A DNA stretch of 64,000 bases from Candidatus Woesebacteria bacterium GW2011_GWF1_31_35 (GCA_001029755.1 CP011214.1:429767-493766), one strand, 5' to 3'; shown: positions 1-64,000, counted from the stretch's first letter. The notes: a model not told the origin generated them from the sequence alone. Translations and numbers: made by a program.

Positions 1-1
1 A

Positions 2-121
2 AAAGTCACTGAAAAAATATTAAAAGAAGATTTAAACACATTATTACCTTATGAAAAATTTCAAAAAATAAGAAAAGTTTTAAAACAAGAAGTTTTAATG
101 TTTCTTAAATCTTGCTTTTAG
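2..121 (+). CDS. 3' end of an unidentified CDS entering from upstream of the window (partial)
   Basis: Open frame from position 2 to TAG at 119-121. Lys-rich tail. No start codon within the window. Confidence 0.25.
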   Translation, partial: KVTEKILKEDLNTLLPYEKFQKIRKVLKQEVLMFLKSCF

Positions 122-617
122 GATCAACCCAAAGCATCCATCCTTCAACCCAAGTTCTATCATGAACATCTAATGTGTCATACCATCTTTTGTTAAACTC
201 AGAGGCTTTAATTGTCCAAATTCCGTCTCTTTCATTGGTAGGATCAACTAAAGTTAAATTTTTTAGTTTTGAATCATAATCTCCAACAATGCTGTAGTGG
301 CCTCCTTGATTTTTTTTATCAAAATCATCCCACCAGTTTACAATGATATAATTTCCTTTTTTAAGATGGAATGAAATGTCTTTAAAAGTTGCATTTTGTT
401 TGAAATTAACAATTTTAAAAAATTTACTTAAGTAGGCTAGGATCATTTGTTGTGGGGTACCCCACCATTTTTTGTAAACATATTTTTTAATTTCAAATTG
501 AGTCTTATTTATTCCTGCTCTAGCTAAAACCATTTGAATAACAGCAGGTCCACACCAGCCTGGTTTTTCTTGAAATCTATGAAATTTTCGCCAATTAGAG
601 GTAATTTTTGAAGTCAT
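105..617 (-). CDS. C39-like (papain-fold) cysteine peptidase domain protein
   Basis: 170 aa. N-terminal motif GWCGPAVIQMVL resembles the catalytic Cys region of Peptidase_C39-like domains. Conserved His/Asp-rich C-terminal half. Confidence 0.5.
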   Translation of the reverse strand: MTSKITSNWRKFHRFQEKPGWCGPAVIQMVLARAGINKTQFEIKKYVYKKWWGTPQQMILAYLSKFFKIVNFKQNATFKDISFHLKKGNYIIVNWWDDFDKKNQGGHYSIVGDYDSKLKNLTLVDPTNERDGIWTIKASEFNKRWYDTLDVHDRTWVEGWMLWVDPKSKI

Positions 618-683
618 ATGGCTATTATAACAAAAAATCCTTTATAGGATTTATTAATTAAATTAATATATAATACTTCACCC

Positions 684-1058
684 ATGGTAGAAACATTAAA
701 AGAATTAGGAGAATTAAACAAAAAGGCAGTTAAAGACGGATTATTATTAATTAATGGTTTGTCTTTTAGGAAAGACTATTCTCAATTATTGGGAAAACCC
801 CTATCTTCTTTAGAAGACAGATTTTATAGATATCTTGGTGAATTGAGTACAAATGGGTATGTTTCAGCACATGTTTTGGTAGATAAATTTTACTTTTTAG
901 AGGGCTATGAACTTGAGGACAATCGAGCAGGAGTTGATGCTTTAGTATCAAGAATTCGAAAAAAAATGGGTGAAACTACAATAATTACTAAGCAAGATCT
1001 AGGATACCTTTCTCGACGAACATCGATAGAAACCAAGTGTCGGGATGCTGGGAATTGA
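684..1058 (+). CDS. Stand-alone OmpR/PhoB-type winged-helix DNA-binding domain protein (no receiver domain)
   Basis: 124 aa. Segment ...DNRAGVDALVSRIRKKMGE matches the trans_reg_C pattern (TVDVHIRRLRKKL). The 3' end overlaps tRNA-Pro by about 19 nt. Confidence 0.5.
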   Translation: MVETLKELGELNKKAVKDGLLLINGLSFRKDYSQLLGKPLSSLEDRFYRYLGELSTNGYVSAHVLVDKFYFLEGYELEDNRAGVDALVSRIRKKMGETTIITKQDLGYLSRRTSIETKCRDAGN

Positions 1059-1111
1059 ACCCAGTGTCTCTACGTCCCGAACGTAGCGTGATACCGATTC
1101 ACTACATCCCG
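1040..1111 (-). tRNA. tRNA-Pro (anticodon CGG)
   Basis: Manual fold of the reverse complement: 7-bp acceptor stem CGGGATG/CATCCCG, D-arm GTGA/TCAC, anticodon stem CTACG/CGTAG with loop TTCGGGA, T-arm CTGGG-TTCAATT-CCCAG, discriminator A. Confidence 0.8.
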
Positions 1112-1123
1112 TGGCTAGTTTTG

Positions 1124-1196
1124 TGTCCCCGTTCAGAATCGAACTGAAATTTAAGGTTTAGGAAACCTCCGTTCTATCCGTTGAACTACGAGGACA
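1124..1196 (-). tRNA. tRNA-Arg (anticodon CCU)
   Basis: Manual fold: acceptor stem GTCCTCG/CGGGGAC, D-arm GTTC/GAAC, anticodon stem GAGGT/ACCTT with loop TTCCTAA, T-arm TTCAG-TTCGATT-CTGAA. Confidence 0.8.
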
Positions 1197-1219
1197 TATA
1201 GGTTCTTATTTTACCACTA

Positions 1220-2362
1220 CTACTTAATACTAAGCGAATAGAGATTAGCGGTTGTGGAGTCAGATCCTAAGTTTGTTAGAATTAGAAGTTTACTTGCATT
1301 AACAAATGGATATGCGTGTGGAGTAATATAGTTTCCTGAAAAAACAACTTGTCTATTTGTACCATCATAATCCATTATTACAATTTTTCCTTCCAAACTT
1401 TCAATTAAATGTTTTGATGTTGGTAACCAATAAAGAGGAGTACCGTTTTCAGAAACTAAAAAATTTTTGTCTTCTTTGATATCGTAAATATATGTTTTAC
1501 CAATTTTGATATCCCTATTTTCCTTTTGAGTTGAAGATCCTGGAAGTTTAGGAATTAAATTTTCTCTTAAGTCAGCTGATTGACTAGCTACATACATAAC
1601 CATGTTTTCATCTGGAGAAAATGTAAAAGTTTTAACCCTTCTTTTAAAAATTTCAACTAAATCTTGTGGGAGATTTTTTAACTGTGCGTCTTCTTTTTTA
1701 GTCTTTTCTAGGTTCCATTCTTTTAGAGTTTCATTTATCTTTATTGATATATTTACTCTTTGGTTTTGAGGCGTGAATTCGTTTGAATTAAGTAAAAATG
1801 TTCCTGTTGCCGTTTTTAATAATATTTGTCTTGAGTTGGGCGAAAAAAAGTAGGTAGAGTCATTTGTAACACCATCGGTTATTTTTTTAGGTTCGCTAGG
1901 GAAACCTATTGGAAGAGCTGAGACTGACATTATCCAGAGACTATCTCCATTTGTGTATGCAATTTTACTAAAATCATCAGATACTACTGGATTTGCTGCT
2001 CCGTCAAATGTAACAGGAGAGAGAGATGGGGCTACTTTAAAAAATTGAGCTGTAATTTGAGTTACTTCTTCCTTTTTGATAGTAAGTCTTTTACTCCAGG
2101 TTAGATATCCATTCTTTTTAATTTCCACATCATATGATCCAGGGGCAAGTTTAATATTGGTGTTAGTTGCTCCTTTTAGATCACCATCTATATAAACTGA
2201 AGCTCCATCAGGCTCAGATTTTATTACAAGAATGCCATTAGCTAAAAATTTAAATGAGTCTGTATCAAAACGGTACCCTCTAGCTATTAGTGATACAAAA
2301 TAACCAACTACTCCTACAAATAGAAGGGTTGACAGTAAAATTAACACTCGAAGTTTAGTCAT
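1220..2362 (-). CDS. Membrane-anchored PEGA-domain protein with C-terminal TolB-like beta-propeller region
   Basis: 380 aa. N-terminal TM helix. PEGA-like segment (IKSEPDGASVYIDGDLKGATNTNIKLAPGSYDVEIKKNGY). Repetitive beta-strand-rich C-terminal half. Confidence 0.55.
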   Translation of the reverse strand: MTKLRVLILLSTLLFVGVVGYFVSLIARGYRFDTDSFKFLANGILVIKSEPDGASVYIDGDLKGATNTNIKLAPGSYDVEIKKNGYLTWSKRLTIKKEEVTQITAQFFKVAPSLSPVTFDGAANPVVSDDFSKIAYTNGDSLWIMSVSALPIGFPSEPKKITDGVTNDSTYFFSPNSRQILLKTATGTFLLNSNEFTPQNQRVNISIKINETLKEWNLEKTKKEDAQLKNLPQDLVEIFKRRVKTFTFSPDENMVMYVASQSADLRENLIPKLPGSSTQKENRDIKIGKTYIYDIKEDKNFLVSENGTPLYWLPTSKHLIESLEGKIVIMDYDGTNRQVVFSGNYITPHAYPFVNASKLLILTNLGSDSTTANLYSLSIK

Positions 2363-2381
2363 ATGGCTATTATACTATATA

Positions 2382-3416
2382 ATGCCTTTTAATCTAATGA
2401 ATATGAACTTTTCAAGAAAAAATATAGCAATAGACCTTGGAACTGCAAATACCCTTGTCTGGGTTTCAGGAGAAGGAATTATAGCAAATGAGCCTACGGT
2501 TGTGGCTACTTCAGTTGAAGATAATAAAGTTGTGGCTGTTGGTGAAGAAGCTAAAAAGATGTTAGGTAGAACTCCTGAAGCTTTAATGGCTAATCGCCCT
2601 ATGAGAGAAGGAGTTATTGCTGATTATCAAGTAACTGAAACAATGCTTAAGTATTTTATTGGAAAAGTTACAGGAAGATTTAATCTTTTTAGACCAAATG
2701 TCATGGTTTGTGTGCCTGCAGGTTGTACTCAAGTGGAAAGACGCGCGGCACTTGACGCGACTTTATCAGCAGGAGTTGCACATGCTTATTTAATCGATGA
2801 ACCTCTTGCGGCAGCAATTGGTGCAGGAATACCAGTTTCAGCACCTTCTGGACATATGATAGTTGATAGTGGCGGAGGATCAACTGAGGCTGCTGTTATA
2901 TCTTTAGGTGGAGTTGTAGTTCATAAATCAGTAAGAATCGCAGGCACTAAGATTGATGAAGCAATAATTACATTCATGAAGAAAAAACATAATTTAGTGA
3001 TTGGGGATACAACTGCTGAAGACATTAAAATTAAAATAGGCTCAGCACTAAAACTTCCCAAAGAAGAGAAACTTGAAATTAGTGGTAGAGATCTTGTTTT
3101 TGGACTTCCAAGAACAGTAACTGTTACTTCAACCGATGTAACTGAGGCAATAAAACCTACTTTACTTCAAATGATTGGAGCAGTTAAGGCAGTCTTAGAA
3201 GATACACCACCTGAACTTGCAGCAGATATTATAGACAAAGGTATAATTATGAGTGGGGGAACATCTCTTTTAAGAAACTTGAATAAACTTTTAACAGAAG
3301 AAACAGGAGTTCCTGCTCATGTTGCTGACGAACCACTTCTATGTGTTGTTAGGGGAACTGGTTTAGTTTTAGAAAATATTGAACTTTGGAAAAGAAGCGT
3401 TACTACTAAAGGTTAA
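2382..3416 (+). CDS. mreB: Rod shape-determining protein MreB (actin-like ATPase)
   Basis: 344 aa. Phosphate-1 motif IAIDLGTANTLV, DSGGGSTE (phosphate-2) and the adenosine motif. Full-length collinearity with MreB. Confidence 0.92.
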   Translation: MPFNLMNMNFSRKNIAIDLGTANTLVWVSGEGIIANEPTVVATSVEDNKVVAVGEEAKKMLGRTPEALMANRPMREGVIADYQVTETMLKYFIGKVTGRFNLFRPNVMVCVPAGCTQVERRAALDATLSAGVAHAYLIDEPLAAAIGAGIPVSAPSGHMIVDSGGGSTEAAVISLGGVVVHKSVRIAGTKIDEAIITFMKKKHNLVIGDTTAEDIKIKIGSALKLPKEEKLEISGRDLVFGLPRTVTVTSTDVTEAIKPTLLQMIGAVKAVLEDTPPELAADIIDKGIIMSGGTSLLRNLNKLLTEETGVPAHVADEPLLCVVRGTGLVLENIELWKRSVTTKG

Positions 3417-3752
3417 TTTTACGGAAGTTTAATTACTAATAAATAGGTTTTAAAAGTTAAAAAAATTAATAAAACCTTGAAAAATTAATCCTCTAGTTTG
3501 TAATTGGTAATTTTAAAAATTTGTGTATGGCTTGAGGATAAGTTTAAAAATTTGAATCTAATAATTGTATCAATAAATTGTACAATAATGTTACAAAAGA
3601 TAACATTATTTAAATGATAAACTGTATATAGTAAATAGACAAAAATGTATAATAATTTCAAATCAAATTTAATGATATACGGAGAAAAGATGGCTAAAAG
3701 TAGTAATTTTTGAACGATTTTTGAGGTAATTTTAATTAAAATATATGAAAAA

Positions 3753-4556
3753 ATGACTGAAAATAACACCAAATCGAATCGAAAACACGGACAGATCTTT
3801 GGAATTAAGATAAGTAGCACTTCAAGAGGCGAAGTGCTAGAGTTTTTAAGGTTGAGGCTAGAAACAAAGGAAAGATTCTTTTTTGTTACTCCAAATCCTG
3901 AAATTATCTTGATGGCAAAAGATGATTGGTTATTAAAAAAAGCAATTGCAAAGTCCGATTTATCAATTCCTGATGGGGTAGGGCTTAAATTTGCTTTTAA
4001 GTTTTTGTATGGAGAAGACTTAAATATTATAAAAGGAAGAGAACTATTTATGGACATTATTAAAATTGCAGATGATAAAGGACTTAGGATTTATTTTTTA
4101 GGTGGATTTAAAGATGAAGCAGAAAAAGCAAAGCAAGAATTAATTAAAGTTTATAAAAATATTAAAATTCAAGCAAATTCTGCTCCTAGGTATGGAAACA
4201 ATGGACAACCGGCATCAGAAGAGGATAGAAAACTTCATAAAAGTTTAATTAGTAAAATTAAAATGTTTGAACCCGACTTAATTTTTGTAGGACTTAGTGC
4301 TCCAAAACAAGAAAAATGGATATTTAGAAATTTTTTCAGATTAGATGCAACAGGAGCAATGGCAGTAGGTGGAACATTTAATTATATAAGTAAAACCCTA
4401 CCATTTCCTCCAAAATGGATGGAAAAATTAGGTTTTGAATGGCTATGGAGGTTAATTTTAGAGCCTAAAAGGTTTAAAAGGATTATTAATGCGGTTGTAG
4501 TCTTTCCTTTAATAGTATTTAGGAGTAAATTTATTAAATATGACAATAGAAAATAA
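3753..4556 (+). CDS. WecG/TagA/CpsF-family (GT26) glycosyltransferase
   Basis: 267 aa. Signature C-terminal motif LGFEWLWRLILEPKR and the central VGLSAPKQEKW motif typical of UDP-ManNAc(A) transferases. Confidence 0.85.
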   Translation: MTENNTKSNRKHGQIFGIKISSTSRGEVLEFLRLRLETKERFFFVTPNPEIILMAKDDWLLKKAIAKSDLSIPDGVGLKFAFKFLYGEDLNIIKGRELFMDIIKIADDKGLRIYFLGGFKDEAEKAKQELIKVYKNIKIQANSAPRYGNNGQPASEEDRKLHKSLISKIKMFEPDLIFVGLSAPKQEKWIFRNFFRLDATGAMAVGGTFNYISKTLPFPPKWMEKLGFEWLWRLILEPKRFKRIINAVVVFPLIVFRSKFIKYDNRK

Positions 4557-4697
4557 ACCTGACGAAAAAAAAGTAAAGATAGAAATCACACGAGATGATT
4601 TGGATTTAATAGGTAATGATGGATATAAAGAAGGTAGTGGGGGTTTTGATGAAGAAGATAAACGAAGACCAAGTCGTGATGATGGAGATTTACTAGG

Positions 4698-5576
4698 TTA
4701 ATACTTCCTATCAATGATGAAATTTAATAATTCTTGTAATTCTTTCTTTGCGGGTTCGTGTGACAAAAATTTCAAATCATTACTTAATATATTTAAGGCT
4801 TTTTCTCTGTATTCTTCTATCAATTTTTTGGTATAAGAAACTCCTTTATTAATTACCAATGTGGATTTTCCTTCTTTTTTATCTTGTTTTAAATCTAAAA
4901 TATCATCAACAAGTTGGAAACATCTTCCAAGATATAATCCAAATTCTGTGAGTTTATCAAGTTGTTTATTATTTGCTCCAGATATTATTGCCCCCAATCT
5001 CATTGGGCCTGCAATGGAATAATATGCTGATTTACTGTCGGCTACGAAGAAATATTCATGGTCAGTAACTTTTTTCTTTAAATTAGTCCAAATTTGTTCA
5101 ACACCTTGACCTAGTGTAGTTCTTAAGAGAATTTTATAAAATTCATTAGTAATGTCTTGCGAATTAATGTCACTAACTATTTTCCACATAATAATATGTA
5201 AGGAGTCTCCCGCGTTTAAAGCTAATTCATTTCCAAATAGTTTATGTAAAGTTGGAGCATCTCTTCTCTTTTCTGAATTGTCTTCAATGTCATCATGAAT
5301 TAATATCCATTCTTCTGAAAGCTGTATAGCTGAAGCTAATTTAATGATTTTTTTTGATTGTAAACCCATAGCACTAGCCACCAGCCTTACTAATGTTGGC
5401 CTTAAATATTTACCCATTCTTTCTGGATAAATTTTGTTTATTTTCCAAAATTCCAAGACTTCCTTTTTAAACTTAAAAGGCACCAAAAATTGTCTTGGGT
5501 ACAAAGGATCTTTTAAATACTTTTCTATTTCTGGCCAAACAAGTTTTTTTGTTTTTTCTAAAGTATCCTCAATCAT
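4698..5576 (-). CDS. Polyprenyl diphosphate synthase (trans-isoprenyl diphosphate synthase, IspA/GGPPS-like)
   Basis: 292 aa. GKYLRP motif, first Asp-rich motif LIHDDIED, second Asp-rich motif FQLVDDILD. Confidence 0.88.
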   Translation of the reverse strand: MIEDTLEKTKKLVWPEIEKYLKDPLYPRQFLVPFKFKKEVLEFWKINKIYPERMGKYLRPTLVRLVASAMGLQSKKIIKLASAIQLSEEWILIHDDIEDNSEKRRDAPTLHKLFGNELALNAGDSLHIIMWKIVSDINSQDITNEFYKILLRTTLGQGVEQIWTNLKKKVTDHEYFFVADSKSAYYSIAGPMRLGAIISGANNKQLDKLTEFGLYLGRCFQLVDDILDLKQDKKEGKSTLVINKGVSYTKKLIEEYREKALNILSNDLKFLSHEPAKKELQELLNFIIDRKY

Positions 5577-5603
5577 GAGTTTGTATTATAATATACTTTC
5601 ATT

Positions 5604-6854
5604 ATGAATGATTTAATCTTACTTCCAAAAGGTACTGTAGTACCAAATCATATAGCCATGATCCTGGATGGTAATAGAAGGTGGGCAAGAGCTAGGGGTT
5701 TGAAACCCTGGGAAGGGCACTATCATGGATATCTAGCTGTGGAAAAGCTGGCAAAAGCTGTAAGGAGCTTGGGAATTCATACATATACTGTTTGGGCTTT
5801 CTCAACTGAAAATTGGGAAAGACCACAAAAAGAAATAAATGCGATAATGGACTTATTTCGTAAGGCTTTAAGAGAAAAGGAGAAAGAATTTCACAAAGAA
5901 AAGGTTGCTCTTGTACATTTAGGTAGGAAAGACAGGCTTCCTGAAGATATTAGACGGGAACTTATTAGGATTGAAAATGAAACTAAAAAATATTCTCAAA
6001 ATCATATTTATAATTTAGCTATAGACTATGGTGGAAGAGACGAGATCTTAAGAGCTTGTAGAAAGGTAATTACCGAAGGAATTAAACCAGATGAATTAAA
6101 TGAGAAAATATTTGAAAAATATCTTGATACTTACAATCAACCTTACCCATATCCAGATTTGTTTATTAGAACTTCAGGAGAACAAAGAACATCAGGTCTT
6201 CTTCCTTGGCAAATGACGTATGCTGAATTTTATTTCGAAACTACACACTTACCAGATTTTTCACCAGAAAAGTTAAAAGAAGCAATTTTAGATTTTTCAA
6301 GACGTAGAAGGAGATTTGGAGGAAATGATGAAGTAGAACATTTCAATTTTAATCCACAAATTGTGGCTAACTTGGAACTTAAGTGGTGGAGACTTACAAA
6401 AATTCCTAAAGGTACAAAACTGACTGAATATGCAATAGATCATTTTCGAAAACAATATGGATTATCTAAAGAACTTGCTAAAAGAGCTGTTAAATATACT
6501 CTTGAAGCTATTGAATATCAGGAAAAAGAAAAATGGGATCAGGCAAAAATATCTTTAAAGAAGTTTTACAAACTTATAAAGGGTGAGCTTAAACTTGCTT
6601 TTGAACCTGAAATTGTTGCCTCCTTGGAAGTTAAATTAAATAAAGAAAAAGGAGAATCAGAGGAAACTACAAAAGAACATTTAGCAGAAGTTTATAGAAT
6701 TTCACTTTTTCAGGCCACAAAGGCAGCTCACCTTAGAGTTTTGGCCAATGTAGAAAAGAATTTAGCGCAAAAAGGAATGGGAGAAGTTCATTGGCAAAAA
6801 GCAGAAAAGTATCTTGAAAAGTATTATAGTGCCCTAAAAGAACGAATTGCATGA
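5604..6854 (+). CDS. uppS: Undecaprenyl-diphosphate synthase (cis-prenyltransferase) with ~170-aa C-terminal extension of unknown function
   Basis: 416 aa. Residues 15-250 carry the UppS signatures (ILDGNRRWA, ENWERP, DLFIRTSGEQRTSGLLPWQ, RRFGG). The remaining ~170 aa are a Lys/Glu-rich helical tail. Confidence 0.88.
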   Translation: MNDLILLPKGTVVPNHIAMILDGNRRWARARGLKPWEGHYHGYLAVEKLAKAVRSLGIHTYTVWAFSTENWERPQKEINAIMDLFRKALREKEKEFHKEKVALVHLGRKDRLPEDIRRELIRIENETKKYSQNHIYNLAIDYGGRDEILRACRKVITEGIKPDELNEKIFEKYLDTYNQPYPYPDLFIRTSGEQRTSGLLPWQMTYAEFYFETTHLPDFSPEKLKEAILDFSRRRRRFGGNDEVEHFNFNPQIVANLELKWWRLTKIPKGTKLTEYAIDHFRKQYGLSKELAKRAVKYTLEAIEYQEKEKWDQAKISLKKFYKLIKGELKLAFEPEIVASLEVKLNKEKGESEETTKEHLAEVYRISLFQATKAAHLRVLANVEKNLAQKGMGEVHWQKAEKYLEKYYSALKERIA

Positions 6855-8613
6855 AATGGCTAGAAAAAATTCTATCTCATTTATTAAACAAAATAAATTT
6901 GTTTTAATCCTTGTTTTAATAGGTTTATTTATATTTTTTAATTCACTTTTTAATGGTTTTGTCTGGGATGATGAAGAGTTAATAGTTAATAATGTTATTA
7001 TTCATTCATTTAGCAATTTAACTAGCTTTTTTGCTGGAGGAGCATTTAATTCAGGGGGGACAGGATCTTTATCTGGGGTTTTTTATAAACCTATTATGAC
7101 TTTATGTTTTTCACTTTTATATACAATTTTTGGTAATAGGCCAATTGTCTTTCATTTATTTTCAATAATTATACATATTATAAACTCTATACTAGTTTTT
7201 TTTCTTTTTAAAGAATTTTTTCCTCATCTTGAAGCAAAAAGAAAAGAGTTGGTATCTTTTATTGTATCTTTATTTTTTTTACTCCATCCCCTTTATTCAG
7301 AAGTAGTCTTCTATATCTCAAATTTTCAAGATTTACTTTTTATGTTTTTTGGTTTATCGGCTTTTCTACTAATTTTAAAGAAACGTATTAGTGTAGTAAA
7401 TATTCTGCTTATAACTTTTTTGTTTTTGTGTTCACTTCTTTCAAAAGAAACTGGTTTAGTCTTAATAATTATTTCATCTTTGTACTCATTCCTGTTTAAG
7501 AGGAAAGAAAAAGGATTTTTTTGGGTTTATATTGCAGGTTTTACATCAGTAGTTATGTATTCTTTGATGCGTTTTGGAATTGCTAAACAGTTTTTCCCAA
7601 ACAATAATCTTGCTCCTATTGCTAGAATTAATTTAGTAGAGAGACTTATTAATTTACCTAAGATACTTCTTTTTTACATTCAAAACTTCTTTGTTCCAAT
7701 TAACTTTTCTGTCAATCAAAATTGGCTGGTTAAATCTTTAAACTTAAGGGAATTTTATATTCCGCTTATTGTCATCTTAGTTTTTTTTACCTTTATTTTT
7801 TTAATGACATTTTTATTGTGGAAGAAAAAAATAAGTTTAGGTAAGCTTTATTTTTTCTTTTTATCTTGGTTTATTTTAGGACTTTTGCCACATATTCAAA
7901 TTTTTCCACTTGATGCAACTGCAACTGGTAGGTGGTTTTACCTTCCATCACTTGGACTTTTCGGGATGATATCTGTTTTGGTATTGCTTTTAACTGATAA
8001 ATTAAAAAGTAATCAAAGAAAAACTTTATTAATTATCATTATTTTGATAGTTACAATATTTGGAATTAGAACATTTGTAAGAAGTTTTGACTGGAGAAAT
8101 GGACTTACTTTTTATAGTAAAGAAATTAAGCTCTCTGGAGACAATTTTAGCTTAGAAAATAACCTTGGTGTAGAACTCTATCGTATTGGTAAACTTGATG
8201 AGGCTGGAGTGCATTGGGAGAGGTCAGTTAATCTTGCACCTTATTGGTGGACAAATTTTAATAATTTAGGAGTTTATTGGCAAAACAAAAATGATTTAGA
8301 AAAGGCTGAAGGATATTATTTAAAATCAATTGAAAATGGAAACTACTATTTAGCTTTTGAAAATTATGCATTAGTTTTATTAAAACAGAAAAAATATACA
8401 AAAGCTAAAGAATTCTTGAATACAAATATCAAATATTTTCCACAAAACACTAATATGATTCAACTACTTGCACTTTCATATTACTTTACAGGAGATACTG
8501 ATACTGCGATTAAAGTTGTCCAATATTTAATTGATAACTCTCCAACAGAAAATAATAAGAAACTATTAGATCTTATTCAAAAAGGCGGGGATTTAAGTAA
8601 CTTGTTTGATTAA
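6847..8613 (+). CDS. GT-C fold membrane glycosyltransferase (PMT/TMTC-like) with C-terminal TPR repeats
   Basis: 588 aa. About 11 predicted TM helices. First extracytoplasmic loop carries FNGFVWDDEEL (the D-E/D-D motif of PMT/ArnT-type GT-C enzymes). C-terminal ~170 aa form TPR-like repeats. Overlaps uppS by 8 nt. Confidence 0.6.
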   Translation: MHEMARKNSISFIKQNKFVLILVLIGLFIFFNSLFNGFVWDDEELIVNNVIIHSFSNLTSFFAGGAFNSGGTGSLSGVFYKPIMTLCFSLLYTIFGNRPIVFHLFSIIIHIINSILVFFLFKEFFPHLEAKRKELVSFIVSLFFLLHPLYSEVVFYISNFQDLLFMFFGLSAFLLILKKRISVVNILLITFLFLCSLLSKETGLVLIIISSLYSFLFKRKEKGFFWVYIAGFTSVVMYSLMRFGIAKQFFPNNNLAPIARINLVERLINLPKILLFYIQNFFVPINFSVNQNWLVKSLNLREFYIPLIVILVFFTFIFLMTFLLWKKKISLGKLYFFFLSWFILGLLPHIQIFPLDATATGRWFYLPSLGLFGMISVLVLLLTDKLKSNQRKTLLIIIILIVTIFGIRTFVRSFDWRNGLTFYSKEIKLSGDNFSLENNLGVELYRIGKLDEAGVHWERSVNLAPYWWTNFNNLGVYWQNKNDLEKAEGYYLKSIENGNYYLAFENYALVLLKQKKYTKAKEFLNTNIKYFPQNTNMIQLLALSYYFTGDTDTAIKVVQYLIDNSPTENNKKLLDLIQKGGDLSNLFD

Positions 8614-8640
8614 AAGTCTTAAAATTACTTAAAGTGCTTA

Positions 8641-8669
8641 TTGACACAAGTGTTCTACTTTATTATATT
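8641..8669 (+). promoter_or_regulatory. Sigma-70-type promoter (TTGACA, 17-nt spacer, TATATT) upstream of the 8712 HTH gene
   Basis: Exact TTGACA at 8641-8646, 17-nt spacer, TATATT at 8664-8669. AGGAG-type RBS about 10 nt before the ATG at 8712. Confidence 0.45.
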
Positions 8670-8711
8670 GTGACTGCTATTGATAAATGTTAGGCAGGAG
8701 ACAAGATATAA

Positions 8712-8930
8712 ATGGAACAAACTACTAAAAAGCAAGTCAGATTAGAATCATTACCTGATCTATTAACGGTTAGGGAAGTTTCAGATTTACTTAGAGTTTC
8801 ACCCTTAACAATCAAAAGATGGGGTAAAAGAGGTAAACTTCCACCTCTTCGTATTAATTCAAGAGGTGACAGACGTTATAAGAAAGAATCAATTTTAGCT
8901 CTTCTTGGAATGCAGGTAAAAGTTGATTAA
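8712..8930 (+). CDS. Small excisionase/MerR-family HTH DNA-binding protein
   Basis: 72 aa. LTVREVSDLLRVSPLTIKRWGKRGKLPPLRINSRGDRRY matches the HTH_17/MerR-type HTH pattern. Confidence 0.6.
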   Translation: MEQTTKKQVRLESLPDLLTVREVSDLLRVSPLTIKRWGKRGKLPPLRINSRGDRRYKKESILALLGMQVKVD

Positions 8931-8950
8931 GTCTTTTCTTCTCTCCATAT

Positions 8951-9244
8951 GTGTATACTGATAATTATACGTTAATTACCAGTATGAAGAAACATAAATT
9001 AAGTCATTATATCTTTACAATTATTTATCAAATTGTTAAAAATTTATTGTTAAGTTTTATTTTTATTTTAATTGCAATTACTGGATATCTTATTAATTCA
9101 ATTGTTAAATCTCCATATGATTTGATTTTTGGTGTTCCATTAATATTTATTGGGGTAGGTCTTTTGTTAAATAGTCTATATTCAATTTTATTATCGATTT
9201 TCTCTCCAGCTTTTAATAAGGGTGTATGTGTAATATGTAGTTGA
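8951..9244 (+). CDS. Small hypothetical membrane protein (2-3 TM)
   Basis: 97 aa, hydrophobic. No recognisable domain. Confidence 0.35.
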   Translation: MYTDNYTLITSMKKHKLSHYIFTIIYQIVKNLLLSFIFILIAITGYLINSIVKSPYDLIFGVPLIFIGVGLLLNSLYSILLSIFSPAFNKGVCVICS

Positions 9245-9507
9245 CTTAACGTTTTCATTTTGTATAACTAAAGGTGTTACACCTGCCGAACTAATCCTGC
9301 CTAATGTTTATTTCATATGATATATTTTGCATTACTTACATTAGGTTACTTTTTGGGAGTATTTACTGCTATGGTAATTTTTCCTCCCAAAACAAATGAA
9401 TTAAGAGAACAGGAAAAGGATGCATTAACTCCAATTTTAAATTTAGAAGAGGAAGAAAAAGTTGCCTCTGGTTTAGTTGGTAGCTTTTAATAAAATTAAT
9501 AAAATAT

Positions 9508-10863
9508 ATGTTTCCTGCCGAGACATCACTAATACCTGCAACTGTAGCTCTTGTTCGTTTCTATATAGAGAACGGATTCTTGGTATTTTTCCATAATTAT
9601 CCATTTTGGTATCTTGGTTCGACCCCATTTAAGTTTTTAATTGGCCCAATTATTCCAATAATTACCAGATTTATTGGAATTTTACTCCCTAATGTATCAT
9701 TATTTAATATATTGATATATTTTGTAATACTTAGTTTTGTAATTTCAGCAGTTGGGTGGGGGATTTTAGTCAAAAAAATCACCAATAATAAGATACTTAC
9801 ATTTTTGGTGGTATTTATCTTTCTAATTTTACCTGGTAAGTACTTTACAGCTTTTGGTTTAGAAGAAGCCACATACATAATTGCAAGAAATTTGCTTCCA
9901 TTCCTATTTTTATTTATTTTAGAAAAGAAAAAAATAACCTCGATTCTTTTTTTAAGCCTAATTTTACTAATTAATACAAGTATTTTAACTCAAAGTTTGG
10001 TAGGAATCGGGGCAATTTCTTTAAATCTAAAGGCTTTTAAAAAAAATTTAGCTTTAATTCTTTATTCATTAATAGTAATTACCTTTTGGTACACACCAAC
10101 CTACTGGTTAACAATTCTATTTAACCCTTCAATAGGGGGATTATCTTTAGGAAAACTATCTTTAAGGGTATTTGAACTTGTTAGAAGTTTACTTCCAGTA
10201 TTATTAGCCTTCTTTGTAGTTAGATTGGGTAAAATTAAAAGACCAATTTTAGAAAGATTTGGTTTAATCTGGTTTGGGGTGTTTACCTTTTTAACATTTT
10301 ATAGATTTGTAGCTGATTATGATTTCTGGTCAGATTGGACAGCTTGGTTGCCTGAACTTGAAATTGGTTTTGCTATTCTTTTTACATATTATTACCAAGC
10401 TAAAAGTTATAAAAATATTTTATGCATTATTTTAATTATTCTTTTACCAACATATATTATTATTAAAAATATATCGTTTAAAAATTTGATAACAAGTTCA
10501 CCTCCAAGGTATATGCAAAGTATTGATAAACTAAGTAAACTATCAGATGGTAAAAATGTATTTCTATCAGGAAGTTCAGTCTTTTGGGTGAATGCTTTTT
10601 ATAATATAAACCAAGTCAGAGGTGGTAAAGACCAGGTATCAATGCATAAAACTTGGGATAAAGCTTCATATGAATTTAGAGAAGGGGATGATGTAGAAAA
10701 AACCTTCATCTGGTTAAAAAATTTAAATATAAACTATGTACTTGTCCATACAAGCGAGTCTCAAGAGTATTATAAAGACTTTCAAAATATATATAAATGG
10801 AACAACGTAGGTGAAGTTGTTTGGCAAGATAATGGTGATTTTATTGTCAAAACTTCAGATTAG
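9508..10863 (+). CDS. Polytopic membrane protein with C-terminal soluble domain (possible GT-C-like)
   Basis: 451 aa. About 9 TM helices followed by a ~130-aa hydrophilic C-terminal domain. Architecture resembles the 20040 and 22699 proteins. Confidence 0.45.
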   Translation: MFPAETSLIPATVALVRFYIENGFLVFFHNYPFWYLGSTPFKFLIGPIIPIITRFIGILLPNVSLFNILIYFVILSFVISAVGWGILVKKITNNKILTFLVVFIFLILPGKYFTAFGLEEATYIIARNLLPFLFLFILEKKKITSILFLSLILLINTSILTQSLVGIGAISLNLKAFKKNLALILYSLIVITFWYTPTYWLTILFNPSIGGLSLGKLSLRVFELVRSLLPVLLAFFVVRLGKIKRPILERFGLIWFGVFTFLTFYRFVADYDFWSDWTAWLPELEIGFAILFTYYYQAKSYKNILCIILIILLPTYIIIKNISFKNLITSSPPRYMQSIDKLSKLSDGKNVFLSGSSVFWVNAFYNINQVRGGKDQVSMHKTWDKASYEFREGDDVEKTFIWLKNLNINYVLVHTSESQEYYKDFQNIYKWNNVGEVVWQDNGDFIVKTSD

Positions 10864-10880
10864 AAGTGTTTATCCTTTGT

Positions 10881-11183
10881 TTATTTATTGATTAAATATA
10901 TTGTAAGTAGAGTTAAGTCAATAATAACAAAGAAGATAAACAAACCTATTAACCATCTATTAATAACAATTTTAGATTTAATTTTAATATGTTTTACTTT
11001 GTGATGAGTATTATAAATACTAATAAGCTGTAGTTTGTTATAGTATCTTCTGTTTGTTGGTGTTCTTAGGGGTTTTATATAACCATTTCTTTCCCATCTT
11101 CTTAAAGTGTCTTTAGAAATTTTTAGTAATTTAGAAGCCTCTGAAATTGATAATCGAATATTTAAATCTGTATTCATATACAT
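10881..11183 (-). CDS. Membrane-anchored MerR-type HTH protein
   Basis: 100 aa. N-terminal LSISEASKLLKISKDTLRRWERNGYIKPLRTPTNRRYY (MerR/excisionase HTH). C-terminal TM helix. Divergent from the 11518 gene. Confidence 0.55.
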   Translation of the reverse strand: MYMNTDLNIRLSISEASKLLKISKDTLRRWERNGYIKPLRTPTNRRYYNKLQLISIYNTHHKVKHIKIKSKIVINRWLIGLFIFFVIIDLTLLTIYLINK

Positions 11184-11517
11184 ATATTTACATATATATC
11201 ATTTAGTTGTCAATTACTAATGAGCTACATATAGAAAACATAGTAATAGTAATCTAGTCTTAGATAATAGCTTTAAATTTGACTTGGTGAGCTTAAAAAG
11301 TATTGTTTATTAAGTTATTAACTATCTTATGTTTAAGGTTAACACGTACAGTTTAGGTAGCGTAAGGGTAAAATCGGACACTTTTTGGATACAGATTTAT
11401 CTTTATTTATCATATTAATATATCTTATAATACTTTATTAAATATATATTTCCCCATAAATTAAAGACTATTGACAGGAGTTAGTATGGTATCTGACAAT
11501 TATACTAACTTAAATAT

Positions 11518-14500
11518 ATGACTGCACTTGATAAAAAGAAAGAAATTGTTGATTTAGTAACATCTAAGCAAGTAAATGTTTCTAATATTGCAAGAAAATA
11601 TGGTATTTCTAGAGATACTATATATAGGTGGGTCAATAACGGAGTCAAAACAGATAATTATTTAAGGGGTGATAGTCATCCAAACGCTATATATCCTAAA
11701 GCAAAAAAAGAAGTTATAAGACTTATAGTTAAAGACCCTTCTTTAGGTTGTAGGAAATTAAGTCAGGAATTATTAGGCAAGAATATTAAATTGAGTCATT
11801 CTCAAGTAAATAAACTTTTAAACAAATTGGGTGCTGAAAATTATGATAGAAGAGTTAATTTTACGAAAAATTATCAAGGTCCTAGAAGATTTAAGGATGA
11901 TGTGAGAAGCGAAATAGTTAATAGGCATTTGGAAGGAGAAAAGATTTCAGATTTAGCTTCAAAATATAGTATTTCAAGGGATACTATTTATAGATGGATT
12001 AATAATCATAACTCAGGAGTTGGTTTATCTGATAAATATGTAAAGGGAGAAAATCATCCAAAGGCTATTTATCCTTCACTAGAGCCTGAAGTACTACAAA
12101 TAGTAGGGAGTAATCCAGGTCTTTCAGCACACTTGATTGCGAAAGAAGTTAATTGTTCTGTTTGGACTATTTGGAAAATATTAGACAAGAATAATTTAAA
12201 TCTTGCTTCTCAAAGAATTGCATATGCTAATGAACTTTCTACAAGAGAACAAAAAGTTATCGAATCGAAAGCTTCTGATACAGTTAGATCTGTTTTTGAT
12301 AGTTTTGTTCCAAACGTAGCCCCAGCACCACCGCCATCTAAATTTAATTTTAAATTACTTCGTTTCTTTGTCATCTTCCCCATTTTTGTATTTTTAATAA
12401 CCTATGCAAGTATGTATTGGATATCAACTATTACTTCAATTGGAGCAATATTTGCAACTGTCGCGTTAGTTATGGGTATGTTCTTCTTCATGTACTCACT
12501 TAAATATTATCTTTCTTTAGCAATTGTACTTTCTAATTTACAAGAAGATGGGATAGTAAAGAGGGGTAAAAACCTAATTGATTGGGTCTTGGGAAATAAC
12601 TCAGATATAGTAAACAATAATTCTAAATTTATTGGTCTCGAGCCAAATATTGACAATATAATTTTAAAAAACCATCCATTTGTTTCAGTCCATGTTGCAC
12701 TTTTCAACGAAAGAAACGTGGTAGATAGATTAGTTAAGGCTGTAACTTCATTTGAATATGATAATTATGAAGTTATTTTAGCTGATGATTCAACAGATGA
12801 AACATCTGAAAAAATTAGACAGTATCAGGAAAAGTATCTATTTAAAGGAGAAACTTTAAAAGAAACAAAAGGTGATGGTTGGACTTTAACCTCAGTCGAA
12901 GTTAGAAAAGGTGTAACTTTTAAACACTTACACAGAATAAATAGGTTAGGTTACAAAGGAGGAGCCCTAGATCTTGCCTTAAAATTAACAGATTCAAGGG
13001 CAGAATATGTTTCTATCTTTGATGCTGACTTTGTACCATATCCTGATTCTATTAGTTTATTTCTAAAGTACTTCCAAGCCCAGAATGATCCTAATGTAGC
13101 AGCAGTTCAAGGGTATCAATGGCATGTATTAAACAAATCAGAAAACTGGATCACAAGGGGAGTTAGAAGTGAATACTCAGGCTCATATGTTATTGAACGC
13201 GCTGGTACTGAAATATATGGTGGTTTAAAACAAATATCAGGCTCTGTTTATATGATCAAGAAGAATATTCTAGAATCAATTGGTTGGGGAACATCAATTA
13301 CTGAAGATTTTGAACTTACCTTAAAGCTTTACGAGAAAGGCTACAAAGTAGTTTATACTCCATACATTCAAGCCCCAGCAGAATGTGTTTCTACCTTAAA
13401 ACGCTTAATTCGTCAAAGGATGCGTTGGGCTGAAGGACATTCATTTAACATTAAAAGAATGTTTAAAAAATTAATGTTATCTCCAAAACTTTCATTTGCT
13501 GAAAAGTTTGAAACTGCCTACCTTACCCCATACTACTTACAAGCATTCTTCTTCCTTGTAGGTACTCTTTCCTGGCTTATTTCAGAAACCATCTTTAAAG
13601 TTAGACTTCCTTTCTGGACAGAACTTTGGGGATGGAGTTTAGTTCTTACAAACATGATTTCCTTACCACTTCTTAATTCAGTAGGTCTTTTCCTAGAAGA
13701 ATCAGAACAGAAAGACTATTCAGGAATTGCATCCTTTGTTGCTCTATCATATGTAGTTGTTCCATTCCAAGCATATGCTTCCATTAAAGGCTTTATTGAA
13801 TCCTCAGAAGGTCCATGGTTTAGAACACCAAAGACAGGTAAAATCACAGATATCTTCTCTAGAAACAAATTCTATAGATTTATACAGGGAATTATTCCTG
13901 GTAAATCTCCAGTTTTAGAAGAGAGCTATTTAGCATTAACTACAGCTAATAATAGGTTTGATAATTTTAATATCAAAAAAGCAAAGAATAAAAGATGGAT
14001 TGGGAAAACATTTTTAGTAGTACTTCTGTCCATTAGTATTACTATTTATAGCATGTCAGACAGTTTGGTTAAAATGTCATATGCTGCAATGGATAATTTG
14101 GGAGATGGATCTGATGGTGCAATTACTGTTTCATCAAATACGAATTGCCAGACAACAGATATTTCGATAGACGATGGAGATTCAACAGCGGATTGCATGG
14201 CAACTTATGTAAGTAGTACTTCTAGTTCAGGGGGAGCAACTCTAAATGTAAGTTCAACAACTGGTTTTTATGCAAATGATGAGATTTTAATTATTTCAAT
14301 TCTTGGAACTAGTCCTACTGCTGGGATTTATGAATTTAAAACAATTCAATCGATTGGTGCTGGAAGTTTTACTTTAACTACTAACTTATCTAATACATAT
14401 ACATACAGTTCAGATGTGGCTGAAACAATGGTTGTTAGAGTTCCACAATACACTAGTGTAACAATAGATACTGGTATTACTTTAAATGTTTCAGCTTATT

Positions 14501-15708
14501 CCACAACAAATAACACCGGTGGCATTTTGGCCTTTAGGGCTACTGGAACAGTAACTGTGACAGGTTATATTAATTTAAATGGTCTGGGATTCCCAGGAGG
14601 AGCCCAGAAAACGGGTGGGAGTGGTGGTACAAGTGGAGGTACAGGTGGAGCTGCAACTTCAGGGGATAATGGATTAGGTGGTGGTAAAGGTTTGGCCGGT
14701 GGAGCGGGAGGAAATCCTGGGTCTGGAAGTGGAACAAAAGGTGGAGGAGGCGCTGGTGGTACAGATGGAGGTGGTGGAGGAGGTTGCTATTATTCAGAAT
14801 GTACTGCGGGAGGAAGTGGAACTTCGGGGACAGGTGGAAATAGTGGTGGTGGTACAAGTGGGGGTACTGGAAGCGCTGGGTCTTTGGGTTCTGCTGGGTC
14901 ATCATATGGATCAGCCGACTTAAGTTCGATGTTTTTTGGTTCTGGTGGTGCCAGTGGAGCAGGTGGAGCAGGTGGGGGAGGTGGAGATACTGCCGGTGGA
15001 GCAGGTGGTAATGGTGGAGCAGGTGGGGGAGGTGGGGGAATAATTTATATATCTGCAAATAGTATATCTGTTTCAGGATCTGTGTCTGTGACTGGATCTA
15101 ATGGAAGTCTCGGAGAGAGTGGAAATGGGGGTAATTCTTCAACTGGTCCCAACGTTCCCGGCGGAGGTGGAGCTCCTGGAGCAGGTGGGGGAGGTGGAGC
15201 AGGTGGATCAATTTTTTTGAGAGCAACTAGTTTGACAATGGGAAGTAGTTTAATTATAAGTACGGCTGGTTCAGGTGCTAGTGGTGGAGCAAGTGGTGGA
15301 GTTGGGGGGGAATTTGACCCTGATCCATTAGTTATAGGTGATGAGTATTCTGGTGGTAATAGTAGTGCAGGTGCTGGTGGAGGAGCGGCAGTTAGTAAAA
15401 AGGTGGGTGGTAATGCTAGTGGCGGTGGGGCAGGAAGTGGTGGTAACGGGAGTGCTGGTAGGATTCATATAGAGTATGATACCGGCTATACTGGAGAAAG
15501 TGATCCAATATCGGATAAATCTCAAATTCCTGAAAATGTAATTTTATTATTACCATTAATTTTATTATTTCCTAAAGTATTAGAATGGTTTAAGAAAAAA
15601 AGAAAAAAGTCTAAAGATCTAAAACCAAAAGATTTTGTTTATATTTTCAAAAATATTTGTACAATCAATAATGAATACTATTATTTTTGGCGAGGGCCAC
15701 CAAGTTAA
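11518..15708 (+). CDS. Giant multidomain membrane protein: two transposase-type HTH modules, a processive GT2 polysaccharide synthase, a Thr/Ser-rich beta-rich domain, a Gly-rich low-complexity region and a PEP-CTERM-like tail
   Basis: 1396 aa in one uninterrupted ORF. Residues ~1-250 are two tandem repeats of an IS481/IS630-like N-terminal DNA-binding module (GISRDTIYRW... HP.AIYP... LG.RKL...SHSQV/CSVWTI). They are followed by TM helices and a GT2 core with VALFNE, ILADDSTDET, DADF, TEDFEL and QRMRWAEGH (QxxRW) motifs plus further TM helices. Residues ~880-1040 are a Thr/Ser-rich beta domain and ~1040-1330 are Gly/Ser/Ala low complexity. The C-terminus is ...SQIPENVILLLPLILLFPKVLEWFKKKRKK (motif, TM helix, basic cluster). 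Confidence 0.8.
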   Translation: MTALDKKKEIVDLVTSKQVNVSNIARKYGISRDTIYRWVNNGVKTDNYLRGDSHPNAIYPKAKKEVIRLIVKDPSLGCRKLSQELLGKNIKLSHSQVNKLLNKLGAENYDRRVNFTKNYQGPRRFKDDVRSEIVNRHLEGEKISDLASKYSISRDTIYRWINNHNSGVGLSDKYVKGENHPKAIYPSLEPEVLQIVGSNPGLSAHLIAKEVNCSVWTIWKILDKNNLNLASQRIAYANELSTREQKVIESKASDTVRSVFDSFVPNVAPAPPPSKFNFKLLRFFVIFPIFVFLITYASMYWISTITSIGAIFATVALVMGMFFFMYSLKYYLSLAIVLSNLQEDGIVKRGKNLIDWVLGNNSDIVNNNSKFIGLEPNIDNIILKNHPFVSVHVALFNERNVVDRLVKAVTSFEYDNYEVILADDSTDETSEKIRQYQEKYLFKGETLKETKGDGWTLTSVEVRKGVTFKHLHRINRLGYKGGALDLALKLTDSRAEYVSIFDADFVPYPDSISLFLKYFQAQNDPNVAAVQGYQWHVLNKSENWITRGVRSEYSGSYVIERAGTEIYGGLKQISGSVYMIKKNILESIGWGTSITEDFELTLKLYEKGYKVVYTPYIQAPAECVSTLKRLIRQRMRWAEGHSFNIKRMFKKLMLSPKLSFAEKFETAYLTPYYLQAFFFLVGTLSWLISETIFKVRLPFWTELWGWSLVLTNMISLPLLNSVGLFLEESEQKDYSGIASFVALSYVVVPFQAYASIKGFIESSEGPWFRTPKTGKITDIFSRNKFYRFIQGIIPGKSPVLEESYLALTTANNRFDNFNIKKAKNKRWIGKTFLVVLLSISITIYSMSDSLVKMSYAAMDNLGDGSDGAITVSSNTNCQTTDISIDDGDSTADCMATYVSSTSSSGGATLNVSSTTGFYANDEILIISILGTSPTAGIYEFKTIQSIGAGSFTLTTNLSNTYTYSSDVAETMVVRVPQYTSVTIDTGITLNVSAYSTTNNTGGILAFRATGTVTVTGYINLNGLGFPGGAQKTGGSGGTSGGTGGAATSGDNGLGGGKGLAGGAGGNPGSGSGTKGGGGAGGTDGGGGGGCYYSECTAGGSGTSGTGGNSGGGTSGGTGSAGSLGSAGSSYGSADLSSMFFGSGGASGAGGAGGGGGDTAGGAGGNGGAGGGGGGIIYISANSISVSGSVSVTGSNGSLGESGNGGNSSTGPNVPGGGGAPGAGGGGGAGGSIFLRATSLTMGSSLIISTAGSGASGGASGGVGGEFDPDPLVIGDEYSGGNSSAGAGGGAAVSKKVGGNASGGGAGSGGNGSAGRIHIEYDTGYTGESDPISDKSQIPENVILLLPLILLFPKVLEWFKKKRKKSKDLKPKDFVYIFKNICTINNEYYYFWRGPPS
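14570..15480 (+). repeat. Gly/Ser/Ala-rich low-complexity coding repeats (GGxGGxGG) inside the 11518 CDS
   Basis: GC-skewed GGT/GGA-rich tract. It encodes a ~300-aa GGSGGTSGG-type region and generates spurious antisense ORFs. Confidence 0.7.
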
Positions 15709-15727
15709 AAATTAAAAAAAGAAATAT

Positions 15728-16276
15728 ATGAAACAAAAAAAGACATTTAAAATGATTTTGACGATACTAGCTATATCTTTAGCTGTGTTACCTTTATTGG
15801 TAAGTTTCAATGAGATTTTGACTAAAGTTTTTGAAACATTTTCTTTATATAAATGGATCGAAAATTATATAGTTCCACGCCAGGCAGCTATGGTGGGGGT
15901 TATTTTGAGCCCATTTAATATTAATTATTCTGTTTTTAGGGGTGGATTAATAATTAATGGTAGTTATGTACACATAACGTGGAATTGTATTGGTTGGCAA
16001 AGTCTTATTGTATTAATTACAACTTTTTTTGTTGGATTAAAGGGTAAAAATTATACTAATTTTTCAAAAATTGAAACAATTATACTTGGTTTAGTTGGGA
16101 CATTACTTATTAATTTACTAAGAATGTCAATTCTAATTCTGTTGTATGTTTATGCAACAGAACTGTCAATGATAATCTTTCATAATTATTTTGCAGCTAT
16201 AATGACGATGTTATGGTTAGCATTCTTTTGGTGGTTTTCATACCTTTACATTTTAGAAGAAAAAAATAATATTTGA
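15728..16276 (+). CDS. Miniature exosortase/archaeosortase-family protein (putative sorting transpeptidase)
   Basis: 182 aa, about 5 TM helices. Candidate catalytic Cys in VHITWNCIGWQSL. An NxxR motif about 40 residues downstream (INLLRMSILILL), as in XrtA/ArtA. Starts 20 nt after a gene whose product ends in a PEP-CTERM-like tail. Confidence 0.55.
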   Translation: MKQKKTFKMILTILAISLAVLPLLVSFNEILTKVFETFSLYKWIENYIVPRQAAMVGVILSPFNINYSVFRGGLIINGSYVHITWNCIGWQSLIVLITTFFVGLKGKNYTNFSKIETIILGLVGTLLINLLRMSILILLYVYATELSMIIFHNYFAAIMTMLWLAFFWWFSYLYILEEKNNI

Positions 16277-16535
16277 TACTTATCAAATTGTTTTATTGTT
16301 TTCATTAATTATTTTATGATAAAATATATTCTACTAATAAAAAATAAGGAGAGTTAATAAATAATAAAAATTGACTACTTTGATAATTTCTTAATTCTTA
16401 TTTTTCTAGTATAGAAAAAATGACTGAATATAGTTCAACCATTTGTCTTGGTGAGAGAGTATTTGTTAACATAATATGTCCATTCGAATAGATATTCTTT
16501 CTCTAAAATAATCATTAATAGTTTTTGATAAGTCT

Positions 16536-19445
16536 ATGTTTAGCCACTATTTGAGGAGGAAACAAATTCTGTATTTAGCATTTTTTGTGTCTGGAATTTC
16601 TGCAATAATATACGAAATTCTTTGGATAAGAGTTCTTTCGCTTGCTTTTGGTGCTGTAACAATAATAATTGCCTCTGTGGCTAGTTTGTTTCTATTAGGT
16701 TTATGCCTTGGTTCTTTTATAGGTGGAAGGTTTACAGACATTGTTTCAAAACATAAGCTTAATTATTTGTTTATTCTTTATTTCTTAATCGAAATTTCCG
16801 TTGGTCTATTTGCTTACGTGAACTTTAACCTTTTTTCATCCTTTTCTTTAGCTGCTGGTCAATATAGATATTTTGTTGTGTTAATATGTATTTTGATACA
16901 TTCTTTTTTGCTGGGGGCTACATGGCCAATGATGTTTAAAATGATTTTAAGTATGGGAGAGGATTGGAATGTTGCTGGAAAGATTACTTTTATTAATACT
17001 TTCGGTGGTTTTATTGGTGCAGCTTCATCTAATTTCTTTCTGATTGCAAATATTGGTTTAGAAAAAACTTTGTTTTTGGCGATATCCTTGAATCTACTGG
17101 CCTCGTTTATGGTACTATCTTCCTATAGTAGAAATTATTTTTTTTCAAATAACTTAATAAACGTAAAACAGTTGAAAGAAAAACGTGTTTTTTTAGATGG
17201 AAAATTTTGGATTTTTGGTTTGATGTTTTTTACGGGGTTTGTTGGAATGGGACTTGAAATTTTGTGGATGAGAACCTTTGGACTTATTTTTGGTAATTCA
17301 ATTTATTCTTTTTCAATTTTACTTGCAGTAATTTTACTTTCCCTGTCTTTGGGGGGACTAATTATCGGATTTATGAAATCAAGTAAAGTATCTATAAATG
17401 GATTGATAAATATTATAGTTTTAGGGGTAATCTCTATTTTAATTGGAATGATTTTAATTGGTAGATTTCCAGAAATATTATTGTCCCTTAAAATAAATCT
17501 AATAGAATCATTTATAAGTTATAGTCTGCTTCAGTTTGTCTTTGTGGGTGTAATAGTAGTTATTCCTGCCATGCTATCTGGGATGGTGTTTCCATATGGC
17601 GTTAGGATGCTCAAAATTTATAACAACATACCAGGAACTATTTCAGGATTTTCATATTTTATAAACACCCTAGGGTCAGTTTTTGGTGGTTTAATTTCAG
17701 CAATGTTTATCCTTCCTTTTTTGGGAATAAAAAATGGACTAATTTTTCTGACAGGACTTTTTTTCTTTCTTCCAGTTATTTGGTTTATCAGTAAAAAAAG
17801 AAATAAAGATATATTTTTTTTGACACTAATTATTTTTGTTTTAGGATTAATAGCTTTTAAAACTTGGGATGAAAGAAAATTAGCCTCCGGAGTATATTAT
17901 TATGGGGGCCGTGCAATGAATGAAGGTGGTTGGAATATGATTTATTATAAAGATGGTAGGGAATCGACAGTGTCGGTTACAAGGTATAGGGGAGAAAATG
18001 CATTAAGAATAAATGGAAAAGTTGATGCGTCTAGCAAAGGAGATAGGGAAACACAATTAATGCTAGGTCATGTCCCAGTACTTCTAAGTAGAAACCCAAA
18101 AAACGTTTTAGTGATAGGGTTAGGTAGTGGTACAACAGCCGGAGCGGTAAATAAGCATGATGATGTTACAAACTTAACAGTTGTTGAAATTGAACCAGAG
18201 GTTGCAAAGGTTGCAGAAAAATATTTCTTTGAAGTAAACAATTTAGTTTTGAGTGATCCAGAAACCAAGTTAGTTATTAATGATGCACGGAATTTTTTGT
18301 TGAAAACAAAGGATAAATATGATGTTATTACTTCGGAACCGTCTAATCCTTGGATTGCAGGTGAAGGCAGTCTTTTTACAAAAGAATTTTTTGAGATAGG
18401 CAAATCAAAACTTGATAATAATGGGATTTTTTTTCAATGGTTACATTTATATAATATTGGCCAATCTGAAGTTAAAAGTGTGTTGGCTACATTCAAATCA
18501 GTTTTTCCACATACATTAATTTTGATAGGTGTAGAACCTAATGATATTTTCTTGGCTGGTAGTAATGAAAAAATAGATATTGATTGGAACAGGTTTATTA
18601 CCTTTAAATCAGACAATTTTAATATCGGGTCAGACATTATGAGTTTATTTTGTAATACTGAAATATCATCGGAAATGGTCACGAATAGTGAAATTAATAT
18701 AGATAATAAACCCACACTTGAATATAGGTCACCCTTTAATTTAAGAAAAAATACTCTTCCCAGCAATTTTTCCTTTATATTAAAATTCTGTCAGGAACCA
18801 AAAAGACTATTAGATAATTTAGAGGTTCCACAAGAATATAGAGAATCGTTAATACTCACGCTAAAGGCTAGAAAAAAACTATTAGAAGCAGAGATTGAAT
18901 ATGAAAAAGGTAATATTGACAATGCGATTTATTTACTTGAGGAAGCGATAAAAGATGATAAAAACACGCCCCATGTTAAAGAACGGACAGCAGAGTTATA
19001 TGTTGAAAAAGCGGATGAGTTAATCTCAAGCATGGGTTTTATTAATAACAGTGTTGCAGAAAGATATTTGATTGATTCAATTTATTTTGCACCGAATTAT
19101 TATAATGGATCTATTAGTTTGATGTATTTATATATAAACCAAGGAAGATTGAAAGAAGCTGAAGAATTAATAAAAGAAAGCGAAAAAAAGTTTCCATGGT
19201 CGGGTGCTGTTTTAATGTATAAAGGGATAATAACTGGATTAAATGGTGATAGCTCAAAAGAAGAAAAATTATTGCTTGAAGCCTATTCACTTGAGGGTTG
19301 GAATACTGTAATTATTAACAATTTAGCCAATTTCTATTTATCAAAAGGTGATGAAGAAAAAGCTATTGAGATGTTGGAAAAATCTGTAATAATTGATTCT
19401 GATCAACAAATTGTTCTCAAATGGTTACGCGAATTAAAGAATTAA
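16536..19445 (+). CDS. Spermidine-synthase-like (aminopropyltransferase fold) membrane protein with C-terminal TPR repeats
   Basis: 969 aa. About 12 N-terminal TM helices. Central class-I MTase/spermidine synthase fold (VLVIGLGSGTTAG... VVEIEPEV... DVITSEPSNPW). C-terminal ~250 aa TPR-like. Confidence 0.7.
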   Translation: MFSHYLRRKQILYLAFFVSGISAIIYEILWIRVLSLAFGAVTIIIASVASLFLLGLCLGSFIGGRFTDIVSKHKLNYLFILYFLIEISVGLFAYVNFNLFSSFSLAAGQYRYFVVLICILIHSFLLGATWPMMFKMILSMGEDWNVAGKITFINTFGGFIGAASSNFFLIANIGLEKTLFLAISLNLLASFMVLSSYSRNYFFSNNLINVKQLKEKRVFLDGKFWIFGLMFFTGFVGMGLEILWMRTFGLIFGNSIYSFSILLAVILLSLSLGGLIIGFMKSSKVSINGLINIIVLGVISILIGMILIGRFPEILLSLKINLIESFISYSLLQFVFVGVIVVIPAMLSGMVFPYGVRMLKIYNNIPGTISGFSYFINTLGSVFGGLISAMFILPFLGIKNGLIFLTGLFFFLPVIWFISKKRNKDIFFLTLIIFVLGLIAFKTWDERKLASGVYYYGGRAMNEGGWNMIYYKDGRESTVSVTRYRGENALRINGKVDASSKGDRETQLMLGHVPVLLSRNPKNVLVIGLGSGTTAGAVNKHDDVTNLTVVEIEPEVAKVAEKYFFEVNNLVLSDPETKLVINDARNFLLKTKDKYDVITSEPSNPWIAGEGSLFTKEFFEIGKSKLDNNGIFFQWLHLYNIGQSEVKSVLATFKSVFPHTLILIGVEPNDIFLAGSNEKIDIDWNRFITFKSDNFNIGSDIMSLFCNTEISSEMVTNSEINIDNKPTLEYRSPFNLRKNTLPSNFSFILKFCQEPKRLLDNLEVPQEYRESLILTLKARKKLLEAEIEYEKGNIDNAIYLLEEAIKDDKNTPHVKERTAELYVEKADELISSMGFINNSVAERYLIDSIYFAPNYYNGSISLMYLYINQGRLKEAEELIKESEKKFPWSGAVLMYKGIITGLNGDSSKEEKLLLEAYSLEGWNTVIINNLANFYLSKGDEEKAIEMLEKSVIIDSDQQIVLKWLRELKN

Positions 19446-19721
19446 TATATTTTTTATAATATTACTAGTTAAAATAGATCATCAGATAAAAACTAAAAAA
19501 TAATTAATTTTTTTAGAAATCAACCGGAATTGGTGTGGGTATTGTGTGAGCATGTATTATTAAGTGTAAAGTATCCAATTTATTAAAACAAATTCATCAA
19601 AAAAGCAAATAAAAAGAGGATTAGTTTTTAAATTATAAAAAAACACATAATCCTCTCTTTTTCAGCTACATACTATCTGCGGGTAGAAAAATAGAACATA
19701 CGACACTACTGTCTAAACAAA

Positions 19722-19865
19722 CTATACCACAGGAAATGGTTCAGAAACAAGTATAGGATCATATGGAAATGGTGGAACCTCTCTCTTTGCTGCTAAGACG
19801 TCAGTCTTGGTACCTAAAATAAATAATGCTGTAAATAACATAGCTACTAAAATTGCTTTTTTCAA
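19722..19865 (-). CDS. Small secreted proline-rich peptide (TTG start), hypothetical
   Basis: 47 codons. Strong SD (GGGGGTGA) 6 nt upstream of TTG. N-terminal signal peptide KKAILVAMLFTALFILGTKTDVLA followed by AKREVPPFPYDPILVSEPFPVV. Confidence 0.3.
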   Translation of the reverse strand: MKKAILVAMLFTALFILGTKTDVLAAKREVPPFPYDPILVSEPFPVV

Positions 19866-20039
19866 TTTAAATCACCCCCTTGCATATTACTATATGATAG
19901 TACATTTTAAATTATTAATAAGTCAAGACATAAAAAACAAATGTTAGTTTTAATAAAATTATGTTACGCAATAATTGTATTTAAAGATTTTATTATCTAT
20001 CTATTTTAGAAAATTGTTAATTATGTTATAAATAAATAA

Positions 20040-21344
20040 ATGGAAAATGTTCCTAGAGAAACAGAAACAATAGCTGCTAAAAGATCTCTAAGGCTAGCTG
20101 AAAAGATTAGGAATGCTAGAGGAAGGATAACTGTTACTAATTCATGGTGGAACACTCAAGGGTTTGAATTTCTATTACTTCTAATAATTTTTTTATTTAA
20201 TGTATTTTCAATCTATTTCTATTTTGGAACTGCAACAAGTAGTGATACCTTCTTTTCAGGTCCAATAATTCCTTTAATGGCAAAGTTTTTTACAATTTTT
20301 AAAATACCTCTTTCTTACGCGTTTCAAATAGTAAACATTATATTTTTTGTTAGTTTTCCCTTTACTCTTTATTTTTTGATAAAAGAAGTAACAGGTAGAA
20401 AAATAATTGCCTTTATGTCAATTTTAATCGCAAGTTTACCCTTTTATCCATTTGCCCAGGTTAGGGTACTTTCTGCCCTAAATGGAATAGATAGTGCACA
20501 CGTAGCTAGTCTTACAATCACATCTCTTGCGCTTTTAGCCCTTTTTTCATTTTTAAAGGATGGTGGAGCAAAAAATTTGTTCAAATCAAGTTTAACAGCT
20601 TCATTAATTGCACTTATCTCGCCATTTGGTTTTACAACTTTTTTGATTTTTTCTGTAATTTTAACTTTTTCTGAAATGCTTTTAGGTGGGGGAAGACTTA
20701 AATTTTTTAGATTTTTGAGTATGCTCTTTTTTACAGGAACACTTGTTGCTTTTTGGTATAACCCCAGTTTTTCTTTTTGGATATTAACAGGAGATTTGGG
20801 TGAAGAAGTAAGAAGAACATTTACAAAACTTATTCCACTATCTTTTTTTGCTATTCCTGCAATTGCTGTTTTTGGATATCTTCTTTTTGACAGAAAGCCT
20901 AGTTTGCAGCCTGTATTTTTAGCAAGCTTTTTTACAATTGCATTTATTCTAATTTCATTTGCAGGGGGTGGAATTTTTCCATCACACCCTTCAAGATACA
21001 TTCCAGAACTTGGAATATCATTATCTTACTTAATTAGTGTAGTTTTATTAAAAGCATATGAAAGTTTACCTTTCTTTAAAACTCACAGGCCTGTTGCAAA
21101 GGTAATTTTAACCATTATGTTTTTAAGCCTTGGCTTAGGAATTATTTTAGGTTCAAGTAATCTTGCCCCAAAGGAAGATGTTTTAGGAATTTGGACAGGA
21201 ATTGAAAAAGGGACATTATGGAGAGAAAAGGAAAGATTTAATGGTATAAGTTCAGCTATTGGATATTTAGTTTCAACTGCTAGTTTATTTTTTCTAACCT
21301 TCCTCTATACTAAAAATTCAAAGCAGGTAAGTGTTACAAGTTAA
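20040..21344 (+). CDS. Polytopic membrane protein (possible GT-C-like), hypothetical
   Basis: 434 aa. About 11 TM helices. No recognisable catalytic motif. Confidence 0.45.
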   Translation: MENVPRETETIAAKRSLRLAEKIRNARGRITVTNSWWNTQGFEFLLLLIIFLFNVFSIYFYFGTATSSDTFFSGPIIPLMAKFFTIFKIPLSYAFQIVNIIFFVSFPFTLYFLIKEVTGRKIIAFMSILIASLPFYPFAQVRVLSALNGIDSAHVASLTITSLALLALFSFLKDGGAKNLFKSSLTASLIALISPFGFTTFLIFSVILTFSEMLLGGGRLKFFRFLSMLFFTGTLVAFWYNPSFSFWILTGDLGEEVRRTFTKLIPLSFFAIPAIAVFGYLLFDRKPSLQPVFLASFFTIAFILISFAGGGIFPSHPSRYIPELGISLSYLISVVLLKAYESLPFFKTHRPVAKVILTIMFLSLGLGIILGSSNLAPKEDVLGIWTGIEKGTLWREKERFNGISSAIGYLVSTASLFFLTFLYTKNSKQVSVTS

Positions 21345-21377
21345 TAAATTAAAAAATAAATTATTTATTCTAATAAT

Positions 21378-22619
21378 ATGAATTCAAGATCGAAAATAAC
21401 CAAAATTGCAGTTTTTCATTCAGGATTTATTTATACAGGAGGAGGAGAAAGGATAGTAATGGAAGAGGTTAAGGGTTTAAGAGAAAAAGGATACATCGTT
21501 GATTTATTTGTTCCAAACTATGACCCTACTTTAAGTTATCCTGACATAATAGGTAAATGGAAAGTAAAAACTTTTATTCCACAACTGCCTCGTAATTTTC
21601 CCTTAAGGTTTGCAATCCAACTTGTAATAAGTTGTTTGGCTGCTCCATTTATCGCTGGTAGATTTAAAAAATATGATGTGTTTTTAGGAGCAAATCAACC
21701 TGGTGCATATATGGCTTGGGTAATTACCAAGATATTAAAAAAGCCTTATTTTGTTTACCTTAGCCAGCCTAATAGAGTACTTTATCCAAGAGATCATGAA
21801 GATTGGCAAAATGTAAAAGATTATTACTTTTTAAGTAAAATCATTAACTCAATTTTTAGAAAAGTAGTTATTTTTCTTGATACAAAATCAATTACTGAAA
21901 GTGAAAACCTTTTAATAAATGGCAAGTTTGTTGCCAAAGAAATAATAAAAATTTATGGCCCCAGTAAATGGACAGATTGCCCAGGCGGGGCAAAACCAGG
22001 GGCTAAAAGTATATTATCTATTAATAGAATGATAGGACAGATTGAAATAAACGGTCACACTCCTCAAAAACCATATATTTTATATACCTCACGTCATGAA
22101 CCTTGGAAAAGATTTGATTGGGCAATAGAAGTTATGAGTAAAGTAATTAAAAAATATCCTGATGTAAGATTGGTTATTCCTGGAGCTTCGACAACAGTTA
22201 CTCCAAAATTAAAGTTACTTTCTGAAAAATTAGGAATTGCTGATAGAGTTATCTTTACGGGTACCATTAAGGATAAATCACTTTTTGATCTTTATCAAAA
22301 TGCATATACCTATATTTTTACATCCCCAAAAGAAGATTTAGGGGTTGTTGTTGAAGAAGCTCAGGCTGCAGGTACCCCAGTTGTAGCTTGGAATGCAGGA
22401 GGACCTACTGTTACAGTTGTTGATGGTAAAACTGGATTTCTCTGCACTCCCTTTAACAAAAATGAAATGGCGGGAAAGATAGTTGATCTTTTAAATAATC
22501 CCAAAATTAGAGACAAGATGGGAAATGATGCCTGGAAACATATTAAGGACAATTTTTCTTGGAAAAAACATGTAAATATAATAGAGAAGTTGTTTTTATT
22601 AAAATTATTTGATAATTAA
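21378..22619 (+). CDS. GT4-family (GT-B fold) glycosyltransferase
   Basis: 413 aa. C-terminal Glycos_transf_1 signature FTSPKEDLGVVVEEAQAAGTPVVAWNAGGP...DGKTGFL (EX7E motif). Confidence 0.85.
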   Translation: MNSRSKITKIAVFHSGFIYTGGGERIVMEEVKGLREKGYIVDLFVPNYDPTLSYPDIIGKWKVKTFIPQLPRNFPLRFAIQLVISCLAAPFIAGRFKKYDVFLGANQPGAYMAWVITKILKKPYFVYLSQPNRVLYPRDHEDWQNVKDYYFLSKIINSIFRKVVIFLDTKSITESENLLINGKFVAKEIIKIYGPSKWTDCPGGAKPGAKSILSINRMIGQIEINGHTPQKPYILYTSRHEPWKRFDWAIEVMSKVIKKYPDVRLVIPGASTTVTPKLKLLSEKLGIADRVIFTGTIKDKSLFDLYQNAYTYIFTSPKEDLGVVVEEAQAAGTPVVAWNAGGPTVTVVDGKTGFLCTPFNKNEMAGKIVDLLNNPKIRDKMGNDAWKHIKDNFSWKKHVNIIEKLFLLKLFDN

Positions 22620-22698
22620 ATTGTTAAATATAGATTCACCTATTCTTCTTGCTGATAGTATTATTAAGTTATATTTGATAAATTAATAATTAGAAAAT

Positions 22699-24285
22699 AT
22701 GGTTAATATTTTTGATAAAGTCTTAGGAAGCGAAGATGATTTAGAAGTTAGTCCTAGTGAATTAGAAAAAAGAGAAACAGTAAAAGTCAAATTTAATTGG
22801 AATAATTTAATTTTACCCTCTTTAATTTTTTTAATAGCAATAATTGTTAGACTTTTATATACATTTGTCTTTAGTAATCCTAATTTTCCAGGTTGGTATA
22901 CTGATGTATTTCATCATTGGCAAATTGCATATCTTTCAAAAGAAATAGGCTTTCATCAAGGATTTCTAAGGCTTTGGGATTTTAAAGGAATGGAGTTTTT
23001 TTGGGGACTTTTACATCCTTTAGTTTTAGTTATTCTCTTTTCAATCACAGGATCAATTAGCATTATAATTCCAAGACTTCTTTCAATTTTTGGAGGTTCA
23101 CTATCAATTGCCCTACTTTTTATTCTTATTAAAAGACACTTTAATCAAAAAACTGCAATAGCGGTTTCTCTTTTTGCAATATTTTTCCCAATAACCATCT
23201 TTAGTAATTCAGCTGGTATGCAGGAAGAACTTGGTATGCCACTTATTTTAGGAGCTTTAATTGCATTTCCGAGTTATCCAATTGTCTCCGGGGTTTTTCT
23301 TTCTTTTGCTTCAATGGTAAGAGCTGAATATTGGATATTTAGTTTTGGTTTAATTTTAGCTTCTCTATTTTTAAGAAAAAATATGGATAAAGTAATTTTA
23401 ATGGTTATTTCATATCTTATTCCGATTGTTTTTTATATGAAATATTTAATTAATTGGACAGGTAGTTTTATTTTTCCAATAAAACTTAATTTTTTTGCTT
23501 CAGTTAGAGGAGATTGGTTTGAAGACTTACCTATAATTGGAGCCAAACTTATAGCTAAAAGAATTTCTCAAGGGATATTTGGATTTGGAGTTTTAGGAGC
23601 TTTAATTACTTTAATTAAAAAACCTAAAGCTTCGCTACTTTTGTTATTTGGATTTGGAAACATAATCTTTATTGGTTTTATGATTGGTTTTGGAGCTTAT
23701 GTTAAAGGTTATATTCCAAGGTTTTGGGTTGACAGACTTTATAATTGGCCATATTTATTTACGGCGATTTTAATAATTATTTTTCTTTTTTATTGGATTC
23801 CAAATAAGTTTCAAAAGTTAAAAGTTACTTCAGAAGTTTTTGCTTGGTTGATTTTAGCTTTTGGAATTTTAATAAGTCAATTAATTTGGAAACCAATTAA
23901 CTTTTTTATGCAACCGGTTGAAGAAATTTATAATTCAGAAAAACTTCAAGCTAAAGATATTGCTAATTATTATGAAGGGGGAGGTATTTTACTACCTGAG
24001 GATAGGCCATATATAACATACTTTTTAGCACATGATTATAAAATTGAAGGTAAAAACATGGTCGGACAAATGTTTGATCCATTTTTCTATTTTACTAATA
24101 AAGAAGAACCTTTTAATAATTGGGGAGAGGATAGAGAAGTTGTTATTAATTGGTTAGAGAAGAATGATATCAAATTAATTGTTTTAACTACCAATAAACC
24201 AACTTATTTAGGTTTGATTGAAAGAGAACCTGATCTTTTTACAAAACTGCCTTCAGAGTCGGTCAAGTTATATAGATTTAAATAA
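22699..24285 (+). CDS. Polytopic membrane protein with C-terminal soluble domain, hypothetical
   Basis: 528 aa. About 12 TM helices, then a ~130-aa hydrophilic tail. Confidence 0.45.
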   Translation: MVNIFDKVLGSEDDLEVSPSELEKRETVKVKFNWNNLILPSLIFLIAIIVRLLYTFVFSNPNFPGWYTDVFHHWQIAYLSKEIGFHQGFLRLWDFKGMEFFWGLLHPLVLVILFSITGSISIIIPRLLSIFGGSLSIALLFILIKRHFNQKTAIAVSLFAIFFPITIFSNSAGMQEELGMPLILGALIAFPSYPIVSGVFLSFASMVRAEYWIFSFGLILASLFLRKNMDKVILMVISYLIPIVFYMKYLINWTGSFIFPIKLNFFASVRGDWFEDLPIIGAKLIAKRISQGIFGFGVLGALITLIKKPKASLLLLFGFGNIIFIGFMIGFGAYVKGYIPRFWVDRLYNWPYLFTAILIIIFLFYWIPNKFQKLKVTSEVFAWLILAFGILISQLIWKPINFFMQPVEEIYNSEKLQAKDIANYYEGGGILLPEDRPYITYFLAHDYKIEGKNMVGQMFDPFFYFTNKEEPFNNWGEDREVVINWLEKNDIKLIVLTTNKPTYLGLIEREPDLFTKLPSESVKLYRFK

Positions 24286-24316
24286 ATAATTTATTATCAT
24301 AAGCTTTTAAAATTAA

Positions 24317-25129
24317 ATGGCAGGGTATAAATTTGATTATGAAACAAAAGTTTGGGGAGGAGAAAAACTTCGGGTAAGCCCTATCCATTTTCGTGCCTCA
24401 AGACTTTATTTTGCATTACAGGAATTAAAGAATAAAAAAGGAAAACTTTTAGATGTTGGTTGTGGGGCAGGGGATTTTATTGAAGCTTTTTCTTTTTATC
24501 TTCCTAAACTTGATTTTACTGGAATTGATATTTCTAAAAAAGCTATTGACAGGGCAAAATCAAGAAAAATAAAAGCTAAATTTTTAGTATCAGGGGCCGA
24601 GAAACTTCCTTTTAAAAATAATTCTTTTGACATGGTTACCTGTTTTGATGTTTTAGAACATGTCAAAAATCCTACTCAAATGATTAAAGAAATGTATAGA
24701 GTACTTAAGGTCGGTGGAACATTTTATGCATTTATTCCAACTGAAGATAATATCTTTTCTCCAGAAGGCTTATTAATTAAATTAGGTTGGAAAGCAAAAG
24801 AAATCTATGGAGGTCATCCCCATCACTATAATAGAGAGTATGTTTTAAAATTATTGAAAGCTGCTGGTTTTAGGATTAATAAAATAAAGTATGGAGAACA
24901 TTTTACAAACCAAATAATTGAAATTTTTTATTTTTCTTATCTTTCGATTAGGGGAAAAAATACAGACGTTACTGTAGAAGGTTACCTTGCAAAAAATAAA
25001 AAGGGTTTTGGTGTATATATTCTTAACTTAATAAAAAATTTCTTTTCTACTATTTCCTATTTTGAAGCAAGACTACTATGTAATCTATCTGGGGGATTGG
25101 GAATTCATCTTACATGTACAAAAAAATGA
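24317..25129 (+). CDS. Class I SAM-dependent methyltransferase
   Basis: 270 aa. Motif I LLDVGCGAGDF. Acidic loop DIS. Motif post-I FDMVTCFDVLEHV. Confidence 0.8.
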   Translation: MAGYKFDYETKVWGGEKLRVSPIHFRASRLYFALQELKNKKGKLLDVGCGAGDFIEAFSFYLPKLDFTGIDISKKAIDRAKSRKIKAKFLVSGAEKLPFKNNSFDMVTCFDVLEHVKNPTQMIKEMYRVLKVGGTFYAFIPTEDNIFSPEGLLIKLGWKAKEIYGGHPHHYNREYVLKLLKAAGFRINKIKYGEHFTNQIIEIFYFSYLSIRGKNTDVTVEGYLAKNKKGFGVYILNLIKNFFSTISYFEARLLCNLSGGLGIHLTCTKK

Positions 25130-25962
25130 ACTTTACATTAACACAAGGAAAATTCTATGATAAGCATCCAGTCTTTTTACCTTGGTCTCAAGTTTTAATT
25201 AAGCATAATTTAAAATTACTTTATAGGCTAAAAGAAATATATATTAAAAAGGATCTAGATAAACTTGGGATGAAAAAAGGAAGCAGTGTTCTGGAAGTTG
25301 GTTCTGGACAGGGGATATTCTTAAATAGATTATCTAGCTACTATAATGTTATAGCTTTAGGTGTCGATGTGTCGGATGATTCTATTAAATATGCAAACAA
25401 ATACTGTTCAGATAATAATTTGAAATTTATCAAAGCTAGTGCAACAAACCTTCCTTTTAAAGATAAAAATTTTGATACCATTGTCAGTTTTGATACTATG
25501 GAACATGTTAAAAATCAAAACAAAATGCTTTCTGAGATTATTCGCGTTTTAAAGCAAAATGGAAAATTTCTTGTCTATACACTTAATAGCAAGGATGATT
25601 TCACCTTGGATTGGTTTTGGGCAAAGATCGGTTTTGATATTTATAAAAGGGCAATGCATAAAAGAGAACTTTTTGTCGATTCACATAAAATGATAAATGA
25701 CCTAAAAGATATGGGAATTAAATCTTTAAAGATTAATTATTATGGAGGTTTATTTACTATTGGTTTTGATGAAATTCTTATGGTCTTTCTATTAGTTTTA
25801 GGTAAGCTCGGACTTTTCAAATATGATTTATTGGGAGAAGTAATTTTTTATGTCTTAGATAAACTTTCAAGGATTATTTATCCAGCATTTAATTATTTAG
25901 ATAGTTTTTGGTATAAGAAAGGATACTCACTTGGTTTTTCAGTTAGTGGGACTAAAGAATGA
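25114..25962 (+). CDS. Class I SAM-dependent methyltransferase
   Basis: 282 aa. Motif I VLEVGSGQGIF. FDTIVSFDTMEHV. Overlaps the upstream MTase by 16 nt. Confidence 0.8.
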   Translation: MYKKMNFTLTQGKFYDKHPVFLPWSQVLIKHNLKLLYRLKEIYIKKDLDKLGMKKGSSVLEVGSGQGIFLNRLSSYYNVIALGVDVSDDSIKYANKYCSDNNLKFIKASATNLPFKDKNFDTIVSFDTMEHVKNQNKMLSEIIRVLKQNGKFLVYTLNSKDDFTLDWFWAKIGFDIYKRAMHKRELFVDSHKMINDLKDMGIKSLKINYYGGLFTIGFDEILMVFLLVLGKLGLFKYDLLGEVIFYVLDKLSRIIYPAFNYLDSFWYKKGYSLGFSVSGTKE

Positions 25963-27203
25963 AAAATAAAAAATTAAAAATAGCTATTTTTCATTTAGCC
26001 TTTTTTTATTCGGGAGGTGGGGAAAGACTTGTTTTAGAGGAGATTAAAGGTTTAAAACTAAAAGGACATAAAGTAACCTGCTACTCACCAGTTGTTTATG
26101 AAAATCTTTGTTTTCCCGATAAAATTAAAAGCTTTGGTATAAAAACAATACTTCCAAGGTTTCCAAGGTTAATTGCTCACCAGGAAACATTAGAAATTTT
26201 ATTGACATGTGTTTTGTTTCCCTTTTTTGCATATAAATTTAAAAATTACGATGTTATTTTAGCAGCCAACCAGCCAAGTGCATGGTTTGCCTTTTGGGTT
26301 AAAAAATTCTTTCAAGTTCCTTATGTTACATATCTTGCTCAGGCAACACGGATTTTATATCCAAGAAAAATTGACAAATCTACAGGTATTTGGATGAAAC
26401 AAAAATCTAGAGTTTTACCCTTATTGGTTAAAATATTTAAACCTATCTTTTGGTGGGCAGATATAATTAGTATTCAAAATTCAGATAAAGTACTAGTTAA
26501 TGGTGATTATGTTGCTGGAATAATAAAAAAAGTTTATGGGGTAAATGTTGTTTCTTGTCCAGCGGGGGCTTGTATTTTAGATAAATCTAAAAATAACCAC
26601 TTTGTAGGTAAAGTAAAAATAAACGACCTAGTAATTGATAAACCATATATTTTAGTTACAAATAGACATTTTCCTCAGAAGAAATTTGAGTATGCGATTA
26701 ATGCTATAGAGGAAATTGTTAGAACAAAACACGATGTAAGATTGGTAATTACGGGGAATGAAACAGAATATACTAAATATTTGAAAGAATTGGTCAAAAA
26801 AAGATCATTGGAAAAAAATATTTTCTTCACAGGTTATGTACCTGAAAATATGTTAAAAGAACTTTATAAGAATGCGACAGTTTATGTCTATACCTCTGCT
26901 GAAGAAGATTTTGGAATGGGTGTTATTGAAGCAATGGCAGCTAGTGTTCCAGTTATCGCTTGGAATAGAGGTGGACCAACTACAACTATTATTAATGGTA
27001 AAACAGGATATCTAATTAAATCTTATGATCAGAAAAAATTTATGACAAAAATTATTAAACTTTTAGTAGATAAAAAATTAAATTCATCTATGAGTATGAA
27101 GGCAAGAATTCATGTTTCAAAAAATTTCACAATAATTAATCATATGAATATTTTAGAAAAGACACTCACCAAGGTAACTAAAGAATTTAGCAAAAATAAA
27201 TAA
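25959..27203 (+). CDS. GT4-family glycosyltransferase (paralog of 21378)
   Basis: 414 aa. The N-terminus KIAIFHLAFFYSGGGERLVLEE parallels 21378 (KIAVFHSGFIYTGGGERIVMEE). C-terminal EX7E motif (SAEEDFGMGVIEAMAASVPVIAW). Confidence 0.85.
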   Translation: MKNKKLKIAIFHLAFFYSGGGERLVLEEIKGLKLKGHKVTCYSPVVYENLCFPDKIKSFGIKTILPRFPRLIAHQETLEILLTCVLFPFFAYKFKNYDVILAANQPSAWFAFWVKKFFQVPYVTYLAQATRILYPRKIDKSTGIWMKQKSRVLPLLVKIFKPIFWWADIISIQNSDKVLVNGDYVAGIIKKVYGVNVVSCPAGACILDKSKNNHFVGKVKINDLVIDKPYILVTNRHFPQKKFEYAINAIEEIVRTKHDVRLVITGNETEYTKYLKELVKKRSLEKNIFFTGYVPENMLKELYKNATVYVYTSAEEDFGMGVIEAMAASVPVIAWNRGGPTTTIINGKTGYLIKSYDQKKFMTKIIKLLVDKKLNSSMSMKARIHVSKNFTIINHMNILEKTLTKVTKEFSKNK

Positions 27204-27208
27204 AAGAG

Positions 27209-28393
27209 TTAAGATAATTCTTTTACACCGAACTTCAATTCTTGACCTATTTTATAGGAAAATTTACTCCAGGAACATTCCTTACAAATCTTAATGGATA
27301 GAATTCGTGCCTTTTCTTTTGCTGATTTTTTGTTCTGAAGGATGTTTATTAATTTTGAATAAATATCTTTGGGACTATTTGGTTTAACTAATAATCCATT
27401 CTTACCAACAATTTCTGCCAAACCAATGTTATTTGTTAATATTGTTGGTATACCGGCGGCTATTGCCTCCGCTGCGGCTTGACCCCACGTATTGCCATTG
27501 TTAACAAAGATAAAAACATCTACATTTTGATAAAGTTTTTTCTTTTCACTTTCTGATAAATATTCTATAAATTCAACATTTTTGGATATCTTTAGTTTAT
27601 TAATATGATTTAATAATTCTACTTTGTAGCTAGGAGAAAAATCAGAACGACCTAAAATAATCAGTTTTACATTTTTTTTAATGATTAACAGTTTTTTAAG
27701 TGCAATAAAAATATCTTCATAACCTCTATATGGTATTAACATTCCCACAGAGAGTAGTGTAAATGTTTTACTTGTTTTGGTTTTTAATAATTTCCTTAAA
27801 TTCATATATTCTTCGACATCTGCGCCATTCGAAAAATTAAAAACTGGTTTATTTAAGTATTTATTAACAATTCGTTGATTAGTTGAATCGTAAACTCCAA
27901 TTTTATTAACTTTTGATAAACCTCTAATAAAAGGAAACGAAAGTATATTATGAATAATATTATTATTATAAGTAAAATAACTAAGTTTTTGGATAGAGGG
28001 TTGGGTATTTAGATACCAAAGAACGTATACATTAGAAGTATTGACTAAATTAAGTAGTAATAAACTCATCATGTCATGAATAACTATTGCATCAAAATTA
28101 TGCATTTTTCTTGAATGGAAAGCCTTATAAAGTAAAAATATGATTAAGAAATATTTCAAAGGATTTTGTCCATTTATAAATCTATTTAAACTCGATTTAT
28201 TCTCATGTTTGTTAATTGTAATTCCTGGACTTATTCTAAAAGATTTTAGTTGTCGATAAATTTCACCATCATAAATTGAAGTAATTAGTTCAACAGAGTT
28301 TTTCTTGGTGTCTAGATGTTTTAAAAGTTGAAGGGCTGTTTTTGTGGTTCCCCCGGCAACATTTAAAAGTTGAACAGACATTAAAACACGCAT
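27209..28393 (-). CDS. GT4-family glycosyltransferase
   Basis: 394 aa. C-terminal FVNNGNTWGQAAAEAIAAGIPTILTNNIGLAEIV (Glycos_transf_1). Confidence 0.8.
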   Translation of the reverse strand: MRVLMSVQLLNVAGGTTKTALQLLKHLDTKKNSVELITSIYDGEIYRQLKSFRISPGITINKHENKSSLNRFINGQNPLKYFLIIFLLYKAFHSRKMHNFDAIVIHDMMSLLLLNLVNTSNVYVLWYLNTQPSIQKLSYFTYNNNIIHNILSFPFIRGLSKVNKIGVYDSTNQRIVNKYLNKPVFNFSNGADVEEYMNLRKLLKTKTSKTFTLLSVGMLIPYRGYEDIFIALKKLLIIKKNVKLIILGRSDFSPSYKVELLNHINKLKISKNVEFIEYLSESEKKKLYQNVDVFIFVNNGNTWGQAAAEAIAAGIPTILTNNIGLAEIVGKNGLLVKPNSPKDIYSKLINILQNKKSAKEKARILSIKICKECSWSKFSYKIGQELKFGVKELS

Positions 28394-28394
28394 A

Positions 28395-28856
28395 TTAGGC
28401 CCTGATCTTTTCTTTTATTTTTGTCGTCGAATTGTTTGTAGTTCTAGGAACATAAATGACTGCAATTTTATGTTTATTTAACCAGTTCGCATTAAAATTC
28501 ATTTGTTTGCAATAATCTCTTTCTATCCAATCCATACCTATAATTACAACATCGGGTTTAACTTTTAGGATTGTTTTTTTTGAATCTTCATTACCAATAT
28601 TGACAATAACTTTATCAATGGATTTAATATTCGAAATAATTTTTTTCCTCTCTTCATATGTCATTATTGGATAGACTTTTTTGAATCTAAAAACAAATTC
28701 ATCAGTATTTAGTGCCACGACAACTTTTCCATGTTTTCCTGCATATCGACGACAATAGTCAAACAATTCCATGTGACCTGTATGGGGGATATCAAAAGTA
28801 CCTCCTGTATATACAATCATTGAAAAACCAGGTATACCTTTTTTTATTCTTTGCAT
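28395..28856 (-). CDS. Cytidylyltransferase-like nucleotidyltransferase (TagD/RfaE-domain-II-like, HxGH motif)
   Basis: 153 aa. GTFDIPHTGH motif and the distal ISS-like region. Size matches glycerol-3-phosphate cytidylyltransferase or heptose-1-P adenylyltransferase domains. Confidence 0.7.
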   Translation of the reverse strand: MQRIKKGIPGFSMIVYTGGTFDIPHTGHMELFDYCRRYAGKHGKVVVALNTDEFVFRFKKVYPIMTYEERKKIISNIKSIDKVIVNIGNEDSKKTILKVKPDVVIIGMDWIERDYCKQMNFNANWLNKHKIAVIYVPRTTNNSTTKIKEKIRA

Positions 28857-28931
28857 TGTTGAATCATTTTTACCATGTTTAATTTGTTGTTACAAGTCCA
28901 AAACAAATAAATTTAGCTTTAGGTTTTATTT

Positions 28932-29777
28932 TTAATTTTTCTTTCCAATATAATAGAATGACGAAGCTAAAATATAGGCGTGCTTTTTCTTTACAAGAAA
29001 TAAATCAAGATATTTTAATGGAAAGATTAACCAGCCTGTTATAAATAGTGTAATACGGTGAAGGAACTTGTTATCAAAAAATGATGCGATAAATTCACGT
29101 AATATCCAGGCAAGTGCCGATGCTGGACCTATTCCTATTCCAGTCTCAACTTCATGGAAATTCTTCATTAAAAATCTTAAACCATCTAACGTTAAACGGT
29201 TATAATCCGATGGACTTGGATGGTATAACTGAAGAAATGGCATACTGATATAAACTAATCCATTAGGAGTTAAAACTCTATTAATTTCTGAGACAGCTTT
29301 TTTAATATCTTTAACATGTTCTAAAACATATTGGCATATTACAAGATCTAAAGAATTGTCCTTAAAAGGCAAACTTGTAATATCCGCTACAATATCTATA
29401 TCCATGTCAGGATTAATATCAAGATTAATCACTTTTTTAGATTTAATTTCAGATCCAATACTTAAAGCAATACCATTTTTAGGTAACTTTCGAATTAAGG
29501 AGTTTTCTTTATTTACAATTCTTAAAGTATCGGATGGAGGAAATAAAGATTTAATAAATTTATTTTCTTCAAAATTAAAACGAGAGTCTTTGGCTGTTTT
29601 TATATTTTTAGCATCTTCCTTAAGTTGAGTTTTAGTTATTAATATAGGAATATTATTTTTGTAACTATAGACACTGCCACATTTTTGACATTTCAGTTCA
29701 TTTGTTGATTTTAGAGTTTTACCACAACAAGGCGATTGTAATATTTTTACAAATAACTTATCATTTTTCATCCTCAT
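28932..29777 (-). CDS. SAM-dependent methyltransferase with N-terminal Trm112-like zinc ribbon
   Basis: 281 aa. N-terminal CCGK...CQKCGSVYSYKNNIPIL. MTase core LDINPDMDIDIVADITSLPF...LDLVICQYVLEHV. Confidence 0.7.
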   Translation of the reverse strand: MRMKNDKLFVKILQSPCCGKTLKSTNELKCQKCGSVYSYKNNIPILITKTQLKEDAKNIKTAKDSRFNFEENKFIKSLFPPSDTLRIVNKENSLIRKLPKNGIALSIGSEIKSKKVINLDINPDMDIDIVADITSLPFKDNSLDLVICQYVLEHVKDIKKAVSEINRVLTPNGLVYISMPFLQLYHPSPSDYNRLTLDGLRFLMKNFHEVETGIGIGPASALAWILREFIASFFDNKFLHRITLFITGWLIFPLKYLDLFLVKKKHAYILASSFYYIGKKN

Positions 29778-29860
29778 ATTATATATAAATACTTCCTTTA
29801 TTGATATACAATTGGATTTAAATAAAATAATATAAAATTATTAATATTTCCAATTTCAAT

Positions 29861-31024
29861 ATGTTAAACATTAATATATGTGACAAACTAAATAAAAAAT
29901 CAATAGCTGTTATAAGGGCTATTGATATTAGAATTAGTCAAGCAGAATATGCTACGCGTTTTAAAAAGTTTAATTCGTTATATCTCTCAAATTACAACAA
30001 AGAAATAAAAAATTATCTTAAAAATAAATCAACTAAATATATATCTCTTGGTATGAAACCCATGTATTTTATTGACCCATTAAAATTTATTTCTGGAAAG
30101 ACGGTTCATCAATCATGGTTGGTTTTTAAACAAAAGGAACTAGAAAGAGTACTAAAAAAGATAGATTTTTATCAAATACAGGAACCATTTTTTTTATATT
30201 CCGGACAAGTTGCGGAAGTTTCTAAAAAATACGATAAGCCTCTAATTATGGCTCCATGGATGTGTTTTAAACATCCCTCCACTTATATTCCTCCATATTC
30301 CTTAAGTGTCAAAAAGTCACTTGAACAAACAGACCTCTTTATAATGAGAACTAACAAAGTAAATGACTATTTATCATTATTTAAATTATCAGATAAAAAG
30401 AAAGTACTTATCTATCATGGTGTTGATACAAAACGTTTTTATCCATTAAAAAATATAGATGATGATAAAGTAAGAATTCTTTTCGTGGGAGTGTTGGATG
30501 AAAGTAAGGGCTTAAATGATATTTTAGAAATTTTTCCTAAATTAGTAAAGTTAAGTAAAAAGAAGTTGGAACTTACCATTTGTGGAAGAGGCAATTTAGA
30601 AAAAAAAGTCGTCGAGATGTCTAGGAGTTTACCAATTAAATATCTAGGTCAAGTTTCTAGCTTAGATCTTCCTGAAATATATAGAAAGTCTGATATCTTT
30701 TGTGGTCCTAGCATAGATGCCTATTCTTTTGGATTAAAACGATGGGAAGAAGGATTCGGCTTTGTATTTGTTGAGAGTATGGCATCTGGTCTTCCTATTG
30801 TTACAAATGACTGCGGTGCAATAAAAGAGGTAGTAGGGGATGATAATTTTGTAAATAGACAAGGGGATCAGAAAAAATTAAAAGACTCTTTGTTAGAACT
30901 TATAAATAATGATAATATTAGAAAGAGTATAGGAGCTAAAAATAGAATTAGAGCTCTTGAAATGTTTGATATAGAAAAACAAGTTTCTAAAGAAGAGAAA
31001 GAAATAGAAAAACACTTTGGTTAA
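29861..31024 (+). CDS. GT4-family glycosyltransferase
   Basis: 387 aa. FCGPSIDAYSFGLKRWEEGFGFVFVESMASGLPIVTNDCGAIKEVV (EX7E). Confidence 0.8.
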   Translation: MLNINICDKLNKKSIAVIRAIDIRISQAEYATRFKKFNSLYLSNYNKEIKNYLKNKSTKYISLGMKPMYFIDPLKFISGKTVHQSWLVFKQKELERVLKKIDFYQIQEPFFLYSGQVAEVSKKYDKPLIMAPWMCFKHPSTYIPPYSLSVKKSLEQTDLFIMRTNKVNDYLSLFKLSDKKKVLIYHGVDTKRFYPLKNIDDDKVRILFVGVLDESKGLNDILEIFPKLVKLSKKKLELTICGRGNLEKKVVEMSRSLPIKYLGQVSSLDLPEIYRKSDIFCGPSIDAYSFGLKRWEEGFGFVFVESMASGLPIVTNDCGAIKEVVGDDNFVNRQGDQKKLKDSLLELINNDNIRKSIGAKNRIRALEMFDIEKQVSKEEKEIEKHFG

Positions 31025-34000
31025 TGTTTAAAAAAATATCTAAATATTTATTTATTGGCATATTTAGATTTATATATTTTTTACCAGTACTTGCGATTGT
31101 AATATTTTTAACTTTTCTTTTTGGACATAAAATTTTAGGTCCATATCTGGTTGGAAGTGATAATGCGAATTTTGTTACTTTAGCAGATTGGCTTTTAAAA
31201 TGGTTTCCTAAAATACCATTTTGGTTTCCACAAGAAGGTGGAGGTATGTCCATTACAACCTCCTATCCAATATTAAATCAATTGATTGTTGTCGTACTTC
31301 AGAAATTGACCAATATTCCAATTGTAGTTGTTTTTCGTATTTGGTCACTGATTACAGTTGTTTTAACTTCAATGGGATTATATTTATTAACTTTTAGATT
31401 GACTAAAAATCAGACGATAGCTGCAATATCCGCAATATTTTATCCTCTAATGCCAATAACTTGGATATTTTTACTTATGTGGGGTTTTGCTGCAGAGCAA
31501 TTATCATTAATATTTGTTCCACCTGTCTTAATTTTTGCACCTTTATTTTTAGATGAATATTATTTAAATGGGCTGACAAAAAAAGCGAAAATCTATTTCC
31601 TTATATTTCTTATAACAGTTGCAATTCTTCCTATTGCTCATCCCATGATGTTTATTGGGGTATTAGTATTTATTTTTGTTCTTTTTATTGTTTATCCGAT
31701 TATTGTTTTGAGAGAGTCAAAGGTAAAATTAAAAAAATTAGTTATTCTGGATTTAGTAGTAATGGTGATAATTATTTTTGCCACCTTGTATTGGACAATT
31801 CCCTTTATTAGTTATCAATCAAATGTTAATAAAGGTGCTCCTGTTGAGGCTGAAATATATAATCGTAATGTATATTTGCAAAATGGCATATATCCAATTA
31901 GTGTTTTTAATATTTCTGATGAATCTGCGGGTTATATAGATTACACAACCACCCCACGTAACATATCTGGTTGGGCATGGAGAAATGTTTCATTCCCCTT
32001 TATTATAAGTGTTCTTGCATTAATAGGTCTAATCGGTTCTTTTTTTCTCAATAGAAAAGTATTTGCATTTGGTATTGCTAATTTAGTTCCTTTAGCGATA
32101 GCAGTTTTTCCGAAAATTGATTTCATATTTTTAAAGTTTCCTTTGTCAGGCTTTATATTGAATTGGAGAGCGGGGATACTAATGTCCCGGTTTATTATCC
32201 CCCTTCTTGCTGGTTTTGGATGTTATGTATTGGCGTATCTTTTTACTTTTCCTTTAAACTTATTATCAAAATGGCTAAAAAACTCTTTTTTAAGTTTTTC
32301 TTTGAGAAGCCTTTTTGTTCTTATGTCAGGGGTTTTATCACTGGTGATAGCTGGGGTTCTTCTCTGGAATTTTAAAAGTTGGCCATTTAATAATCCTAAT
32401 TTTTTACTTTCACTTGGTACTGAAGTAGTTGTCCCAAGTGAAAGAATGGATCTTCGAAATATTTGGAGAGATGGTCCAGGTGACCCATGTTACGGTGGGG
32501 GAGTTTTGCCTACAAAAGACAATAAATTCCCTCTTTTTTGTCAGAATATACCTTTTCAGGAACATTTCTTGGCAGGTAAATTAGGTGAAGAGTGTAGTAA
32601 GTTTTCTGTCAAGGATGTTGAGATACCGAGTGATATTGTATCGCTTTGTAGTTTTAATCCAGATGAAGAAACCGTTCTTCGAATTTATAAAAAATGTGAG
32701 AGTAAAAATACTGATTTGTATTACTCTGATATTTGCCAATCAAAAGTTAAAAGTATTGGAGAACAATTAAATTTTAATAATTTAAAGGAAATTCTTGCTA
32801 AGAAGAATTTACTTAATAATGGTACGGAAATGTGGGGTAAAGAAATAGATTTATTTAAATTACTTCCAGACAATCCAAATACAAGGGTCGATATTGGAAC
32901 ATCAATTGGAGCATTTATGATGATGGAACCGTTTTATAGTAGTGTTCCAGAACTTCCTGTTTATTATAACACTGGTACATTAATGAAAACTCTGTGGAAT
33001 TACCAAATTGGAATATTTAATCAGAAAAAAACTGTCTGGCCCCAGGACAGTATTATGTACGAATTATCAAAATATTTTGGTCTTGAATATATGTTTTTAT
33101 CAGAAAATTTAGTACCGATCGATAAATATTTAAGGACTGGCTGGGAAAGAGTACACAAGTTGGAAAATGAACCATTGGAAGGACTTGCTCTTTGGAGATT
33201 TAATGAACCAACTAGCTTACTAACTGTAACTACAAGGCCTACAGTTCTTGTTATCGGACAAGATAAAGTGGATGGCTATTTTAGAACATTTCATCTAGCT
33301 AATTTAGGAACGATTTCGTTTAATGATGCCATTTTGGTTAAAGGGGATTCTTTTGTTGATAATTATACTTCCGAAGAACTTAAACAGTTTGACGTCGTAA
33401 TATTGGAAGGTTACGCATATAAAAAGCAGGCAAAAGGATGGAGGGTTCTTGATGAATATGTTAAATCAGGTGGTTCACTACTTATTAATAATGGTTGGCA
33501 GTTTTCAAGTGCAGATTGGAATATAGATAAAACACCTAATTTTTTCCCAATAGGCCAATTAGGTTGGATTGACCCAGGGAATGTAAACAATTTTTCTCTA
33601 ATAGATAACGAAATCGGAAGTGGAATAAATGTCGACAAATTTTCTCCTTTAGTTTATGGGGGTACCAATTGGAATATTTCTTCAGGCAATTTATCAAGCG
33701 TAAGAAATTGGGCAAAAGTAATTTTGTCTAATAATGAAAAACCTTTAATAGCTGGAGGACAATATGGTTCAGGAAGGGTTATTTGGATGGGTTTTGACTT
33801 ACCAGGACATATTGGGGCATATCAAGACAATGTTGATGAAATAAAACTTTATGGCAATTTGATTAAATATCTTCTTAATAATAAAACTGGGCAAGTATTA
33901 AAAGCTGGGTTTTCAAGAAGTTATCCTGATAGGTTGGAGATTACATTAAACGAGTCTTCGAATCAAAAGACAATTATTTATTGGAGTGAGGCGTTTTACC

Positions 34001-34308
34001 CCGATTTTAAGGCTAAATTAATTAGTCAGGGTAAATCAGAAAGAATAAAATTTTATAAAGCAGGTCCAGGAATGACTTTATTTAGTCTTCCAAATGTTAA
34101 GTCGGGCTCAAAAATTATCTATGAGTATAAAACACCAATTAAAATAACTATAGCTAAAGGAATTTCTATATTTACATTAATTGCCATTATTATGATAATA
34201 GTGTATCCACAATATTTAAATATAGTGATTACGATTTTATCTAGGTTAGCCGTAAAAGCAAAATTTAAAAAACATATATTTGGGGACGATGATGAATCGA
34301 ACTACTAA
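31024..34308 (+). CDS. Large polytopic membrane protein with ~650-aa extracytoplasmic domain and C-terminal TM anchor (YfhO/GT-C-like, hypothetical)
   Basis: 1094 aa. About 13 N-terminal TM helices, a large soluble domain and a final TM helix. Shares conserved blocks with the next gene (…GYAYKKQAKGWRVLDEYVKSGGSLLINNGWQ; NWAKVILSNNEKPLIAGGQYGSGRVIWMGFDLPGHI). Confidence 0.5.
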   Translation: MFKKISKYLFIGIFRFIYFLPVLAIVIFLTFLFGHKILGPYLVGSDNANFVTLADWLLKWFPKIPFWFPQEGGGMSITTSYPILNQLIVVVLQKLTNIPIVVVFRIWSLITVVLTSMGLYLLTFRLTKNQTIAAISAIFYPLMPITWIFLLMWGFAAEQLSLIFVPPVLIFAPLFLDEYYLNGLTKKAKIYFLIFLITVAILPIAHPMMFIGVLVFIFVLFIVYPIIVLRESKVKLKKLVILDLVVMVIIIFATLYWTIPFISYQSNVNKGAPVEAEIYNRNVYLQNGIYPISVFNISDESAGYIDYTTTPRNISGWAWRNVSFPFIISVLALIGLIGSFFLNRKVFAFGIANLVPLAIAVFPKIDFIFLKFPLSGFILNWRAGILMSRFIIPLLAGFGCYVLAYLFTFPLNLLSKWLKNSFLSFSLRSLFVLMSGVLSLVIAGVLLWNFKSWPFNNPNFLLSLGTEVVVPSERMDLRNIWRDGPGDPCYGGGVLPTKDNKFPLFCQNIPFQEHFLAGKLGEECSKFSVKDVEIPSDIVSLCSFNPDEETVLRIYKKCESKNTDLYYSDICQSKVKSIGEQLNFNNLKEILAKKNLLNNGTEMWGKEIDLFKLLPDNPNTRVDIGTSIGAFMMMEPFYSSVPELPVYYNTGTLMKTLWNYQIGIFNQKKTVWPQDSIMYELSKYFGLEYMFLSENLVPIDKYLRTGWERVHKLENEPLEGLALWRFNEPTSLLTVTTRPTVLVIGQDKVDGYFRTFHLANLGTISFNDAILVKGDSFVDNYTSEELKQFDVVILEGYAYKKQAKGWRVLDEYVKSGGSLLINNGWQFSSADWNIDKTPNFFPIGQLGWIDPGNVNNFSLIDNEIGSGINVDKFSPLVYGGTNWNISSGNLSSVRNWAKVILSNNEKPLIAGGQYGSGRVIWMGFDLPGHIGAYQDNVDEIKLYGNLIKYLLNNKTGQVLKAGFSRSYPDRLEITLNESSNQKTIIYWSEAFYPDFKAKLISQGKSERIKFYKAGPGMTLFSLPNVKSGSKIIYEYKTPIKITIAKGISIFTLIAIIMIIVYPQYLNIVITILSRLAVKAKFKKHIFGDDDESNY

Positions 34309-37001
34309 TGACAAAAAAAATAATTTTAATTATTTTAATTTTAATTTCTTTTGTGGTAGGTATTTCTGTTATTTATCTTATTTATTTACCTTTTGCTAAA
34401 GGATTTATATACCAAAAATGGGTAGTTGGCGATGCTTTAATGCATTTAGCTAATATTATTGCTATTAAAGTAAATCACCCCTTTCCAATAATGGCTTGGA
34501 AAGTTGAGTGGGGAGGTTATCCTCTAATTGAAGGGTACCCATGGCTTCATTACTATCTTATTCAACCAATACTTTCATTTTTTAGTAACCCTGGCATTGC
34601 AATGGATTACTATTCTGCATTCTTTTTATTTTTGTATTATGTTGTTAGTTTTATTCTTCTTTTTTATACATCTAAAAATTTCTTCTTAGCAATTCTTTTT
34701 ACAATAGTAATAATTTTTGGAGCTGATTCACAAATGCCCTTTTCTGTTAATGCCTTTATGACTTTTACGGCAAGTCAACTATTTTTACCATTAATTTTGC
34801 TGTTAACAATTATTGCTCGAGAAAAAGAAAACTTTAAAATATTAATTTTATCGGCAATCTTTCTTTCCTTTTCATTTTTTTCTCATGGTGCTATGACAGG
34901 AATGGTTATCGTTCCCATTATTTTTCCATTTTTAATAATCAACAAGGAAGGTAAAATATCAAAAACAACAATTATTAATACAATTAAGTATTTTATTGTT
35001 TTTTCTTTACTTTCAGCAATACAAATTTATCAATTTATTTCTTATTCTACGCAAGGATATTTAAGGGGAGTTAAAGTATTTCCACTGGACGTAATTCCAG
35101 CAAGACTAGTTAATCTTCTTTCCTGGATGAATCCTGTTTTAATCATTTTCGTTGCTTTATTTGTCCCATTATTAATTATTTCATTGAAGAAATATTTTTC
35201 AAAGTTAAAACCTTATTTATTATCTTTCTTTTTAATTTTATTTGTATTTACTTTAATGCTTTTTAATATTACTAGTATGAATTTGGTACTTCTAGCAGAA
35301 AGAGTACTATGGGCAATGACCTTAATTTTTCTAGTACTTCTATCAAAAATTATTGCAAATTTATCAAATTCAAAAGTAGTAAGAGTTATTTTTTGGATAA
35401 TTTCTCCAATTCTTCTAGTTGTTTATCTGTATTTTGTATTAATTGTGAAACCACCCCACCTTGTTCCTAATACTTTACAAGCAGTGGATCCGTATAATTA
35501 TAAACCTGTAGAAGTAAAAACTAATGTTACCCCAAGTGTAGTAGAATACCCTAACAAATTTGAAGAAATATCTTTGTATCCTCCTCTTTCTTGGAATAAT
35601 AAGTTTGATAATTATAGAACCGATGGTATTTCTTGGAGTATTTATTCAGCTTGGAATATTTGGACAACGAAAAATACTCGCTATAAAGGAAGATTTCCAG
35701 CTGCCAAAGATTTACCACTTGAGTGGTCAGGTCTAATTGGTGGAGCGGAATATGGAATTTTGGGAGAAGCTGGGACTCCTGATACTAGTAAATGGGCAAT
35801 AAATCAATCACTTTTCTTTTTTGATTGGTATGGGATTCGACATATAGAAATAGGATATGGAGATTATGAGACAGCTAAATATTTAAAGGAAGAGCCTTTG
35901 ATTATTAGTTCAGAACAAAGTTTAAACCTGACTTATAACGATATTGATAAAAAATTTGTAGGTCCAATATACACTCCAACTAATGCAAAAACAATTGCTG
36001 TAGTTTCACCTGAAATACAATATGATAATTTTATAAGGACTCTTTCATATTCTGAGATAAGATCAGAAAAATTAATTCCAATATATTTGGGTAAAAATTT
36101 AAGTTCCTTAAAGCAAAAAAACTTAAAAGATTTTAATGCAGTGTTTATATATGGTTATAAATCTTCAATGTTTTCATCAGGAACTTGGGTTGAACTAGCA
36201 GAATATGTTAAAAACGGGGGAAATTTAATTATAGAAACTGGCCAAAAGGTAGATCAAACAGAAGACATTAATTTACCAGAAGTTTTTCCAATTAGTAAAA
36301 CAAAGTTGACAGTAGTTACTAAGCCCTGGAACGTTTCTTTGGAAGATAACGAAATAACACAAAATGTATTAGCTTCCGATTTTAATCCCTTAAAAACTAA
36401 ATATCTTCCATATGCTGTCTCAGAAGCTACATCTAATAATATAAGAAATTGGGCTAAACCCGTACTTACAAAAGATGGTTCTATAGTTTTAGCATATGGA
36501 CGATTAGGGAAAGGAGGTGTTATTTGGAGTGGTATAAACCTTCCATTTCATGCAATTGATAACAGAAATACTTCCGAAACTGTTATCTTTGCCAATGCTA
36601 TTAATTGGTTTTTCCCAGAGTTTGATACTTCTATAACCGATTTTGAAGTGAGTCATTCAAAATCTGAAAAGATTATTATTAAATCAAATGAAGGTAGCGG
36701 ATTTTTAATCAAAGAAAACTACAATCCTGGTTGGAGTGCAAAATTAAATGGAAAGAGAGTAAAGATATACAAAGCTGGGTTAATGGAAATGTATATTCCA
36801 AGAGACAAAACAAGTAATAGCAAAGACCTTCTAGAGCTTACTTATTACGGGTCTCCAATTCATTGGATACTATTTATTATTTCTTCTATTTCTTTTATAG
36901 GAATTCTGGTATATTTGGTTTTTAATAAAAATGTTTTTTCTTTAAAAGATAAATTACCAAAATTAAATTTAATAAAAAAAGATAGTGAAGAAGATTATTA
37001 A
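34308..37001 (+). CDS. Paralog of 31024: large polytopic membrane protein with extracytoplasmic domain
   Basis: 897 aa. Same architecture. Matching blocks (…GYKSSMFSSGTWVELAEYVKNGGNLIIETGQK; NWAKPVLTKDGSIVLAYGRLGKGGVIWSGINLPFHA). Start overlaps the stop of 31024 (ATGA). Confidence 0.5.
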   Translation: MTKKIILIILILISFVVGISVIYLIYLPFAKGFIYQKWVVGDALMHLANIIAIKVNHPFPIMAWKVEWGGYPLIEGYPWLHYYLIQPILSFFSNPGIAMDYYSAFFLFLYYVVSFILLFYTSKNFFLAILFTIVIIFGADSQMPFSVNAFMTFTASQLFLPLILLLTIIAREKENFKILILSAIFLSFSFFSHGAMTGMVIVPIIFPFLIINKEGKISKTTIINTIKYFIVFSLLSAIQIYQFISYSTQGYLRGVKVFPLDVIPARLVNLLSWMNPVLIIFVALFVPLLIISLKKYFSKLKPYLLSFFLILFVFTLMLFNITSMNLVLLAERVLWAMTLIFLVLLSKIIANLSNSKVVRVIFWIISPILLVVYLYFVLIVKPPHLVPNTLQAVDPYNYKPVEVKTNVTPSVVEYPNKFEEISLYPPLSWNNKFDNYRTDGISWSIYSAWNIWTTKNTRYKGRFPAAKDLPLEWSGLIGGAEYGILGEAGTPDTSKWAINQSLFFFDWYGIRHIEIGYGDYETAKYLKEEPLIISSEQSLNLTYNDIDKKFVGPIYTPTNAKTIAVVSPEIQYDNFIRTLSYSEIRSEKLIPIYLGKNLSSLKQKNLKDFNAVFIYGYKSSMFSSGTWVELAEYVKNGGNLIIETGQKVDQTEDINLPEVFPISKTKLTVVTKPWNVSLEDNEITQNVLASDFNPLKTKYLPYAVSEATSNNIRNWAKPVLTKDGSIVLAYGRLGKGGVIWSGINLPFHAIDNRNTSETVIFANAINWFFPEFDTSITDFEVSHSKSEKIIIKSNEGSGFLIKENYNPGWSAKLNGKRVKIYKAGLMEMYIPRDKTSNSKDLLELTYYGSPIHWILFIISSISFIGILVYLVFNKNVFSLKDKLPKLNLIKKDSEEDY

Positions 37002-37029
37002 ATGATTTTTAAAAAATTAAATTTGTATT

Positions 37030-38280
37030 ATGAATAAAGATTTTCGCGTTGTAAAAAAATGTAGAATATGTAAATCTTCAAAGTTGTATAAATTCCTCGA
37101 TTTAAATAAGATGCCAATACCTAATGGATTTAGAAAAAAAGAGGATTTAAATAAAAAGGAACATAAGTATGAATTAGGTTGTTTTTTTTGTGAGAATTGT
37201 AGTTTAGTTCAGCTTACTATTGTAGTAAATCCTGAAATAATGTTTAAAAATTATTTATACTTTTCTGCACTCTCTAAGGTGATGATGAATAATTTTAGCA
37301 GCCTTGCTCATGAGGCATATTTAGCTGAAAACTTAGATGAAAATTCATTAGTTTGTGATATTGGATCAAATGATGGTAGTTTACTTAAATTTTTTAAATC
37401 ATATGATTCAAAAATTGTTGGAATAGACCCTGCTGAAAATATTGCCAAAATAGCTGAGTTGAGTGGAATCCCCACAGAAGTTGAATATTTCAATTCAATT
37501 TCAGCTAAAAAAATAAGAAAAAAGTACGGTTTGGCTGATGTTATAACAGCAACAAATGTTATAGCTCATACCGATAATCTATATGAAGTGTTTAAAGGAG
37601 TTGACATTTTACTTAAAAAAGATGGGGTTTTTATTACGGAGTTTCCATATTTAGTAGATTTAATTGATAAGCTTGAATTTGATACTATCTATCATGAACA
37701 TCTTTCCTATTTTTCACTTAAACCTTGGAATCTATTAGTAGAGAAATGTGGCTTTGAAATTTGTGATATAAGAAGGCTTGCCATTCATGGTGGTTCAATA
37801 AGAATTACCCATAGGAGAAAGAATAGAAATTTAAAAAATCCTGCCAAAAAAACTTTAGAGTTTTTATTAGATCTTGAAGAAAAAAAAGGATTGAGTAAAA
37901 AAGAAACGTATGATGAATTTAGCTTAAAAATTAATAAATTAAAGGAAGAACTGTTAACTCTGCTAAGATCATTAAAAAAAGATGGAAAAAAAATAGTTGG
38001 CTACGGTGCTGCCGCTAAGGGAAATGTATTAACAAATTTTTTTGGAATAGATACAAAAATACTGGATTTCATAGTTGATGCAACTCCTTATAAACAGGGT
38101 TTATTTACTCCGGGAATGAAAATACCCGTATATGCTGAAAATAGGTTGTTAAAAAAAATGCCAGATTATGCAATAATATTGGCATGGAATTTTGCCAATG
38201 AAATTATGGAAAAACAAGAAACTTTTAGTGCAAAAGGTGGAAGGTTTATTATTCCACTTCCTGAAATAAAAATAATATAA
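37030..38280 (+). CDS. NDP-sugar C-methyltransferase family protein (TylCIII/NovU-like; Zn-ribbon + MTase + C-methyltransferase C-terminal domain)
   Basis: 416 aa. N-terminal CRICKS...CENCSLVQL zinc ribbon. Central class-I MTase (VCDIGSNDGSLL). Conserved C-terminal domain (KIVGYGAAAKGNVLTNFFGI...DATPYKQGLFTPG) typical of sugar 3-C-methyltransferases. Confidence 0.75.
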   Translation: MNKDFRVVKKCRICKSSKLYKFLDLNKMPIPNGFRKKEDLNKKEHKYELGCFFCENCSLVQLTIVVNPEIMFKNYLYFSALSKVMMNNFSSLAHEAYLAENLDENSLVCDIGSNDGSLLKFFKSYDSKIVGIDPAENIAKIAELSGIPTEVEYFNSISAKKIRKKYGLADVITATNVIAHTDNLYEVFKGVDILLKKDGVFITEFPYLVDLIDKLEFDTIYHEHLSYFSLKPWNLLVEKCGFEICDIRRLAIHGGSIRITHRRKNRNLKNPAKKTLEFLLDLEEKKGLSKKETYDEFSLKINKLKEELLTLLRSLKKDGKKIVGYGAAAKGNVLTNFFGIDTKILDFIVDATPYKQGLFTPGMKIPVYAENRLLKKMPDYAIILAWNFANEIMEKQETFSAKGGRFIIPLPEIKII

Positions 38281-38286
38281 AAATTT

Positions 38287-38985
38287 ATGTATCTTAAAAA
38301 AACAGTTGCAGCAATTATTCCAGCAGGGAAAGATAGTAATTCAATATTAAAAGTGATTCAAGAGCTAGACGCTACAAGTTTTACTGATGAAATAATTATT
38401 GTTAATAATGGAGCAGATGAAAAAACCATAAATTTTGTAACTAAAACTCGTGCTAGATTTATTAAGACAAAAAAAATTGGGTTAGGGGATTGTCTTAAAG
38501 AGGGGTTTAGAAATACCAAAGCAGATTTAATTGTTGTTATTTCAGGAGATGGTTCATTTATGGGGAAAGACATTACAAAACTTTTATCATACAGTGAGGA
38601 TTTTGATACAGTTTTCGGTTCTAGAACACACTCACCTCTAATAGGGAAAGGGTCCGGTATGACTTTTTCTAGAAGATTAGTTGATGATTTATTCGGTAAA
38701 TTAATAAGTATTTTATTTTTATCATCAAATTTAACTGATGTTGGCTGTACTTTTCGTCTGACAAATAGAAAAGGTTTAAAGAAAGTAATAAAGTATTGTA
38801 AAAGCAAAGATGAGATTTTCTTAACAGAATGGCTTATTGAAGCTGCCAAAAATAAAGTTAGATTTACTGAAGTACCGGTTAATTTTATTTCTTCAACGGG
38901 GGACAGAAGAAAAGAAAATTTCTTTTTTTTAGCAACAAGGGCTTTTAAAATTATTTATCTTATTTTTAAAACCTATTTTAGCTAA
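38287..38985 (+). CDS. GT2-family glycosyltransferase (polyprenyl-phosphate sugar synthase-like)
   Basis: 232 aa. IIPAGKDSNSI...IIIVNNGADEKT...VVISGDGS pattern of GT-A fold DPM/GtrB-like enzymes. Confidence 0.65.
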   Translation: MYLKKTVAAIIPAGKDSNSILKVIQELDATSFTDEIIIVNNGADEKTINFVTKTRARFIKTKKIGLGDCLKEGFRNTKADLIVVISGDGSFMGKDITKLLSYSEDFDTVFGSRTHSPLIGKGSGMTFSRRLVDDLFGKLISILFLSSNLTDVGCTFRLTNRKGLKKVIKYCKSKDEIFLTEWLIEAAKNKVRFTEVPVNFISSTGDRRKENFFFLATRAFKIIYLIFKTYFS

Positions 38986-39684
38986 GATAAAAAGAACAAG
39001 AACTTTAAAAGTCCCGAGTGAATACTTTAAACTATTTTTAAAACTCGCTCCTCTTTTTTCGCCCGTGTAATTTGTTTCAACTGGTACTTCTCCGACCTTT
39101 GCCTTTGCAAATACGGCCTGCGCAATTATTTCAAAACTAAAAATATAATCATTTGAATTATTATTTATATTTATTTTTTCTAAAAGTTCTTTAGTGTAAA
39201 CTCTAAATCCTTGATGTAAATCATTTATTTTAATTCCTAAAACCAATCTATCTATAAAACTTAAAAACAGGAGGGGAATAACTTTCCAAACATACATTCC
39301 ATTTTTTAAGGGTTTATCTTTTGTGGTAAAACGATTACCCATTATAAATTCATAATTATTATTTTTGATTTTAAAAAGTGCTAGTGGAATTGCAGTAGGT
39401 TTATATTCTCCATCTGGATGAATATCAACTATTATGTCAGCTCCATCATTTAAAGCAAGAGAGATTGCTCTTTTAAGATTTCCTCCATAACCTAGGTTAA
39501 TAGGATTTCTATAGACTTTAAGTTTCTTTAATCTTTTTGCAATTTTATATGTTTCATCTTTTGAACAATCATCTACCAATATACATTCATCAAAATATTT
39601 TTTAGGTAAATTGGTCCAAAATTTTTCTAAAGAATCGGCAACATTGTATGCAATAAATATTGCTATTATTTTTTTATTTTTCAT
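38929..39684 (-). CDS. GT2-family glycosyltransferase (DPM1/GtrB-like)
   Basis: 251 aa. IAIFIAYNVADSL...ILVDDCSKDET...NLGYGGNLKRA...DIHPDGEYKP motifs of polyprenyl-phosphate glycosyltransferases. Confidence 0.75.
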   Translation of the reverse strand: MKNKKIIAIFIAYNVADSLEKFWTNLPKKYFDECILVDDCSKDETYKIAKRLKKLKVYRNPINLGYGGNLKRAISLALNDGADIIVDIHPDGEYKPTAIPLALFKIKNNNYEFIMGNRFTTKDKPLKNGMYVWKVIPLLFLSFIDRLVLGIKINDLHQGFRVYTKELLEKININNNSNDYIFSFEIIAQAVFAKAKVGEVPVETNYTGEKRGASFKNSLKYSLGTFKVLVLFILAKIGFKNKINNFKSPCC

Positions 39685-40498
39685 ATTTTTTTGCTGAAAT
39701 CATACCAATTGGGGATTTATTAAAAATATATAAAACAATTTCTATTATAATTGAAAGAAAAAGTAAAGGTGTAAGTAAAATAAAAATAATTAGATTACCG
39801 TTTGTTTTTATATTATCAGTTAAATTTATTTTTAAATAATTAAGAATACTTGCCATAAAACCCCATGGTGCATATTCAAAGGAAAATACTTTATCAACCT
39901 TTATTTTTTTAAAGCCTGAAGTTTTAAGTATTAATTTTAAGCCTTTATCTGTTAAATGTGATAAGTGTCTAGGAAGATCTTGGTGAAACCAATATTTACC
40001 AAATAATTTTGATTCAAGGCAGTTATATTTAGGATATTCAATAAAAATATAACCATTTTTATTTAAAAGATTATAAGCTTTATTAATATATTTTATAGGA
40101 TTAGAAGTGTGTTCTAAGCTTTCCCAAAAACATATACAATCAAATTTATTCTTTGTATCCCATTTTAATAAATTAAGTTTCAAAACTGATGGATTTTTTA
40201 CTTTTGAACCAATTGGTTCAATATTAGTAACTGAATATTTTTTTGGAAGGTTTTTATAATAGTTTGCTTCGCCTGATCCAACATCTAATATCTTCCCGTT
40301 TGAAAAAGATTTTATTATCCAATTAACTCTTCTTTTTTGGAATATATTAAATACAGTTTTTTTTATATTTCCTAATAAATTTTTTGATACCCAATAATTA
40401 TTTGAATAATATTTTTCAATATGAAGTGGAATAGGGTAGGTAAAGCCAATTTGAAGTTTTTGGTCAAAATTTATAATGAATTTTCTTTGCATGTACAT
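39674..40498 (-). CDS. Class I SAM-dependent methyltransferase with C-terminal TM helix
   Basis: 274 aa. ILDVGSGEANY motif I. FDCICFWESLEHT. Hydrophobic C-terminal segment. Confidence 0.7.
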   Translation of the reverse strand: MYMQRKFIINFDQKLQIGFTYPIPLHIEKYYSNNYWVSKNLLGNIKKTVFNIFQKRRVNWIIKSFSNGKILDVGSGEANYYKNLPKKYSVTNIEPIGSKVKNPSVLKLNLLKWDTKNKFDCICFWESLEHTSNPIKYINKAYNLLNKNGYIFIEYPKYNCLESKLFGKYWFHQDLPRHLSHLTDKGLKLILKTSGFKKIKVDKVFSFEYAPWGFMASILNYLKINLTDNIKTNGNLIIFILLTPLLFLSIIIEIVLYIFNKSPIGMISAKKYEK

Positions 40499-40557
40499 TA
40501 TTTAAATATGATTTTATCATACTTGGCTTACTATTATGTTTAGTGTAGTATTATTAA

Positions 40558-41529
40558 ATGTCATCTTTTGTACGTAATTATTTGAATAAATTTAGATTAT
40601 TCTATTCACATAAAATCAATAGGATTTTAATGGTTATCGCTGTTTTTTTTGCGGTTACATTTAGCTTAATCTATTATCTTTCACTGAAGTTTGTTGAGAA
40701 AACTCTTTACGAGCAAATGCTTCATAGAGAACAAATAGTTACTCGTGCGGGTTCAATAGCATTGAAGGAATTTTTTGAATTAATGGGAACACAAGTTTTT
40801 TCATTTTCCACTCGTAAATCAATTGTTAATGTAGATAAAGATACACAAAACTTACTTGATTCTTTTGTGGCAAGGTATAGTCAGTATCCAATCGGTGGAA
40901 TAGTTTTAACAGATAAAAATGGGAAAATTATCTATAATGCTAATATTGAAAATAGTCACAGTACAGATGTTGATTTAGGTGATAGAGATTATTTTCTTGA
41001 TTTAAAAAATAATATTGACAAGGAATTTGTAATAAGCCCTCCTTTAATTTCTAGATTTGGTGTAAGTAAGGGTAAATATGTATTAGTTATTGCATCACCC
41101 GTCATTAAAAATAGTAAATTTAATGGAGTTTTGTTAGTTAGTGTAATTGTTGATGAAATAGCAAAAGAATTTTTAGATCCATTAAAAATTACAGAAAATA
41201 CATTAATTAATTTAAATAATCAAAAAGGAGATATGCTTTATCCAACACGTGGAGTTTCAATCGACATAGATTATTTAAAAACTACAAACAAAAAAATAGG
41301 TGAGTGGAAAAATATCTCTAAAAATAGTTTATTAATTGCTACTTCTTCATTTAATTATTGGAACGGTAATCTTTGGTATCTTTCTGTTGCAACTCCTTCA
41401 AAAGATGCCCTTGATTTTATGGGGCCACTATTGAAAATAAATTTTGCATTTTTATTAATTGGAATATTTTCAATTTTAATCTTTTCTTCTTTCTTAATAA
41501 CTGTTATCAAATTAATTAGAAAAAAATGA
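40558..41529 (+). CDS. Stand-alone Cache-type extracytoplasmic sensor domain flanked by two TM helices (no output domain)
   Basis: 323 aa. TM1 (residues ~20-42), a ~240-aa periplasmic domain with Cache-like features, TM2, then a 10-aa tail. Confidence 0.45.
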   Translation: MSSFVRNYLNKFRLFYSHKINRILMVIAVFFAVTFSLIYYLSLKFVEKTLYEQMLHREQIVTRAGSIALKEFFELMGTQVFSFSTRKSIVNVDKDTQNLLDSFVARYSQYPIGGIVLTDKNGKIIYNANIENSHSTDVDLGDRDYFLDLKNNIDKEFVISPPLISRFGVSKGKYVLVIASPVIKNSKFNGVLLVSVIVDEIAKEFLDPLKITENTLINLNNQKGDMLYPTRGVSIDIDYLKTTNKKIGEWKNISKNSLLIATSSFNYWNGNLWYLSVATPSKDALDFMGPLLKINFAFLLIGIFSILIFSSFLITVIKLIRKK

Positions 41530-41762
41530 ATCAAAACTTGCCTATAAACGATAAACATCATCATTTGGAATCAATAGTAAAACTTGTTTTAAAAACAGTA
41601 GTTCCTATTTTTATTCTTATAGGTGGTATAGCTTTACTAACATTAAGAATTGCTGGTTGGAGTATTATATTTGGACTTCCAATGGTTGTAATTGGAGTAG
41701 TTTTTTTAATCTATACTTATGATGAGATTGTATCATCTAGTCTTGGTGATGATACTAACTAA
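41526..41762 (+). CDS. Small membrane protein (2 TM), hypothetical
   Basis: 78 aa, two hydrophobic helices. Overlaps the stop of the upstream gene. Confidence 0.35.
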   Translation: MNQNLPINDKHHHLESIVKLVLKTVVPIFILIGGIALLTLRIAGWSIIFGLPMVVIGVVFLIYTYDEIVSSSLGDDTN

Positions 41763-43482
41763 TCTGTAAATCCCAAAGTTTTTTATATATTCCCTTTCTT
41801 TTTAATAAATCATTGTGGTTTCCAATTTCAGTTAATTTTCCTTTATCTAAAACAACAATTCTATCTGCCTTTTGAATAGTTGAAAGCCTGTGAGCAATAA
41901 TAATTGTAGTTTTGCCTTTTGCTTCCTTCCAAAAAGCTTCTTGAATTAATTTTTCTGATTCACTATCCAAATGGCTAGTTGCTTCATCAAAAATAATAAT
42001 ATCGGGATTACTAACGATCATTCTGGCAATTGCTAATCTTTGTTTTTGTCCACCAGAAAGTTTGATTCCACGTTCTCCCACATTAGTTTCATATTTTAGA
42101 GGAAGTTTTTCTATAAATTCATCAATATTAGCTAGTTTTGCTGCCATTCTGGCTTTTTTATTTTCCTTTCTATGAGAAGATAAACCATAAGCAATGTTAT
42201 AAGAAATTGTGTTATTAAATAACACCGGTTCTTGAGGAACAACTCCAAAAAAACCTCTAAGGGTAGCTTTGGTAAAGTTTTTGATATTTATATTATCGAT
42301 TAAAATTTTACCTTTAATGGGGTCAAAGAAACGCATTAAAAGTTTAGTAATTGTTGTTTTTCCACTTCCGGATTTACCTACAAACGCAATAGACTCTCCT
42401 GGATTGATAGTTAAACTAAAGTCACAAATTGCATTTTTAGTTCCACCTAAGTATGAGTGAGATACATTTTTAAATTCAATTAATCCTTTTACATTTTTCT
42501 TAAAAGTAGGTTTAACAGGATCTTTTACTTTAATATCAAAATTCAGAAGTCCGAAGTATTTTTCAATATCAGCATAATTTTTGGCTAAATCTCTAAAGCT
42601 CCAGACAAGATCCCAAAGTTTTGGATAAAAGTTTGATAGAAATCCTGTGATTAAAACAAAATCACCAATTGTAAGTTTTAGGTTAACTGATTGATTGATG
42701 GTAAGTAGAAATATAAAGAAAATACTTATATTTATTATTGTTCCCATTGTGGCATCGATTAACCTAAAAGAATTTCCATATCCCCATAATGCTTTAAGCC
42801 AAGGAATAAATGTTTTTTTAAGTCTTTTTTCTTCCCAAACTTCTTTTGAAAAAAGTTTAACCGTTTCAAAATTAATTAAATTGTCAGTAATTATTCCACT
42901 AATGTCATCCTCTTCTTTATTAAATACTTTTCTTTTATTCATATTATTAGCAATTAGTAATTTAGTTACTGCAAGAATAATTATTATTGAAGCAGAAACC
43001 AAAACCACAATAATCCAATTAAGTTGAGCAAAGAAATAAAGCATTACAAGGAAACTAATTAAAACTGAAAGCATTCTATGATGGATATCATGGAAAAAAG
43101 AAAAGAATGCAGAATCACCCCTTTTAAAACTTGAAATTAAGCTTCCTGTTGATTTTTCTGTGTGGAATGCAAAATCCAAATCTTGTACCTTTTTAAAAAT
43201 TTTAACTCTAGCATCAATTGATGATTTAAATAAAATAACATCTCCAACCCAAAATGTAGCTATATCGGAAATGACTGCAAATATTCTGACCGTTATATAA
43301 ATTAGAAGTATTTTAAATAGGTTATTAAAATTCAAAGAGGGGATTTGATCAACAAAAAGTTTATAAAAATAAGGATTAATTGAAAATAAAATATTACTAA
43401 TTAACACCAAAAACATAAAGACTATAAAAATTGTCTTTTTTTCAAAAATAAAACCGTAAAACGTTCTTAATACTTTAAGCAT
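41755..43482 (-). CDS. ABC exporter, fused permease/ATPase (MsbA/type-I exporter-like)
   Basis: 575 aa. Six N-terminal TM helices. Walker A GKSGSGKTT, ABC signature LSGGQKQR, Walker B IIIFDEATSHLD, H-loop AHRL. Confidence 0.9.
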   Translation of the reverse strand: MLKVLRTFYGFIFEKKTIFIVFMFLVLISNILFSINPYFYKLFVDQIPSLNFNNLFKILLIYITVRIFAVISDIATFWVGDVILFKSSIDARVKIFKKVQDLDFAFHTEKSTGSLISSFKRGDSAFFSFFHDIHHRMLSVLISFLVMLYFFAQLNWIIVVLVSASIIIILAVTKLLIANNMNKRKVFNKEEDDISGIITDNLINFETVKLFSKEVWEEKRLKKTFIPWLKALWGYGNSFRLIDATMGTIINISIFFIFLLTINQSVNLKLTIGDFVLITGFLSNFYPKLWDLVWSFRDLAKNYADIEKYFGLLNFDIKVKDPVKPTFKKNVKGLIEFKNVSHSYLGGTKNAICDFSLTINPGESIAFVGKSGSGKTTITKLLMRFFDPIKGKILIDNINIKNFTKATLRGFFGVVPQEPVLFNNTISYNIAYGLSSHRKENKKARMAAKLANIDEFIEKLPLKYETNVGERGIKLSGGQKQRLAIARMIVSNPDIIIFDEATSHLDSESEKLIQEAFWKEAKGKTTIIIAHRLSTIQKADRIVVLDKGKLTEIGNHNDLLKRKGIYKKLWDLQIS

Positions 43483-43521
43483 AGAAGTTTTGATTATAAC
43501 ATATACTTATTACCCATAGTT

Positions 43522-43791
43522 ATGATACAATTTGACCTAGATAATTATATGACAGAAAAATTACCAGATTATTTACCTTTTAATGAGGAAACGTGGAAGA
43601 AAATAAAAAACAATTGGGATTTTTATCAAGATCAAATAGGGCTCGAAGGAGAAATTTTTATGGATTTACTGAAAGAAGAAAAAAGCCACTCTGAGATTGA
43701 AGAGGTGATTAGACTACATAGAATAGAAAGAAAGATAAATATGCAAGCCTTTAAAGCATTGAAAAAAGATTTAAATGGAAAAAGTATATAA
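43522..43791 (+). CDS. Hypothetical small protein
   Basis: 89 aa, hydrophilic. No recognisable domain. Confidence 0.35.
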   Translation: MIQFDLDNYMTEKLPDYLPFNEETWKKIKNNWDFYQDQIGLEGEIFMDLLKEEKSHSEIEEVIRLHRIERKINMQAFKALKKDLNGKSI

Positions 43792-44065
43792 TTTAATTAG
43801 TTATGTCAGAAGATAAAAAAGGAGATCATAATACTTGTACAAGTTCACCATTAGCAACTGAACTTGGATATGATCCAGAATATTTACCAGTAGCTGTTTT
43901 AGACAAATTACATAAGAAATTTACAGGTACTAAATATATCCGATGATCCATTAACGGCAAGATTACAAAGAGAAATAGCTTTAGCTAAAGATAAAAGATT
44001 AAGAAATACAAATACTTGACAAAAACTTCTTTTTATTCTACAATTGGTTAATTATATTACTAATT

Positions 44066-44683
44066 ATGGAACAATTACCTTATTTTAATAAAATTACCTT
44101 GGGAGAGGTCTTGGGAAAATCTGGTGAAAATTTAAATTATTGGATTAAAACCAGACTTAAAAACGGAGAAATTATTCAACTTAAAAAAGGTCTTTATGTT
44201 AGTAAATTATATCTTTTTAGCCAAGAAAGGAATATTGGAAATAAAGAACAATACTGTGAATTATTAGCAAATATAATAAGATATCCTTCTTATATATCTT
44301 TAGAATATGCGCTTTCAAAGTATGGTCTGATTCCTGAAGCAATTTTTGCATATACTTCAGTTGGTTTAAAATCTTCCAGAAGGTTTACAAACAAATTGGG
44401 TAATTTTTATTACAGAAATATCAAAAAAGCCTTGTTTTTTGGATTTAAAACAATTGATTTTGAAGGAAAAAGAATTAAATTTGCTACAAAAGCGAAAGCA
44501 CTTTTTGATTTCTTATATTTCAAAAAATTTATCAGTCTTAGTCATCTTAAAGCTGAATTGTTTGTAGATTTAAGAATTAATTGGGATGAATTTGAAAATG
44601 TAGATAAGCAGGAATTTAAAAGCATTGTTTTAAAAAGTGGTTCAAGCAAAATGAAATCAGTTCTAAAAATTTTAAAATGGTAA
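44066..44683 (+). CDS. AbiEi-like antitoxin/transcriptional regulator (type IV TA partner)
   Basis: 205 aa. Sits immediately upstream of an AbiEii nucleotidyltransferase with a 7-nt overlap. Winged-helix-like N-terminal region. Confidence 0.5.
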   Translation: MEQLPYFNKITLGEVLGKSGENLNYWIKTRLKNGEIIQLKKGLYVSKLYLFSQERNIGNKEQYCELLANIIRYPSYISLEYALSKYGLIPEAIFAYTSVGLKSSRRFTNKLGNFYYRNIKKALFFGFKTIDFEGKRIKFATKAKALFDFLYFKKFISLSHLKAELFVDLRINWDEFENVDKQEFKSIVLKSGSSKMKSVLKILKW

Positions 44684-45477
44684 TACAAAATCTAAAATCA
44701 GTTATGAGTAAAAATAAGGATGTTAATAATAGGGCCTACTTAAGAAATCTATTAAAAGAGGAGCTTCAGGTTTATGTATTAAATTTTATATACACTAGTC
44801 AATATAAGGACTTAATTTTTACAGGGGGAACATGCCTTCGTAAGTTTTATAATTTACCCCGTCTTTCTGAAGACTTGGATTTTAATATTAAAGATAAAAC
44901 TTTTGATTTTCTTAAGTTTCAATCAGACTTAAAAAATTATTTTATTAAAGATTTGCAGTATAAAGATGTAAATTTAAAGTTTAAAAACAAAACAATTATG
45001 ATTAAATTCCCTGTTTTACGAGAAATTGGTTTTTCTGGTTTAAGTGATACAGATATTTTATTTTTAAGGTTAGATTTTTCATTTGGCTACAAAAAAGAAT
45101 TTGGAGAAGAAAGAAAGTTATATTCTGAGGGTGACTTTTCATTTTTAGCTAATTGTTATGATTTCAAAACACTAATGATAAATAAAATTGATGCCTTTTT
45201 AAATCGAACTTATAAAAAAGGAAGTAATCAACAGGAATCTTTTAAAGGAAGAGATGCTTTTGACATAGTTTGGATGTTAGAAAGGGTCAAAAAACTAACT
45301 GATAATTCTGATTTTTTAACAAATGAATTAAAAAAGAAAATACTTATTAAAGCTAAAAAAATAAACCCAGATGATTTGTATTTTGATTTAAGCAATTTTT
45401 TTGCGGATTCACATTTTGTAAAGGATTTTTGCGATAATTTTTTGGATTTAGTAAAGACTGGTATTAAGAACATCTAA
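44677..45477 (+). CDS. AbiEii/AbiGii-family nucleotidyltransferase toxin (DUF1814)
   Basis: 266 aa. Family signature LIFTGGTCLRKFYNLPRLSEDLDFNIKD (GGTxL...R.SEDLDF). Confidence 0.75.
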   Translation: MVIQNLKSVMSKNKDVNNRAYLRNLLKEELQVYVLNFIYTSQYKDLIFTGGTCLRKFYNLPRLSEDLDFNIKDKTFDFLKFQSDLKNYFIKDLQYKDVNLKFKNKTIMIKFPVLREIGFSGLSDTDILFLRLDFSFGYKKEFGEERKLYSEGDFSFLANCYDFKTLMINKIDAFLNRTYKKGSNQQESFKGRDAFDIVWMLERVKKLTDNSDFLTNELKKKILIKAKKINPDDLYFDLSNFFADSHFVKDFCDNFLDLVKTGIKNI

Positions 45478-45509
45478 TTTGGTATAATACGCATAATCTT
45501 TTAACTTTC

Positions 45510-46388
45510 ATGAAGAATATATTAGTAACTATTGTTTTGGCCTTAATTTTATTTTTAACTCCCTTATCTGTCATGGCTAAAACCTCTATCCCGAGCCCAA
45601 CTTCTACACCTATTTTGGTAACTCCTAGCCCTGAGCCTGTTAGGGTTGATATTACGCAAAAGACAGAAAGTATTGTAGGACCTTTAGAAATGCTTATAGA
45701 AAAACAACAATTGGATAAGGTTTGGCCAACAAACCCTATTAAATATGCAATTAAATCTGCGGTTAATGGTGGAGTTCCAGCCAACACTATTGTACTTCTA
45801 CTTTTACTTCCAATTGTAGCAACATTAATTGCAGGAACCAGACAGATAATTGGAATTCGTGGTTTTGGTATTTTTTTACCAGCTGCATTATCTGTTACAT
45901 TTGTAGCAATTGGACCAGTTGTTGGAATTTTACTTTTTATTGCAATTGTAGCGATTTCTACAATAGTAAGGCTCTTAACTCGTAAATTAAAATTAAAGCT
46001 TCAATACTTACCTAGAATGGCACTTATATTATGGTTTGTATCATTTGGAGTTTTAGGAATTCTTTTTGCTTCTCCAATAATAAAATATGCGCCTCTTGCT
46101 AATGTTTCAATTTTTCCTGTTCTTGTTTTAACTTTATTGGTTGAAGATTTTACCAGAATTCAACTTGGAAAATCTGTTAAAACTGCAGTTGGATTAACTT
46201 CTCAAACTTTAATACTAGCTTTAATTTCCTATCTTTTCTTAACTTTTACTCCTTTCCAAAGGTTTGTATTATTAAACCCTGAAATAAGCCTAGGGGCTAC
46301 ATTTTTAATTGACATAATATTAGGAAAATACATTGGTTTAAGATTTTTAGAGTATAGAAGATTTAAAAAACTTATTAATTCAAAATAG
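45510..46388 (+). CDS. Signal-peptide-bearing 7TM membrane protein (7TM partner of ATP-grasp/retropepsin systems; no transglutaminase module)
   Basis: 292 aa. Signal peptide, Pro/Thr/Ser-rich linker, then about 7 TM helices. Located directly upstream of the ATP-grasp + retropepsin-like gene. Confidence 0.5.
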   Translation: MKNILVTIVLALILFLTPLSVMAKTSIPSPTSTPILVTPSPEPVRVDITQKTESIVGPLEMLIEKQQLDKVWPTNPIKYAIKSAVNGGVPANTIVLLLLLPIVATLIAGTRQIIGIRGFGIFLPAALSVTFVAIGPVVGILLFIAIVAISTIVRLLTRKLKLKLQYLPRMALILWFVSFGVLGILFASPIIKYAPLANVSIFPVLVLTLLVEDFTRIQLGKSVKTAVGLTSQTLILALISYLFLTFTPFQRFVLLNPEISLGATFLIDIILGKYIGLRFLEYRRFKKLINSK

Positions 46389-46413
46389 AAAGTTAAGCTA
46401 AAAAATAAAAATC

Positions 46414-47742
46414 ATGAAGATATCCTCAATATTAGGTCTAAATGCAAGAAGCTCACTTTTTACTGGTAAATATAATTCCAGAATGGCTAAAAGAATTGCT
46501 GATTCAAAAATTGCAACTGATAGAGTTTTAAGAATTGCACATGTTGCCCATCCCAAAATTTATGCAAAGTTTAAAACTCCAAGTGATTGTTTAGAATTTA
46601 AGTGGGAGGAGTTATCAGAAAGTTTTGCTTTGAAGCCATCAAGAGGTATGGGTGGAGAAGGAATTATTGTTGTAAAAAAGAGATTGGAAAATAAAGGGTC
46701 AAATGAAATAATTTGGTTAACAACTCAAAAGACAAAAGTAACAGTTGAAGATCTAAAACTTCATACACTAGATATTTTAGAAGGAGCGTATTCTATGGGT
46801 AATGTTCCTGATACTGCTTTTATTCAAGAATATGTTGGAAGGCATTCAAAATTTAGAAAATTAGCATATCGTGGAACACCAGATATTAGAATTATAGTTT
46901 TTAATAAAATTCCTGTTATGGCAATGTTAAGACTTCCCACAAAAGAATCAGGGGGAAGAGCAAATTTACACCAAGGAGCAATAGGAGTTGGTATTGATAT
47001 TGCAACAGGAATTACAACCAAAGCAATCTGGCATGGAAGTGAAATTTTAAATAAACCAGGAAGTAACAGAAAATTAAGAGGAATTAAAATTCCTTTTTGG
47101 AATACTATTTTAACAACAGCAGTAGAAGGACAAATTGCATCGGGTTTAGGCTATGCAGGAGTCGATATCGTACTTCATCCTGAAAAAGGTCCAATGATTA
47201 TTGAATTAAATGCTCAACCAGGGTTACAGATACAACTTGCTAACATGGAGGGCCTGAAAAAACGTTTGGAGAGAGTAGACGAGATGGAAGTAAGGGATGC
47301 AGAACATGGGGTAAAAATTGCAAAAGCTATTTTTGCTGGCACTTTCTCTGATAGGGTAAGAGCTGAAGAAGGTATAAAAACTATTAAAGCAGTTGAAGAA
47401 GTAAAAATTTTGGATGCAGAAGGTAAAAAACATTTGAGTTTAGCCAAAATTGATACCGGTGCATGGAGTTCCGCAATAGATTCTAAATTTGCAAAATCTT
47501 TAGGACTTTTGAAGAAAAATAAAGTTCTTTGGTATAGAAAGAAGTTAAGCTCTCTAGGTAAAGAAGAAAGACCTGTCATCCCGGTAATATTTTATTTATC
47601 TGGTAGAAAAATCTCAACTCATGTTACAGTTTCTGACAGAAATTTGTTAAGATACCAACTACTAATAGGAAGAACCGACATTCAAGGATTTTTAATTGAT
47701 CCTATTGTTGATAAAGAAAATTTAGTAAAAGCAAAATGGTAA
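46414..47742 (+). CDS. RimK-type ATP-grasp ligase fused to a retropepsin-like aspartic protease domain (alpha-L-glutamate-ligase-related protein)
   Basis: 442 aa. Residues ~40-300 have an ATP-grasp fold (…EYVGRHSKFRKLAYRG…GVDIVLHPEKGPMIIELNAQPG). C-terminal ~110 aa carry KIDTGAWSSAIDS (D-T-G-A catalytic motif) and a retropepsin-like fold. Confidence 0.75.
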   Translation: MKISSILGLNARSSLFTGKYNSRMAKRIADSKIATDRVLRIAHVAHPKIYAKFKTPSDCLEFKWEELSESFALKPSRGMGGEGIIVVKKRLENKGSNEIIWLTTQKTKVTVEDLKLHTLDILEGAYSMGNVPDTAFIQEYVGRHSKFRKLAYRGTPDIRIIVFNKIPVMAMLRLPTKESGGRANLHQGAIGVGIDIATGITTKAIWHGSEILNKPGSNRKLRGIKIPFWNTILTTAVEGQIASGLGYAGVDIVLHPEKGPMIIELNAQPGLQIQLANMEGLKKRLERVDEMEVRDAEHGVKIAKAIFAGTFSDRVRAEEGIKTIKAVEEVKILDAEGKKHLSLAKIDTGAWSSAIDSKFAKSLGLLKKNKVLWYRKKLSSLGKEERPVIPVIFYLSGRKISTHVTVSDRNLLRYQLLIGRTDIQGFLIDPIVDKENLVKAKW

Positions 47743-48560
47743 ACAGTAAAAAAATATTAATTTTAACTAGTGGAAAAGTAGAAAAGCTTAATGCTTTTAA
47801 ATCAAGAGATGTAGTATTGGCATCATTTAATGAAATTAATTTTTCTTCTGAAAATAAAGAATTATTCGTTGGAGTTAATAATTTAAAAGATTTTAAACTT
47901 ATATATTTTAGAATGGTTGGTAAAAGTTTAGAGACTGCATCATTAGTAGTCAATTTTTCTAAAGAAAATAAAATAAAAATTATTGATAGAATGTATGAAT
48001 CATCTAATTTACTTCCAATTTCCTTGGGTAAGACTTTGGAAATGACTAAACTATTAAAATCAAATATTCCAATTCCTAAAACAGTTTTTGGAGATTTTAG
48101 TAAACTAAATTTTCCATATGTAGTTAAAAGTACTACAGGCCAAAGGGGTAGAGAAGTTTGGCTTATAAATAATAATAAAGATTTGGTTAATTTAAAGAAA
48201 ACTTTTAAAGATAATAAATTTTATTTTGCACAAGAATTAATCTTAAATGCTAGACGTATAAGGGTATTGGTGGTTGGAAAAAAGGTTATTGGTGCAATAT
48301 CAAGACCTACTAAATGGAATAAAGCCCCCGAAAAGTTAACTATTAATCCTATTCCTGAAAATATTAAAAAATTAGCACTTGATGCAACTTGTGCGGTTAG
48401 TTTGGATATTTGTGGGGTAGACATATTAATTAATGATACTAAACCTAATAAGATGTGGGTAATTGAAGTAAACGCAGCCCCATCATGGAACCTCATTAAT
48501 AAGTTTTGTGGTATTTCAGTTGAAGATGAAATTATTAAATTTTTACAAAAACAGGTTTAA
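47736..48560 (+). CDS. RimK-type ATP-grasp ligase
   Basis: 274 aa. …PYVVKSTTGQRGREVWLINN…RVLVVGKKVIGAISR…GVDILINDTKPNKMWVIEVNAAPSW. Overlaps the upstream gene by 7 nt. Confidence 0.75.
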   Translation: MVNSKKILILTSGKVEKLNAFKSRDVVLASFNEINFSSENKELFVGVNNLKDFKLIYFRMVGKSLETASLVVNFSKENKIKIIDRMYESSNLLPISLGKTLEMTKLLKSNIPIPKTVFGDFSKLNFPYVVKSTTGQRGREVWLINNNKDLVNLKKTFKDNKFYFAQELILNARRIRVLVVGKKVIGAISRPTKWNKAPEKLTINPIPENIKKLALDATCAVSLDICGVDILINDTKPNKMWVIEVNAAPSWNLINKFCGISVEDEIIKFLQKQV

Positions 48561-49158
48561 AAAGTATGGTGTTGATCCAAAATCATTAGTTTGGAAGACT
48601 CGTGGTGCAGCTCACCAAAGATTTAGACAATTTTGGTCAGAGATAGATTTTACCAAGAAAAGTATATTAGATGTAGGTTGTGGGTTTGGAGAATTTGGTA
48701 ATTTCCTTGCTAAAAGATATAAAGACGTAAGATATAAAGGTGTCGATATTGTGCCAGAATTTATTGTTAATGGTAAAAAAATGTATCCACATCTAACTCT
48801 TATTACAGCAGATTATTTCAACCAACCTTTACCCGAAACATTCGATGTTATAATTTGTTCTGGTGCACTAAATTCTAATTTCGGAAGTAAAAATAAAAAT
48901 ATGAATTTTAGAAGATCAGCGATAAAAACAATGTTTAAACACACAACAAATGTCTTTGCCTTTAACATGTCGGGAAGTTTTCCACAACAAAAAAATAAAA
49001 ATATTAATATTTGGTATGCAGATAGTTTGGAAATTTTAAAATATTGTTTAAGTTTAACCAATAGAGTAATAATGCGCCACAATTATCATTCCAAAGACTT
49101 CACTGTTTTCATGTATAAACAAAGCTTGCCATTAATTGGAACGGTGAGTGATAAATAA
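48508..49158 (+). CDS. Class I SAM-dependent methyltransferase (true start probably at an internal Met near 48526)
   Basis: 216 aa. ILDVGCGFGEFGNF motif I. FDVIICSGAL. Confidence 0.55.
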   Translation: MVFQLKMKLLNFYKNRFKKYGVDPKSLVWKTRGAAHQRFRQFWSEIDFTKKSILDVGCGFGEFGNFLAKRYKDVRYKGVDIVPEFIVNGKKMYPHLTLITADYFNQPLPETFDVIICSGALNSNFGSKNKNMNFRRSAIKTMFKHTTNVFAFNMSGSFPQQKNKNINIWYADSLEILKYCLSLTNRVIMRHNYHSKDFTVFMYKQSLPLIGTVSDK

Positions 49159-49170
49159 AAATTTAAATTT

Positions 49171-50070
49171 ATGAAAAAAATATTAGTATTAGTTGACTCA
49201 ATTAGTCAAAATAAAAAGAAACTAACAAGATTTCTTAATGCGAATTCACTTAATGAATATAGAGCATATCTTCATACTTTTTCTGATTTATTTTTCGAAA
49301 TTAAAACAGGCAAAGTTAAAATCAAAGTAAAAACAACTGATTTATCAAATTTTGATTTAGTTTTTGTAAGACGGGCTGGTAAATATGTTCGGTTTATGGG
49401 AGCAATTACAAAGTATTTAGATAATAAAAAAATAAATTTTGTTGACCCAGCTTTCAGAGAAATTGGGATGTCCATGGATAAAGCCAGTAGTAGTGTTAGA
49501 CTTGCAATTAAAAAAATACCAATACCTGATACATATTTTTGTTTTAAGGCAAGTATTCTAAAAAATCGTGACAGAATAATTAAAGGTCTTGGATTTCCAA
49601 TTATTGCAAAGGCAGTTCTTTCCCAAAGAAATCAAAATATTTTTATTTTAAAAAATACCACTGATTTTAAAAAATTATTAAAAAGGTCAGATAAAGAGTT
49701 TATTTTTCAAAAGTTTATTGATATTGAATTTGAATATAGACTTCTAATTTTAGGGAAAAGCGTTCGTGTTTTGGAACAAAAATCTAAAAGAAATTATAAA
49801 AAAATTAAAGTTGAATATCAGGATATTAATGAACCATCAGTATTTTTAAATTTAGATACTGTTTGTGATACAACAAATAAAATTGCCTTAAAAGCTGCTA
49901 AAACATTAGAGCTTGATGTAGCTGGGGTTGATTTAGCCATAGAAAAGGGGACTGGTAAAAGATATTTAATTGAAGTTAATAAGGGTCCTGGAATTGTACC
50001 CGATACTAAAACTTCACCAGAATTAAAAGCCTTTTCAGACTATTTGATACAAAAAATCCGCTTAAATTAA
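49171..50070 (+). CDS. RimK-type ATP-grasp ligase
   Basis: 299 aa. …GFPIIAKAVLSQRNQNIFIL…YRLLILGKSV…GVDLAIEKGTGKRYLIEVNKGPG. Confidence 0.7.
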   Translation: MKKILVLVDSISQNKKKLTRFLNANSLNEYRAYLHTFSDLFFEIKTGKVKIKVKTTDLSNFDLVFVRRAGKYVRFMGAITKYLDNKKINFVDPAFREIGMSMDKASSSVRLAIKKIPIPDTYFCFKASILKNRDRIIKGLGFPIIAKAVLSQRNQNIFILKNTTDFKKLLKRSDKEFIFQKFIDIEFEYRLLILGKSVRVLEQKSKRNYKKIKVEYQDINEPSVFLNLDTVCDTTNKIALKAAKTLELDVAGVDLAIEKGTGKRYLIEVNKGPGIVPDTKTSPELKAFSDYLIQKIRLN

Positions 50071-50089
50071 AGCGGACTTTTTTGTTTTT
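50057..50089. terminator. Bidirectional Rho-independent terminator between the convergent 49171 gene and rplL
   Basis: 7-bp stem TCCGCTT/AAGCGGA with a 6-nt loop. T-runs on both strands (CTTTTTTGTTTTT on the plus strand, TTTTTTGTATC on the minus strand). Confidence 0.7.
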
Positions 50090-50106
50090 AAAATAATATT
50101 AATTAA

Positions 50107-50493
50107 TTATTTTAATTCTACTGTTGCACCAGCTACCTTCAATTTTTCAGAAGCTGCCTTAACATCTTCAGGTTTTGCGTCTTTTAATACTTCAAAAGGT
50201 AAGGTTTCGGTTGCATCTTTTGCTTCCTTTAAACCTAACTGTTGATTAATTTCTCTTAAAGCTTTAATAACTGCAATTTTATTTTCTCCTGATGCTGTCA
50301 TAACTACGGTTTGATTTCCACCAGAAGCTTCTCCTGCTGGAGCATCACCGGCTGCGGCTACTGCTTGCGGAGCTGCGACAACTGGCATAGCGGATACTCC
50401 AAGTTTATCTTGAAGTGCAGTTACCAATTCTGATAAATCCAAAACTGTTAATTTACTAATATCACTAACTAATTCATCTACTTTTTTAGCCAC
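50107..50493 (-). CDS. rplL: 50S ribosomal protein L7/L12
   Basis: 128 aa. N-terminal dimerisation helix, Ala/Pro hinge, C-terminal KLGVIKAVRE-like domain (KIAVIKALREINQQLGLKEAKD). Confidence 0.93.
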   Translation of the reverse strand: MAKKVDELVSDISKLTVLDLSELVTALQDKLGVSAMPVVAAPQAVAAAGDAPAGEASGGNQTVVMTASGENKIAVIKALREINQQLGLKEAKDATETLPFEVLKDAKPEDVKAASEKLKVAGATVELK

Positions 50494-51007
50494 GTGTACT
50501 CACCTCCTTTAATACATATATTAATTTTTGTAAATTTCCTTGTAAGACACCAATTAAACCATATGATGGGGACATTAAAGATCTTAATACTTGGCTTAGT
50601 AATATGTCTTTATTAGGTAAATTAGAAAGTTTGGTCAACGAATCTTTGTCTTGAAATGATCCCTCAACAATACCAACTTTAAATTGGGGGATTGAAAATT
50701 CTTTAGCAAATTTACCTATTATTTGAATTGGAGCAATTGCATCACCTTCTGAGATTACAATTGCTGTTTGACCTGAAAGTACTTCATCAGTTAAAACATC
50801 TTTTGAAATACCAGCATCAATTCCAGCTCTTTTTATTAAAGTATTTTTAACAACAACCATGTTTGAATTAACTTCCTTTAGTCTTCCTTTTAATATTTGT
50901 TGTGAAGACACAGAAAGTCCAACATAATTGACGAGCACCAAAGATTTTGCCTTTTTTAATTTGGAGCTTAAACTTACAACTAAATCTATTTTATCTTGTT
51001 TATTCAT
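50486..51007 (-). CDS. rplJ: 50S ribosomal protein L10
   Basis: 173 aa. Collinear with L10. Immediately upstream of rplL with an 8-nt overlap. Confidence 0.9.
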   Translation of the reverse strand: MNKQDKIDLVVSLSSKLKKAKSLVLVNYVGLSVSSQQILKGRLKEVNSNMVVVKNTLIKRAGIDAGISKDVLTDEVLSGQTAIVISEGDAIAPIQIIGKFAKEFSIPQFKVGIVEGSFQDKDSLTKLSNLPNKDILLSQVLRSLMSPSYGLIGVLQGNLQKLIYVLKEVSTRG

Positions 51008-51070
51008 ATTTTCCTCCGCTTGATTTATGCCTTGATGGCTACAAGTTTTCTTAGGACAAATAGTATTCTA

Positions 51071-51262
51071 TTATTTATTATCTTTAATTTCAATACCTAG
51101 ATTACTAGCCGATATTCCAGACTTGGTTCCGTGAATGGTGGCAGCCATTACTCCGTCACTTAAAGTTGTATCTAATGAATTTATATTTTTAGCCTCTCTA
51201 ATTAATTTCTCTTTAATTTCATCTGGAATTGTCGGTTCAGTTTTTAACGGTTCTTCTGTCAT
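51071..51262 (-). CDS. Small hypothetical protein translationally coupled between rplA and rplJ
   Basis: 63 aa. Its ATG overlaps the rplA TGA stop (ATGA). Hydrophilic with an Ala/Gly-rich middle. No known domain. Confidence 0.4.
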   Translation of the reverse strand: MTEEPLKTEPTIPDEIKEKLIREAKNINSLDTTLSDGVMAATIHGTKSGISASNLGIEIKDNK

Positions 51263-52095
51263 ATTTCTAATTTGATGGATGGACTCATTGTAGATTTTAC
51301 AAAAGCTCTAATAATTTGTTTTGATCCTCCTAATGCATTAATAATTGTCTCTGCGTTTTTAACAAGTTCCTCATTTTTTTGACTTACTTTTCCAAAGATT
51401 GTATGAATTAAAGGTGCTTCTTTTTCAGTTTTTAGGGTAAGAGTATTGCCTGAAAACTTTTCTGCGTCTTTTACTGATTTTATTAAAGTTCCATTTTTAG
51501 GGTTTGGCATTAATCCACGAGGCCCTAAAATTCTTGCAAAAACAACCAATTTCGGCATCATTTCAGCAGTTGCTAAAAGTATATCAAAATCAACTTTACC
51601 TGTTTTTAATTTTTCTATTGTTTTATCATCTGCCACTTCAATCTTTTTTTGTTTACCTGAAGAAAAGGGAAGTGTACAGTTAGCAGTAGTTCCTTGTTTT
51701 TTTGTGACTATATGAAGTTCAAAAGTACCATCAAACTTGGTTAAATTAAATTCCTTAACTAATTTTATTGCTTCCTCAGGTTTATATAAATTATTTTTAT
51801 TAATCTTGTTTTTTGCTTCAATATATTTTTTTCCGCGTATTTTTTCAACAATTATTTTTTTAGTCTTTTTTGTTTTCTTCGTCGATTCTTCGGATGTTAC
51901 TTCACTAGGAACTTCCGGCTCTACTGCGGATATAATTTTTACTCTTTGTCCACCTTTTAACCCAGGAACATGTACTGTTTCTTGCTCGTGTTTTTTTGCT
52001 TCCTGTCTTTCTTTTTTCTCACGATAAGCTTCTTCCGATGTTTTTGTCTTTTCAGTAGTTAAATTACCTATAAATGCTGTTTTTGTTTTTCCCAT
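51259..52095 (-). CDS. rplA: 50S ribosomal protein L1 with ~82-aa Lys/Glu/Thr-rich N-terminal extension
   Basis: 278 aa. The L1 core begins near KIRGKKYIEAKNK and carries LGPRGLMPNPKNGT. Starts 15 nt after rplK, so the extension lies within the operon spacing. Confidence 0.9.
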   Translation of the reverse strand: MGKTKTAFIGNLTTEKTKTSEEAYREKKERQEAKKHEQETVHVPGLKGGQRVKIISAVEPEVPSEVTSEESTKKTKKTKKIIVEKIRGKKYIEAKNKINKNNLYKPEEAIKLVKEFNLTKFDGTFELHIVTKKQGTTANCTLPFSSGKQKKIEVADDKTIEKLKTGKVDFDILLATAEMMPKLVVFARILGPRGLMPNPKNGTLIKSVKDAEKFSGNTLTLKTEKEAPLIHTIFGKVSQKNEELVKNAETIINALGGSKQIIRAFVKSTMSPSIKLEI

Positions 52096-52110
52096 ATTAA
52101 TTTTTTATAT

Positions 52111-52533
52111 TTATTCTACTTTGATACCCATTGATTTTGCAGTTCCTGCAACAATTTTTGATGCAGCAACCAAATCTTTAGTATTTAAATCATCCATCTT
52201 TTCTTTGGCAATTTTTTCAACTTGTGCTTTAGTTAAAGTTGCAATAGTTTCTCTTCCCGCAGTACCAGAAGCTTTTTCAAGTCCTAATTCTTTTTTAATC
52301 ATTGAGGAAACTGGAGCCTTTTTAATAATAAAGTCAAAACTTCTGTCTTCATAAATTGTAATAACGGCAGGAACAATTTGACCCTTCATGTCTTTTGTCT
52401 TGTCGTTATACCCTTTGACAAATTCCATAATGGCAATACCATGTTGACCTAATGCTGTACCAACTGGAGGTGCAGGAGTAGCCTCACCACCCTTAAGGTT
52501 AATTTTAACTAATGTCTTTATTTTTTTTGCCAT
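52111..52533 (-). CDS. rplK: 50S ribosomal protein L11
   Basis: 140 aa. PPVGTALGQHGI (Pro-rich L11 N-domain motif), full length. Confidence 0.93.
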   Translation of the reverse strand: MAKKIKTLVKINLKGGEATPAPPVGTALGQHGIAIMEFVKGYNDKTKDMKGQIVPAVITIYEDRSFDFIIKKAPVSSMIKKELGLEKASGTAGRETIATLTKAQVEKIAKEKMDDLNTKDLVAASKIVAGTAKSMGIKVE

Positions 52534-52637
52534 ATATCTATATTGTATATTGTTTAAAACGAATAGGGGAAAAAAGAAGTATATCTAATTTCGACTTTTC
52601 GTCTACCTCAATAGTTTTGAGGTAGAAGGATTATAAC

Positions 52638-53420
52638 TTATCGTCTATACCAAATCAAGCATATTTTGAAGATTCTGAATCGACAGGCACGAGGCAAAGG
52701 TTTTGGCGATGGAATTAGTATTGGTTTTGGAGTAGGACTAATAGTTGGTCTAATCGTTGGCCCAGGTGTCCAAGTAGGTTTTGGAGTTGTTGTAGAAATT
52801 TGATTAATTGTTACATAAACTGAATAAGTATTATTTAGTTCATTACTTTCTTTTAATCGATTGTCAGAATCTAATTTAATTTCCATTTTTTTAATTCCAG
52901 GAGTACTGAATTTAAATAGATATGCTGAAGTGCAGGATACTCCGGGATTTAAAGAAGTTGAACCAGTACAAGTGTTGGACGAATGGATTTCAGAATAACC
53001 ATCAGCCTGGTTTGCGTATATATATAGGGCAGGAGAAGCAATTGATGTTCCGATATTTGTTATTTTAAAAGATATTAAAACTCTATCTGTAATATTGGCT
53101 GGATTAGGTGTAACTACGATAGGATTGACAATAGCTAAATCAGACAAAGATTGAGGTGTAGAAGATGGTATCGGTGGGCGGGTTGAGATCGGGGTTACTG
53201 TTGGGTAAGGTAATTTTGTAGGTTCAATTGTAGGCGGAGTGATTGGTGGAGTGACCGGAGTTGATGCACGTGACCCCAAATATTGTTTTGTTAATACTGC
53301 ACCAACACTTAAAGGTAAGGCCAACATTAAAAATATTAATGTAGCAACACTAATTTTTTGACGTGAAGTAATACTCAACCACTTTGACTTAATTAATAAA
53401 AGACTTTCTTGTAAACGCAT
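52638..53420 (-). CDS. Membrane-anchored surface protein with CARDB-like domain and Pro/Thr-rich linkers
   Basis: 260 aa. N-terminal TM/signal anchor. Two PT-rich linkers flank a beta-sandwich segment (…ITNIGTSIASPALYIY…LNPGVSCTS…LDSDNRLKESNELNNTYSV), typical of CARDB. Confidence 0.55.
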   Translation of the reverse strand: MRLQESLLLIKSKWLSITSRQKISVATLIFLMLALPLSVGAVLTKQYLGSRASTPVTPPITPPTIEPTKLPYPTVTPISTRPPIPSSTPQSLSDLAIVNPIVVTPNPANITDRVLISFKITNIGTSIASPALYIYANQADGYSEIHSSNTCTGSTSLNPGVSCTSAYLFKFSTPGIKKMEIKLDSDNRLKESNELNNTYSVYVTINQISTTTPKPTWTPGPTIRPTISPTPKPILIPSPKPLPRACRFRIFKICLIWYRR

Positions 53421-53456
53421 GTACCTTAATAGTAAGATTACGTTAGTTAAAAACTC

Positions 53457-54539
53457 TTGTCAATTACTATATTTTTATTATCTCTAGGGTTAATTTTATT
53501 ACCATTTTCTCATTGGGAAGTGCAAAAAGTTTGGATGTATTTGAAGTTTATTGAAATATTTTTTATCTTTTCTTTAGTTTATTTAATTAAGAAAAGAATC
53601 TTTATAGAATCCAAAAATAGTAAAATTTTTATAGTTCTTTTTCTTTTCTTAACAATTTCTGTCTTATCTTCATTATTGGGTTTAGATGTTTCAAAAAGTA
53701 TTTTTGGGAATTTATATAGAAGTGATGGTTTAATTACCTTTTTTCATTTAGTTGCCTTTAGTATTTTAATAGGAGCAGTTTACAAAGATAAATGGAATAC
53801 TCTAATTGCAGTGAGCATTTTTTTAGGAGGTGTAATTTCTTCCATTTTTGATTATTTTGGACAACCAAATTTCCTTGCTGGATTTATATTAGTGTCGCTT
53901 TCTTTCGGTATATATATATTTTATAAAACTAATAATAAATATGTAAAAACATTAATAATCTTAGGATTTATTGTTCAAATTTATAGAATGTTTTTAGTTG
54001 GTTCATATGTCGGAATATTAGGTTTAGTAATACTTTATCCTTTGTGGAAATTAACAAATAAGAGAAAAATTAATAAAATTTTGATTCTGGTTATTGTTGG
54101 TATTTTATCAGTATTTGTAAGTATTTGGTTGAATAATTTAAAGTCTAAAAAAGAATATGTTGCTGAAAGTAGAGTTAGAATTTACAGGAATGTATTTTTA
54201 GGGAGTCTTAAAAGACCAGTTTTAGGCTATGGTTGGGCGAATAGTGACTATGCATTTGAAAGTATAGTTTGGCCATTAAAATTTAATAATGATGTCTATG
54301 TTGATAAGGTTCATATGTTATTTCTGGAAATTTTCGCAACAACAGGAATATTAGGTTTAATAGCTTATTTATATTTTTTGTTTTCACTCTTTAAAAGATT
54401 AATTAATAAAAATAATTTGTGGACTAGGGTTCTTCTAACTTCCTTTTTAATGTATTTAATATATTCACAAACAAATGTAACTTCAATCTCTTACGAATTT
54501 ATATTTTGGTTAATAGTTGGAATAATTTTATCACTATAG
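53457..54539 (+). CDS. O-antigen ligase (Wzy_C/WaaL)-family membrane protein
   Basis: 360 aa. About 10 TM helices. Periplasmic-loop motif VDKVHMLFLEIFATTGILGL corresponds to the conserved H-N-x(2)-L-x(3)-E-x-G-x(2)-G ligase signature. Confidence 0.6.
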   Translation: MSITIFLLSLGLILLPFSHWEVQKVWMYLKFIEIFFIFSLVYLIKKRIFIESKNSKIFIVLFLFLTISVLSSLLGLDVSKSIFGNLYRSDGLITFFHLVAFSILIGAVYKDKWNTLIAVSIFLGGVISSIFDYFGQPNFLAGFILVSLSFGIYIFYKTNNKYVKTLIILGFIVQIYRMFLVGSYVGILGLVILYPLWKLTNKRKINKILILVIVGILSVFVSIWLNNLKSKKEYVAESRVRIYRNVFLGSLKRPVLGYGWANSDYAFESIVWPLKFNNDVYVDKVHMLFLEIFATTGILGLIAYLYFLFSLFKRLINKNNLWTRVLLTSFLMYLIYSQTNVTSISYEFIFWLIVGIILSL

Positions 54540-54804
54540 TGTATAATATTATCTATGTCAGACAGAATATATATAAAATAACCAGACTGGATTTTACCTA
54601 AAAATAGAAAAATAGATTCTGAAAAATTTAACCATTTGCGATTAGAAAAATTAGTTAAAAAAGGATTTATTATTGAACATAATGGAGATAATAATGAAAC
54701 TAGAATTACAGGACAAATAATTATTAAAGGTAATATAAAAGATCCGTTAGATGTTTCTTAAATGATTTTGAAATTATTAATTGTTATAATGTATAATATA
54801 ATCA

Positions 54805-55482
54805 GTGGAAGATAAACAAGAAGGTATCTCAAGGCGTAATTTTTTGAAAGTCGCAGGTGCAGGATTTATTGCACTTTTAGGATATAAGTTGCATGAAAAA
54901 TTTTCCAATCTGGAAACAAAACCAACATTTCTTGAAGTAAATAAGGGTGATCCACTTCCATTAAAACTTTCAGGAAAAGCTGAACTTCAATATGTGGGAA
55001 TTGATTATCATGAATCAGATGAACGTCTTTCAGGAAGATTACAAATTAGAATGATTGATGGAAAAATTGTTTCACCACTTCCTTTTGAGGAAGGAACATC
55101 AAGAATTAGAAAAGTTGGGGAAGTACTTGATACTACACTTTATAAAGTTAAGAAAAGTAGTAAATTATCAGATAAATTTACTGTTGGTGTTTATCCTAAT
55201 GCAGAACCTCCAATAACTGGTTTAATTCGAATGGATTTACCTGAAGATATAGAACTTTATGGAATTTCAGTAATTACCGCCCCAATTGATTATATGAAAG
55301 AAGGGAAACTTCCTGTGGAACTTAATGGTAATACTTATTATAGTGGCGTTTATGGAAGTTCTGACAGAAATCTTAAATTTTTTGGACAGGGTTTTGCAGT
55401 TGGGCTACTTTCTGAAGATACTAAGAAATTTGAAGTTTTAGGCTACGTTAATGATGCCCGCGCTTTAGATGTAGTTAGTTAA
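54805..55482 (+). CDS. Tat-signal-bearing secreted protein, hypothetical
   Basis: 225 aa. N-terminal SRRNFLKVAGAGFIALLG is a near-consensus twin-arginine signal (S-R-R-x-F-L-K plus hydrophobic region). Confidence 0.5.
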   Translation: MEDKQEGISRRNFLKVAGAGFIALLGYKLHEKFSNLETKPTFLEVNKGDPLPLKLSGKAELQYVGIDYHESDERLSGRLQIRMIDGKIVSPLPFEEGTSRIRKVGEVLDTTLYKVKKSSKLSDKFTVGVYPNAEPPITGLIRMDLPEDIELYGISVITAPIDYMKEGKLPVELNGNTYYSGVYGSSDRNLKFFGQGFAVGLLSEDTKKFEVLGYVNDARALDVVS

Positions 55483-55511
55483 AGTGTTTTTTTAACCTTC
55501 TTTTAAGATAT

Positions 55512-56132
55512 TTAAATTTTTTGTATTTGAAGAAAATCAAGTTCCACAGGTGTTTCTCTTCCAAAGATTGAAACTAATACCTTTACTTTCCCTTTTTCCT
55601 CATCAATTTCATGAATTGTTCCAAGAAAGTCTGAAAATGGTCCATCTGTTATTTTAACAGCTTCAGAAACTACAAACTTTGTTTTATATCTTGGAGCAGG
55701 GGAACTTACGAATTTTTGAATGTTTTTAACTTCAATTTCAGATAATGCTGTTGGTTTATTACCAGCTCCTACAAAACCAGTAATTCCTGCAGTTGTCCTA
55801 ACTGCAAGCCAAGTAGGATCATCTAGAACCATTTTAACAAGCATATATCCTGGAAATATTTTTTCCTTAATTTGAGCTTTTTTACCACCACGAATGATAA
55901 TTTTATCTTGTGTTGGAACCAACATTTCAAAAACGTTATCTTTTAATCCCATTGTTTCAACCCTTTGACGTAGTGTTTCCATGACTCTTACTTCGTGTCC
56001 TGAAGATGTATGAACCACATACCATTTTGCAAGTGGGTTATCCGCTATTGAGATAACGATGTGTCCTGGAATTACTTTAGTTCCAGTTCCTCGTTCATTA
56101 ATTTGTGTGTCTTTGTTTGTTTTATCGTCCAT
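55512..56132 (-). CDS. nusG: Transcription termination/antitermination factor NusG (with ~35-aa N-terminal extension)
   Basis: 206 aa. KWYVVHTSSGHE NGN domain and a C-terminal KOW motif (GPFSDFLGTIHEID...KVKVLVSIFGRETPVEL). Confidence 0.92.
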   Translation of the reverse strand: MDDKTNKDTQINERGTGTKVIPGHIVISIADNPLAKWYVVHTSSGHEVRVMETLRQRVETMGLKDNVFEMLVPTQDKIIIRGGKKAQIKEKIFPGYMLVKMVLDDPTWLAVRTTAGITGFVGAGNKPTALSEIEVKNIQKFVSSPAPRYKTKFVVSEAVKITDGPFSDFLGTIHEIDEEKGKVKVLVSIFGRETPVELDFLQIQKI

Positions 56133-56136
56133 TTTA

Positions 56137-56322
56137 TTATTTTGCTAACAAAAATTCTAAACTTTTAGTTAAAGAAAAATCTACGATTCCTACGAACGCT
56201 GCAACAACTACTGATATAACTAAAACCAAACTTAGCAATCTTACCACTTCTTGTCTTCCAGGCCAAGTGACTTTTGAAAGTTCCAACTTAACCTCAGAAA
56301 AGTAAGAAAATATTTTTTTCAT
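56137..56322 (-). CDS. secE: Preprotein translocase subunit SecE
   Basis: 61 aa. Single C-terminal TM helix. KVTWPGRQE motif region. Positioned immediately upstream of nusG. Confidence 0.85.
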   Translation of the reverse strand: MKKIFSYFSEVKLELSKVTWPGRQEVVRLLSLVLVISVVVAAFVGIVDFSLTKSLEFLLAK

Positions 56323-56345
56323 TTTTAGTTAAGCTTCTGATTGTA

Positions 56346-56540
56346 TTAATAATTTCTCTTTTTTTCAAGCATCCTTTGAAATTCAATCTTATATTTTTTC
56401 TCTTTCCTTCTTTCAGAAGGCTTTTTAAACCTTTCTTTATCCCTTAATTCCAGCATTAAACCAGACATAATGATCTTTTTGCGAAATCTCGCAATTAAAG
56501 CATCGTCTGATTCTCCTTGTTTTTTTGTTACTACAAACAT
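56346..56540 (-). CDS. rpsU: 30S ribosomal protein S21
   Basis: 64 aa. ALIARFRKKIIMSGLMLELRDKERFKKPSERRKEKK matches the S21 pattern (ALRRFKR...G.L.E.RRR..YEKP.E.RKR). Confidence 0.8.
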   Translation of the reverse strand: MFVVTKKQGESDDALIARFRKKIIMSGLMLELRDKERFKKPSERRKEKKYKIEFQRMLEKKRNY

Positions 56541-56638
56541 ATTTATTTCGCCCTTTGGCGTATATAAAATCGCCTCCTTCCATATTTTTTAATAGACCGT
56601 ATAGACTGCTATTTTATCATATGTTATGATACTTTTTA

Positions 56639-57649
56639 ATGGCAAAAGGAAAAAAGGCACTTATAACCGGTATTACTGGCCAAGATGGTTCATACTTAGC
56701 CGAACTTCTTCTTAAAAAAGGGTATGAAGTTAGTGGAATTGTTAGGAAAACTTCACATGAAGACTATGCAAATATAGGACATATTCAAGATGAATTAAAG
56801 CTTTTTCAAGGAGATTTATTGGACCCTGTATCACTACGCGAAATTATTCAAAAAGTAAACCCTGATGAGGTTTATAACCTAGCATCACAATCCCATCCAT
56901 CTGAGTCTTTTAAACAACCAATCCATACAGCAGAAATAACTGGAATAGGGGCTCATAGAGTACTTGATGCAACTTTAGATGTTAATCCTAAAACAAAGTT
57001 TTACCAGGCATCTAGTTCTGAAATGTACGGTTGGGTTAGAGAAATTCCACAAGATGAAGAAACCCCATTTAATCCAGCAAATCCATACGCAGCTGCAAAA
57101 TTGTATGCTTATGCAATGACAAGAATTTATAGAAAAAGTTATAACATGTTTGCAACTAATGGAGTTTTATTTAATCATGAATCACCTCGTAGGCATTTAG
57201 GCTTTGTTACCCAGAAGGTAGCCTATTCGGCAGCCTGTGCATCACTAGGGATTAAGAATTCAGAACATTTAAACGAAGAAGGGGAGCTTATATTTAAAAA
57301 TGGAAAAGTAGCTCTTGGAAACTTGGAAGCTAAAAGAGATTGGGGTTTTGCAGGAGATTACGTTGAAGCTATGTGGTTAATGATGCAAGCTGAAAATCCC
57401 GATGATTTTGTAGTAGCAACTGGAGAAACTCATACAATTCAAGAGCTTTGTGAAGAAGCTTTCTCATATGTAAATTTAAATTGGAAGGATCATATAACAA
57501 TTGATAAAAGATTTGTAAGACCTACTGAAACAGGACCTTTAGTGGGAGACGCCTCAAAAGCTAAGAAGATATTGGGTTGGGAGCCAAAAACAAAATTTAA
57601 GGCTTTAGTTAAAATAATGGTTGATGCCCATATAGCAAGGCTAAAATAA
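56639..57649 (+). CDS. gmd: GDP-mannose 4,6-dehydratase
   Basis: 336 aa. ALITGITGQDGSYLAELLL Rossmann motif, SSSEMYG, Y-x3-K (YAAAKLYA), NHESPRR. Collinear with Gmd. Confidence 0.92.
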   Translation: MAKGKKALITGITGQDGSYLAELLLKKGYEVSGIVRKTSHEDYANIGHIQDELKLFQGDLLDPVSLREIIQKVNPDEVYNLASQSHPSESFKQPIHTAEITGIGAHRVLDATLDVNPKTKFYQASSSEMYGWVREIPQDEETPFNPANPYAAAKLYAYAMTRIYRKSYNMFATNGVLFNHESPRRHLGFVTQKVAYSAACASLGIKNSEHLNEEGELIFKNGKVALGNLEAKRDWGFAGDYVEAMWLMMQAENPDDFVVATGETHTIQELCEEAFSYVNLNWKDHITIDKRFVRPTETGPLVGDASKAKKILGWEPKTKFKALVKIMVDAHIARLK

Positions 57650-57652
57650 TTT

Positions 57653-57832
57653 ATTTTTTCTTTTGGGGTGGGTTTTCAGGTTTTTGTTTTTCTTCTTCTT
57701 TTTTCTCTTCTTCTTTCCAAACTATGCCTCTTTTTTTAATATTTTCTTCAATTGCCTCTCTAGCTCCTGGAATATCAAAAAGGCTATCTGGTGGTTTTTG
57801 AGGTTCTTCACTTGGTTTGATTTCTGTCATTT
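57653..57832 (-). CDS. Small Lys/Glu-rich hypothetical protein
   Basis: 59 codons (MTEIKPSEEPQKPPDSLFDIPGAREAIEENIKKRGIVWKEEEKK…). It is preferred over the poly-Phe plus-strand ORF on the basis of composition. Same orientation as the two upstream small genes. Confidence 0.35.
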
Positions 57833-57893
57833 ATTAGAAAATAATAATAGCAGATAGAAAAATAAAAAAGAAGAGTACAAGCCAGAGAACAGT

Positions 57894-58166
57894 CTAAACC
57901 AATATTTTGACGGCTTTACCCAAATCTTTTTTAACCCAGAAAGTATAGAAAGGGTAGGCAAGTACTAAACTCGCCGAAATTAAAGCTGAAAGAATAAATA
58001 AAGTTAAAAAAAGGACAGGACCTAAAATAGGAGTTTTATTCATGGGTCCAAACCAATTATTACCATTAATCATAACTAGGCCTATTAAGAAAATATAGAA
58101 AGTTAAAAGGATACTTTGTATAAAAGAAATATAAATTGTAGATTTATTATTTAAAATTTTAATCAT
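57894..58166 (-). CDS. Small membrane protein (2 TM), hypothetical
   Basis: 90 aa, two hydrophobic helices. Confidence 0.4.
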   Translation of the reverse strand: MIKILNNKSTIYISFIQSILLTFYIFLIGLVMINGNNWFGPMNKTPILGPVLFLTLFILSALISASLVLAYPFYTFWVKKDLGKAVKILV

Positions 58167-58352
58167 TTATTCCCAAATATTTTTTGATCTAGATGCTGTC
58201 TCAAGATTTTTAAGATGTTCTTTATGAATTTTTTCTGCATCCTTTATAACTCTTTCATTAATTTGAGGAGTAGGTTCAACTGTTTTTATTGCACGACGAT
58301 TATACAATGCTGTTACAGGTTTATCTAATTCATTCAATTTATTTTCTGACAT
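58167..58352 (-). CDS. Small hypothetical protein
   Basis: 61 aa. Stop abuts the start of the 57894 gene. Confidence 0.35.
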   Translation of the reverse strand: MSENKLNELDKPVTALYNRRAIKTVEPTPQINERVIKDAEKIHKEHLKNLETASRSKNIWE

Positions 58353-58525
58353 ATAAATCTTATTTTATCATCCATGTTTATTTTAATAAAGATTTTTAAA
58401 TTTATTAATAATTTTTCCCCACATTTTCGTATAATGAGAAATATCTTGCAATTATTTTGCAGGGGCTAATAAACTACATAGGGAACTACTTTACAGAAAG
58501 TATTGAGGAATGATAATATGAAAAT

Positions 58526-58756
58526 ATGAGTGATACAAAAATGTTGCAAATTATTTTGGATAGGATTATATCTTTAGAAAAGAAAGTTGGTAATGGAAAT
58601 AAAGAATTAAAAGAAGAAATTATAAAAAACAGAAAAAGAATAGATAAGTTTGGTATTCAACTAGCAGAACTTTCAGATGACGCACCCACAGTTGAAGAAT
58701 TTGATGAATTGGATCAAAAAGTTAAGAGACTGGAAAATAAATTTGCCACATTATAA
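58526..58756 (+). CDS. Small coiled-coil hypothetical protein
   Basis: 76 aa. Heptad-like Lys/Glu-rich pattern. Confidence 0.4.
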   Translation: MSDTKMLQIILDRIISLEKKVGNGNKELKEEIIKNRKRIDKFGIQLAELSDDAPTVEEFDELDQKVKRLENKFATL

Positions 58757-58806
58757 TTATTTCAAATTCACCTAATCAATCCCAAACTTAATACGTTTCC
58801 ATTTTT

Positions 58807-58889
58807 GCAGAGCTATACCGAAAAATTCGTACGCAATTTCTAACTTCTTAACCGCTTCGCTACGGCTCGGCCTTCGGCCTCGCCTCCGC
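58807..58889. repeat. Inverted repeat A' (83 bp), left junction arm
   Basis: Reverse complement is 82/83 identical to 60874-60956. Confidence 0.85.
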
Positions 58890-59384
58890 TATTTTTTTTG
58901 CGCGCGTTTCGGACAAACACACCAATTGTAATTCTGTTTTTGAAATTTTACCAGGGTTCGGTTGTTTGCCCACCCACCCAAAGTATTGTTGGCGCTACCC
59001 CCTCTGCACTCGCTAGGGCGTCCTAGGGGCCGCTTTTCCCATGTATTAACTTGTTTTATCATCTTGGTTCATTATCTTCCTCGCCTCGTGCAAGGAACAT
59101 TAATTGCCCCTTCGGGTTGCACTCGGCTTTTCTTTTAACAGACTTATTTTAGTTGCTCGTTCCGGGGGGCATTCCTTTTTTTCCGCCCCCGCGCTAATTT
59201 TTTCCCTTCTTTCGCGCGTGGTCGGCAGAAACCTGCTTCGCAGGATAGCGCCAACGGGAATGAACACAAATTTAGGAACACATCTTTCGCCGTTTTAACA
59301 CAAAAAACCAGTCAGAAAAACACTTTGCTCTTGTACAACACCAAAGCGGTACCGCATACATTTTTGTGAGCAAGATGGTCTGTT
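58890..59384 (+). other. GC-rich non-coding region inside the element, rich in short GC hairpins (possible structured RNA or recombinase regulatory/binding region)
   Basis: About 495 bp with no convincing ORF. Hairpins include CGGGGG...CCCCCG and CCTGC-TTC-GCAGG. Shares the TTTTTTGCGCGCG and TTCGGACAAA motifs with 62430-62475. Confidence 0.3.
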
Positions 59385-60764
59385 TTGTTTTATAATGCAA
59401 TGATGGCAGATTTACCAAGATTTGAAAAAGAATTTATAGCGGAAACCCCTAGACAAATAAATAACCGGTCATTGGAAAATCGTTTTGGGTTAAAAGCTAC
59501 AGAGCAAGGGATTTCCTCAGCAGAGGAAATCCTCCCTTTTTTGAGAATTCAAAACCAAGTTCTACCTTCGCCTGAAACTCCAGATAGAGGACGACATAGA
59601 TCGTCATGGTTTTTAAGCTATGCAAGATATGGTGAAAAAACACCACAACATTTTAGTTTAGAAGATAATTTTTCCTTACCCGTTACAAAAGAGCAAGAAA
59701 AAAAGATAAATGATGAGCTTATGGATGAATTGCGTTTGATTCCAGATGGAATAAAAAAGGCTGCCCAAATACCCCCCAGACTTAAAGATTTAAGTGAAAA
59801 GATTAAAGATTTAGATGGTTGGAATTTAGACACACTTTACAGTTTGGATACAATGGATGGCTGGCACACTTTTTGGATTAGTTTGGAGAAAAACGTTGGG
59901 GATTCGAGGATGTCAGTAACTTTAGATATAACTTATGGCTGTAGTTTGGATATAAAAATTCCAATAGAGAATTTTGATGAATCTGTGAAGGAAGTTAGGG
60001 CAGCGGCAAAAATAATGTCGAACTGGTTAGAGTTAAAATATCCCCCTAATTTGGAGTACGAATTTTCAATGAACCAAGGGCAGGTAGAAGATGATCCTTC
60101 TCGGACCTCATCTAGTTTTCCAGAATATTTCTTTAAAACTTTAGATTATTGGAAATCATTTTCTGGATCAAAACAGTTGAGAGGTTTAATTGGGCAATCA
60201 AATGATGACGCGAAACCTATTTTACTTTTAGAGAACCCAAGTTTAAGTGTTGCTTCAAATAGAATAGAATTAGATTGGATCTCGCACGGCGGAACAGTTT
60301 CGTATTCCGGCCTAATTGTTAACACTCATCCCGATGTCTACGAAACATTTAAGCGTGCAATTAGAGATAGAAGGGCGAATCAAAATTTAGTCGAAATTTT
60401 TCCGAATGAGGATTTTGATGATCGAAAGTGGTTACATATGTTTGTCAACATCGACCCAGAAAACGGAGCCACTTTAGTAGAAGATATAGCAAGTAATACA
60501 GGGAAAGAAGAGTTAAAAAAACTTTTAGGTTTAATTGAAGGACAATACGGAATTAGTTATGGTGGAGTAATCGATAAAAGCCAAGCAGAAAGAGAAGCTC
60601 GAAGACCGATGTTTATGCCAATAATTAATGAAAATGCAGCAGTTATTAAAGAGAAGTACGGATCTTCGACAGCTAGAAAATTTAGAGGTTATGCGATTTC
60701 TGCGTTAGTAGATGGAAGCAAACACGCTCAGGAAAAATATGAGTCATATCTAAAACTTATTTGA
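59385..60764 (+). CDS. Hypothetical cargo protein of the integrated element
   Basis: 459 aa. Codon composition is less AT-biased than host genes. No recognisable domain. Confidence 0.55.
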   Translation: MFYNAMMADLPRFEKEFIAETPRQINNRSLENRFGLKATEQGISSAEEILPFLRIQNQVLPSPETPDRGRHRSSWFLSYARYGEKTPQHFSLEDNFSLPVTKEQEKKINDELMDELRLIPDGIKKAAQIPPRLKDLSEKIKDLDGWNLDTLYSLDTMDGWHTFWISLEKNVGDSRMSVTLDITYGCSLDIKIPIENFDESVKEVRAAAKIMSNWLELKYPPNLEYEFSMNQGQVEDDPSRTSSSFPEYFFKTLDYWKSFSGSKQLRGLIGQSNDDAKPILLLENPSLSVASNRIELDWISHGGTVSYSGLIVNTHPDVYETFKRAIRDRRANQNLVEIFPNEDFDDRKWLHMFVNIDPENGATLVEDIASNTGKEELKKLLGLIEGQYGISYGGVIDKSQAEREARRPMFMPIINENAAVIKEKYGSSTARKFRGYAISALVDGSKHAQEKYESYLKLI

Positions 60765-60873
60765 CCTAGATATTTCTAGTTGAAAATAACACTTCACGGA
60801 CTAAATTAAGAATATAAGGCAAAAATTTTAGCGTTTTGTTGTGAACACAAAAGGAAAATTCGAGTCAGCGTTT

Positions 60874-60956
60874 GCGGAGGCGAGGCCAAAGGCCGAGCCG
60901 TAGCGAAGCGGTTAAGAAGTTAGAAATTGCGTACGAATTTTTCGGTATAGCTCTGC
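60874..60956. repeat. Inverted repeat A (83 bp), internal site left arm
   Basis: Partner of 58807-58889. Ends in the CTGC core at 60953-60956. Confidence 0.85.
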
Positions 60957-61028
60957 CCAAAAGGAAAGATGTGCGGCGCGAGCCGCCGAATTCGGAAGGT
61001 GGCGAGCGGAAAAGAGCGTATCGAAGCC
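60953..61028. repeat. Inverted repeat B (76 bp), internal site right arm
   Basis: Reverse complement is 74/76 identical to 62506-62581. Begins at the CTGC core. Confidence 0.85.
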
Positions 61029-61080
61029 TAAAAAGAAGACCAAAACGCTAAAATTTTAACTGAAAGAAATTTCTGTCCGT

Positions 61081-62673
61081 ATGACAAAATATATTTGCTA
61101 TTGCCGAAAGAGTACCGATGAAAAAGATAGACAAGTTTTATCTATTGATGGTCAGATGGCTGAATTAAAAGAGTTTGCACAAAGAGAAAAACTTCAAGTC
61201 ATCGATTTTATAACAGAAAGTAAAACCGCAAAGGAGCCGGGTCGGGAAAAGTTTGCCGAAGTATTAAAAAGAATTGAAAAAGGTGAAGCCAACGGGATTT
61301 TATCGTGGCACCCAGATCGTTTGGCTCGAAATAGTATTGACGGTGGCCAAGTTATTTATTTACTAGATACAGGCAAACTTTCTGACTTGAAGTTCCCAAC
61401 TTTTTGGTTTGACAACACTCCTCAAGGAAAGTTTATGCTCAATATTGCTTTTGGACAAAGTAAATATTATGTGGATAGTTTGAGCGAAAATGTTAAGCGT
61501 GGTATTCGAGAGAAGTTAAGGCGTGGAATTTGGCCAAAAGAAGCTCCTTTGGGTTATTTTAACGATCTAAAAACTAAATTGATCGAGGTTGACTCTAAAA
61601 AATCCAAAGTTGTTAAAAAGGCTTTTGAAAAGTTTTGTAATAGCAATATTTCTTTCTCCGAAATTGCTAGATTTATGTACGTAAATGATATCAAAACTAA
61701 AAAAGGTGATTGTTTAAAAGTTGATCAAGTTAAACATATGCTTAGAAATCCATTTTATATTGGCACATTTTTATATTCAGGTGAGTTATATAAAGGCTCT
61801 CACAAAACTTTTATTTCCAAAGCTCTTTTTAACAAAGTCCAAAAGCAAATGGAAAATTTCGCAAGACCAAGGAATAAAGGCCATAACTTTCGTTTTACAG
61901 GGTTTATTAAGTGTGCAGAATGTGGCTCAGCGATCACCGCAGAAACTCACCCTAGGTTTTACAAAAGAACAAATCGGAAAGTCGTGTTTAATTACTATCG
62001 TTGCACAAAAAGTTTGGGGTCATGTGGCCAGAAATATATAACAGATGTAGAACTTGAGAAGCAGATTAGAAATTTGGTACGTAAGACTTCCTTACCAGAA
62101 GAAGGTTATCGAATTTGGCAGAAGTTATTAGAAGAAGACAAAAAGAGTGAAGAGTTATCCGCTTCTCAAAGAAGCATTGAATTAGAATCAAAAATTTCAA
62201 ATCTGGAAGATCAGGAAAATACACTTTTGGACGGGTACTTACAACACATTGTTGAGCCAGAAATTTACAAGAAAAAGAAGAATGAAATTTTTGACAGAAA
62301 ACTAAAATTAAATGATGAAAAAAGCAAAAACGGCGAAAGTGGCGGCGGACGCCTCGAACCTTTTGCAAACTTCATAAAAACGGCGAAAGATGGGGAAGAA
62401 TTGGCGCGCGCAAAAAATAATTTGTCCGAACTTGCGGTTTGGACAAAAAACGCTGGATCGAACTTCTTTTTAGGAGATAAATTATTAAAGCTAACACTCA
62501 AAAAGGGCTTCGATACGCTCTTTTCCACTCGCCACCTTCCGAATTCGGCGGCTCGCGTCGCACATCTTTCCTTTTGGGCAGGGCTGGAGGGAATCGGACC
62601 CCCATTAGAAGATTTGGAGTCTCCCGGTCTACCATTGACCTACAGCCCTAAACAATTGTTAATTATACTTTAA
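61081..62673 (+). CDS. Large serine recombinase (phage-type serine integrase)
   Basis: 530 aa. N-terminal resolvase catalytic domain (YCRKSTDEK with nucleophile Ser; HPDRLARN). Recombinase domain. Zinc ribbon CAECGSA...CTKSLGSC. Coiled-coil region. The last ~40 codons read through repeat B' and may not be genuine. Confidence 0.88.
   Translation: MTKYICYCRKSTDEKDRQVLSIDGQMAELKEFAQREKLQVIDFITESKTAKEPGREKFAEVLKRIEKGEANGILSWHPDRLARNSIDGGQVIYLLDTGKLSDLKFPTFWFDNTPQGKFMLNIAFGQSKYYVDSLSENVKRGIREKLRRGIWPKEAPLGYFNDLKTKLIEVDSKKSKVVKKAFEKFCNSNISFSEIARFMYVNDIKTKKGDCLKVDQVKHMLRNPFYIGTFLYSGELYKGSHKTFISKALFNKVQKQMENFARPRNKGHNFRFTGFIKCAECGSAITAETHPRFYKRTNRKVVFNYYRCTKSLGSCGQKYITDVELEKQIRNLVRKTSLPEEGYRIWQKLLEEDKKSEELSASQRSIELESKISNLEDQENTLLDGYLQHIVEPEIYKKKKNEIFDRKLKLNDEKSKNGESGGGRLEPFANFIKTAKDGEELARAKNNLSELAVWTKNAGSNFFLGDKLLKLTLKKGFDTLFSTRHLPNSAARVAHLSFWAGLEGIGPPLEDLESPGLPLTYSPKQLLIIL
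62506..62581. repeat. Inverted repeat B' (76 bp), right junction arm
   Basis: Partner of 60953-61028. Ends in the GCAG core, which overlaps the tRNA-Trp 3' end. Confidence 0.85.
62579..62649 (-). tRNA. tRNA-Trp (anticodon CCA)
   Basis: Manual fold: acceptor AGGGCTG/CAGCCCT, D-arm GGTC-AATGGTA-GACC, anticodon stem GGAGA/TCTTC with loop CTCCAAA, T-arm GGGGG-TCCGATT-CCCTC, discriminator G. Confidence 0.8.
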
Positions 62674-62695
62674 AATAGGGGAATTTGGAAAAAAG

Positions 62696-62947
62696 TTACT
62701 TATGTATGTATTTAAAGGTAATTCTTGCTTTGGAGTTATTTATATGTTTTTCTAGGTTATGTTTTCCATGCTCACTTAGAGCTTTAAAATATAGATATTT
62801 TGAAGAACTTAAAGACCATTCACATTCTGAAATATTACATCCAAAACCTATTAATTTTAAATTTTCATTAGTAAGAGAACGATCTGAAAATCTAATAACA
62901 TCATTTTTCCTGGATTTATGATTTTCTTTCATAGCCTTCTCCTCCAA
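62696..62947 (-). CDS. Small hypothetical protein
   Basis: 83 aa. No domain recognised. Overlaps the next ORF by about 30 nt. Confidence 0.3.
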   Translation of the reverse strand: MEEKAMKENHKSRKNDVIRFSDRSLTNENLKLIGFGCNISECEWSLSSSKYLYFKALSEHGKHNLEKHINNSKARITFKYIHK

Positions 62948-63194
62948 TTAATCTACTTTGTTTTTCGCAAGGATCTCCATGAAATTTCCTTAATAAATCT
63001 ATTTTAAATTCTTTTCCATCTATATAAGTAGTTCCGTGATCTATATGACTTCTAACAATCATTCCTTCTCCATCTTTGTAATCATGTGTGACAATTGTTA
63101 TTCCTTTTTTTACTTCAACTTTTGGCATACCGCCCTGAATCTTTATATAATCTTCCTCGGTTGCTGATTTTATTTTAGGTCCTATTAAACTCAT
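62916..63194 (-). CDS. Small hypothetical protein
   Basis: 92 aa, hydrophilic. Confidence 0.35.
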   Translation of the reverse strand: MSLIGPKIKSATEEDYIKIQGGMPKVEVKKGITIVTHDYKDGEGMIVRSHIDHGTTYIDGKEFKIDLLRKFHGDPCEKQSRLIGGEGYERKS

Positions 63195-63260
63195 AGTATT
63201 TGTTTTATTGACTGGATCATTTTAATTCTTTATTACTAAGTAATCAATATTAGCAGTATT

Positions 63261-63485
63261 TTGATTTCAATGATACGTTTTGATATAATCATTTTTATGC
63301 AAGAATTTGGAAGAATATTAGAAGAATTTAAAAGAAGAGGAGGTGTTGTTTTGTCTAATAAACGAGATGTAAATAAAAAAGTTCTTTGTCCTTTAAATTT
63401 TAGTTGCAAGAAAGCAAATACGCCCAAATGTGATATGAATTGTTTAAATCCACAGGTGGAGAGAGCCAGAAGAACAGAAGATTAA
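63261..63485 (+). CDS. Small Cys-containing hypothetical protein
   Basis: 74 aa (CPLNFSCKK...CDMNC). Convergent with rpmG. Confidence 0.3.
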   Translation: MISMIRFDIIIFMQEFGRILEEFKRRGGVVLSNKRDVNKKVLCPLNFSCKKANTPKCDMNCLNPQVERARRTED

Positions 63486-63493
63486 GTTTTTAA

Positions 63494-63685
63494 TTATTTT
63501 AACTTTGAAGTTTCTTTGTGGAGAGTTACCTTTTTACATTTTTTACAGTATTTCTTAAGTTCAAGTTTTGAGCCTTTAGTTCCTTTTGTTTCCAGGTTAA
63601 CTTTATTTCTAAAAGTTACATAATTTTGAGCTTTACATATAGGACAAATTAATCCAATCATTTTATCTGCATTCTTTTTTGCCAT
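63494..63685 (-). CDS. rpmG: 50S ribosomal protein L33
   Basis: 63 aa. CPIC...C..C zinc-ribbon pattern. KKNADKMIGLICPICKAQNY…CKKCKKVTLHKE matches L33. Confidence 0.88.
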   Translation of the reverse strand: MAKKNADKMIGLICPICKAQNYVTFRNKVNLETKGTKGSKLELKKYCKKCKKVTLHKETSKLK

Positions 63686-63744
63686 GCGAGTATTTTAACA
63701 TGTATGTTTTGGATAGGGAATAGTTGATTTATATTTTAAACTTG

Positions 63745-63815
63745 AGCCTGGGGAGAGAATCGGACTCTCGTCGCGTCATTACCAATGACGTGCTCTACCA
63801 CTGAGCTATCCAGGC
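63745..63815 (-). tRNA. tRNA-Thr (anticodon GGU), noncanonical T-loop
   Basis: Manual fold: acceptor GCCTGGA/CCCAGGC (A7:C66 mismatch), D-arm GCTC-AGTGGTA-GAGC, anticodon stem CGTCA/TGACG with loop TTGGTAA, T-arm GAGAG-TCCGATT-CTCTC. Confidence 0.6.
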
Positions 63816-63837
63816 ATTTGGTACAATGGATTATATC

Positions 63838-64000
63838 ATGCTAGATAAGCTAATTTCTTCAATATTTGTGTTTTTATTATCTCTTGTTCCAACTTTTCCC
63901 AATCAACCCCTTAATGAATTAAAAAATAATCAAACGACTATTATTTTTGTGGGAGACATTATGCTTGGAAGAAGTGTAATGGGGAAAGCTATAGAAGTTG
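63838..64000 (+). CDS. CapA/PGA_cap-family metallophosphoesterase-like protein (5' partial, continues beyond the window)
   Basis: N-terminal signal anchor followed by TIIFVGDIMLGR, the hallmark N-terminal motif of CapA-family proteins. Confidence 0.55.
   Translation, partial: MLDKLISSIFVFLLSLVPTFPNQPLNELKNNQTTIIFVGDIMLGRSVMGKAIEV

Follow-up and report, generated by a model that had tools for sequence, protein, structure and literature searches.

Organization of the locus

The locus consists of two adjacent genes on one strand, within a window of 64 kb (the whole stretch of DNA analysed), and its host belongs to the Patescibacteria (Microgenomates-like), being a groundwater ultra-small bacterium. 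As a preliminary description of the sequence had recorded, an ORF of 1396 codons is followed by one of 182 aa; both are in the ORF list, and the intergenic gap measures 19 nt rather than the 20 nt then given. The features of the two genes and of their recurrent neighbours are as follows.

9508..10863, + strand: 451-aa polytopic membrane protein; recurrent neighbour, paralogue of 20040-21344
11518..15708, + strand: large ORF, 1396 codons; two HTH modules, processive GT2 synthase, ectodomain and candidate VPEN-type C-terminal sorting tail (ORF list, Pfam/NCBIfam domains, homologues)
11518..11895, + strand: HTH module 1, aa 1-126; resembles the DNA-binding N-terminal part of IS481/IS630 transposases (HTH_28, HTH_29, IS481 profile)
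11896..12267, + strand: HTH module 2, aa 127-250; tandem duplicate of module 1 (HTH_23, HTH_32, IS630 profile)
12355..12492, + strand: two N-terminal TM helices, aa 280-298 and 307-325, before the catalytic domain (Kyte-Doolittle scan; helices H29-52 and H57-94 in the AF2 core model)
12676..13614, + strand: GT2 (GT-A) catalytic domain, aa 387-699 (Pfam PF13632/PF13641/PF00535)
13816..13839, + strand: invariant WFRTPKTG, aa 767-774 (alignment columns W517-G524)
13993..14085, + strand: last synthase helix, internal signal-peptide-like, aa 826-856; basic n-region, hydrophobic core 828-846, candidate site after aa 856, between SYA and AMD
14086..14637, + strand: Thr/Ser-rich part of the ectodomain, aa 857-1040 (composition)
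14638..15525, + strand: Gly-rich ectodomain part, aa 1041-1336, in which beta-strand-like segments are embedded (composition)
15526..15609, + strand: sorting-signal-like tail, aa 1337-1364; IPENV, hydrophobic helix ILLLPLILLFPKVLEWF and KKKRKK
15610..15708, + strand: predicted cytoplasmic extension, 32 aa ending WRGPPS, plus stop codon
15728..16276, + strand: mini-exosortase ORF, 182 aa (TIGR04178, invariant residues, AF2)
15986-15988, 16112-16123 and 16181-16183, + strand: Cys87, Asn129..Arg132 and His152 of the mini-exosortase (30-relative alignment)
16536..19445, + strand: 969-aa membrane / spermidine-synthase-like / TPR protein (Pfam Spermine_synth, TPR); occasional mini-exosortase neighbour
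20040..21344, + strand: 434-aa polytopic membrane protein; recurrent neighbour, weakly PF10131-like (PTPS_related membrane protein)

Homologues of the 451-aa protein occur at 35/80 and 24/79 loci and those of the 434-aa protein at 17/80 and 19/79, and the two families are related to each other (hhalign 99.5%, E 3e-23). PF10131 is found in 7/20 members of the 434-aa family (best E 7.1e-8) and, as a weak match, in 3/22 members of the 451-aa family. The 969-aa protein scores 88.8 bits (vs 40) as an NCBIfam fused MFS/spermidine synthase; its homologues are present at 5/80 and 3/79 loci, at two of which (L014, L020) they lie directly upstream of mini-exosortases. Polyprenyl synthase and UppS genes are also located near the pair.

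Continuity of the large ORF

The exact full-length 1396-aa product is absent from public assemblies and from the public gene catalogue. A 583,652-bp JGI contig, which comes from the same population, stops at window position 13792 (codon 759), and five short contigs break at positions 15246-15286, in the Gly-rich coding region. These interruptions would suit an artefact of assembly or annotation, be it that a contig end or repeat produced a chimeric join or that chance fused a decayed transposase to a GT2 gene, yet such an origin is very improbable given what the same and other assemblies contain. The JGI contig carries codons 759-1396 contiguously at 100% identity, 40 homologues from other genomes align unbroken across aa 700-800, and a relative from another sample (L087) spans aa 801-1396 at 77% identity and shares the ending; together these indicate that the 1396-codon ORF is very probably continuous. 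The HTH region is likewise fused to GT2 in at least 38/53 homologues and in 33/50 5'-complete metagenomic homologues, and one homologue (L007) displays the full matching architecture in 1402 aa. Thus a split of the fusion in independent assemblies, named beforehand as the sign of a false join, does not appear among these homologues, in which the C-terminal motif is conserved as well.

The N-terminal HTH head

Profile matches of the two HTH modules cover aa 7-128 and aa 130-241 of the 1396-aa protein, and the modules, aligned with one another, show 43% identity (E 5e-22). Only the N-terminal parts of the transposase profiles are matched, namely positions 2-126 of 284 for IS481 (79.7 bits vs cutoff 224) and positions 2-124 of 299 for IS630 (65.1 bits vs cutoff 100). 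A Pfam search gave no match to a DDE/rve family in the protein, in keeping with the earlier reading of two tandem transposase-type modules lacking DDE. No terminal inverted repeats were found around the HTH-GT2 gene. An IS481/IS630 mobile element was considered and rejected in view of the missing DDE domain, the missing inverted repeats and the family-wide fusion. To judge from its sequence, the double HTH head is a domesticated DNA-binding module; that it acts as a membrane-tethered regulator of the locus would be a guess.

The GT2 synthase core

The GT2 motifs DDS423, DAD502, TED595 and QRMRW633 are invariant across 34 sequences, and membrane helices lie both N- and C-terminal to the domain (Kyte-Doolittle scan, AF2), which is itself modelled at pLDDT 85-97 in the AF2 core model. 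The top Foldseek matches of the core are BcsA, hyaluronan synthase, chitin synthases and CesA, with E values for synthase-translocases from 1e-16 to 1e-9 (BcsA 9b8v_E 1.4e-16; Cv-HAS 8sne_A 1.3e-15; also BcsA 4p00/4hg6, Chs1/Chs2 and CesA). Low model confidence in the membrane part of the synthase keeps the accompanying TM-scores modest (0.4-0.6). The D/DxD/TED/QxxRW motifs and the BcsA/HAS-like fold bear out the proposal of a membrane-embedded processive glycan synthase. Scores against equivalog models are all below cutoff: PgaC_IcaA 100.3 vs 422.3, CelA 69.5 vs 699.1 and NodC 32.8 vs 550.

The invariant WFRTPKTG presumably corresponds to the FxVTxK gating loop of cellulose synthases, which it resembles. 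A single helix follows this motif, so that the C-terminal region would be directed outward, unlike in known processive synthases, and would end in the sorting tail.

Internal signal-peptide-like helix and ectodomain

The last synthase helix resembles an internal signal peptide, a feature missed in the preliminary description and one that changes the reading of a 'self-anchoring' synthase. Of 34 aligned homologues, 28 have Ala at -1 and 29 have V/A/S at -3, an A-x-A-type site conserved inside an otherwise variable region. At about 10 residues, the c-region of this putative signal peptide is on the long side.

Beyond the helix, composition agrees with the Thr/Ser-rich and then ~300-aa Gly/Ser/Ala regions noticed earlier (T16 S13 G12 % for aa 847-1040; G38 S15 A10 % for aa 1041-1336). 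The Thr/Ser-rich part is 77% identical in L087 and is replaced by unrelated sequence in other homologues. The Gly-rich part is also kept in L087, an independent relative, at 77% identity with one 1-residue gap, and in L007 at 45% identity. With this conservation and its regular beta-strand-like segments, the Gly-rich region is therefore not the free low-complexity linker before a sorting signal for which it had been taken.

The C-terminal tail

The tail begins with I1337-PENV, which abuts the hydrophobic helix ILLLPLILLFPKVLEWF and is followed by KKKRKK at 1359-1364; the tripartite layout ascribed to it holds, and the motif is conserved in homologues. A profile built from 69 unique tails has the consensus [VIL]-P-E-N with two conserved prolines within the helix, the third motif position, the one after P-E, being occupied by N in 34% and by H in 13%, and seldom by P. 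In the 64-kb window the sole match to this profile is the 1396-aa protein (E 5.9e-5). Effectively all homologues with a C-terminal helix carry [VIL]-P-E immediately N-terminal to it despite unrelated ectodomains; three apparent exceptions are false helix calls, as VPEH tails are visible in those proteins. The query tail has no match among NCBIfam sorting-signal models, TIGR02595 giving none at E up to 10; one of ten homologue tails reached that PEP-CTERM model (16.3 vs cutoff 16), and no tail matched the other named sorting-domain models.

The stretch after the basic cluster, previously put at ~35 aa and called unusual, is 32 aa long and in the family not unusual, since at least 15 residues lie beyond the basic cluster in 32/100 unique tail-bearing proteins. 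WRGPP is kept in L087, where the preceding 25 residues diverge, and endings similar to WRGPPS occur in P0124/L127, L007, L092 and L119.

The mini-exosortase

The 182-aa protein matches TIGR04178 at 28.3 bits (cutoff 23) over aa 81-171, as do all of 30 relatives (best E 9.4e-13). PF09721 stays below cutoff on the query (14.8 vs 25.7) and is precomputed on many relatives. Cys87, Asn129, Arg132 and His152 are invariant in the 30 relatives, which are 37-83% identical to the query. The Cys motif TWNCIGW and the NxxR about 40 residues later, both pointed out in the preliminary description, are found: TWNCIGW carries Cys87, and N129-x-x-R132 follows 42-45 residues on. The alignment to the exosortase-family Cys and Arg positions, on which that description had made its assignment depend, thus holds together with the family score. 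Cys/Arg/His is the proposed catalytic triad of the exosortase/archaeosortase family (10.1101/2023.06.07.544157). On these profile and residue matches, the 182-aa protein is a member of that superfamily.

A Kyte-Doolittle scan gives four strong hydrophobic segments, and the AF2 model is all-helical except for a beta-hairpin loop (pLDDT 85.3, pTM 0.80); no solved exosortase structure was found for comparison. The family comprises 584 cluster representatives, mostly of 185-205 aa. None of the named subfamilies (XrtA-XrtX, ArtA-ArtF, CrtA-C, XrtG, XrtM, pacearchaeosortase) scores above cutoff, the best for the query being ArtC with 17.4 bits (cutoff 100) and XrtM with 14.6 bits (cutoff 125). Among the 30 relatives the best subfamily E values are 3.2e-9 for ArtC, 1.5e-6 for CrtC and 1.9e-6 for XrtM, all far off the cutoffs; the best sub-threshold matches of the family are archaeosortase C and cyanoexosortase C.

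Association of tail, synthase and mini-exosortase

Of 85 mini-exosortases, 28 directly follow a tail-bearing ORF, compared with 10 of 411 other genes (odds ratio 19.7, p = 7e-16), and with the tail profile the count is 42/86. The tail is present on 54/67 complete synthase homologues. Where enough downstream sequence is available, a mini-exosortase follows within 200 nt in 31/63 synthases and lies within +/-10 kb in 25 more (56/63), and 7/63 have none within that distance; for 17/86 mini-exosortases the locus DNA examined contains no tail-bearing ORF. Non-GT2 proteins with the tail also adjoin mini-exosortases, for example in L042 and L049, both with N-terminal signal peptides. Natural fusions place the components in one chain, either as synthase, ectodomain, VPEN helix and exosortase (P0214, P0239) or as exosortase, ectodomain and VPE tail (P0186, L061/L068/L069).

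In L088 the flanks share 89.5-93.5% identity with those of the window, but ectodomain, tail and mini-exosortase are replaced jointly, the two mini-exosortases sharing 41% aa identity. Ectodomain, HTH head and sortase are exchanged among close relatives, as expected of a variable surface module. Strong genomic support for an enzyme-substrate pairing comes from the adjacency counts, from the Rosetta-stone fusions and from cassettes being replaced jointly, and agrees with the earlier suggestion of a dedicated sortase beside its substrate.

The synthase-fused ORF has 53 homologues of 780-2361 aa in Patescibacteria, and by their domain content the HTH-GT2-ectodomain-tail fusion is the usual architecture in a large family of that group. 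The synthase/mini-exosortase pairing was found again in hundreds of related genomes. The architecture had been presented as one not known to be described: no published description of the pairing was found in the literature, but the arrangement is not unique, pairs often being several per genome. The substrate is single within the 64-kb window, as had been stated, but not across related genomes, which have two or three pairs each and in which a minority of tail-bearing cargoes lack a GT2 domain.

Proposed mechanism and alternatives

The two genes probably form a dedicated exosortase-type sorting pair within a glycan-synthase locus. Most likely, to go by the conserved motifs and gene linkage, the mini-exosortase cuts the sorting tail of the adjacent large protein. 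Counting against the pair are the query tail's failure to match a sorting-signal model, its P-E-N in place of P-E-P, and the mini-exosortases and synthases for which no partner was seen nearby (17/86 and 7/63). We infer the topology, both cleavages and the acceptor that follow, the membrane topology being drawn from hydropathy, the positive-inside rule and analogy with BcsA. The large protein would be inserted in the membrane with the double HTH head and the GT2 catalytic domain in the cytoplasm, its core acting as a BcsA/hyaluronan-synthase-like processive polymerase-translocase. The last synthase helix (aa 828-846), with a basic cluster on its cytoplasmic side, would carry the ectodomain of ~490 residues through the membrane, and the C-terminal helix would hold its far end, KKKRKK being cytoplasmic. 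The mini-exosortase (Cys87, Arg132, His152) would then recognise I/V-P-E-N at the outer face of the helix and cleave there and, as the analogous ArtA and XrtA suggest, probably pass the new C-terminus to an acceptor, either lipid or glycan. Since a signal-peptidase-type site is conserved after aa 856, the ectodomain may be severed from the synthase as well. In that case the gene would in effect encode a polyprotein, in which a synthase is followed by a cargo of the classical 'signal peptide ... sorting tail' form; with the internal site uncut, anchoring by the sortase seems redundant because a multi-pass synthase precedes the cargo.

In an alternative account no sorting takes place, the C-terminal helix being the last synthase helix (equivalent to TM8 of BcsA), the ectodomain a large extracellular loop and the 182-aa protein a non-cutting structural or regulatory subunit docking on the helix. 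In its favour, BcsA-type synthases carry two helices beyond the gating loop, and the core matches the BcsA fold; the synthase, already anchored in the membrane, needs no further anchor; and the tail often continues into a long cytoplasmic stretch whose end is conserved (WRGPP or LDELPV), which is odd for a peptide to be discarded. We nevertheless regard this account as unlikely, as it sits poorly with the invariant Cys/Arg/His of the mini protein, the near-invariant [VIL]-P-E exactly at the helix start, the tails on GT2-less proteins beside mini-exosortases, the one tail that reaches the PEP-CTERM model and the signal-peptidase-like site conserved upstream. Sorting might, on the other hand, yield an ArtA-like surface coat, which is the lipid-acceptor version of the preferred explanation. 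Signal peptidase would free the ectodomain, the mini-exosortase would exchange the helix for a membrane lipid, and variable ectodomains would form the surface layer of monoderm ultra-small bacteria, the fused synthase only securing co-expression and co-localisation with a glycan that decorates or embeds the coat. ArtA does remove the PGF-CTERM helix, with attachment of a prenyl-derived lipid, and the sub-threshold matches to archaeosortase C and cyanoexosortase C, the conserved signal-peptidase-type site, the Thr/Ser-rich hypervariable ectodomain and the nearby polyprenyl synthase and UppS genes all point the same way. The mini family is, however, outside ArtA, with named subfamilies far below their cutoffs, and the length of the c-region tells against the internal cleavage, so that this version is possible rather than likely.

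The sorting pair could also be extended to a synthase-cargo polyprotein in which the last synthase helix also serves a hypervariable surface protein as its signal peptide, the mini-exosortase joins the C-terminus of that protein to the polysaccharide emerging from the same synthase, and the double-HTH head links the building of the surface module with DNA binding (autoregulation or nucleoid tethering). This is a speculative and rather doubtful proposal. If it is true, the long-sought acceptor of exosortase transpeptidation would be nascent glycan, and the entire cassette would give ultra-small bacteria an exchangeable unit of surface identity.

Comparison with known systems

BcsA, PgaC/IcaA, hyaluronan synthase and chitin synthase have a GT-A domain with D, DxD, TED and QxxRW between TM helices, as here, and an FxVTxK-like loop is common to BcsA-type synthases and the 1396-aa protein. 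The latter, in contrast, is an equivalog of none of them, lacks a PilZ domain and has an N-terminal double HTH. With IS481/IS630 transposases it has the N-terminal bipartite HTH DNA-binding region in common, but in tandem duplicate, joined to a membrane enzyme and without DDE.

Among sorting systems, none of the named Xrt/Art subfamilies and sorting-signal models covers the synthase/mini-exosortase system, as far as profile searches go. PEP-CTERM/exosortase (XrtA/EpsH) is a system of Gram-negative environmental bacteria, whose cargo is defined by a signal peptide at its N terminus and no further membrane helices ahead of the tail (PMC1569441). The 1396-aa protein departs from that definition in that a multi-pass synthase comes first and an internal signal-peptide-like helix precedes the cargo. 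IPENV-ILLLPLILLFPKVLEWF-KKKRKK has the tripartite layout of the PEP-CTERM domain, a Pro-Glu motif abutting a helix and then a basic cluster, and deviates by its 32 further residues. Like the mini-exosortase, XrtA is a polytopic enzyme with invariant Cys, Arg and His, and in both cases the locus is rich in glycosyltransferases (for XrtA, an exopolysaccharide locus) and the cargo variable, Thr/Ser-rich and with little homology elsewhere. Differences are that the mini-exosortase has 182 aa and about 4-5 helices against about 8 and reaches the family signature only, that the motif is [VIL]-P-E-N rather than P-E-P, with two helix prolines, that the pair is adjacent and dedicated whereas one XrtA serves many scattered cargoes, and that a multi-pass synthase takes the place of the N-terminal signal peptide ahead of the cargo, in a host presumed monoderm.

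The XrtG system of Firmicutes consists of a Firmicu-CTERM protein, XrtG and two associated glycosyltransferases (PMC12854382). Its layout is alike, with an exosortase-family enzyme, a monoderm host (presumed in the present case) and a small dedicated operon containing one cargo and GT2-type glycosyltransferases. TIGR03110 (XrtG) is matched by 2/30 minis, weakly (6.2e-5), and no XrtG-associated GT model is among the 17 NCBIfam matches of the GT2 core (E up to 0.01). PTPS-related membrane proteins may also accompany XrtG, and the present pair has PF10131-like paralogues on either side. Unlike in XrtG, cargo and synthase form one polypeptide with an HTH head, and as judged by these models the likeness is one of layout only. 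ArtA of Haloferax volcanii, which acts on the PGF-CTERM S-layer glycoprotein, is a Cys/Arg/His enzyme of the same superfamily as the mini-exosortase, and it works in a single-membrane envelope, as presumed for the present host, where the C-terminal helix of the major surface glycoprotein is removed and lipid attached. The present pair differs from it in motif and subfamily, in its bacterial host and in a cargo fused to a synthase.

Architecture and continuity of the synthase gene

Both genes of the pair appear in the ORF list where the preliminary description had placed them:

11518..15708, + strand, the 1396-aa synthase protein (the big gene)
15728..16276, + strand, the 182-aa mini-exosortase, above the TIGR04178 cutoff

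Their close adjacency was confirmed, with a measured gap of 19 nt rather than 20. The window is AT-rich (26-37% GC in 2-kb windows); the one stretch at 40%, 14001-16000, owes this to its Gly codons.

Pfam and NCBIfam searches agree with the earlier report of two HTH modules at the head of the big gene. The modules match HTH_28/23/29/32 and the IS481 and IS630 profiles over the first ~125 profile positions only, and are tandem duplicates of one another (43% identity, E 5e-22). No DDE family was matched in the big gene by either database. A transposon remnant was rejected, as the gene is without a DDE domain and without flanking repeats and the whole family retains the tandem HTH. A membrane synthase joined, throughout a family, to a DNA-binding module domesticated from a transposase constitutes a kind of membrane-tethered HTH protein that is so far unexplored. 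A search upstream of the big gene for an operator-like repeat gave weak AT-rich matches only, none convincing. Divergent from the big gene lies a 100-aa MerR-type HTH protein (10881-11183, - strand) with a C-terminal hydrophobic helix, which may be a membrane-tethered regulator.

The GT2 domain spans aa 387-699 by Pfam/NCBIfam, with PgaC/IcaA and CelA as best sub-threshold relatives. DDS423, DAD502, TED595, QRMRW633 and the WFRTPKTG motif are invariant across 34 family members. In an AlphaFold model of aa 251-891 the catalytic domain has pLDDT 85-97, and the best PDB matches of the model are all processive synthase-translocases, i.e. BcsA (E. coli, Rhodobacter), hyaluronan synthases (Chlorella-virus, Xenopus), chitin synthases and plant CesA. 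The processive GT2 synthase proposed previously is therefore well supported, by motifs and fold alike. No cutoff of an NCBIfam equivalog model was approached by the GT2 core, thus no product polymer is assigned.

The source population has been assembled several times. JGI contig 3300002097, C687J26620_1000001 (583,652 bp) ends exactly at window position 13792 (codon 759), and five short contigs begin at 15246-15286, within the Gly-rich coding region, so that the window bridges points where other assemblies stopped. The exact 1396-aa product was absent from the gene catalogue on sequence look-up. An assembly chimera, to which such breaks could point, was rejected on the continuity of the homologues and of L087, a related locus from a different sample. 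Forty homologues align unbroken across aa 700-800, and codons 759-1396 are covered by the JGI contig at 100% identity. Together with L087 and a second related locus, L007, these alignments support the single 1396-codon reading frame originally described.

The mini-exosortase

Against TIGR04178, the signature model of the exosortase/archaeosortase family, the 182-aa protein scores 28.3 bits (curated cutoff 23), as its suggested family membership would predict. Close relatives (E at most 0.001, n=86) are 136-294 aa long, and an exhaustive profile search with the family returned 584 cluster representatives, mostly of 185-205 aa. At about 180 aa it is the smallest exosortase member encountered here. 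TIGR04178 is matched by 30/30 relatives, and the cutoffs of the named Xrt, Art and Crt subfamily models are approached by none of the 30, so that the family belongs to the exosortase superfamily as an unnamed subfamily. Some JGI records already label relatives 'exosortase/archaeosortase family protein'.

In a 30-member alignment (37-83% identity to the query mini-exosortase), W85-N-C87-x-G-W-Q, G124, N129, R132 and H152 are invariant, and the Cys and NxxR motifs first noticed in the single protein (C87, N129, R132) thus hold for all 30 members. Cys, Arg and His are the proposed catalytic triad of the exosortase/archaeosortase family (Haft preprint 10.1101/2023.06.07.544157). The AF2 model is confident (pLDDT 85.3, pTM 0.80); a PDB profile search with the family gave no match. 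From hydropathy and the positive-inside rule alone, the protein would have four membrane helices, with Cys87, Arg132 and His152 towards the outer face. Public gene calls (P0001, 174 aa) begin at internal Met9 (window 15752). Because relatives share the N-terminus MKQKKTF, which is read from 15728, the start that gives 182 aa is preferred.

The C-terminal tail

Homologues of the big gene, collected via the GT2 core, measure 780 to 2361 aa and belong to Patescibacteria of the Microgenomates type (Woese-, Gottesman-, Davies- and others). The ectodomains of these homologues are unrelated to one another, alignments ending near aa 830-920 of the query. Essentially every complete homologue nevertheless ends in [VIL]-P-E-x, a hydrophobic helix and a Lys/Arg cluster, so the C-terminal motif seen in the query is conserved. 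P-E/D directly precedes the helix in 34/37 homologues, and the remaining three are false helix calls with VPEH tails. The consensus of 69 unique tails is T-[VI]-P-E-N-x-L-L-L-L-x-L-A-P-F-[LI]-P-x-x-x-[KR][KR]-L-[RK][RK][RK]. The motif abuts the helix without a spacer, as it does in PEP-CTERM, PGF-CTERM and GlyGly-CTERM signals (Haft preprint 10.1101/2023.06.07.544157).

The likeness to PEP-CTERM holds in layout and fails at the level of the NCBIfam models. No NCBIfam sorting-signal model matched the query tail at E up to 10, and the PEP-CTERM model was just reached, at a borderline 16.3 vs 16, by 1/10 homologue tails. This places the signal in a divergent PEP-CTERM-like class. Beyond the basic cluster the query carries an extension of 32 aa, against about 35 in the preliminary description, and this is not unusual, since 32/100 unique tail proteins have at least 15 further residues there. 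In the independent relative L087 the terminal WRGPP is retained and the preceding 25 residues are divergent. WRGPPS lies at window 15688-15705; comparable ends (SRGPT, QRGPPD, GPPD, SRGPG) occur in other members of the family (P0124/L127, L007, L092, L119), and a second class of extension ends in LD(E/S)LPV.

Topology and the ectodomain

Strong hydrophobic segments of the big gene lie at aa 280-298, 307-325, 708-726, 828-846 and 1337-1355, with further helices in the AF2 model near aa 660-692 and 736-760. By analogy with BcsA, the catalytic domain is presumably followed by the QRMRW interface helix, two membrane helices, an interface helix, WFRTPKTG and helix 828-846, WFRTPKTG being taken as a cytoplasmic, gating-loop-like motif. 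KKAKNKR precedes helix 828-846, so this helix should run from inside to outside. Residues 847-1336 would then be outside, with the tail helix returning and KKKRKK inside.

In 34 homologues the region of helix 828-846 has a basic n-region and a ~18-residue core. About 10 residues past the core there is an Ala in 28/34, and two residues before that Ala there is V/A/S in 29/34, a pattern conserved within an otherwise variable segment. The query site, S854-Y-A856 / A857, corresponds to the -3/-1 pattern of signal peptidase I. On this conservation a cleavage between synthase and ectodomain is proposed, which would yield a standard cargo with signal peptide and C-terminal sorting tail. Such release by signal peptidase is put forward tentatively, at somewhat less than even chances. 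It would bring the architecture of the big gene into line with a rule by which PEP-CTERM proteins carry a signal peptide but are otherwise free of membrane helices before the tail (PMC1569441).

The ectodomain is Thr/Ser-rich over aa 857-1040 and 38% Gly over aa 1041-1336; Pfam gave no match to aa 845-1396. The Gly-rich region had been read as a low-complexity linker, and this reading does not stand. Regular strand-like segments (GGILAFRATGTVTVTGYINLNG, IIYISANSISVSGSVSVTGSNG, SIFLRATSLTMGSSLIISTAG, GRIHIEYDTGY) run through it, and the ectodomain is 77% identical in L087, with one one-residue gap, and 45% identical in L007, a 1402-aa Gottesmanbacteria protein of the same overall architecture with a mini-exosortase 4 nt downstream. 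It is therefore a constrained, structured domain; its fold may be a beta-solenoid whose turns are Gly-rich. ORFs at 14570-15058 (- strand, 162 aa) and 14678-14923 (+ strand, 81 aa), His/Leu-rich or Val/Glu-rich, were rejected as genes; they are shadow ORFs produced in other frames by the GGN-rich sequence.

Linkage of tail and enzyme

A forward test used 80 mini-exosortase loci from species-representative genomes (201 relatives in all); several genomes carry 2-3 copies. By strict motif, the tail is found on the same-strand gene immediately upstream of the mini-exosortase in 28/85 cases vs 10/411 other genes of the same loci (odds ratio 19.7, p = 7e-16), and all 10 of the latter sit <10 kb from a mini-exosortase. 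With a tail profile, 42 of 86 mini-exosortases have an adjacent tail, 27 have one elsewhere in the locus and 17 have none. The reverse test used 79 metagenomic synthase-core loci (at least 574 relatives found). The tail is present on 54/67 3'-complete synthases, and several others are visibly tailed, with long cytoplasmic extensions. Among 63 synthases with at least 700 nt of downstream sequence, 31 have a mini-exosortase within 200 nt downstream, 25 more have one in the locus and seven have none. At the level of single loci, the expected co-occurrence of homologous pairs is borne out both in the upstream tails and in the 56/63 synthases with a mini-exosortase in the locus. The 64-kb window itself holds one synthase, one mini-exosortase and one tail (profile E 5.9e-5, next best 1.1).

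The tail also occurs on non-GT2 proteins beside mini-exosortases, two of which (L042, L049) have ordinary N-terminal signal peptides; the tail tracks the enzyme, not the GT2 domain. In the fusions P0214 (946 aa) and P0239 (1227 aa), GT2 synthase, helix, ectodomain, IEVPEN helix, basic linker and mini-exosortase form one chain, the exosortase part retaining WNC(A/S)GWQ, NVLR and FH(N/D)Y. Mini-exosortase, ectodomain and VPE tail are fused in P0186 and about six others, including P0191, P0201, P0203, P0205 and P0250, and in the 467-aa ORFs of L061/L068/L069; P0146 fuses a mini-exosortase with a methyltransferase. Functional coupling of the big gene and the mini-exosortase is considered highly probable.

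Many loci whose family members are typical come from MAGs with other labels: L005, L049, L061, L068 and L069 are labelled Bathyarchaeia/Bathyarchaeota, and L001, L015, L018, L019 and others Gammaproteobacteria. Possible reasons are mislabelled MAGs or a family range wider than Patescibacteria. Those labelled Bathyarchaeota show a three-gene form of tailed synthase, exosortase-cargo fusion and mini-exosortase.

Genomic context and mosaic exchange

The pair sits in an envelope and glycan island, listed here with the neighbours of the pair:

4698-5576, - strand, polyprenyl synthase
5604-6854, UppS
6847-8613, TPR protein
9508-10863, polytopic membrane protein, homologues in 35/80 forward-test and 24/79 reverse-test loci
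16536-19445, 969-aa protein with polytopic N-terminal region, spermidine-synthase-like domain and C-terminal TPR repeats
20040-21344, polytopic membrane protein, homologues in 17/80 and 19/79 loci
21378-31024 and 37030-38280, several GT4 glycosyltransferases and methyltransferases
41755-43482, - strand, ABC exporter

The two flanking membrane proteins are paralogues (hhalign 99.5%, E 3e-23), both weakly like PF10131, 'PTPS_related membrane protein'. A PTPS-related membrane protein may be a companion of XrtG in Firmicutes. NCBIfam gave no relevant match of either family to an XrtG-associated PTPS-related model, and a literature search for an XrtG-PTPS link returned nothing. The product of 16536-19445 weakly matches the PEP-CTERM system TPR protein PrsT. 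A homologue lies directly upstream of the mini-exosortase in L014 and L020; the gene recurs less often than the membrane paralogues and is absent from the otherwise collinear L087 and L088. Also in the island, adjacent large ORFs at 31024-34308 (1094 aa) and 34308-37001 (897 aa) matched nothing in Pfam at E up to 1e-5. Scanned with Rfam and for tRNAs, the window gave four tRNAs only, irrelevant to the pair; tRNA-Trp (62575-62650, - strand) lies opposite the last part of a 530-aa ORF (61081-62673, + strand) and within it, which makes the overlap or the end of that ORF questionable.

Flanking genes of L088, a close relative, are 89.5-93.5% identical to the window in nucleotide sequence, and the GT2 core is 78.5% identical, whereas no nucleotide similarity is detectable in the HTH head, ectodomain, tail or mini-exosortase; the two mini-exosortases are 41% identical. 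Three segments are without similarity to L088: 6853-8618 (the TPR gene), 10987-12480 (5' part of the MerR-like gene, 334-nt intergenic region and HTH head) and 13977-19999 (ectodomain, tail, mini-exosortase and spermidine-synthase/TPR gene). As a mosaic hot spot, the locus keeps only the GT2 core of the region between the replaced segments. Ectodomain, tail and mini-exosortase are replaced while the flanks stay alike, and therefore cargo and enzyme are exchanged as a unit. Patescibacteria/CPR cells are uncultivated and dependent on contact with other cells. A conserved synthase core with swapped head, ectodomain and sortase, between flanks about 90% identical, may represent a means of building and diversifying their surface.

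Comparison with known sorting systems

The preliminary description is upheld in its observation and, with the above amendments, supported in its interpretation. The pair falls within the exosortase superfamily and outside the named subfamilies, the PEP-CTERM model and the named synthase equivalogs. A literature search linking exosortase or PEP-CTERM with Patescibacteria, candidate phyla radiation or Microgenomates found nothing relevant. The novelty lies in bringing together a minimal enzyme, a VPEN-type tail whose helix contains prolines, a cargo that follows a processive synthase and is joined to it by a signal-peptide-like helix, a double HTH head of domesticated origin, and modular swapping, from one close relative to another, of head, ectodomain, tail and sortase.

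It is proposed that the pair functions like PEP-CTERM/exosortase and PGF-CTERM/archaeosortase sorting. The mechanism as a whole is judged rather likely; that the nascent glycan serves as acceptor is improbable. Exosortases were predicted in 2006, and their chemistry, especially the attachment partner of the cargo, is still unresolved (Haft preprint 10.1101/2023.06.07.544157). Here a minimal enzyme adjoins a single cargo that is part of one protein with a polysaccharide synthase, and some genomes fuse the enzyme to it as well. This compact two-gene system could, in heterologous expression, serve to probe transpeptidase activity and lipid vs glycan acceptors. Among known systems, the XrtG operon of Firmicutes, with its cargo, XrtG and glycosyltransferases (PMC12854382), is closest in layout to this dedicated pair.

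What the first reader, a model, noticed from the sequence alone, without database searches (positions are those of the whole stretch)
58807..62649. GC-rich serine-recombinase element inserted at the tRNA-Trp 3' end, with 76-83-bp inverted repeats arranged as attL / internal full site / attR around a GCAG core
GC content jumps inside 58.8-62.6 kb. Three related sites share a GCAG/CTGC core. The left junction (58807-58889) is the reverse complement of arm A. An internal site (60874-61028) is A-CTGC-B. The right junction (62506-62581) is the reverse complement of arm B, followed by GCAG and then the tRNA-Trp body. In one orientation these read A-core-X' and Y'-core-B, the pattern expected for attR/attL generated by a serine integrase from an A-core-B attP. 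Yet an intact A-core-B copy persists inside, in inverted orientation. The long, 97-99% identical inverted pairs (A'..A flanking the cargo gene and B..B' flanking the recombinase) could instead define two adjacent invertible segments, a shufflon-like phase switch. Extra sub-motifs (TTTTTTGCGCGCG, TTCGGACAAA) recur just inside both outer arms, as expected for recombinase or accessory binding sites. The native context (rpmG, tRNA-Trp, secE-nusG) is the classic conserved locus, so the insertion is clearly secondary.
Basis: seen in the sequence. Interest (0 to 1): 0.8.

Follow-up and report, generated by a model that had tools for sequence, protein, structure and literature searches.

The report
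tRNA-targeting serine-recombinase element with internal attP
A 3.8-kb mobile element sits at the 3' end of tRNA-Trp in a Woesebacteria (CPR) genome; it belongs to a large family, which I could not find described, whose recombinase gene runs across its own recombination site and which keeps a spare inverted copy of that site inside the element.

Summary
Two inverted-repeat pairs (83 nt, 98.8%; 76 nt, 97.4%) meet at an internal A-CTGC-B site. The outer junctions are exactly the attR and attL expected from that site crossing with tRNA-Trp plus its trailer. A related genome (L092) has the empty site, and homology to the window stops at the core.

This is not a one-off or an assembly artefact. 61 of 86 related large serine recombinase (LSR) genes have the B..B' pair. 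25 also show the abutting A'..A pair around variable cargo. In 53 of 57 loci the outer end of B' lies at a tRNA 3' end, always convergent with the LSR.

Only when B' is joined to A' does it encode a conserved tail (window: AELYRKIRTQFLTS). Integration therefore swaps the recombinase C-terminus.

Module orientation is fixed across relatives, so a freely flipping shufflon is not supported. The role of the internal inverted attP is unresolved. Candidates are a re-arming switch for the LSR, a second attP in the excised circle, a regulatory leader, or a single-strand splint.

I rate it a new variant of a known kind, with high interest.

The parts
58807..58810 (.). S1 core (GCAG), the left crossover point. 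The native tRNA trailer lies to its left.
   Evidence: It is shared by all three sites. The flank to its left resembles the trailer of the empty site in L092 in 18 of 26 positions (the count is my own hand alignment of the printed sequences).
58811..58889 (+). Arm A' (left terminal arm). It is the inverted copy of the internal arm A, is GC-rich with a hairpin, and is followed by a T-run.
   Evidence: 98.8% identity to the reverse complement of 60874-60956. GC is 53%.
58807..58851 (+). Detached tail exon of the LSR (AELYRKIRTQFLTS, then stop). It is in frame with the LSR only when B' is joined to A'.
   Evidence: Translation. The same conserved tail is predicted in 43 distinct relatives.
58890..59384 (.). 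GC-rich non-coding stretch. It holds degenerate remnants of an inverted LSR 3' end, split by about 375 nt.
   Evidence: Inverted repeats of 13 nt and 16 nt with 62405-62417 and 62377-62392. 58974-59260 is conserved at 84.6% in sibling L093. There is no Rfam hit.
59400..60764 (+). Cargo gene, a 454-aa protein of unknown function.
   Evidence: ORF. No Pfam, PADLOC or PHROG hit. Only 4 homologue clusters among 5.8 billion proteins.
60780..60807 (+). Promoter-like site (TTGAAA-16-TAAATT) just upstream of Z. It is a possible LSR promoter.
   Evidence: A consensus scan only, 9 of 12 matches.
60822..60838 (+). Z, the 5' half of the stem that encloses the internal site.
   Evidence: A perfect 17-nt inverted repeat with 61041-61057. 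An equivalent pair exceeds all shuffles in 26 of 42 relatives and shows compensatory changes.
60846..60873 (+). X-like motif, an imperfect inverted copy of the LSR 3'-end segment 62448-62476.
   Evidence: Sequence comparison. Perfect X/X' pairs of 26-28 nt occur in the tRNA-Ser subfamily.
60874..60952 (+). Arm A of the internal site S2 (the P-type half of attP). On its minus strand it encodes the tail peptide.
60953..60956 (.). S2 core (CTGC).
60957..61028 (+). Arm B of the internal site S2.
   Evidence: 97.4% identity to the reverse complement of 62506-62581. GC is 60%.
61041..61057 (+). Z', the 3' half of the enclosing stem. It ends 24 nt before the LSR start codon.
61081..62673 (+). Large serine recombinase ORF as assembled (530 aa). 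The conserved body ends at about 62505. The ORF then reads through B', the core and the antisense of tRNA-Trp.
   Evidence: Pfam PF00239, PF07508 and PF13408. YCRKS catalytic motif and a match to SprA, PDB 9dxh. The identical protein is seen in at least 38 contigs from several MAGs.
62506..62577 (+). Arm B' (right terminal arm). It encodes LSR residues of about 476-499.
62578..62581 (.). S3 core (GCAG), the right crossover point at the tRNA discriminator.
   Evidence: Homology with the empty-site locus L092 ends at 62578.
62579..62649 (-). tRNA-Trp(cca), the integration target. It is intact.
   Evidence: Rfam RF00005, 63.3 bits; ARAGORN.

Best explanation
Region 58807-62581 is an integrated copy of a compact mobile element driven by a large serine recombinase (LSR).

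Shown:
- Its attachment site attP is A-CTGC-B. Integration crossed it with attB, which is the 3' end of tRNA-Trp plus its trailer. This gave tRNA|B at the right junction and A|trailer at the left junction.
- The element is built from two modules, each bracketed by long, near-identical inverted arms: cargo (A'..A) and recombinase (B..B'). They meet at a second, intact, inverted attP (S2) placed in the LSR's upstream leader and enclosed by a covarying stem Z/Z'.
- The crossover point lies inside the LSR reading frame, about 14 codons before its natural stop. The conserved C-terminal tail (AELYRKIRTQFLTS) is encoded in arm A'. It is joined to the gene only when B' abuts A'.
- In the integrated state seen here the tail is replaced by antisense-tRNA sequence.

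Inferred:
- Recombination of the two outer sites excises a circle that carries two inverted attP copies and a complete LSR gene.
- Integration through the joint at the LSR 3' end re-splits the gene. This self-limits the enzyme and leaves a stable insertion.
- The internal attP supplies a spare 3' end and a partner site, so a rare inversion between B and B' could re-arm the LSR. That inversion could be site-specific or homologous. S2 may also act as a regulatory leader for the LSR.

Cargo is an exchangeable cassette.
For: - Site relationships and repeats.
- Empty attB in sibling L092, with homology ending at the core.
- The exact 530-aa product occurs on at least 38 contigs.
- Family-wide architecture. 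61 of 86 LSR genes have B..B' (median 91 nt, 99.2% identity), and 25 also have an abutting A'..A (median 107 nt, 100%). These include an isolate genome (Schleiferia thermophila, L025) and a complete MAG chromosome (CP011210, L021).
- In 53 of 57 loci a convergent tRNA 3' end lies at B'.
- The LSR frame is open through B' in 53 of 54 loci. The other two frames carry stops in 20 and 42 of 54.
- The conserved tail phi-phi-x-x-[IVA]-R-T-x-F appears in 43 distinct elements, with free third-position variation (Thr ACT/ACC/ACA/ACG; Arg CGA/AGA/CGG).
- The upstream LSR of a tandem array (L030) and LSR_b of L096 are completed by a neighbouring A'-like sequence (paired A' arm in L030; unpaired in L096).
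- Elements with 85-92% identical LSR and arms carry unrelated cargo.
- The Z/Z' stem is present in 26 of 42 loci and shows compensatory changes.
- A T-loop-like motif lies at +12 in attB and +17 in arm A.
- The LSR has its catalytic motif and domains.
Against: - No read-level data. Neither excision, a circle, nor any inversion was observed for this element.
- No flipped state was seen at any tRNA junction, so the proposed re-arming inversion is inference only.
- Whether the tail-swapped LSR is inactive, or differently active, is unknown.
- No recombination directionality factor was identified, so how attL x attR excision would occur is open.
- The conserved tail is explained by the circle joint alone and does not by itself require the internal site.
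- L096 shows that the internal-type attP can serve as the integrating site. This complicates the picture of a locked state only.
- The promoter call is a weak consensus match.
Confidence: 0.55

Rival explanations
1. Phase-variation switch. The LSR acts mainly as an invertase that flips the cargo segment (A'..A) and/or its own gene (B..B') at appreciable frequency, like a shufflon or a Hin/Gin switch. The tRNA location would be incidental.
For: Both segments are bracketed by long near-perfect inverted repeats that meet at a shared core. Inverting B..B' would change the LSR C-terminus to the conserved tail.
Against: Orientation is invariant in consensus assemblies. In 53 of 57 loci the LSR is convergent with the tRNA, the cargo module is upstream wherever seen, and internal landmarks stay on the same side. 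Cargo is unrelated housekeeping, restriction-modification or defence genes with no alternative ends. The outer arms coincide with insertion boundaries. The enzyme is a large serine recombinase, not a small invertase.
Confidence: 0.12
2. Single-strand splint. The internal A-core-B segment is complementary, on the same strand, to both termini (A' and B'). A single-stranded copy of the element, for example DNA taken up by natural transformation, could fold so that its ends are aligned on S2 and sealed into a circle. This is analogous to the internal complementary region of DIRS1 retroelements. Mismatch repair in the annealed arms would keep them identical.
For: The topology is exactly that of termini complementary to adjacent halves of an internal segment. 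The arms are much longer (60-240 nt) than an LSR site needs and are mostly 100% identical within an element, although they differ by 6-17% between sibling elements. The arms decay in the arm-divergent copy L074. The family is concentrated in Patescibacteria; by my own knowledge, not tested here, this group is generally reported to carry DNA-uptake genes and few conjugative systems. Only 5 relatives were found in 2.9 million viral contigs.
Against: No single-stranded intermediate is known for serine recombinases. Either strand could enter, which predicts both orientations after integration. The idea does not explain the Z/Z' stem. There is no direct evidence.
Confidence: 0.08
3. The internal site is only a regulatory or passive duplicate. 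In this view it is an attP copy co-opted as the LSR operator and structured 5' leader, or a by-product of an ancient inverted insertion kept similar by gene conversion. It would have no role in DNA rearrangement.
For: S2 lies immediately upstream of the LSR start. It is enclosed by a covarying stem whose 3' half ends 3-35 nt before the ATG in most of those loci, and a promoter-like site precedes Z. A simple derivative without S2 exists (L006/L007). Fixed orientation fits a site that is not recombined.
Against: An operator needs about 50 bp, not 150-250 bp of perfect identity with both ends. Conservation of the whole arrangement across LSRs only 42-57% identical argues for function rather than relic. 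L096 shows an S2-type site used as an integration junction.
Confidence: 0.2
4. Assembly artefact. The repeats and the internal site would come from a mis-join of integrated and excised forms, or from collapsed repeats in metagenome assembly.
For: Many contigs of relatives break exactly in arm B. The window comes from a metagenome-assembled genome.
Against: The unique joins (cargo 3' end to A, and B to the LSR 5' end) cannot be produced by mixing the two forms. The same layout recurs in more than 60 independent loci, including an isolate genome and complete chromosomes. The arms (76-94 nt) are shorter than, or comparable to, typical short-read lengths (my assumption about the read data). The identical LSR product spanning B' and the tRNA is seen on at least 38 contigs.
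Confidence: 0.02

Closest known systems
Large serine integrases of phages and integrative elements (phiC31, Bxb1, A118/LI, SPbeta SprA)
   Same: The domain set is the same: resolvase catalytic domain with the Ser nucleophile, recombinase domain and zinc ribbon. The junctions are the reciprocal products of attP x attB around a short core. The half-site motif lies about 5 bp further out in attP (+17) than in attB (+12).
   Different: A complete inverted attP persists inside the integrated element. The att arms are 60-240 nt perfect inverted repeats. The crossover lies inside the recombinase ORF. No conserved directionality-factor gene was found. The element is only 3-8 kb and carries arbitrary cargo. 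Similarity to SprA is weak (E 7e-9).
TnpX/TndX-type LSR transposons (Tn4451, Tn5397)
   Same: Both are small cargo-carrying elements moved by a single LSR through a circular form. In Tn4451 the circle joint changes expression of the recombinase by creating a promoter (from my own knowledge).
   Different: Here the joint would complete the coding sequence rather than a promoter. The target is a specific tRNA 3' end. The internal inverted attP and the long arms have no counterpart in those transposons.
SSV1-type integrases of archaeal viruses
   Same: attP lies within the integrase ORF, so integration splits the gene.
   Different: Those are tyrosine recombinases, and the gene is split into two large parts. 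Here only the last 13-19 codons are exchanged, and a spare copy of the 3' end is kept inside the element.
Serine DNA invertase switches and shufflons (Hin, Gin, Pin/PinQ; Rci shufflon)
   Same: Segments are bracketed by inverted repeats that share a crossover core with a serine recombinase encoded nearby.
   Different: Those use a small invertase, or the tyrosine recombinase Rci, with repeats of 19-34 bp, and both orientations are found in populations. Here orientation is fixed across relatives and the outer repeats are the ends of an insertion.
DIRS1 retroelement internal complementary region; yeast 2-micron plasmid
   Same: In DIRS1 an internal segment is complementary to both termini. The 2-micron plasmid is a circle divided by two inverted recombination sites into two unique segments, one of which encodes the recombinase. 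The predicted excised form of this element has that layout.
   Different: Both use tyrosine recombinases. DIRS1 also needs reverse transcription and 2-micron needs a replication origin. Neither function was found here.

Membership tests
Large serine recombinase (LSR) integrase | N-terminal resolvase-type catalytic domain with the Ser nucleophile and a conserved Arg | tested here: met
   PF00239 at E 1e-19. The Y-C-R-K-S motif aligns to SprA. Y7, R9 and S11 are invariant in 16 relatives.
Large serine recombinase (LSR) integrase | Recombinase domain plus a zinc-ribbon domain with Cys ligands | tested here: met
   PF07508 at 6e-16 and PF13408 at 1e-8. C278, C281, C308 and C315 are invariant.
Large serine recombinase (LSR) integrase | Coiled-coil motif inserted in the zinc-ribbon domain that controls directionality | not tested
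   A Lys/Glu-rich stretch at about residues 340-420 aligns to SprA. No coiled-coil prediction or structure model was run.
Large serine recombinase (LSR) integrase | Junctions are reciprocal products of attP x attB around a short shared core | tested here: met
   The outer junctions are tRNA-CTGC-B and A-CTGC-trailer, and the internal site is A-CTGC-B. The empty attB in L092 ends homology at the core.
Large serine recombinase (LSR) integrase | Two-base staggered crossover at a central dinucleotide | not testable with these tools
   Only a 4-nt shared core (CTGC) can be delimited from sequence.
Large serine recombinase (LSR) integrase | Excision needs a separate recombination directionality factor | tested here: inconclusive
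   No gene is conserved across the cargo of 25 elements. The window element has only one other gene, of unknown function. A small HTH gene is conserved in the tRNA-Ser subfamily only.
Serine invertase switch / shufflon | Both orientations of the segment occur among genomes or reads | tested here: not met
   In 53 of 57 loci the LSR is convergent with the tRNA. Cargo is upstream wherever seen, and internal landmarks stay on fixed sides. Read-level data were not available.
Serine invertase switch / shufflon | Small invertase (about 190 aa, C-terminal HTH) with short 19-34 bp repeats | tested here: not met
   The enzyme is a 475-530-aa LSR. The repeats are 76-94 nt here and 40-241 nt in relatives.
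tRNA-gene genomic island of the classical (tyrosine integrase) kind | Tyrosine integrase, and a direct repeat of the tRNA 3' segment at the distal end | tested here: not met
   The recombinase is of the serine type. Only 4-8 nt are shared between the ends. Arm A mimics the T-loop motif but does not duplicate the tRNA.
Integrase gene split by its own attP (SSV1-like) | The crossover point lies inside the recombinase ORF | tested here: met
   The frame is open through B' to the core in 53 of 54 loci. The conserved tail is encoded beyond the core in A'. The window tail is 58807-58851.
Integrase gene split by its own attP (SSV1-like) | Tyrosine recombinase of archaeal fuselloviruses | tested here: not met
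   This is a serine recombinase in bacteria.

The most novel reading that the evidence does not exclude
The element carries a self-contained directionality and activity switch that needs no separate directionality factor. The DNA state decides which recombinase isoform is made. The full-length LSR with the conserved tail is made when B' abuts A', which happens in the circle, after inversion against the internal attP, or in arrays. A tail-swapped form is made when the element is integrated at the tRNA. The long identical inverted arms and the internal attP would then exist to let the integrated element re-arm its own recombinase by inversion.
Probability: 0.25. Interest if true: 0.9.

Novelty: new variant of a known kind. 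Interest (0 to 1): 0.75.

Why it matters
Large serine recombinases are prized genome-engineering tools because they need only short sites. Their directionality normally depends on a separate factor that has to be found for each enzyme.

This family is abundant: at least 7945 homologues at E<1e-30 in the protein search. It appears to encode its control in the DNA layout itself. The recombination site lies inside the gene, a conserved tail is present only in one DNA state, and a spare inverted site sits in the gene's leader. If confirmed, this would be a new regulatory logic for serine integrases.

It would also describe a main vehicle of gene exchange in Patescibacteria. By my general knowledge, few other mobile-element types are reported for this group. 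The elements carry restriction-modification, defence, resistance and metabolic genes to tRNA loci.

A cultured carrier, Schleiferia thermophila DSM 21410, makes the idea directly testable.

Tried and rejected
- Rfam search of 57.5-64 kb at E<=1 found only the two tRNAs, so the GC-rich stretches are not a known RNA family.
- The GC-rich non-coding stretch is conserved in L093 no more than the LSR gene is (84.6% vs 86.4%). It does not align in L003, so I dropped the idea of a conserved structured RNA there.
- The predicted exact attB 29-mer gave no hit in the metagenome collection. A tRNA-only pattern then found the empty site.
- The cargo protein has no hit in Pfam, PADLOC or PHROGs.
- No gene is shared across cargo modules, so no universal accessory or directionality gene was found.
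- I first read GAAAAAATTCGAAC in arm A purely as a recombinase-binding motif. It also encodes EKIRT of the LSR tail, with synonymous variation. The excess of CGA codons still hints at a DNA-level constraint.
- The extra inverted repeats X/X', Y/Y' and Z/Z' cannot all pair in one strand, because they cross each other. A single large fold of the whole element was therefore rejected.
- Models in which the internal site is the usual integrating attP predict the LSR to be co-directional with the tRNA. This was seen only once, in an array (L096), so I rejected it as the main route.
- Four literature searches found no description of this layout. The library does not cover subscription-only papers, so absence is not proof.
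- Viral contigs hold only 5 relatives, so this is not a phage integrase family.

Full report
**1. Observation**

The window is AT-rich: 30% GC outside the element. Between 58.8 and 62.6 kb, GC rises to 38% overall. It is 52-60% in four short arms and 46% in a non-coding stretch at 58890-59384.

Self-comparison of 58700-62700 gives two strong inverted matches:
- 60874-60956 vs 58889-58807, at 98.8% over 83 nt;
- 62506-62581 vs 61028-60953, at 97.4% over 76 nt.

The repeat finder reports the same pairs extended to 94 and 80 nt. They overlap in the internal site around CTGC (60953-60956). GCAG lies at 58807-58810 and at 62578-62581.

tRNA-Trp is on the minus strand at 62579-62649, and its discriminator base lies inside the core. 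The ORF 61081-62673 is a large serine recombinase (LSR) with the Resolvase, Recombinase and Zn_ribbon_recom domains. Its catalytic Y-C-R-K-S motif aligns to SPbeta SprA.

**2. Origin and reality**

The exact 530-aa product is recorded from several Candidatus Woesebacteria MAGs from Rifle groundwater, on at least 38 contigs. This product includes the part that reads through arm B' and the tRNA, so the right junction is reproducible.

A related genome (L092) is 84.5% identical across the rpmG side. It has tRNA-Trp with no insert, and its homology to the window stops at 62578, the core. Its trailer (...TTAATATGAAACAATTTTGCAG) resembles the window's left flank (...TTAATACGTTTCCATTTTTGCAG). The insertion is therefore secondary, and both boundaries fall at the core.

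**3. A family, not a one-off**

The LSR has at least 7945 homologues at E<1e-30. I fetched 80 loci from species-representative genomes (42-80% amino-acid identity), plus close siblings, and compared each locus with itself.

- Of 86 LSR genes, 61 are bracketed by a B..B' inverted pair (median 91 nt, median identity 99.2%, 29 perfect).
- 25 also show an abutting A'..A pair (median 107 nt, median identity 100%) around a cargo segment of 0.9-5.3 kb within the 6 kb of flank available.
- Most of the rest are cut by contig ends, often exactly in arm B.
- The layout occurs in an isolate genome (Schleiferia thermophila DSM 21410, L025) and in a complete MAG chromosome (CP011210, L021). This, together with the unique joins inside the element, excludes an assembly artefact.
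- In 53 of 57 loci with enough flank, the outer end of B' coincides with the 3' end of a tRNA gene on the opposite strand. The targets are Ser 21, Gln 16, Gly 5, Trp 4, Pro 3 and others.
- The window's closest siblings (L093, L094, L095, L074) all sit at tRNA-Trp.

**4. Site anatomy**

Read on the tRNA strand, the element is: tRNA-core-B, reversed LSR, B'-core'-A', reversed cargo, A-core-trailer. The outer junctions are the reciprocal products of A-core-B crossing with tRNA-core-trailer.

A T-loop-like motif T[TC]CG[AG]A starts 12 nt from the divergence point on the tRNA side in 23 loci. It starts 17 nt from that point in arm A in 34 loci. This 5-bp offset matches what I recall of the published model for attB-type and attP-type half-sites of LSRs. 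That model is recalled, not tested here.

The arms evolve in concert. Sibling elements differ by 6-17% in arm sequence, while the two copies within one element are 96-100% identical. In L074 the arms have diverged to about 70%, although the LSR ORF looks intact.

**5. Cargo**

The window's cargo is one 454-aa protein with no family match and only four homologue clusters.

Across 25 elements the cargo ORFs are unrelated to one another. They include peptide deformylase, DNA methylases, a TdeIII endonuclease, LexA-like proteins, AbiEii-type ATPases, a reverse transcriptase and an aminoglycoside nucleotidyltransferase. No family is shared by all. Elements whose LSR and arms are 85-92% identical carry unrelated cargo. 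Cargo is therefore a swappable cassette.

**6. The recombinase gene crosses its own site**

In 53 of 54 loci the LSR frame stays open through the whole B' arm up to the core. The other two frames carry stops in 20 and 42 of the 54 loci.

In the integrated state the ORF then runs into antisense tRNA, which gives variable tails. Most database homologues end this way, with ...G[IFL]EP... derived from the T-arm.

If B' is instead joined to A', the frame continues for 10-40 codons (mostly 13-19) into a conserved peptide, phi-phi-x-x-[IVA]-R-T-x-F. This was found in 43 distinct elements. In the window the peptide is AELYRKIRTQFLTS-stop, encoded at 58807-58851.

Thr codons vary freely (ACT 22, ACC 11, ACA 6, ACG 4) and Arg uses CGA, AGA and CGG. 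The conservation is therefore at the protein level. The excess of CGA in AT-rich genomes hints at an added DNA-level constraint (TCGAA).

The crossover thus lies about 14 codons before the natural stop, and integration swaps the C-terminus. The complete gene exists only when B' abuts A'. That happens in the predicted excised circle, after inversion of B..B' against the internal site, or in arrays. In L030 the upstream LSR takes its tail from the next element's A'. In L096 an LSR that points away from the tRNA is full length.

**7. The internal site**

S2 (60874-61028) lies in the leader of the LSR gene. It is enclosed by a perfect 17-nt inverted pair, Z at 60822-60838 and Z' at 61041-61057. 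Z' ends 24 nt before the start codon.

An equivalent pair exceeds all shuffles in 26 of 42 relatives. In a 12-sequence alignment it forms an 18-pair stem with many compensatory changes. A promoter-like site lies just upstream of Z, but this is a weak consensus match.

Further short inverted pairs recur in relatives: X/X', and Y/Y' in the tRNA-Ser subfamily. They cross one another, so they cannot all be one fold.

L006 and L007 show a simple decayed derivative: B, LSR remnant, cargo, A, with no internal site.

**8. Orientation**

Wherever a cargo module is seen it lies upstream of the LSR, and the LSR is always convergent with the tRNA. Conserved landmarks keep their side. A small HTH gene, Z and X lie next to S2 in all 8 aligned tRNA-Ser elements. 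The non-coding stretch lies next to A' in the window, L003 and L093.

A freely flipping switch is therefore not supported. Any route that uses S2 as the integrating attP would place the LSR co-directional with the tRNA. That was seen only in the L096 array. Hence the joint at the LSR 3' end must be the usual integrating site.

**9. Mechanism**

Shown:
- The region is an LSR element integrated at a tRNA 3' end.
- It has a tripartite att layout.
- The ORF crosses the core, with a detached conserved tail.
- A covarying stem encloses the internal site.
- Cargo is exchangeable.

Inferred:
- Excision of the two outer sites gives a circle with two inverted attP copies and a complete LSR gene.
- Integration through the 3' joint re-splits the gene and stabilises the insertion.
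- The internal attP serves one or more of these roles: a partner for a rare re-arming inversion, a second attP in the circle, or a regulatory leader.
- A single-strand splint role, like the DIRS1 internal complementary region, would explain the long, identical arms but has no direct support.

I cannot decide among these roles without read-level or experimental data.

**10. Novelty**

Four full-text searches found no description of an LSR element with an internal inverted attP, long inverted arms, or an ORF that crosses attP. The library is incomplete. The enzyme and the attP x attB logic are known, but the layout and the tail exchange are not. I rate it a new variant of a known kind.

Noticed in passing
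L096:5467-10545: One cargo module (A' 7375-7473 to A 8709-8807) is flanked by two divergent LSR modules. tRNA-Lys is followed by B_a, a reversed LSR_a and B_a'. On the other side are B_b, LSR_b and B_b', followed by tail-coding sequence. LSR_b is full length and points away from the tRNA, so an internal-type attP was used as an integration junction at least once.
   Followed up: partly
L006:1480-3200 and L007: A cargo homologue (79% aa identity) sits in a simple layout: B arm, about 60 nt remnant of a reversed LSR 3' end, cargo, X, full A arm, then unrelated flank. There is no internal site and no LSR. It is either a decayed non-autonomous derivative or an image of the ancestral simple element.
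   Followed up: partly
window 62391-62424: Two independent assemblies of the same organism break inside the LSR gene near CGCGCGCAAAAAA rather than in arm B'. L091 starts at 62391, and the partial protein KKP31397.1 ends at residue 448, which corresponds to about 62424. This could reflect population heterogeneity at the short inverted repeat shared with 58894-58906.
   Followed up: no
L029, L030, L044, L025, L038, L048, L049, L055 (alignment A2, columns ~108-330): A small, divergently transcribed, Xre-like HTH gene of about 70 aa (MKSQNNNETIGDKIKQLRNKQGLTQDELA...) is conserved at the S2-proximal end of the cargo module in the tRNA-Ser subfamily. A repeated GATAGTAT-like region lies upstream of it. 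It could be a regulator or a directionality factor. It is absent from the window element.
   Followed up: no
proteins P0018-P0035: A class of LSR homologues of about 865-920 aa aligns to the query at 44-47% identity over about 90% of the query, yet is nearly twice as long. Pfam lists only the LSR domains. The nature of the extra half is unknown.
   Followed up: no
L074:1940-7570: The closest species-representative relative (80% aa identity, also at tRNA-Trp) has an apparently intact LSR ORF, but its arms have diverged to about 70% with indels. Arm identity is therefore not maintained in every copy.
   Followed up: partly
L025, L026, L027: Nearly identical B' arms and LSR tails occur in genomes labelled Schleiferia thermophila (an isolate, Bacteroidota), Thermodesulfovibrio (MAG) and Patescibacteria (MAG), each at a different tRNA-Ser gene. 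This means either very recent transfer across phyla or mis-binned contigs.
   Followed up: no
window 57651-58756: Four small ORFs without family matches lie between the epimerase gene and the element. This left flank has no counterpart in the empty-site relative L092 beyond the last ~25 nt. It may be the residue of earlier insertions at the same tRNA trailer.
   Followed up: no
L055:4369-11628 and L030:4295-13389: These are tandem arrays of two complete elements. The left end of the tRNA-proximal element serves as the target of the distal one (junction B1'-core-A2'). Arm A can therefore stand in for the tRNA half of attB.
   Followed up: partly
L098:349-4598: A 4.6-kb contig from the viral collection has a 62-nt perfect inverted pair. 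One arm is at the LSR 3' end, at the contig end. The other is 2.8 kb upstream of the LSR start. This suggests a variant in which cargo lies inside the B..B' pair.
   Followed up: no
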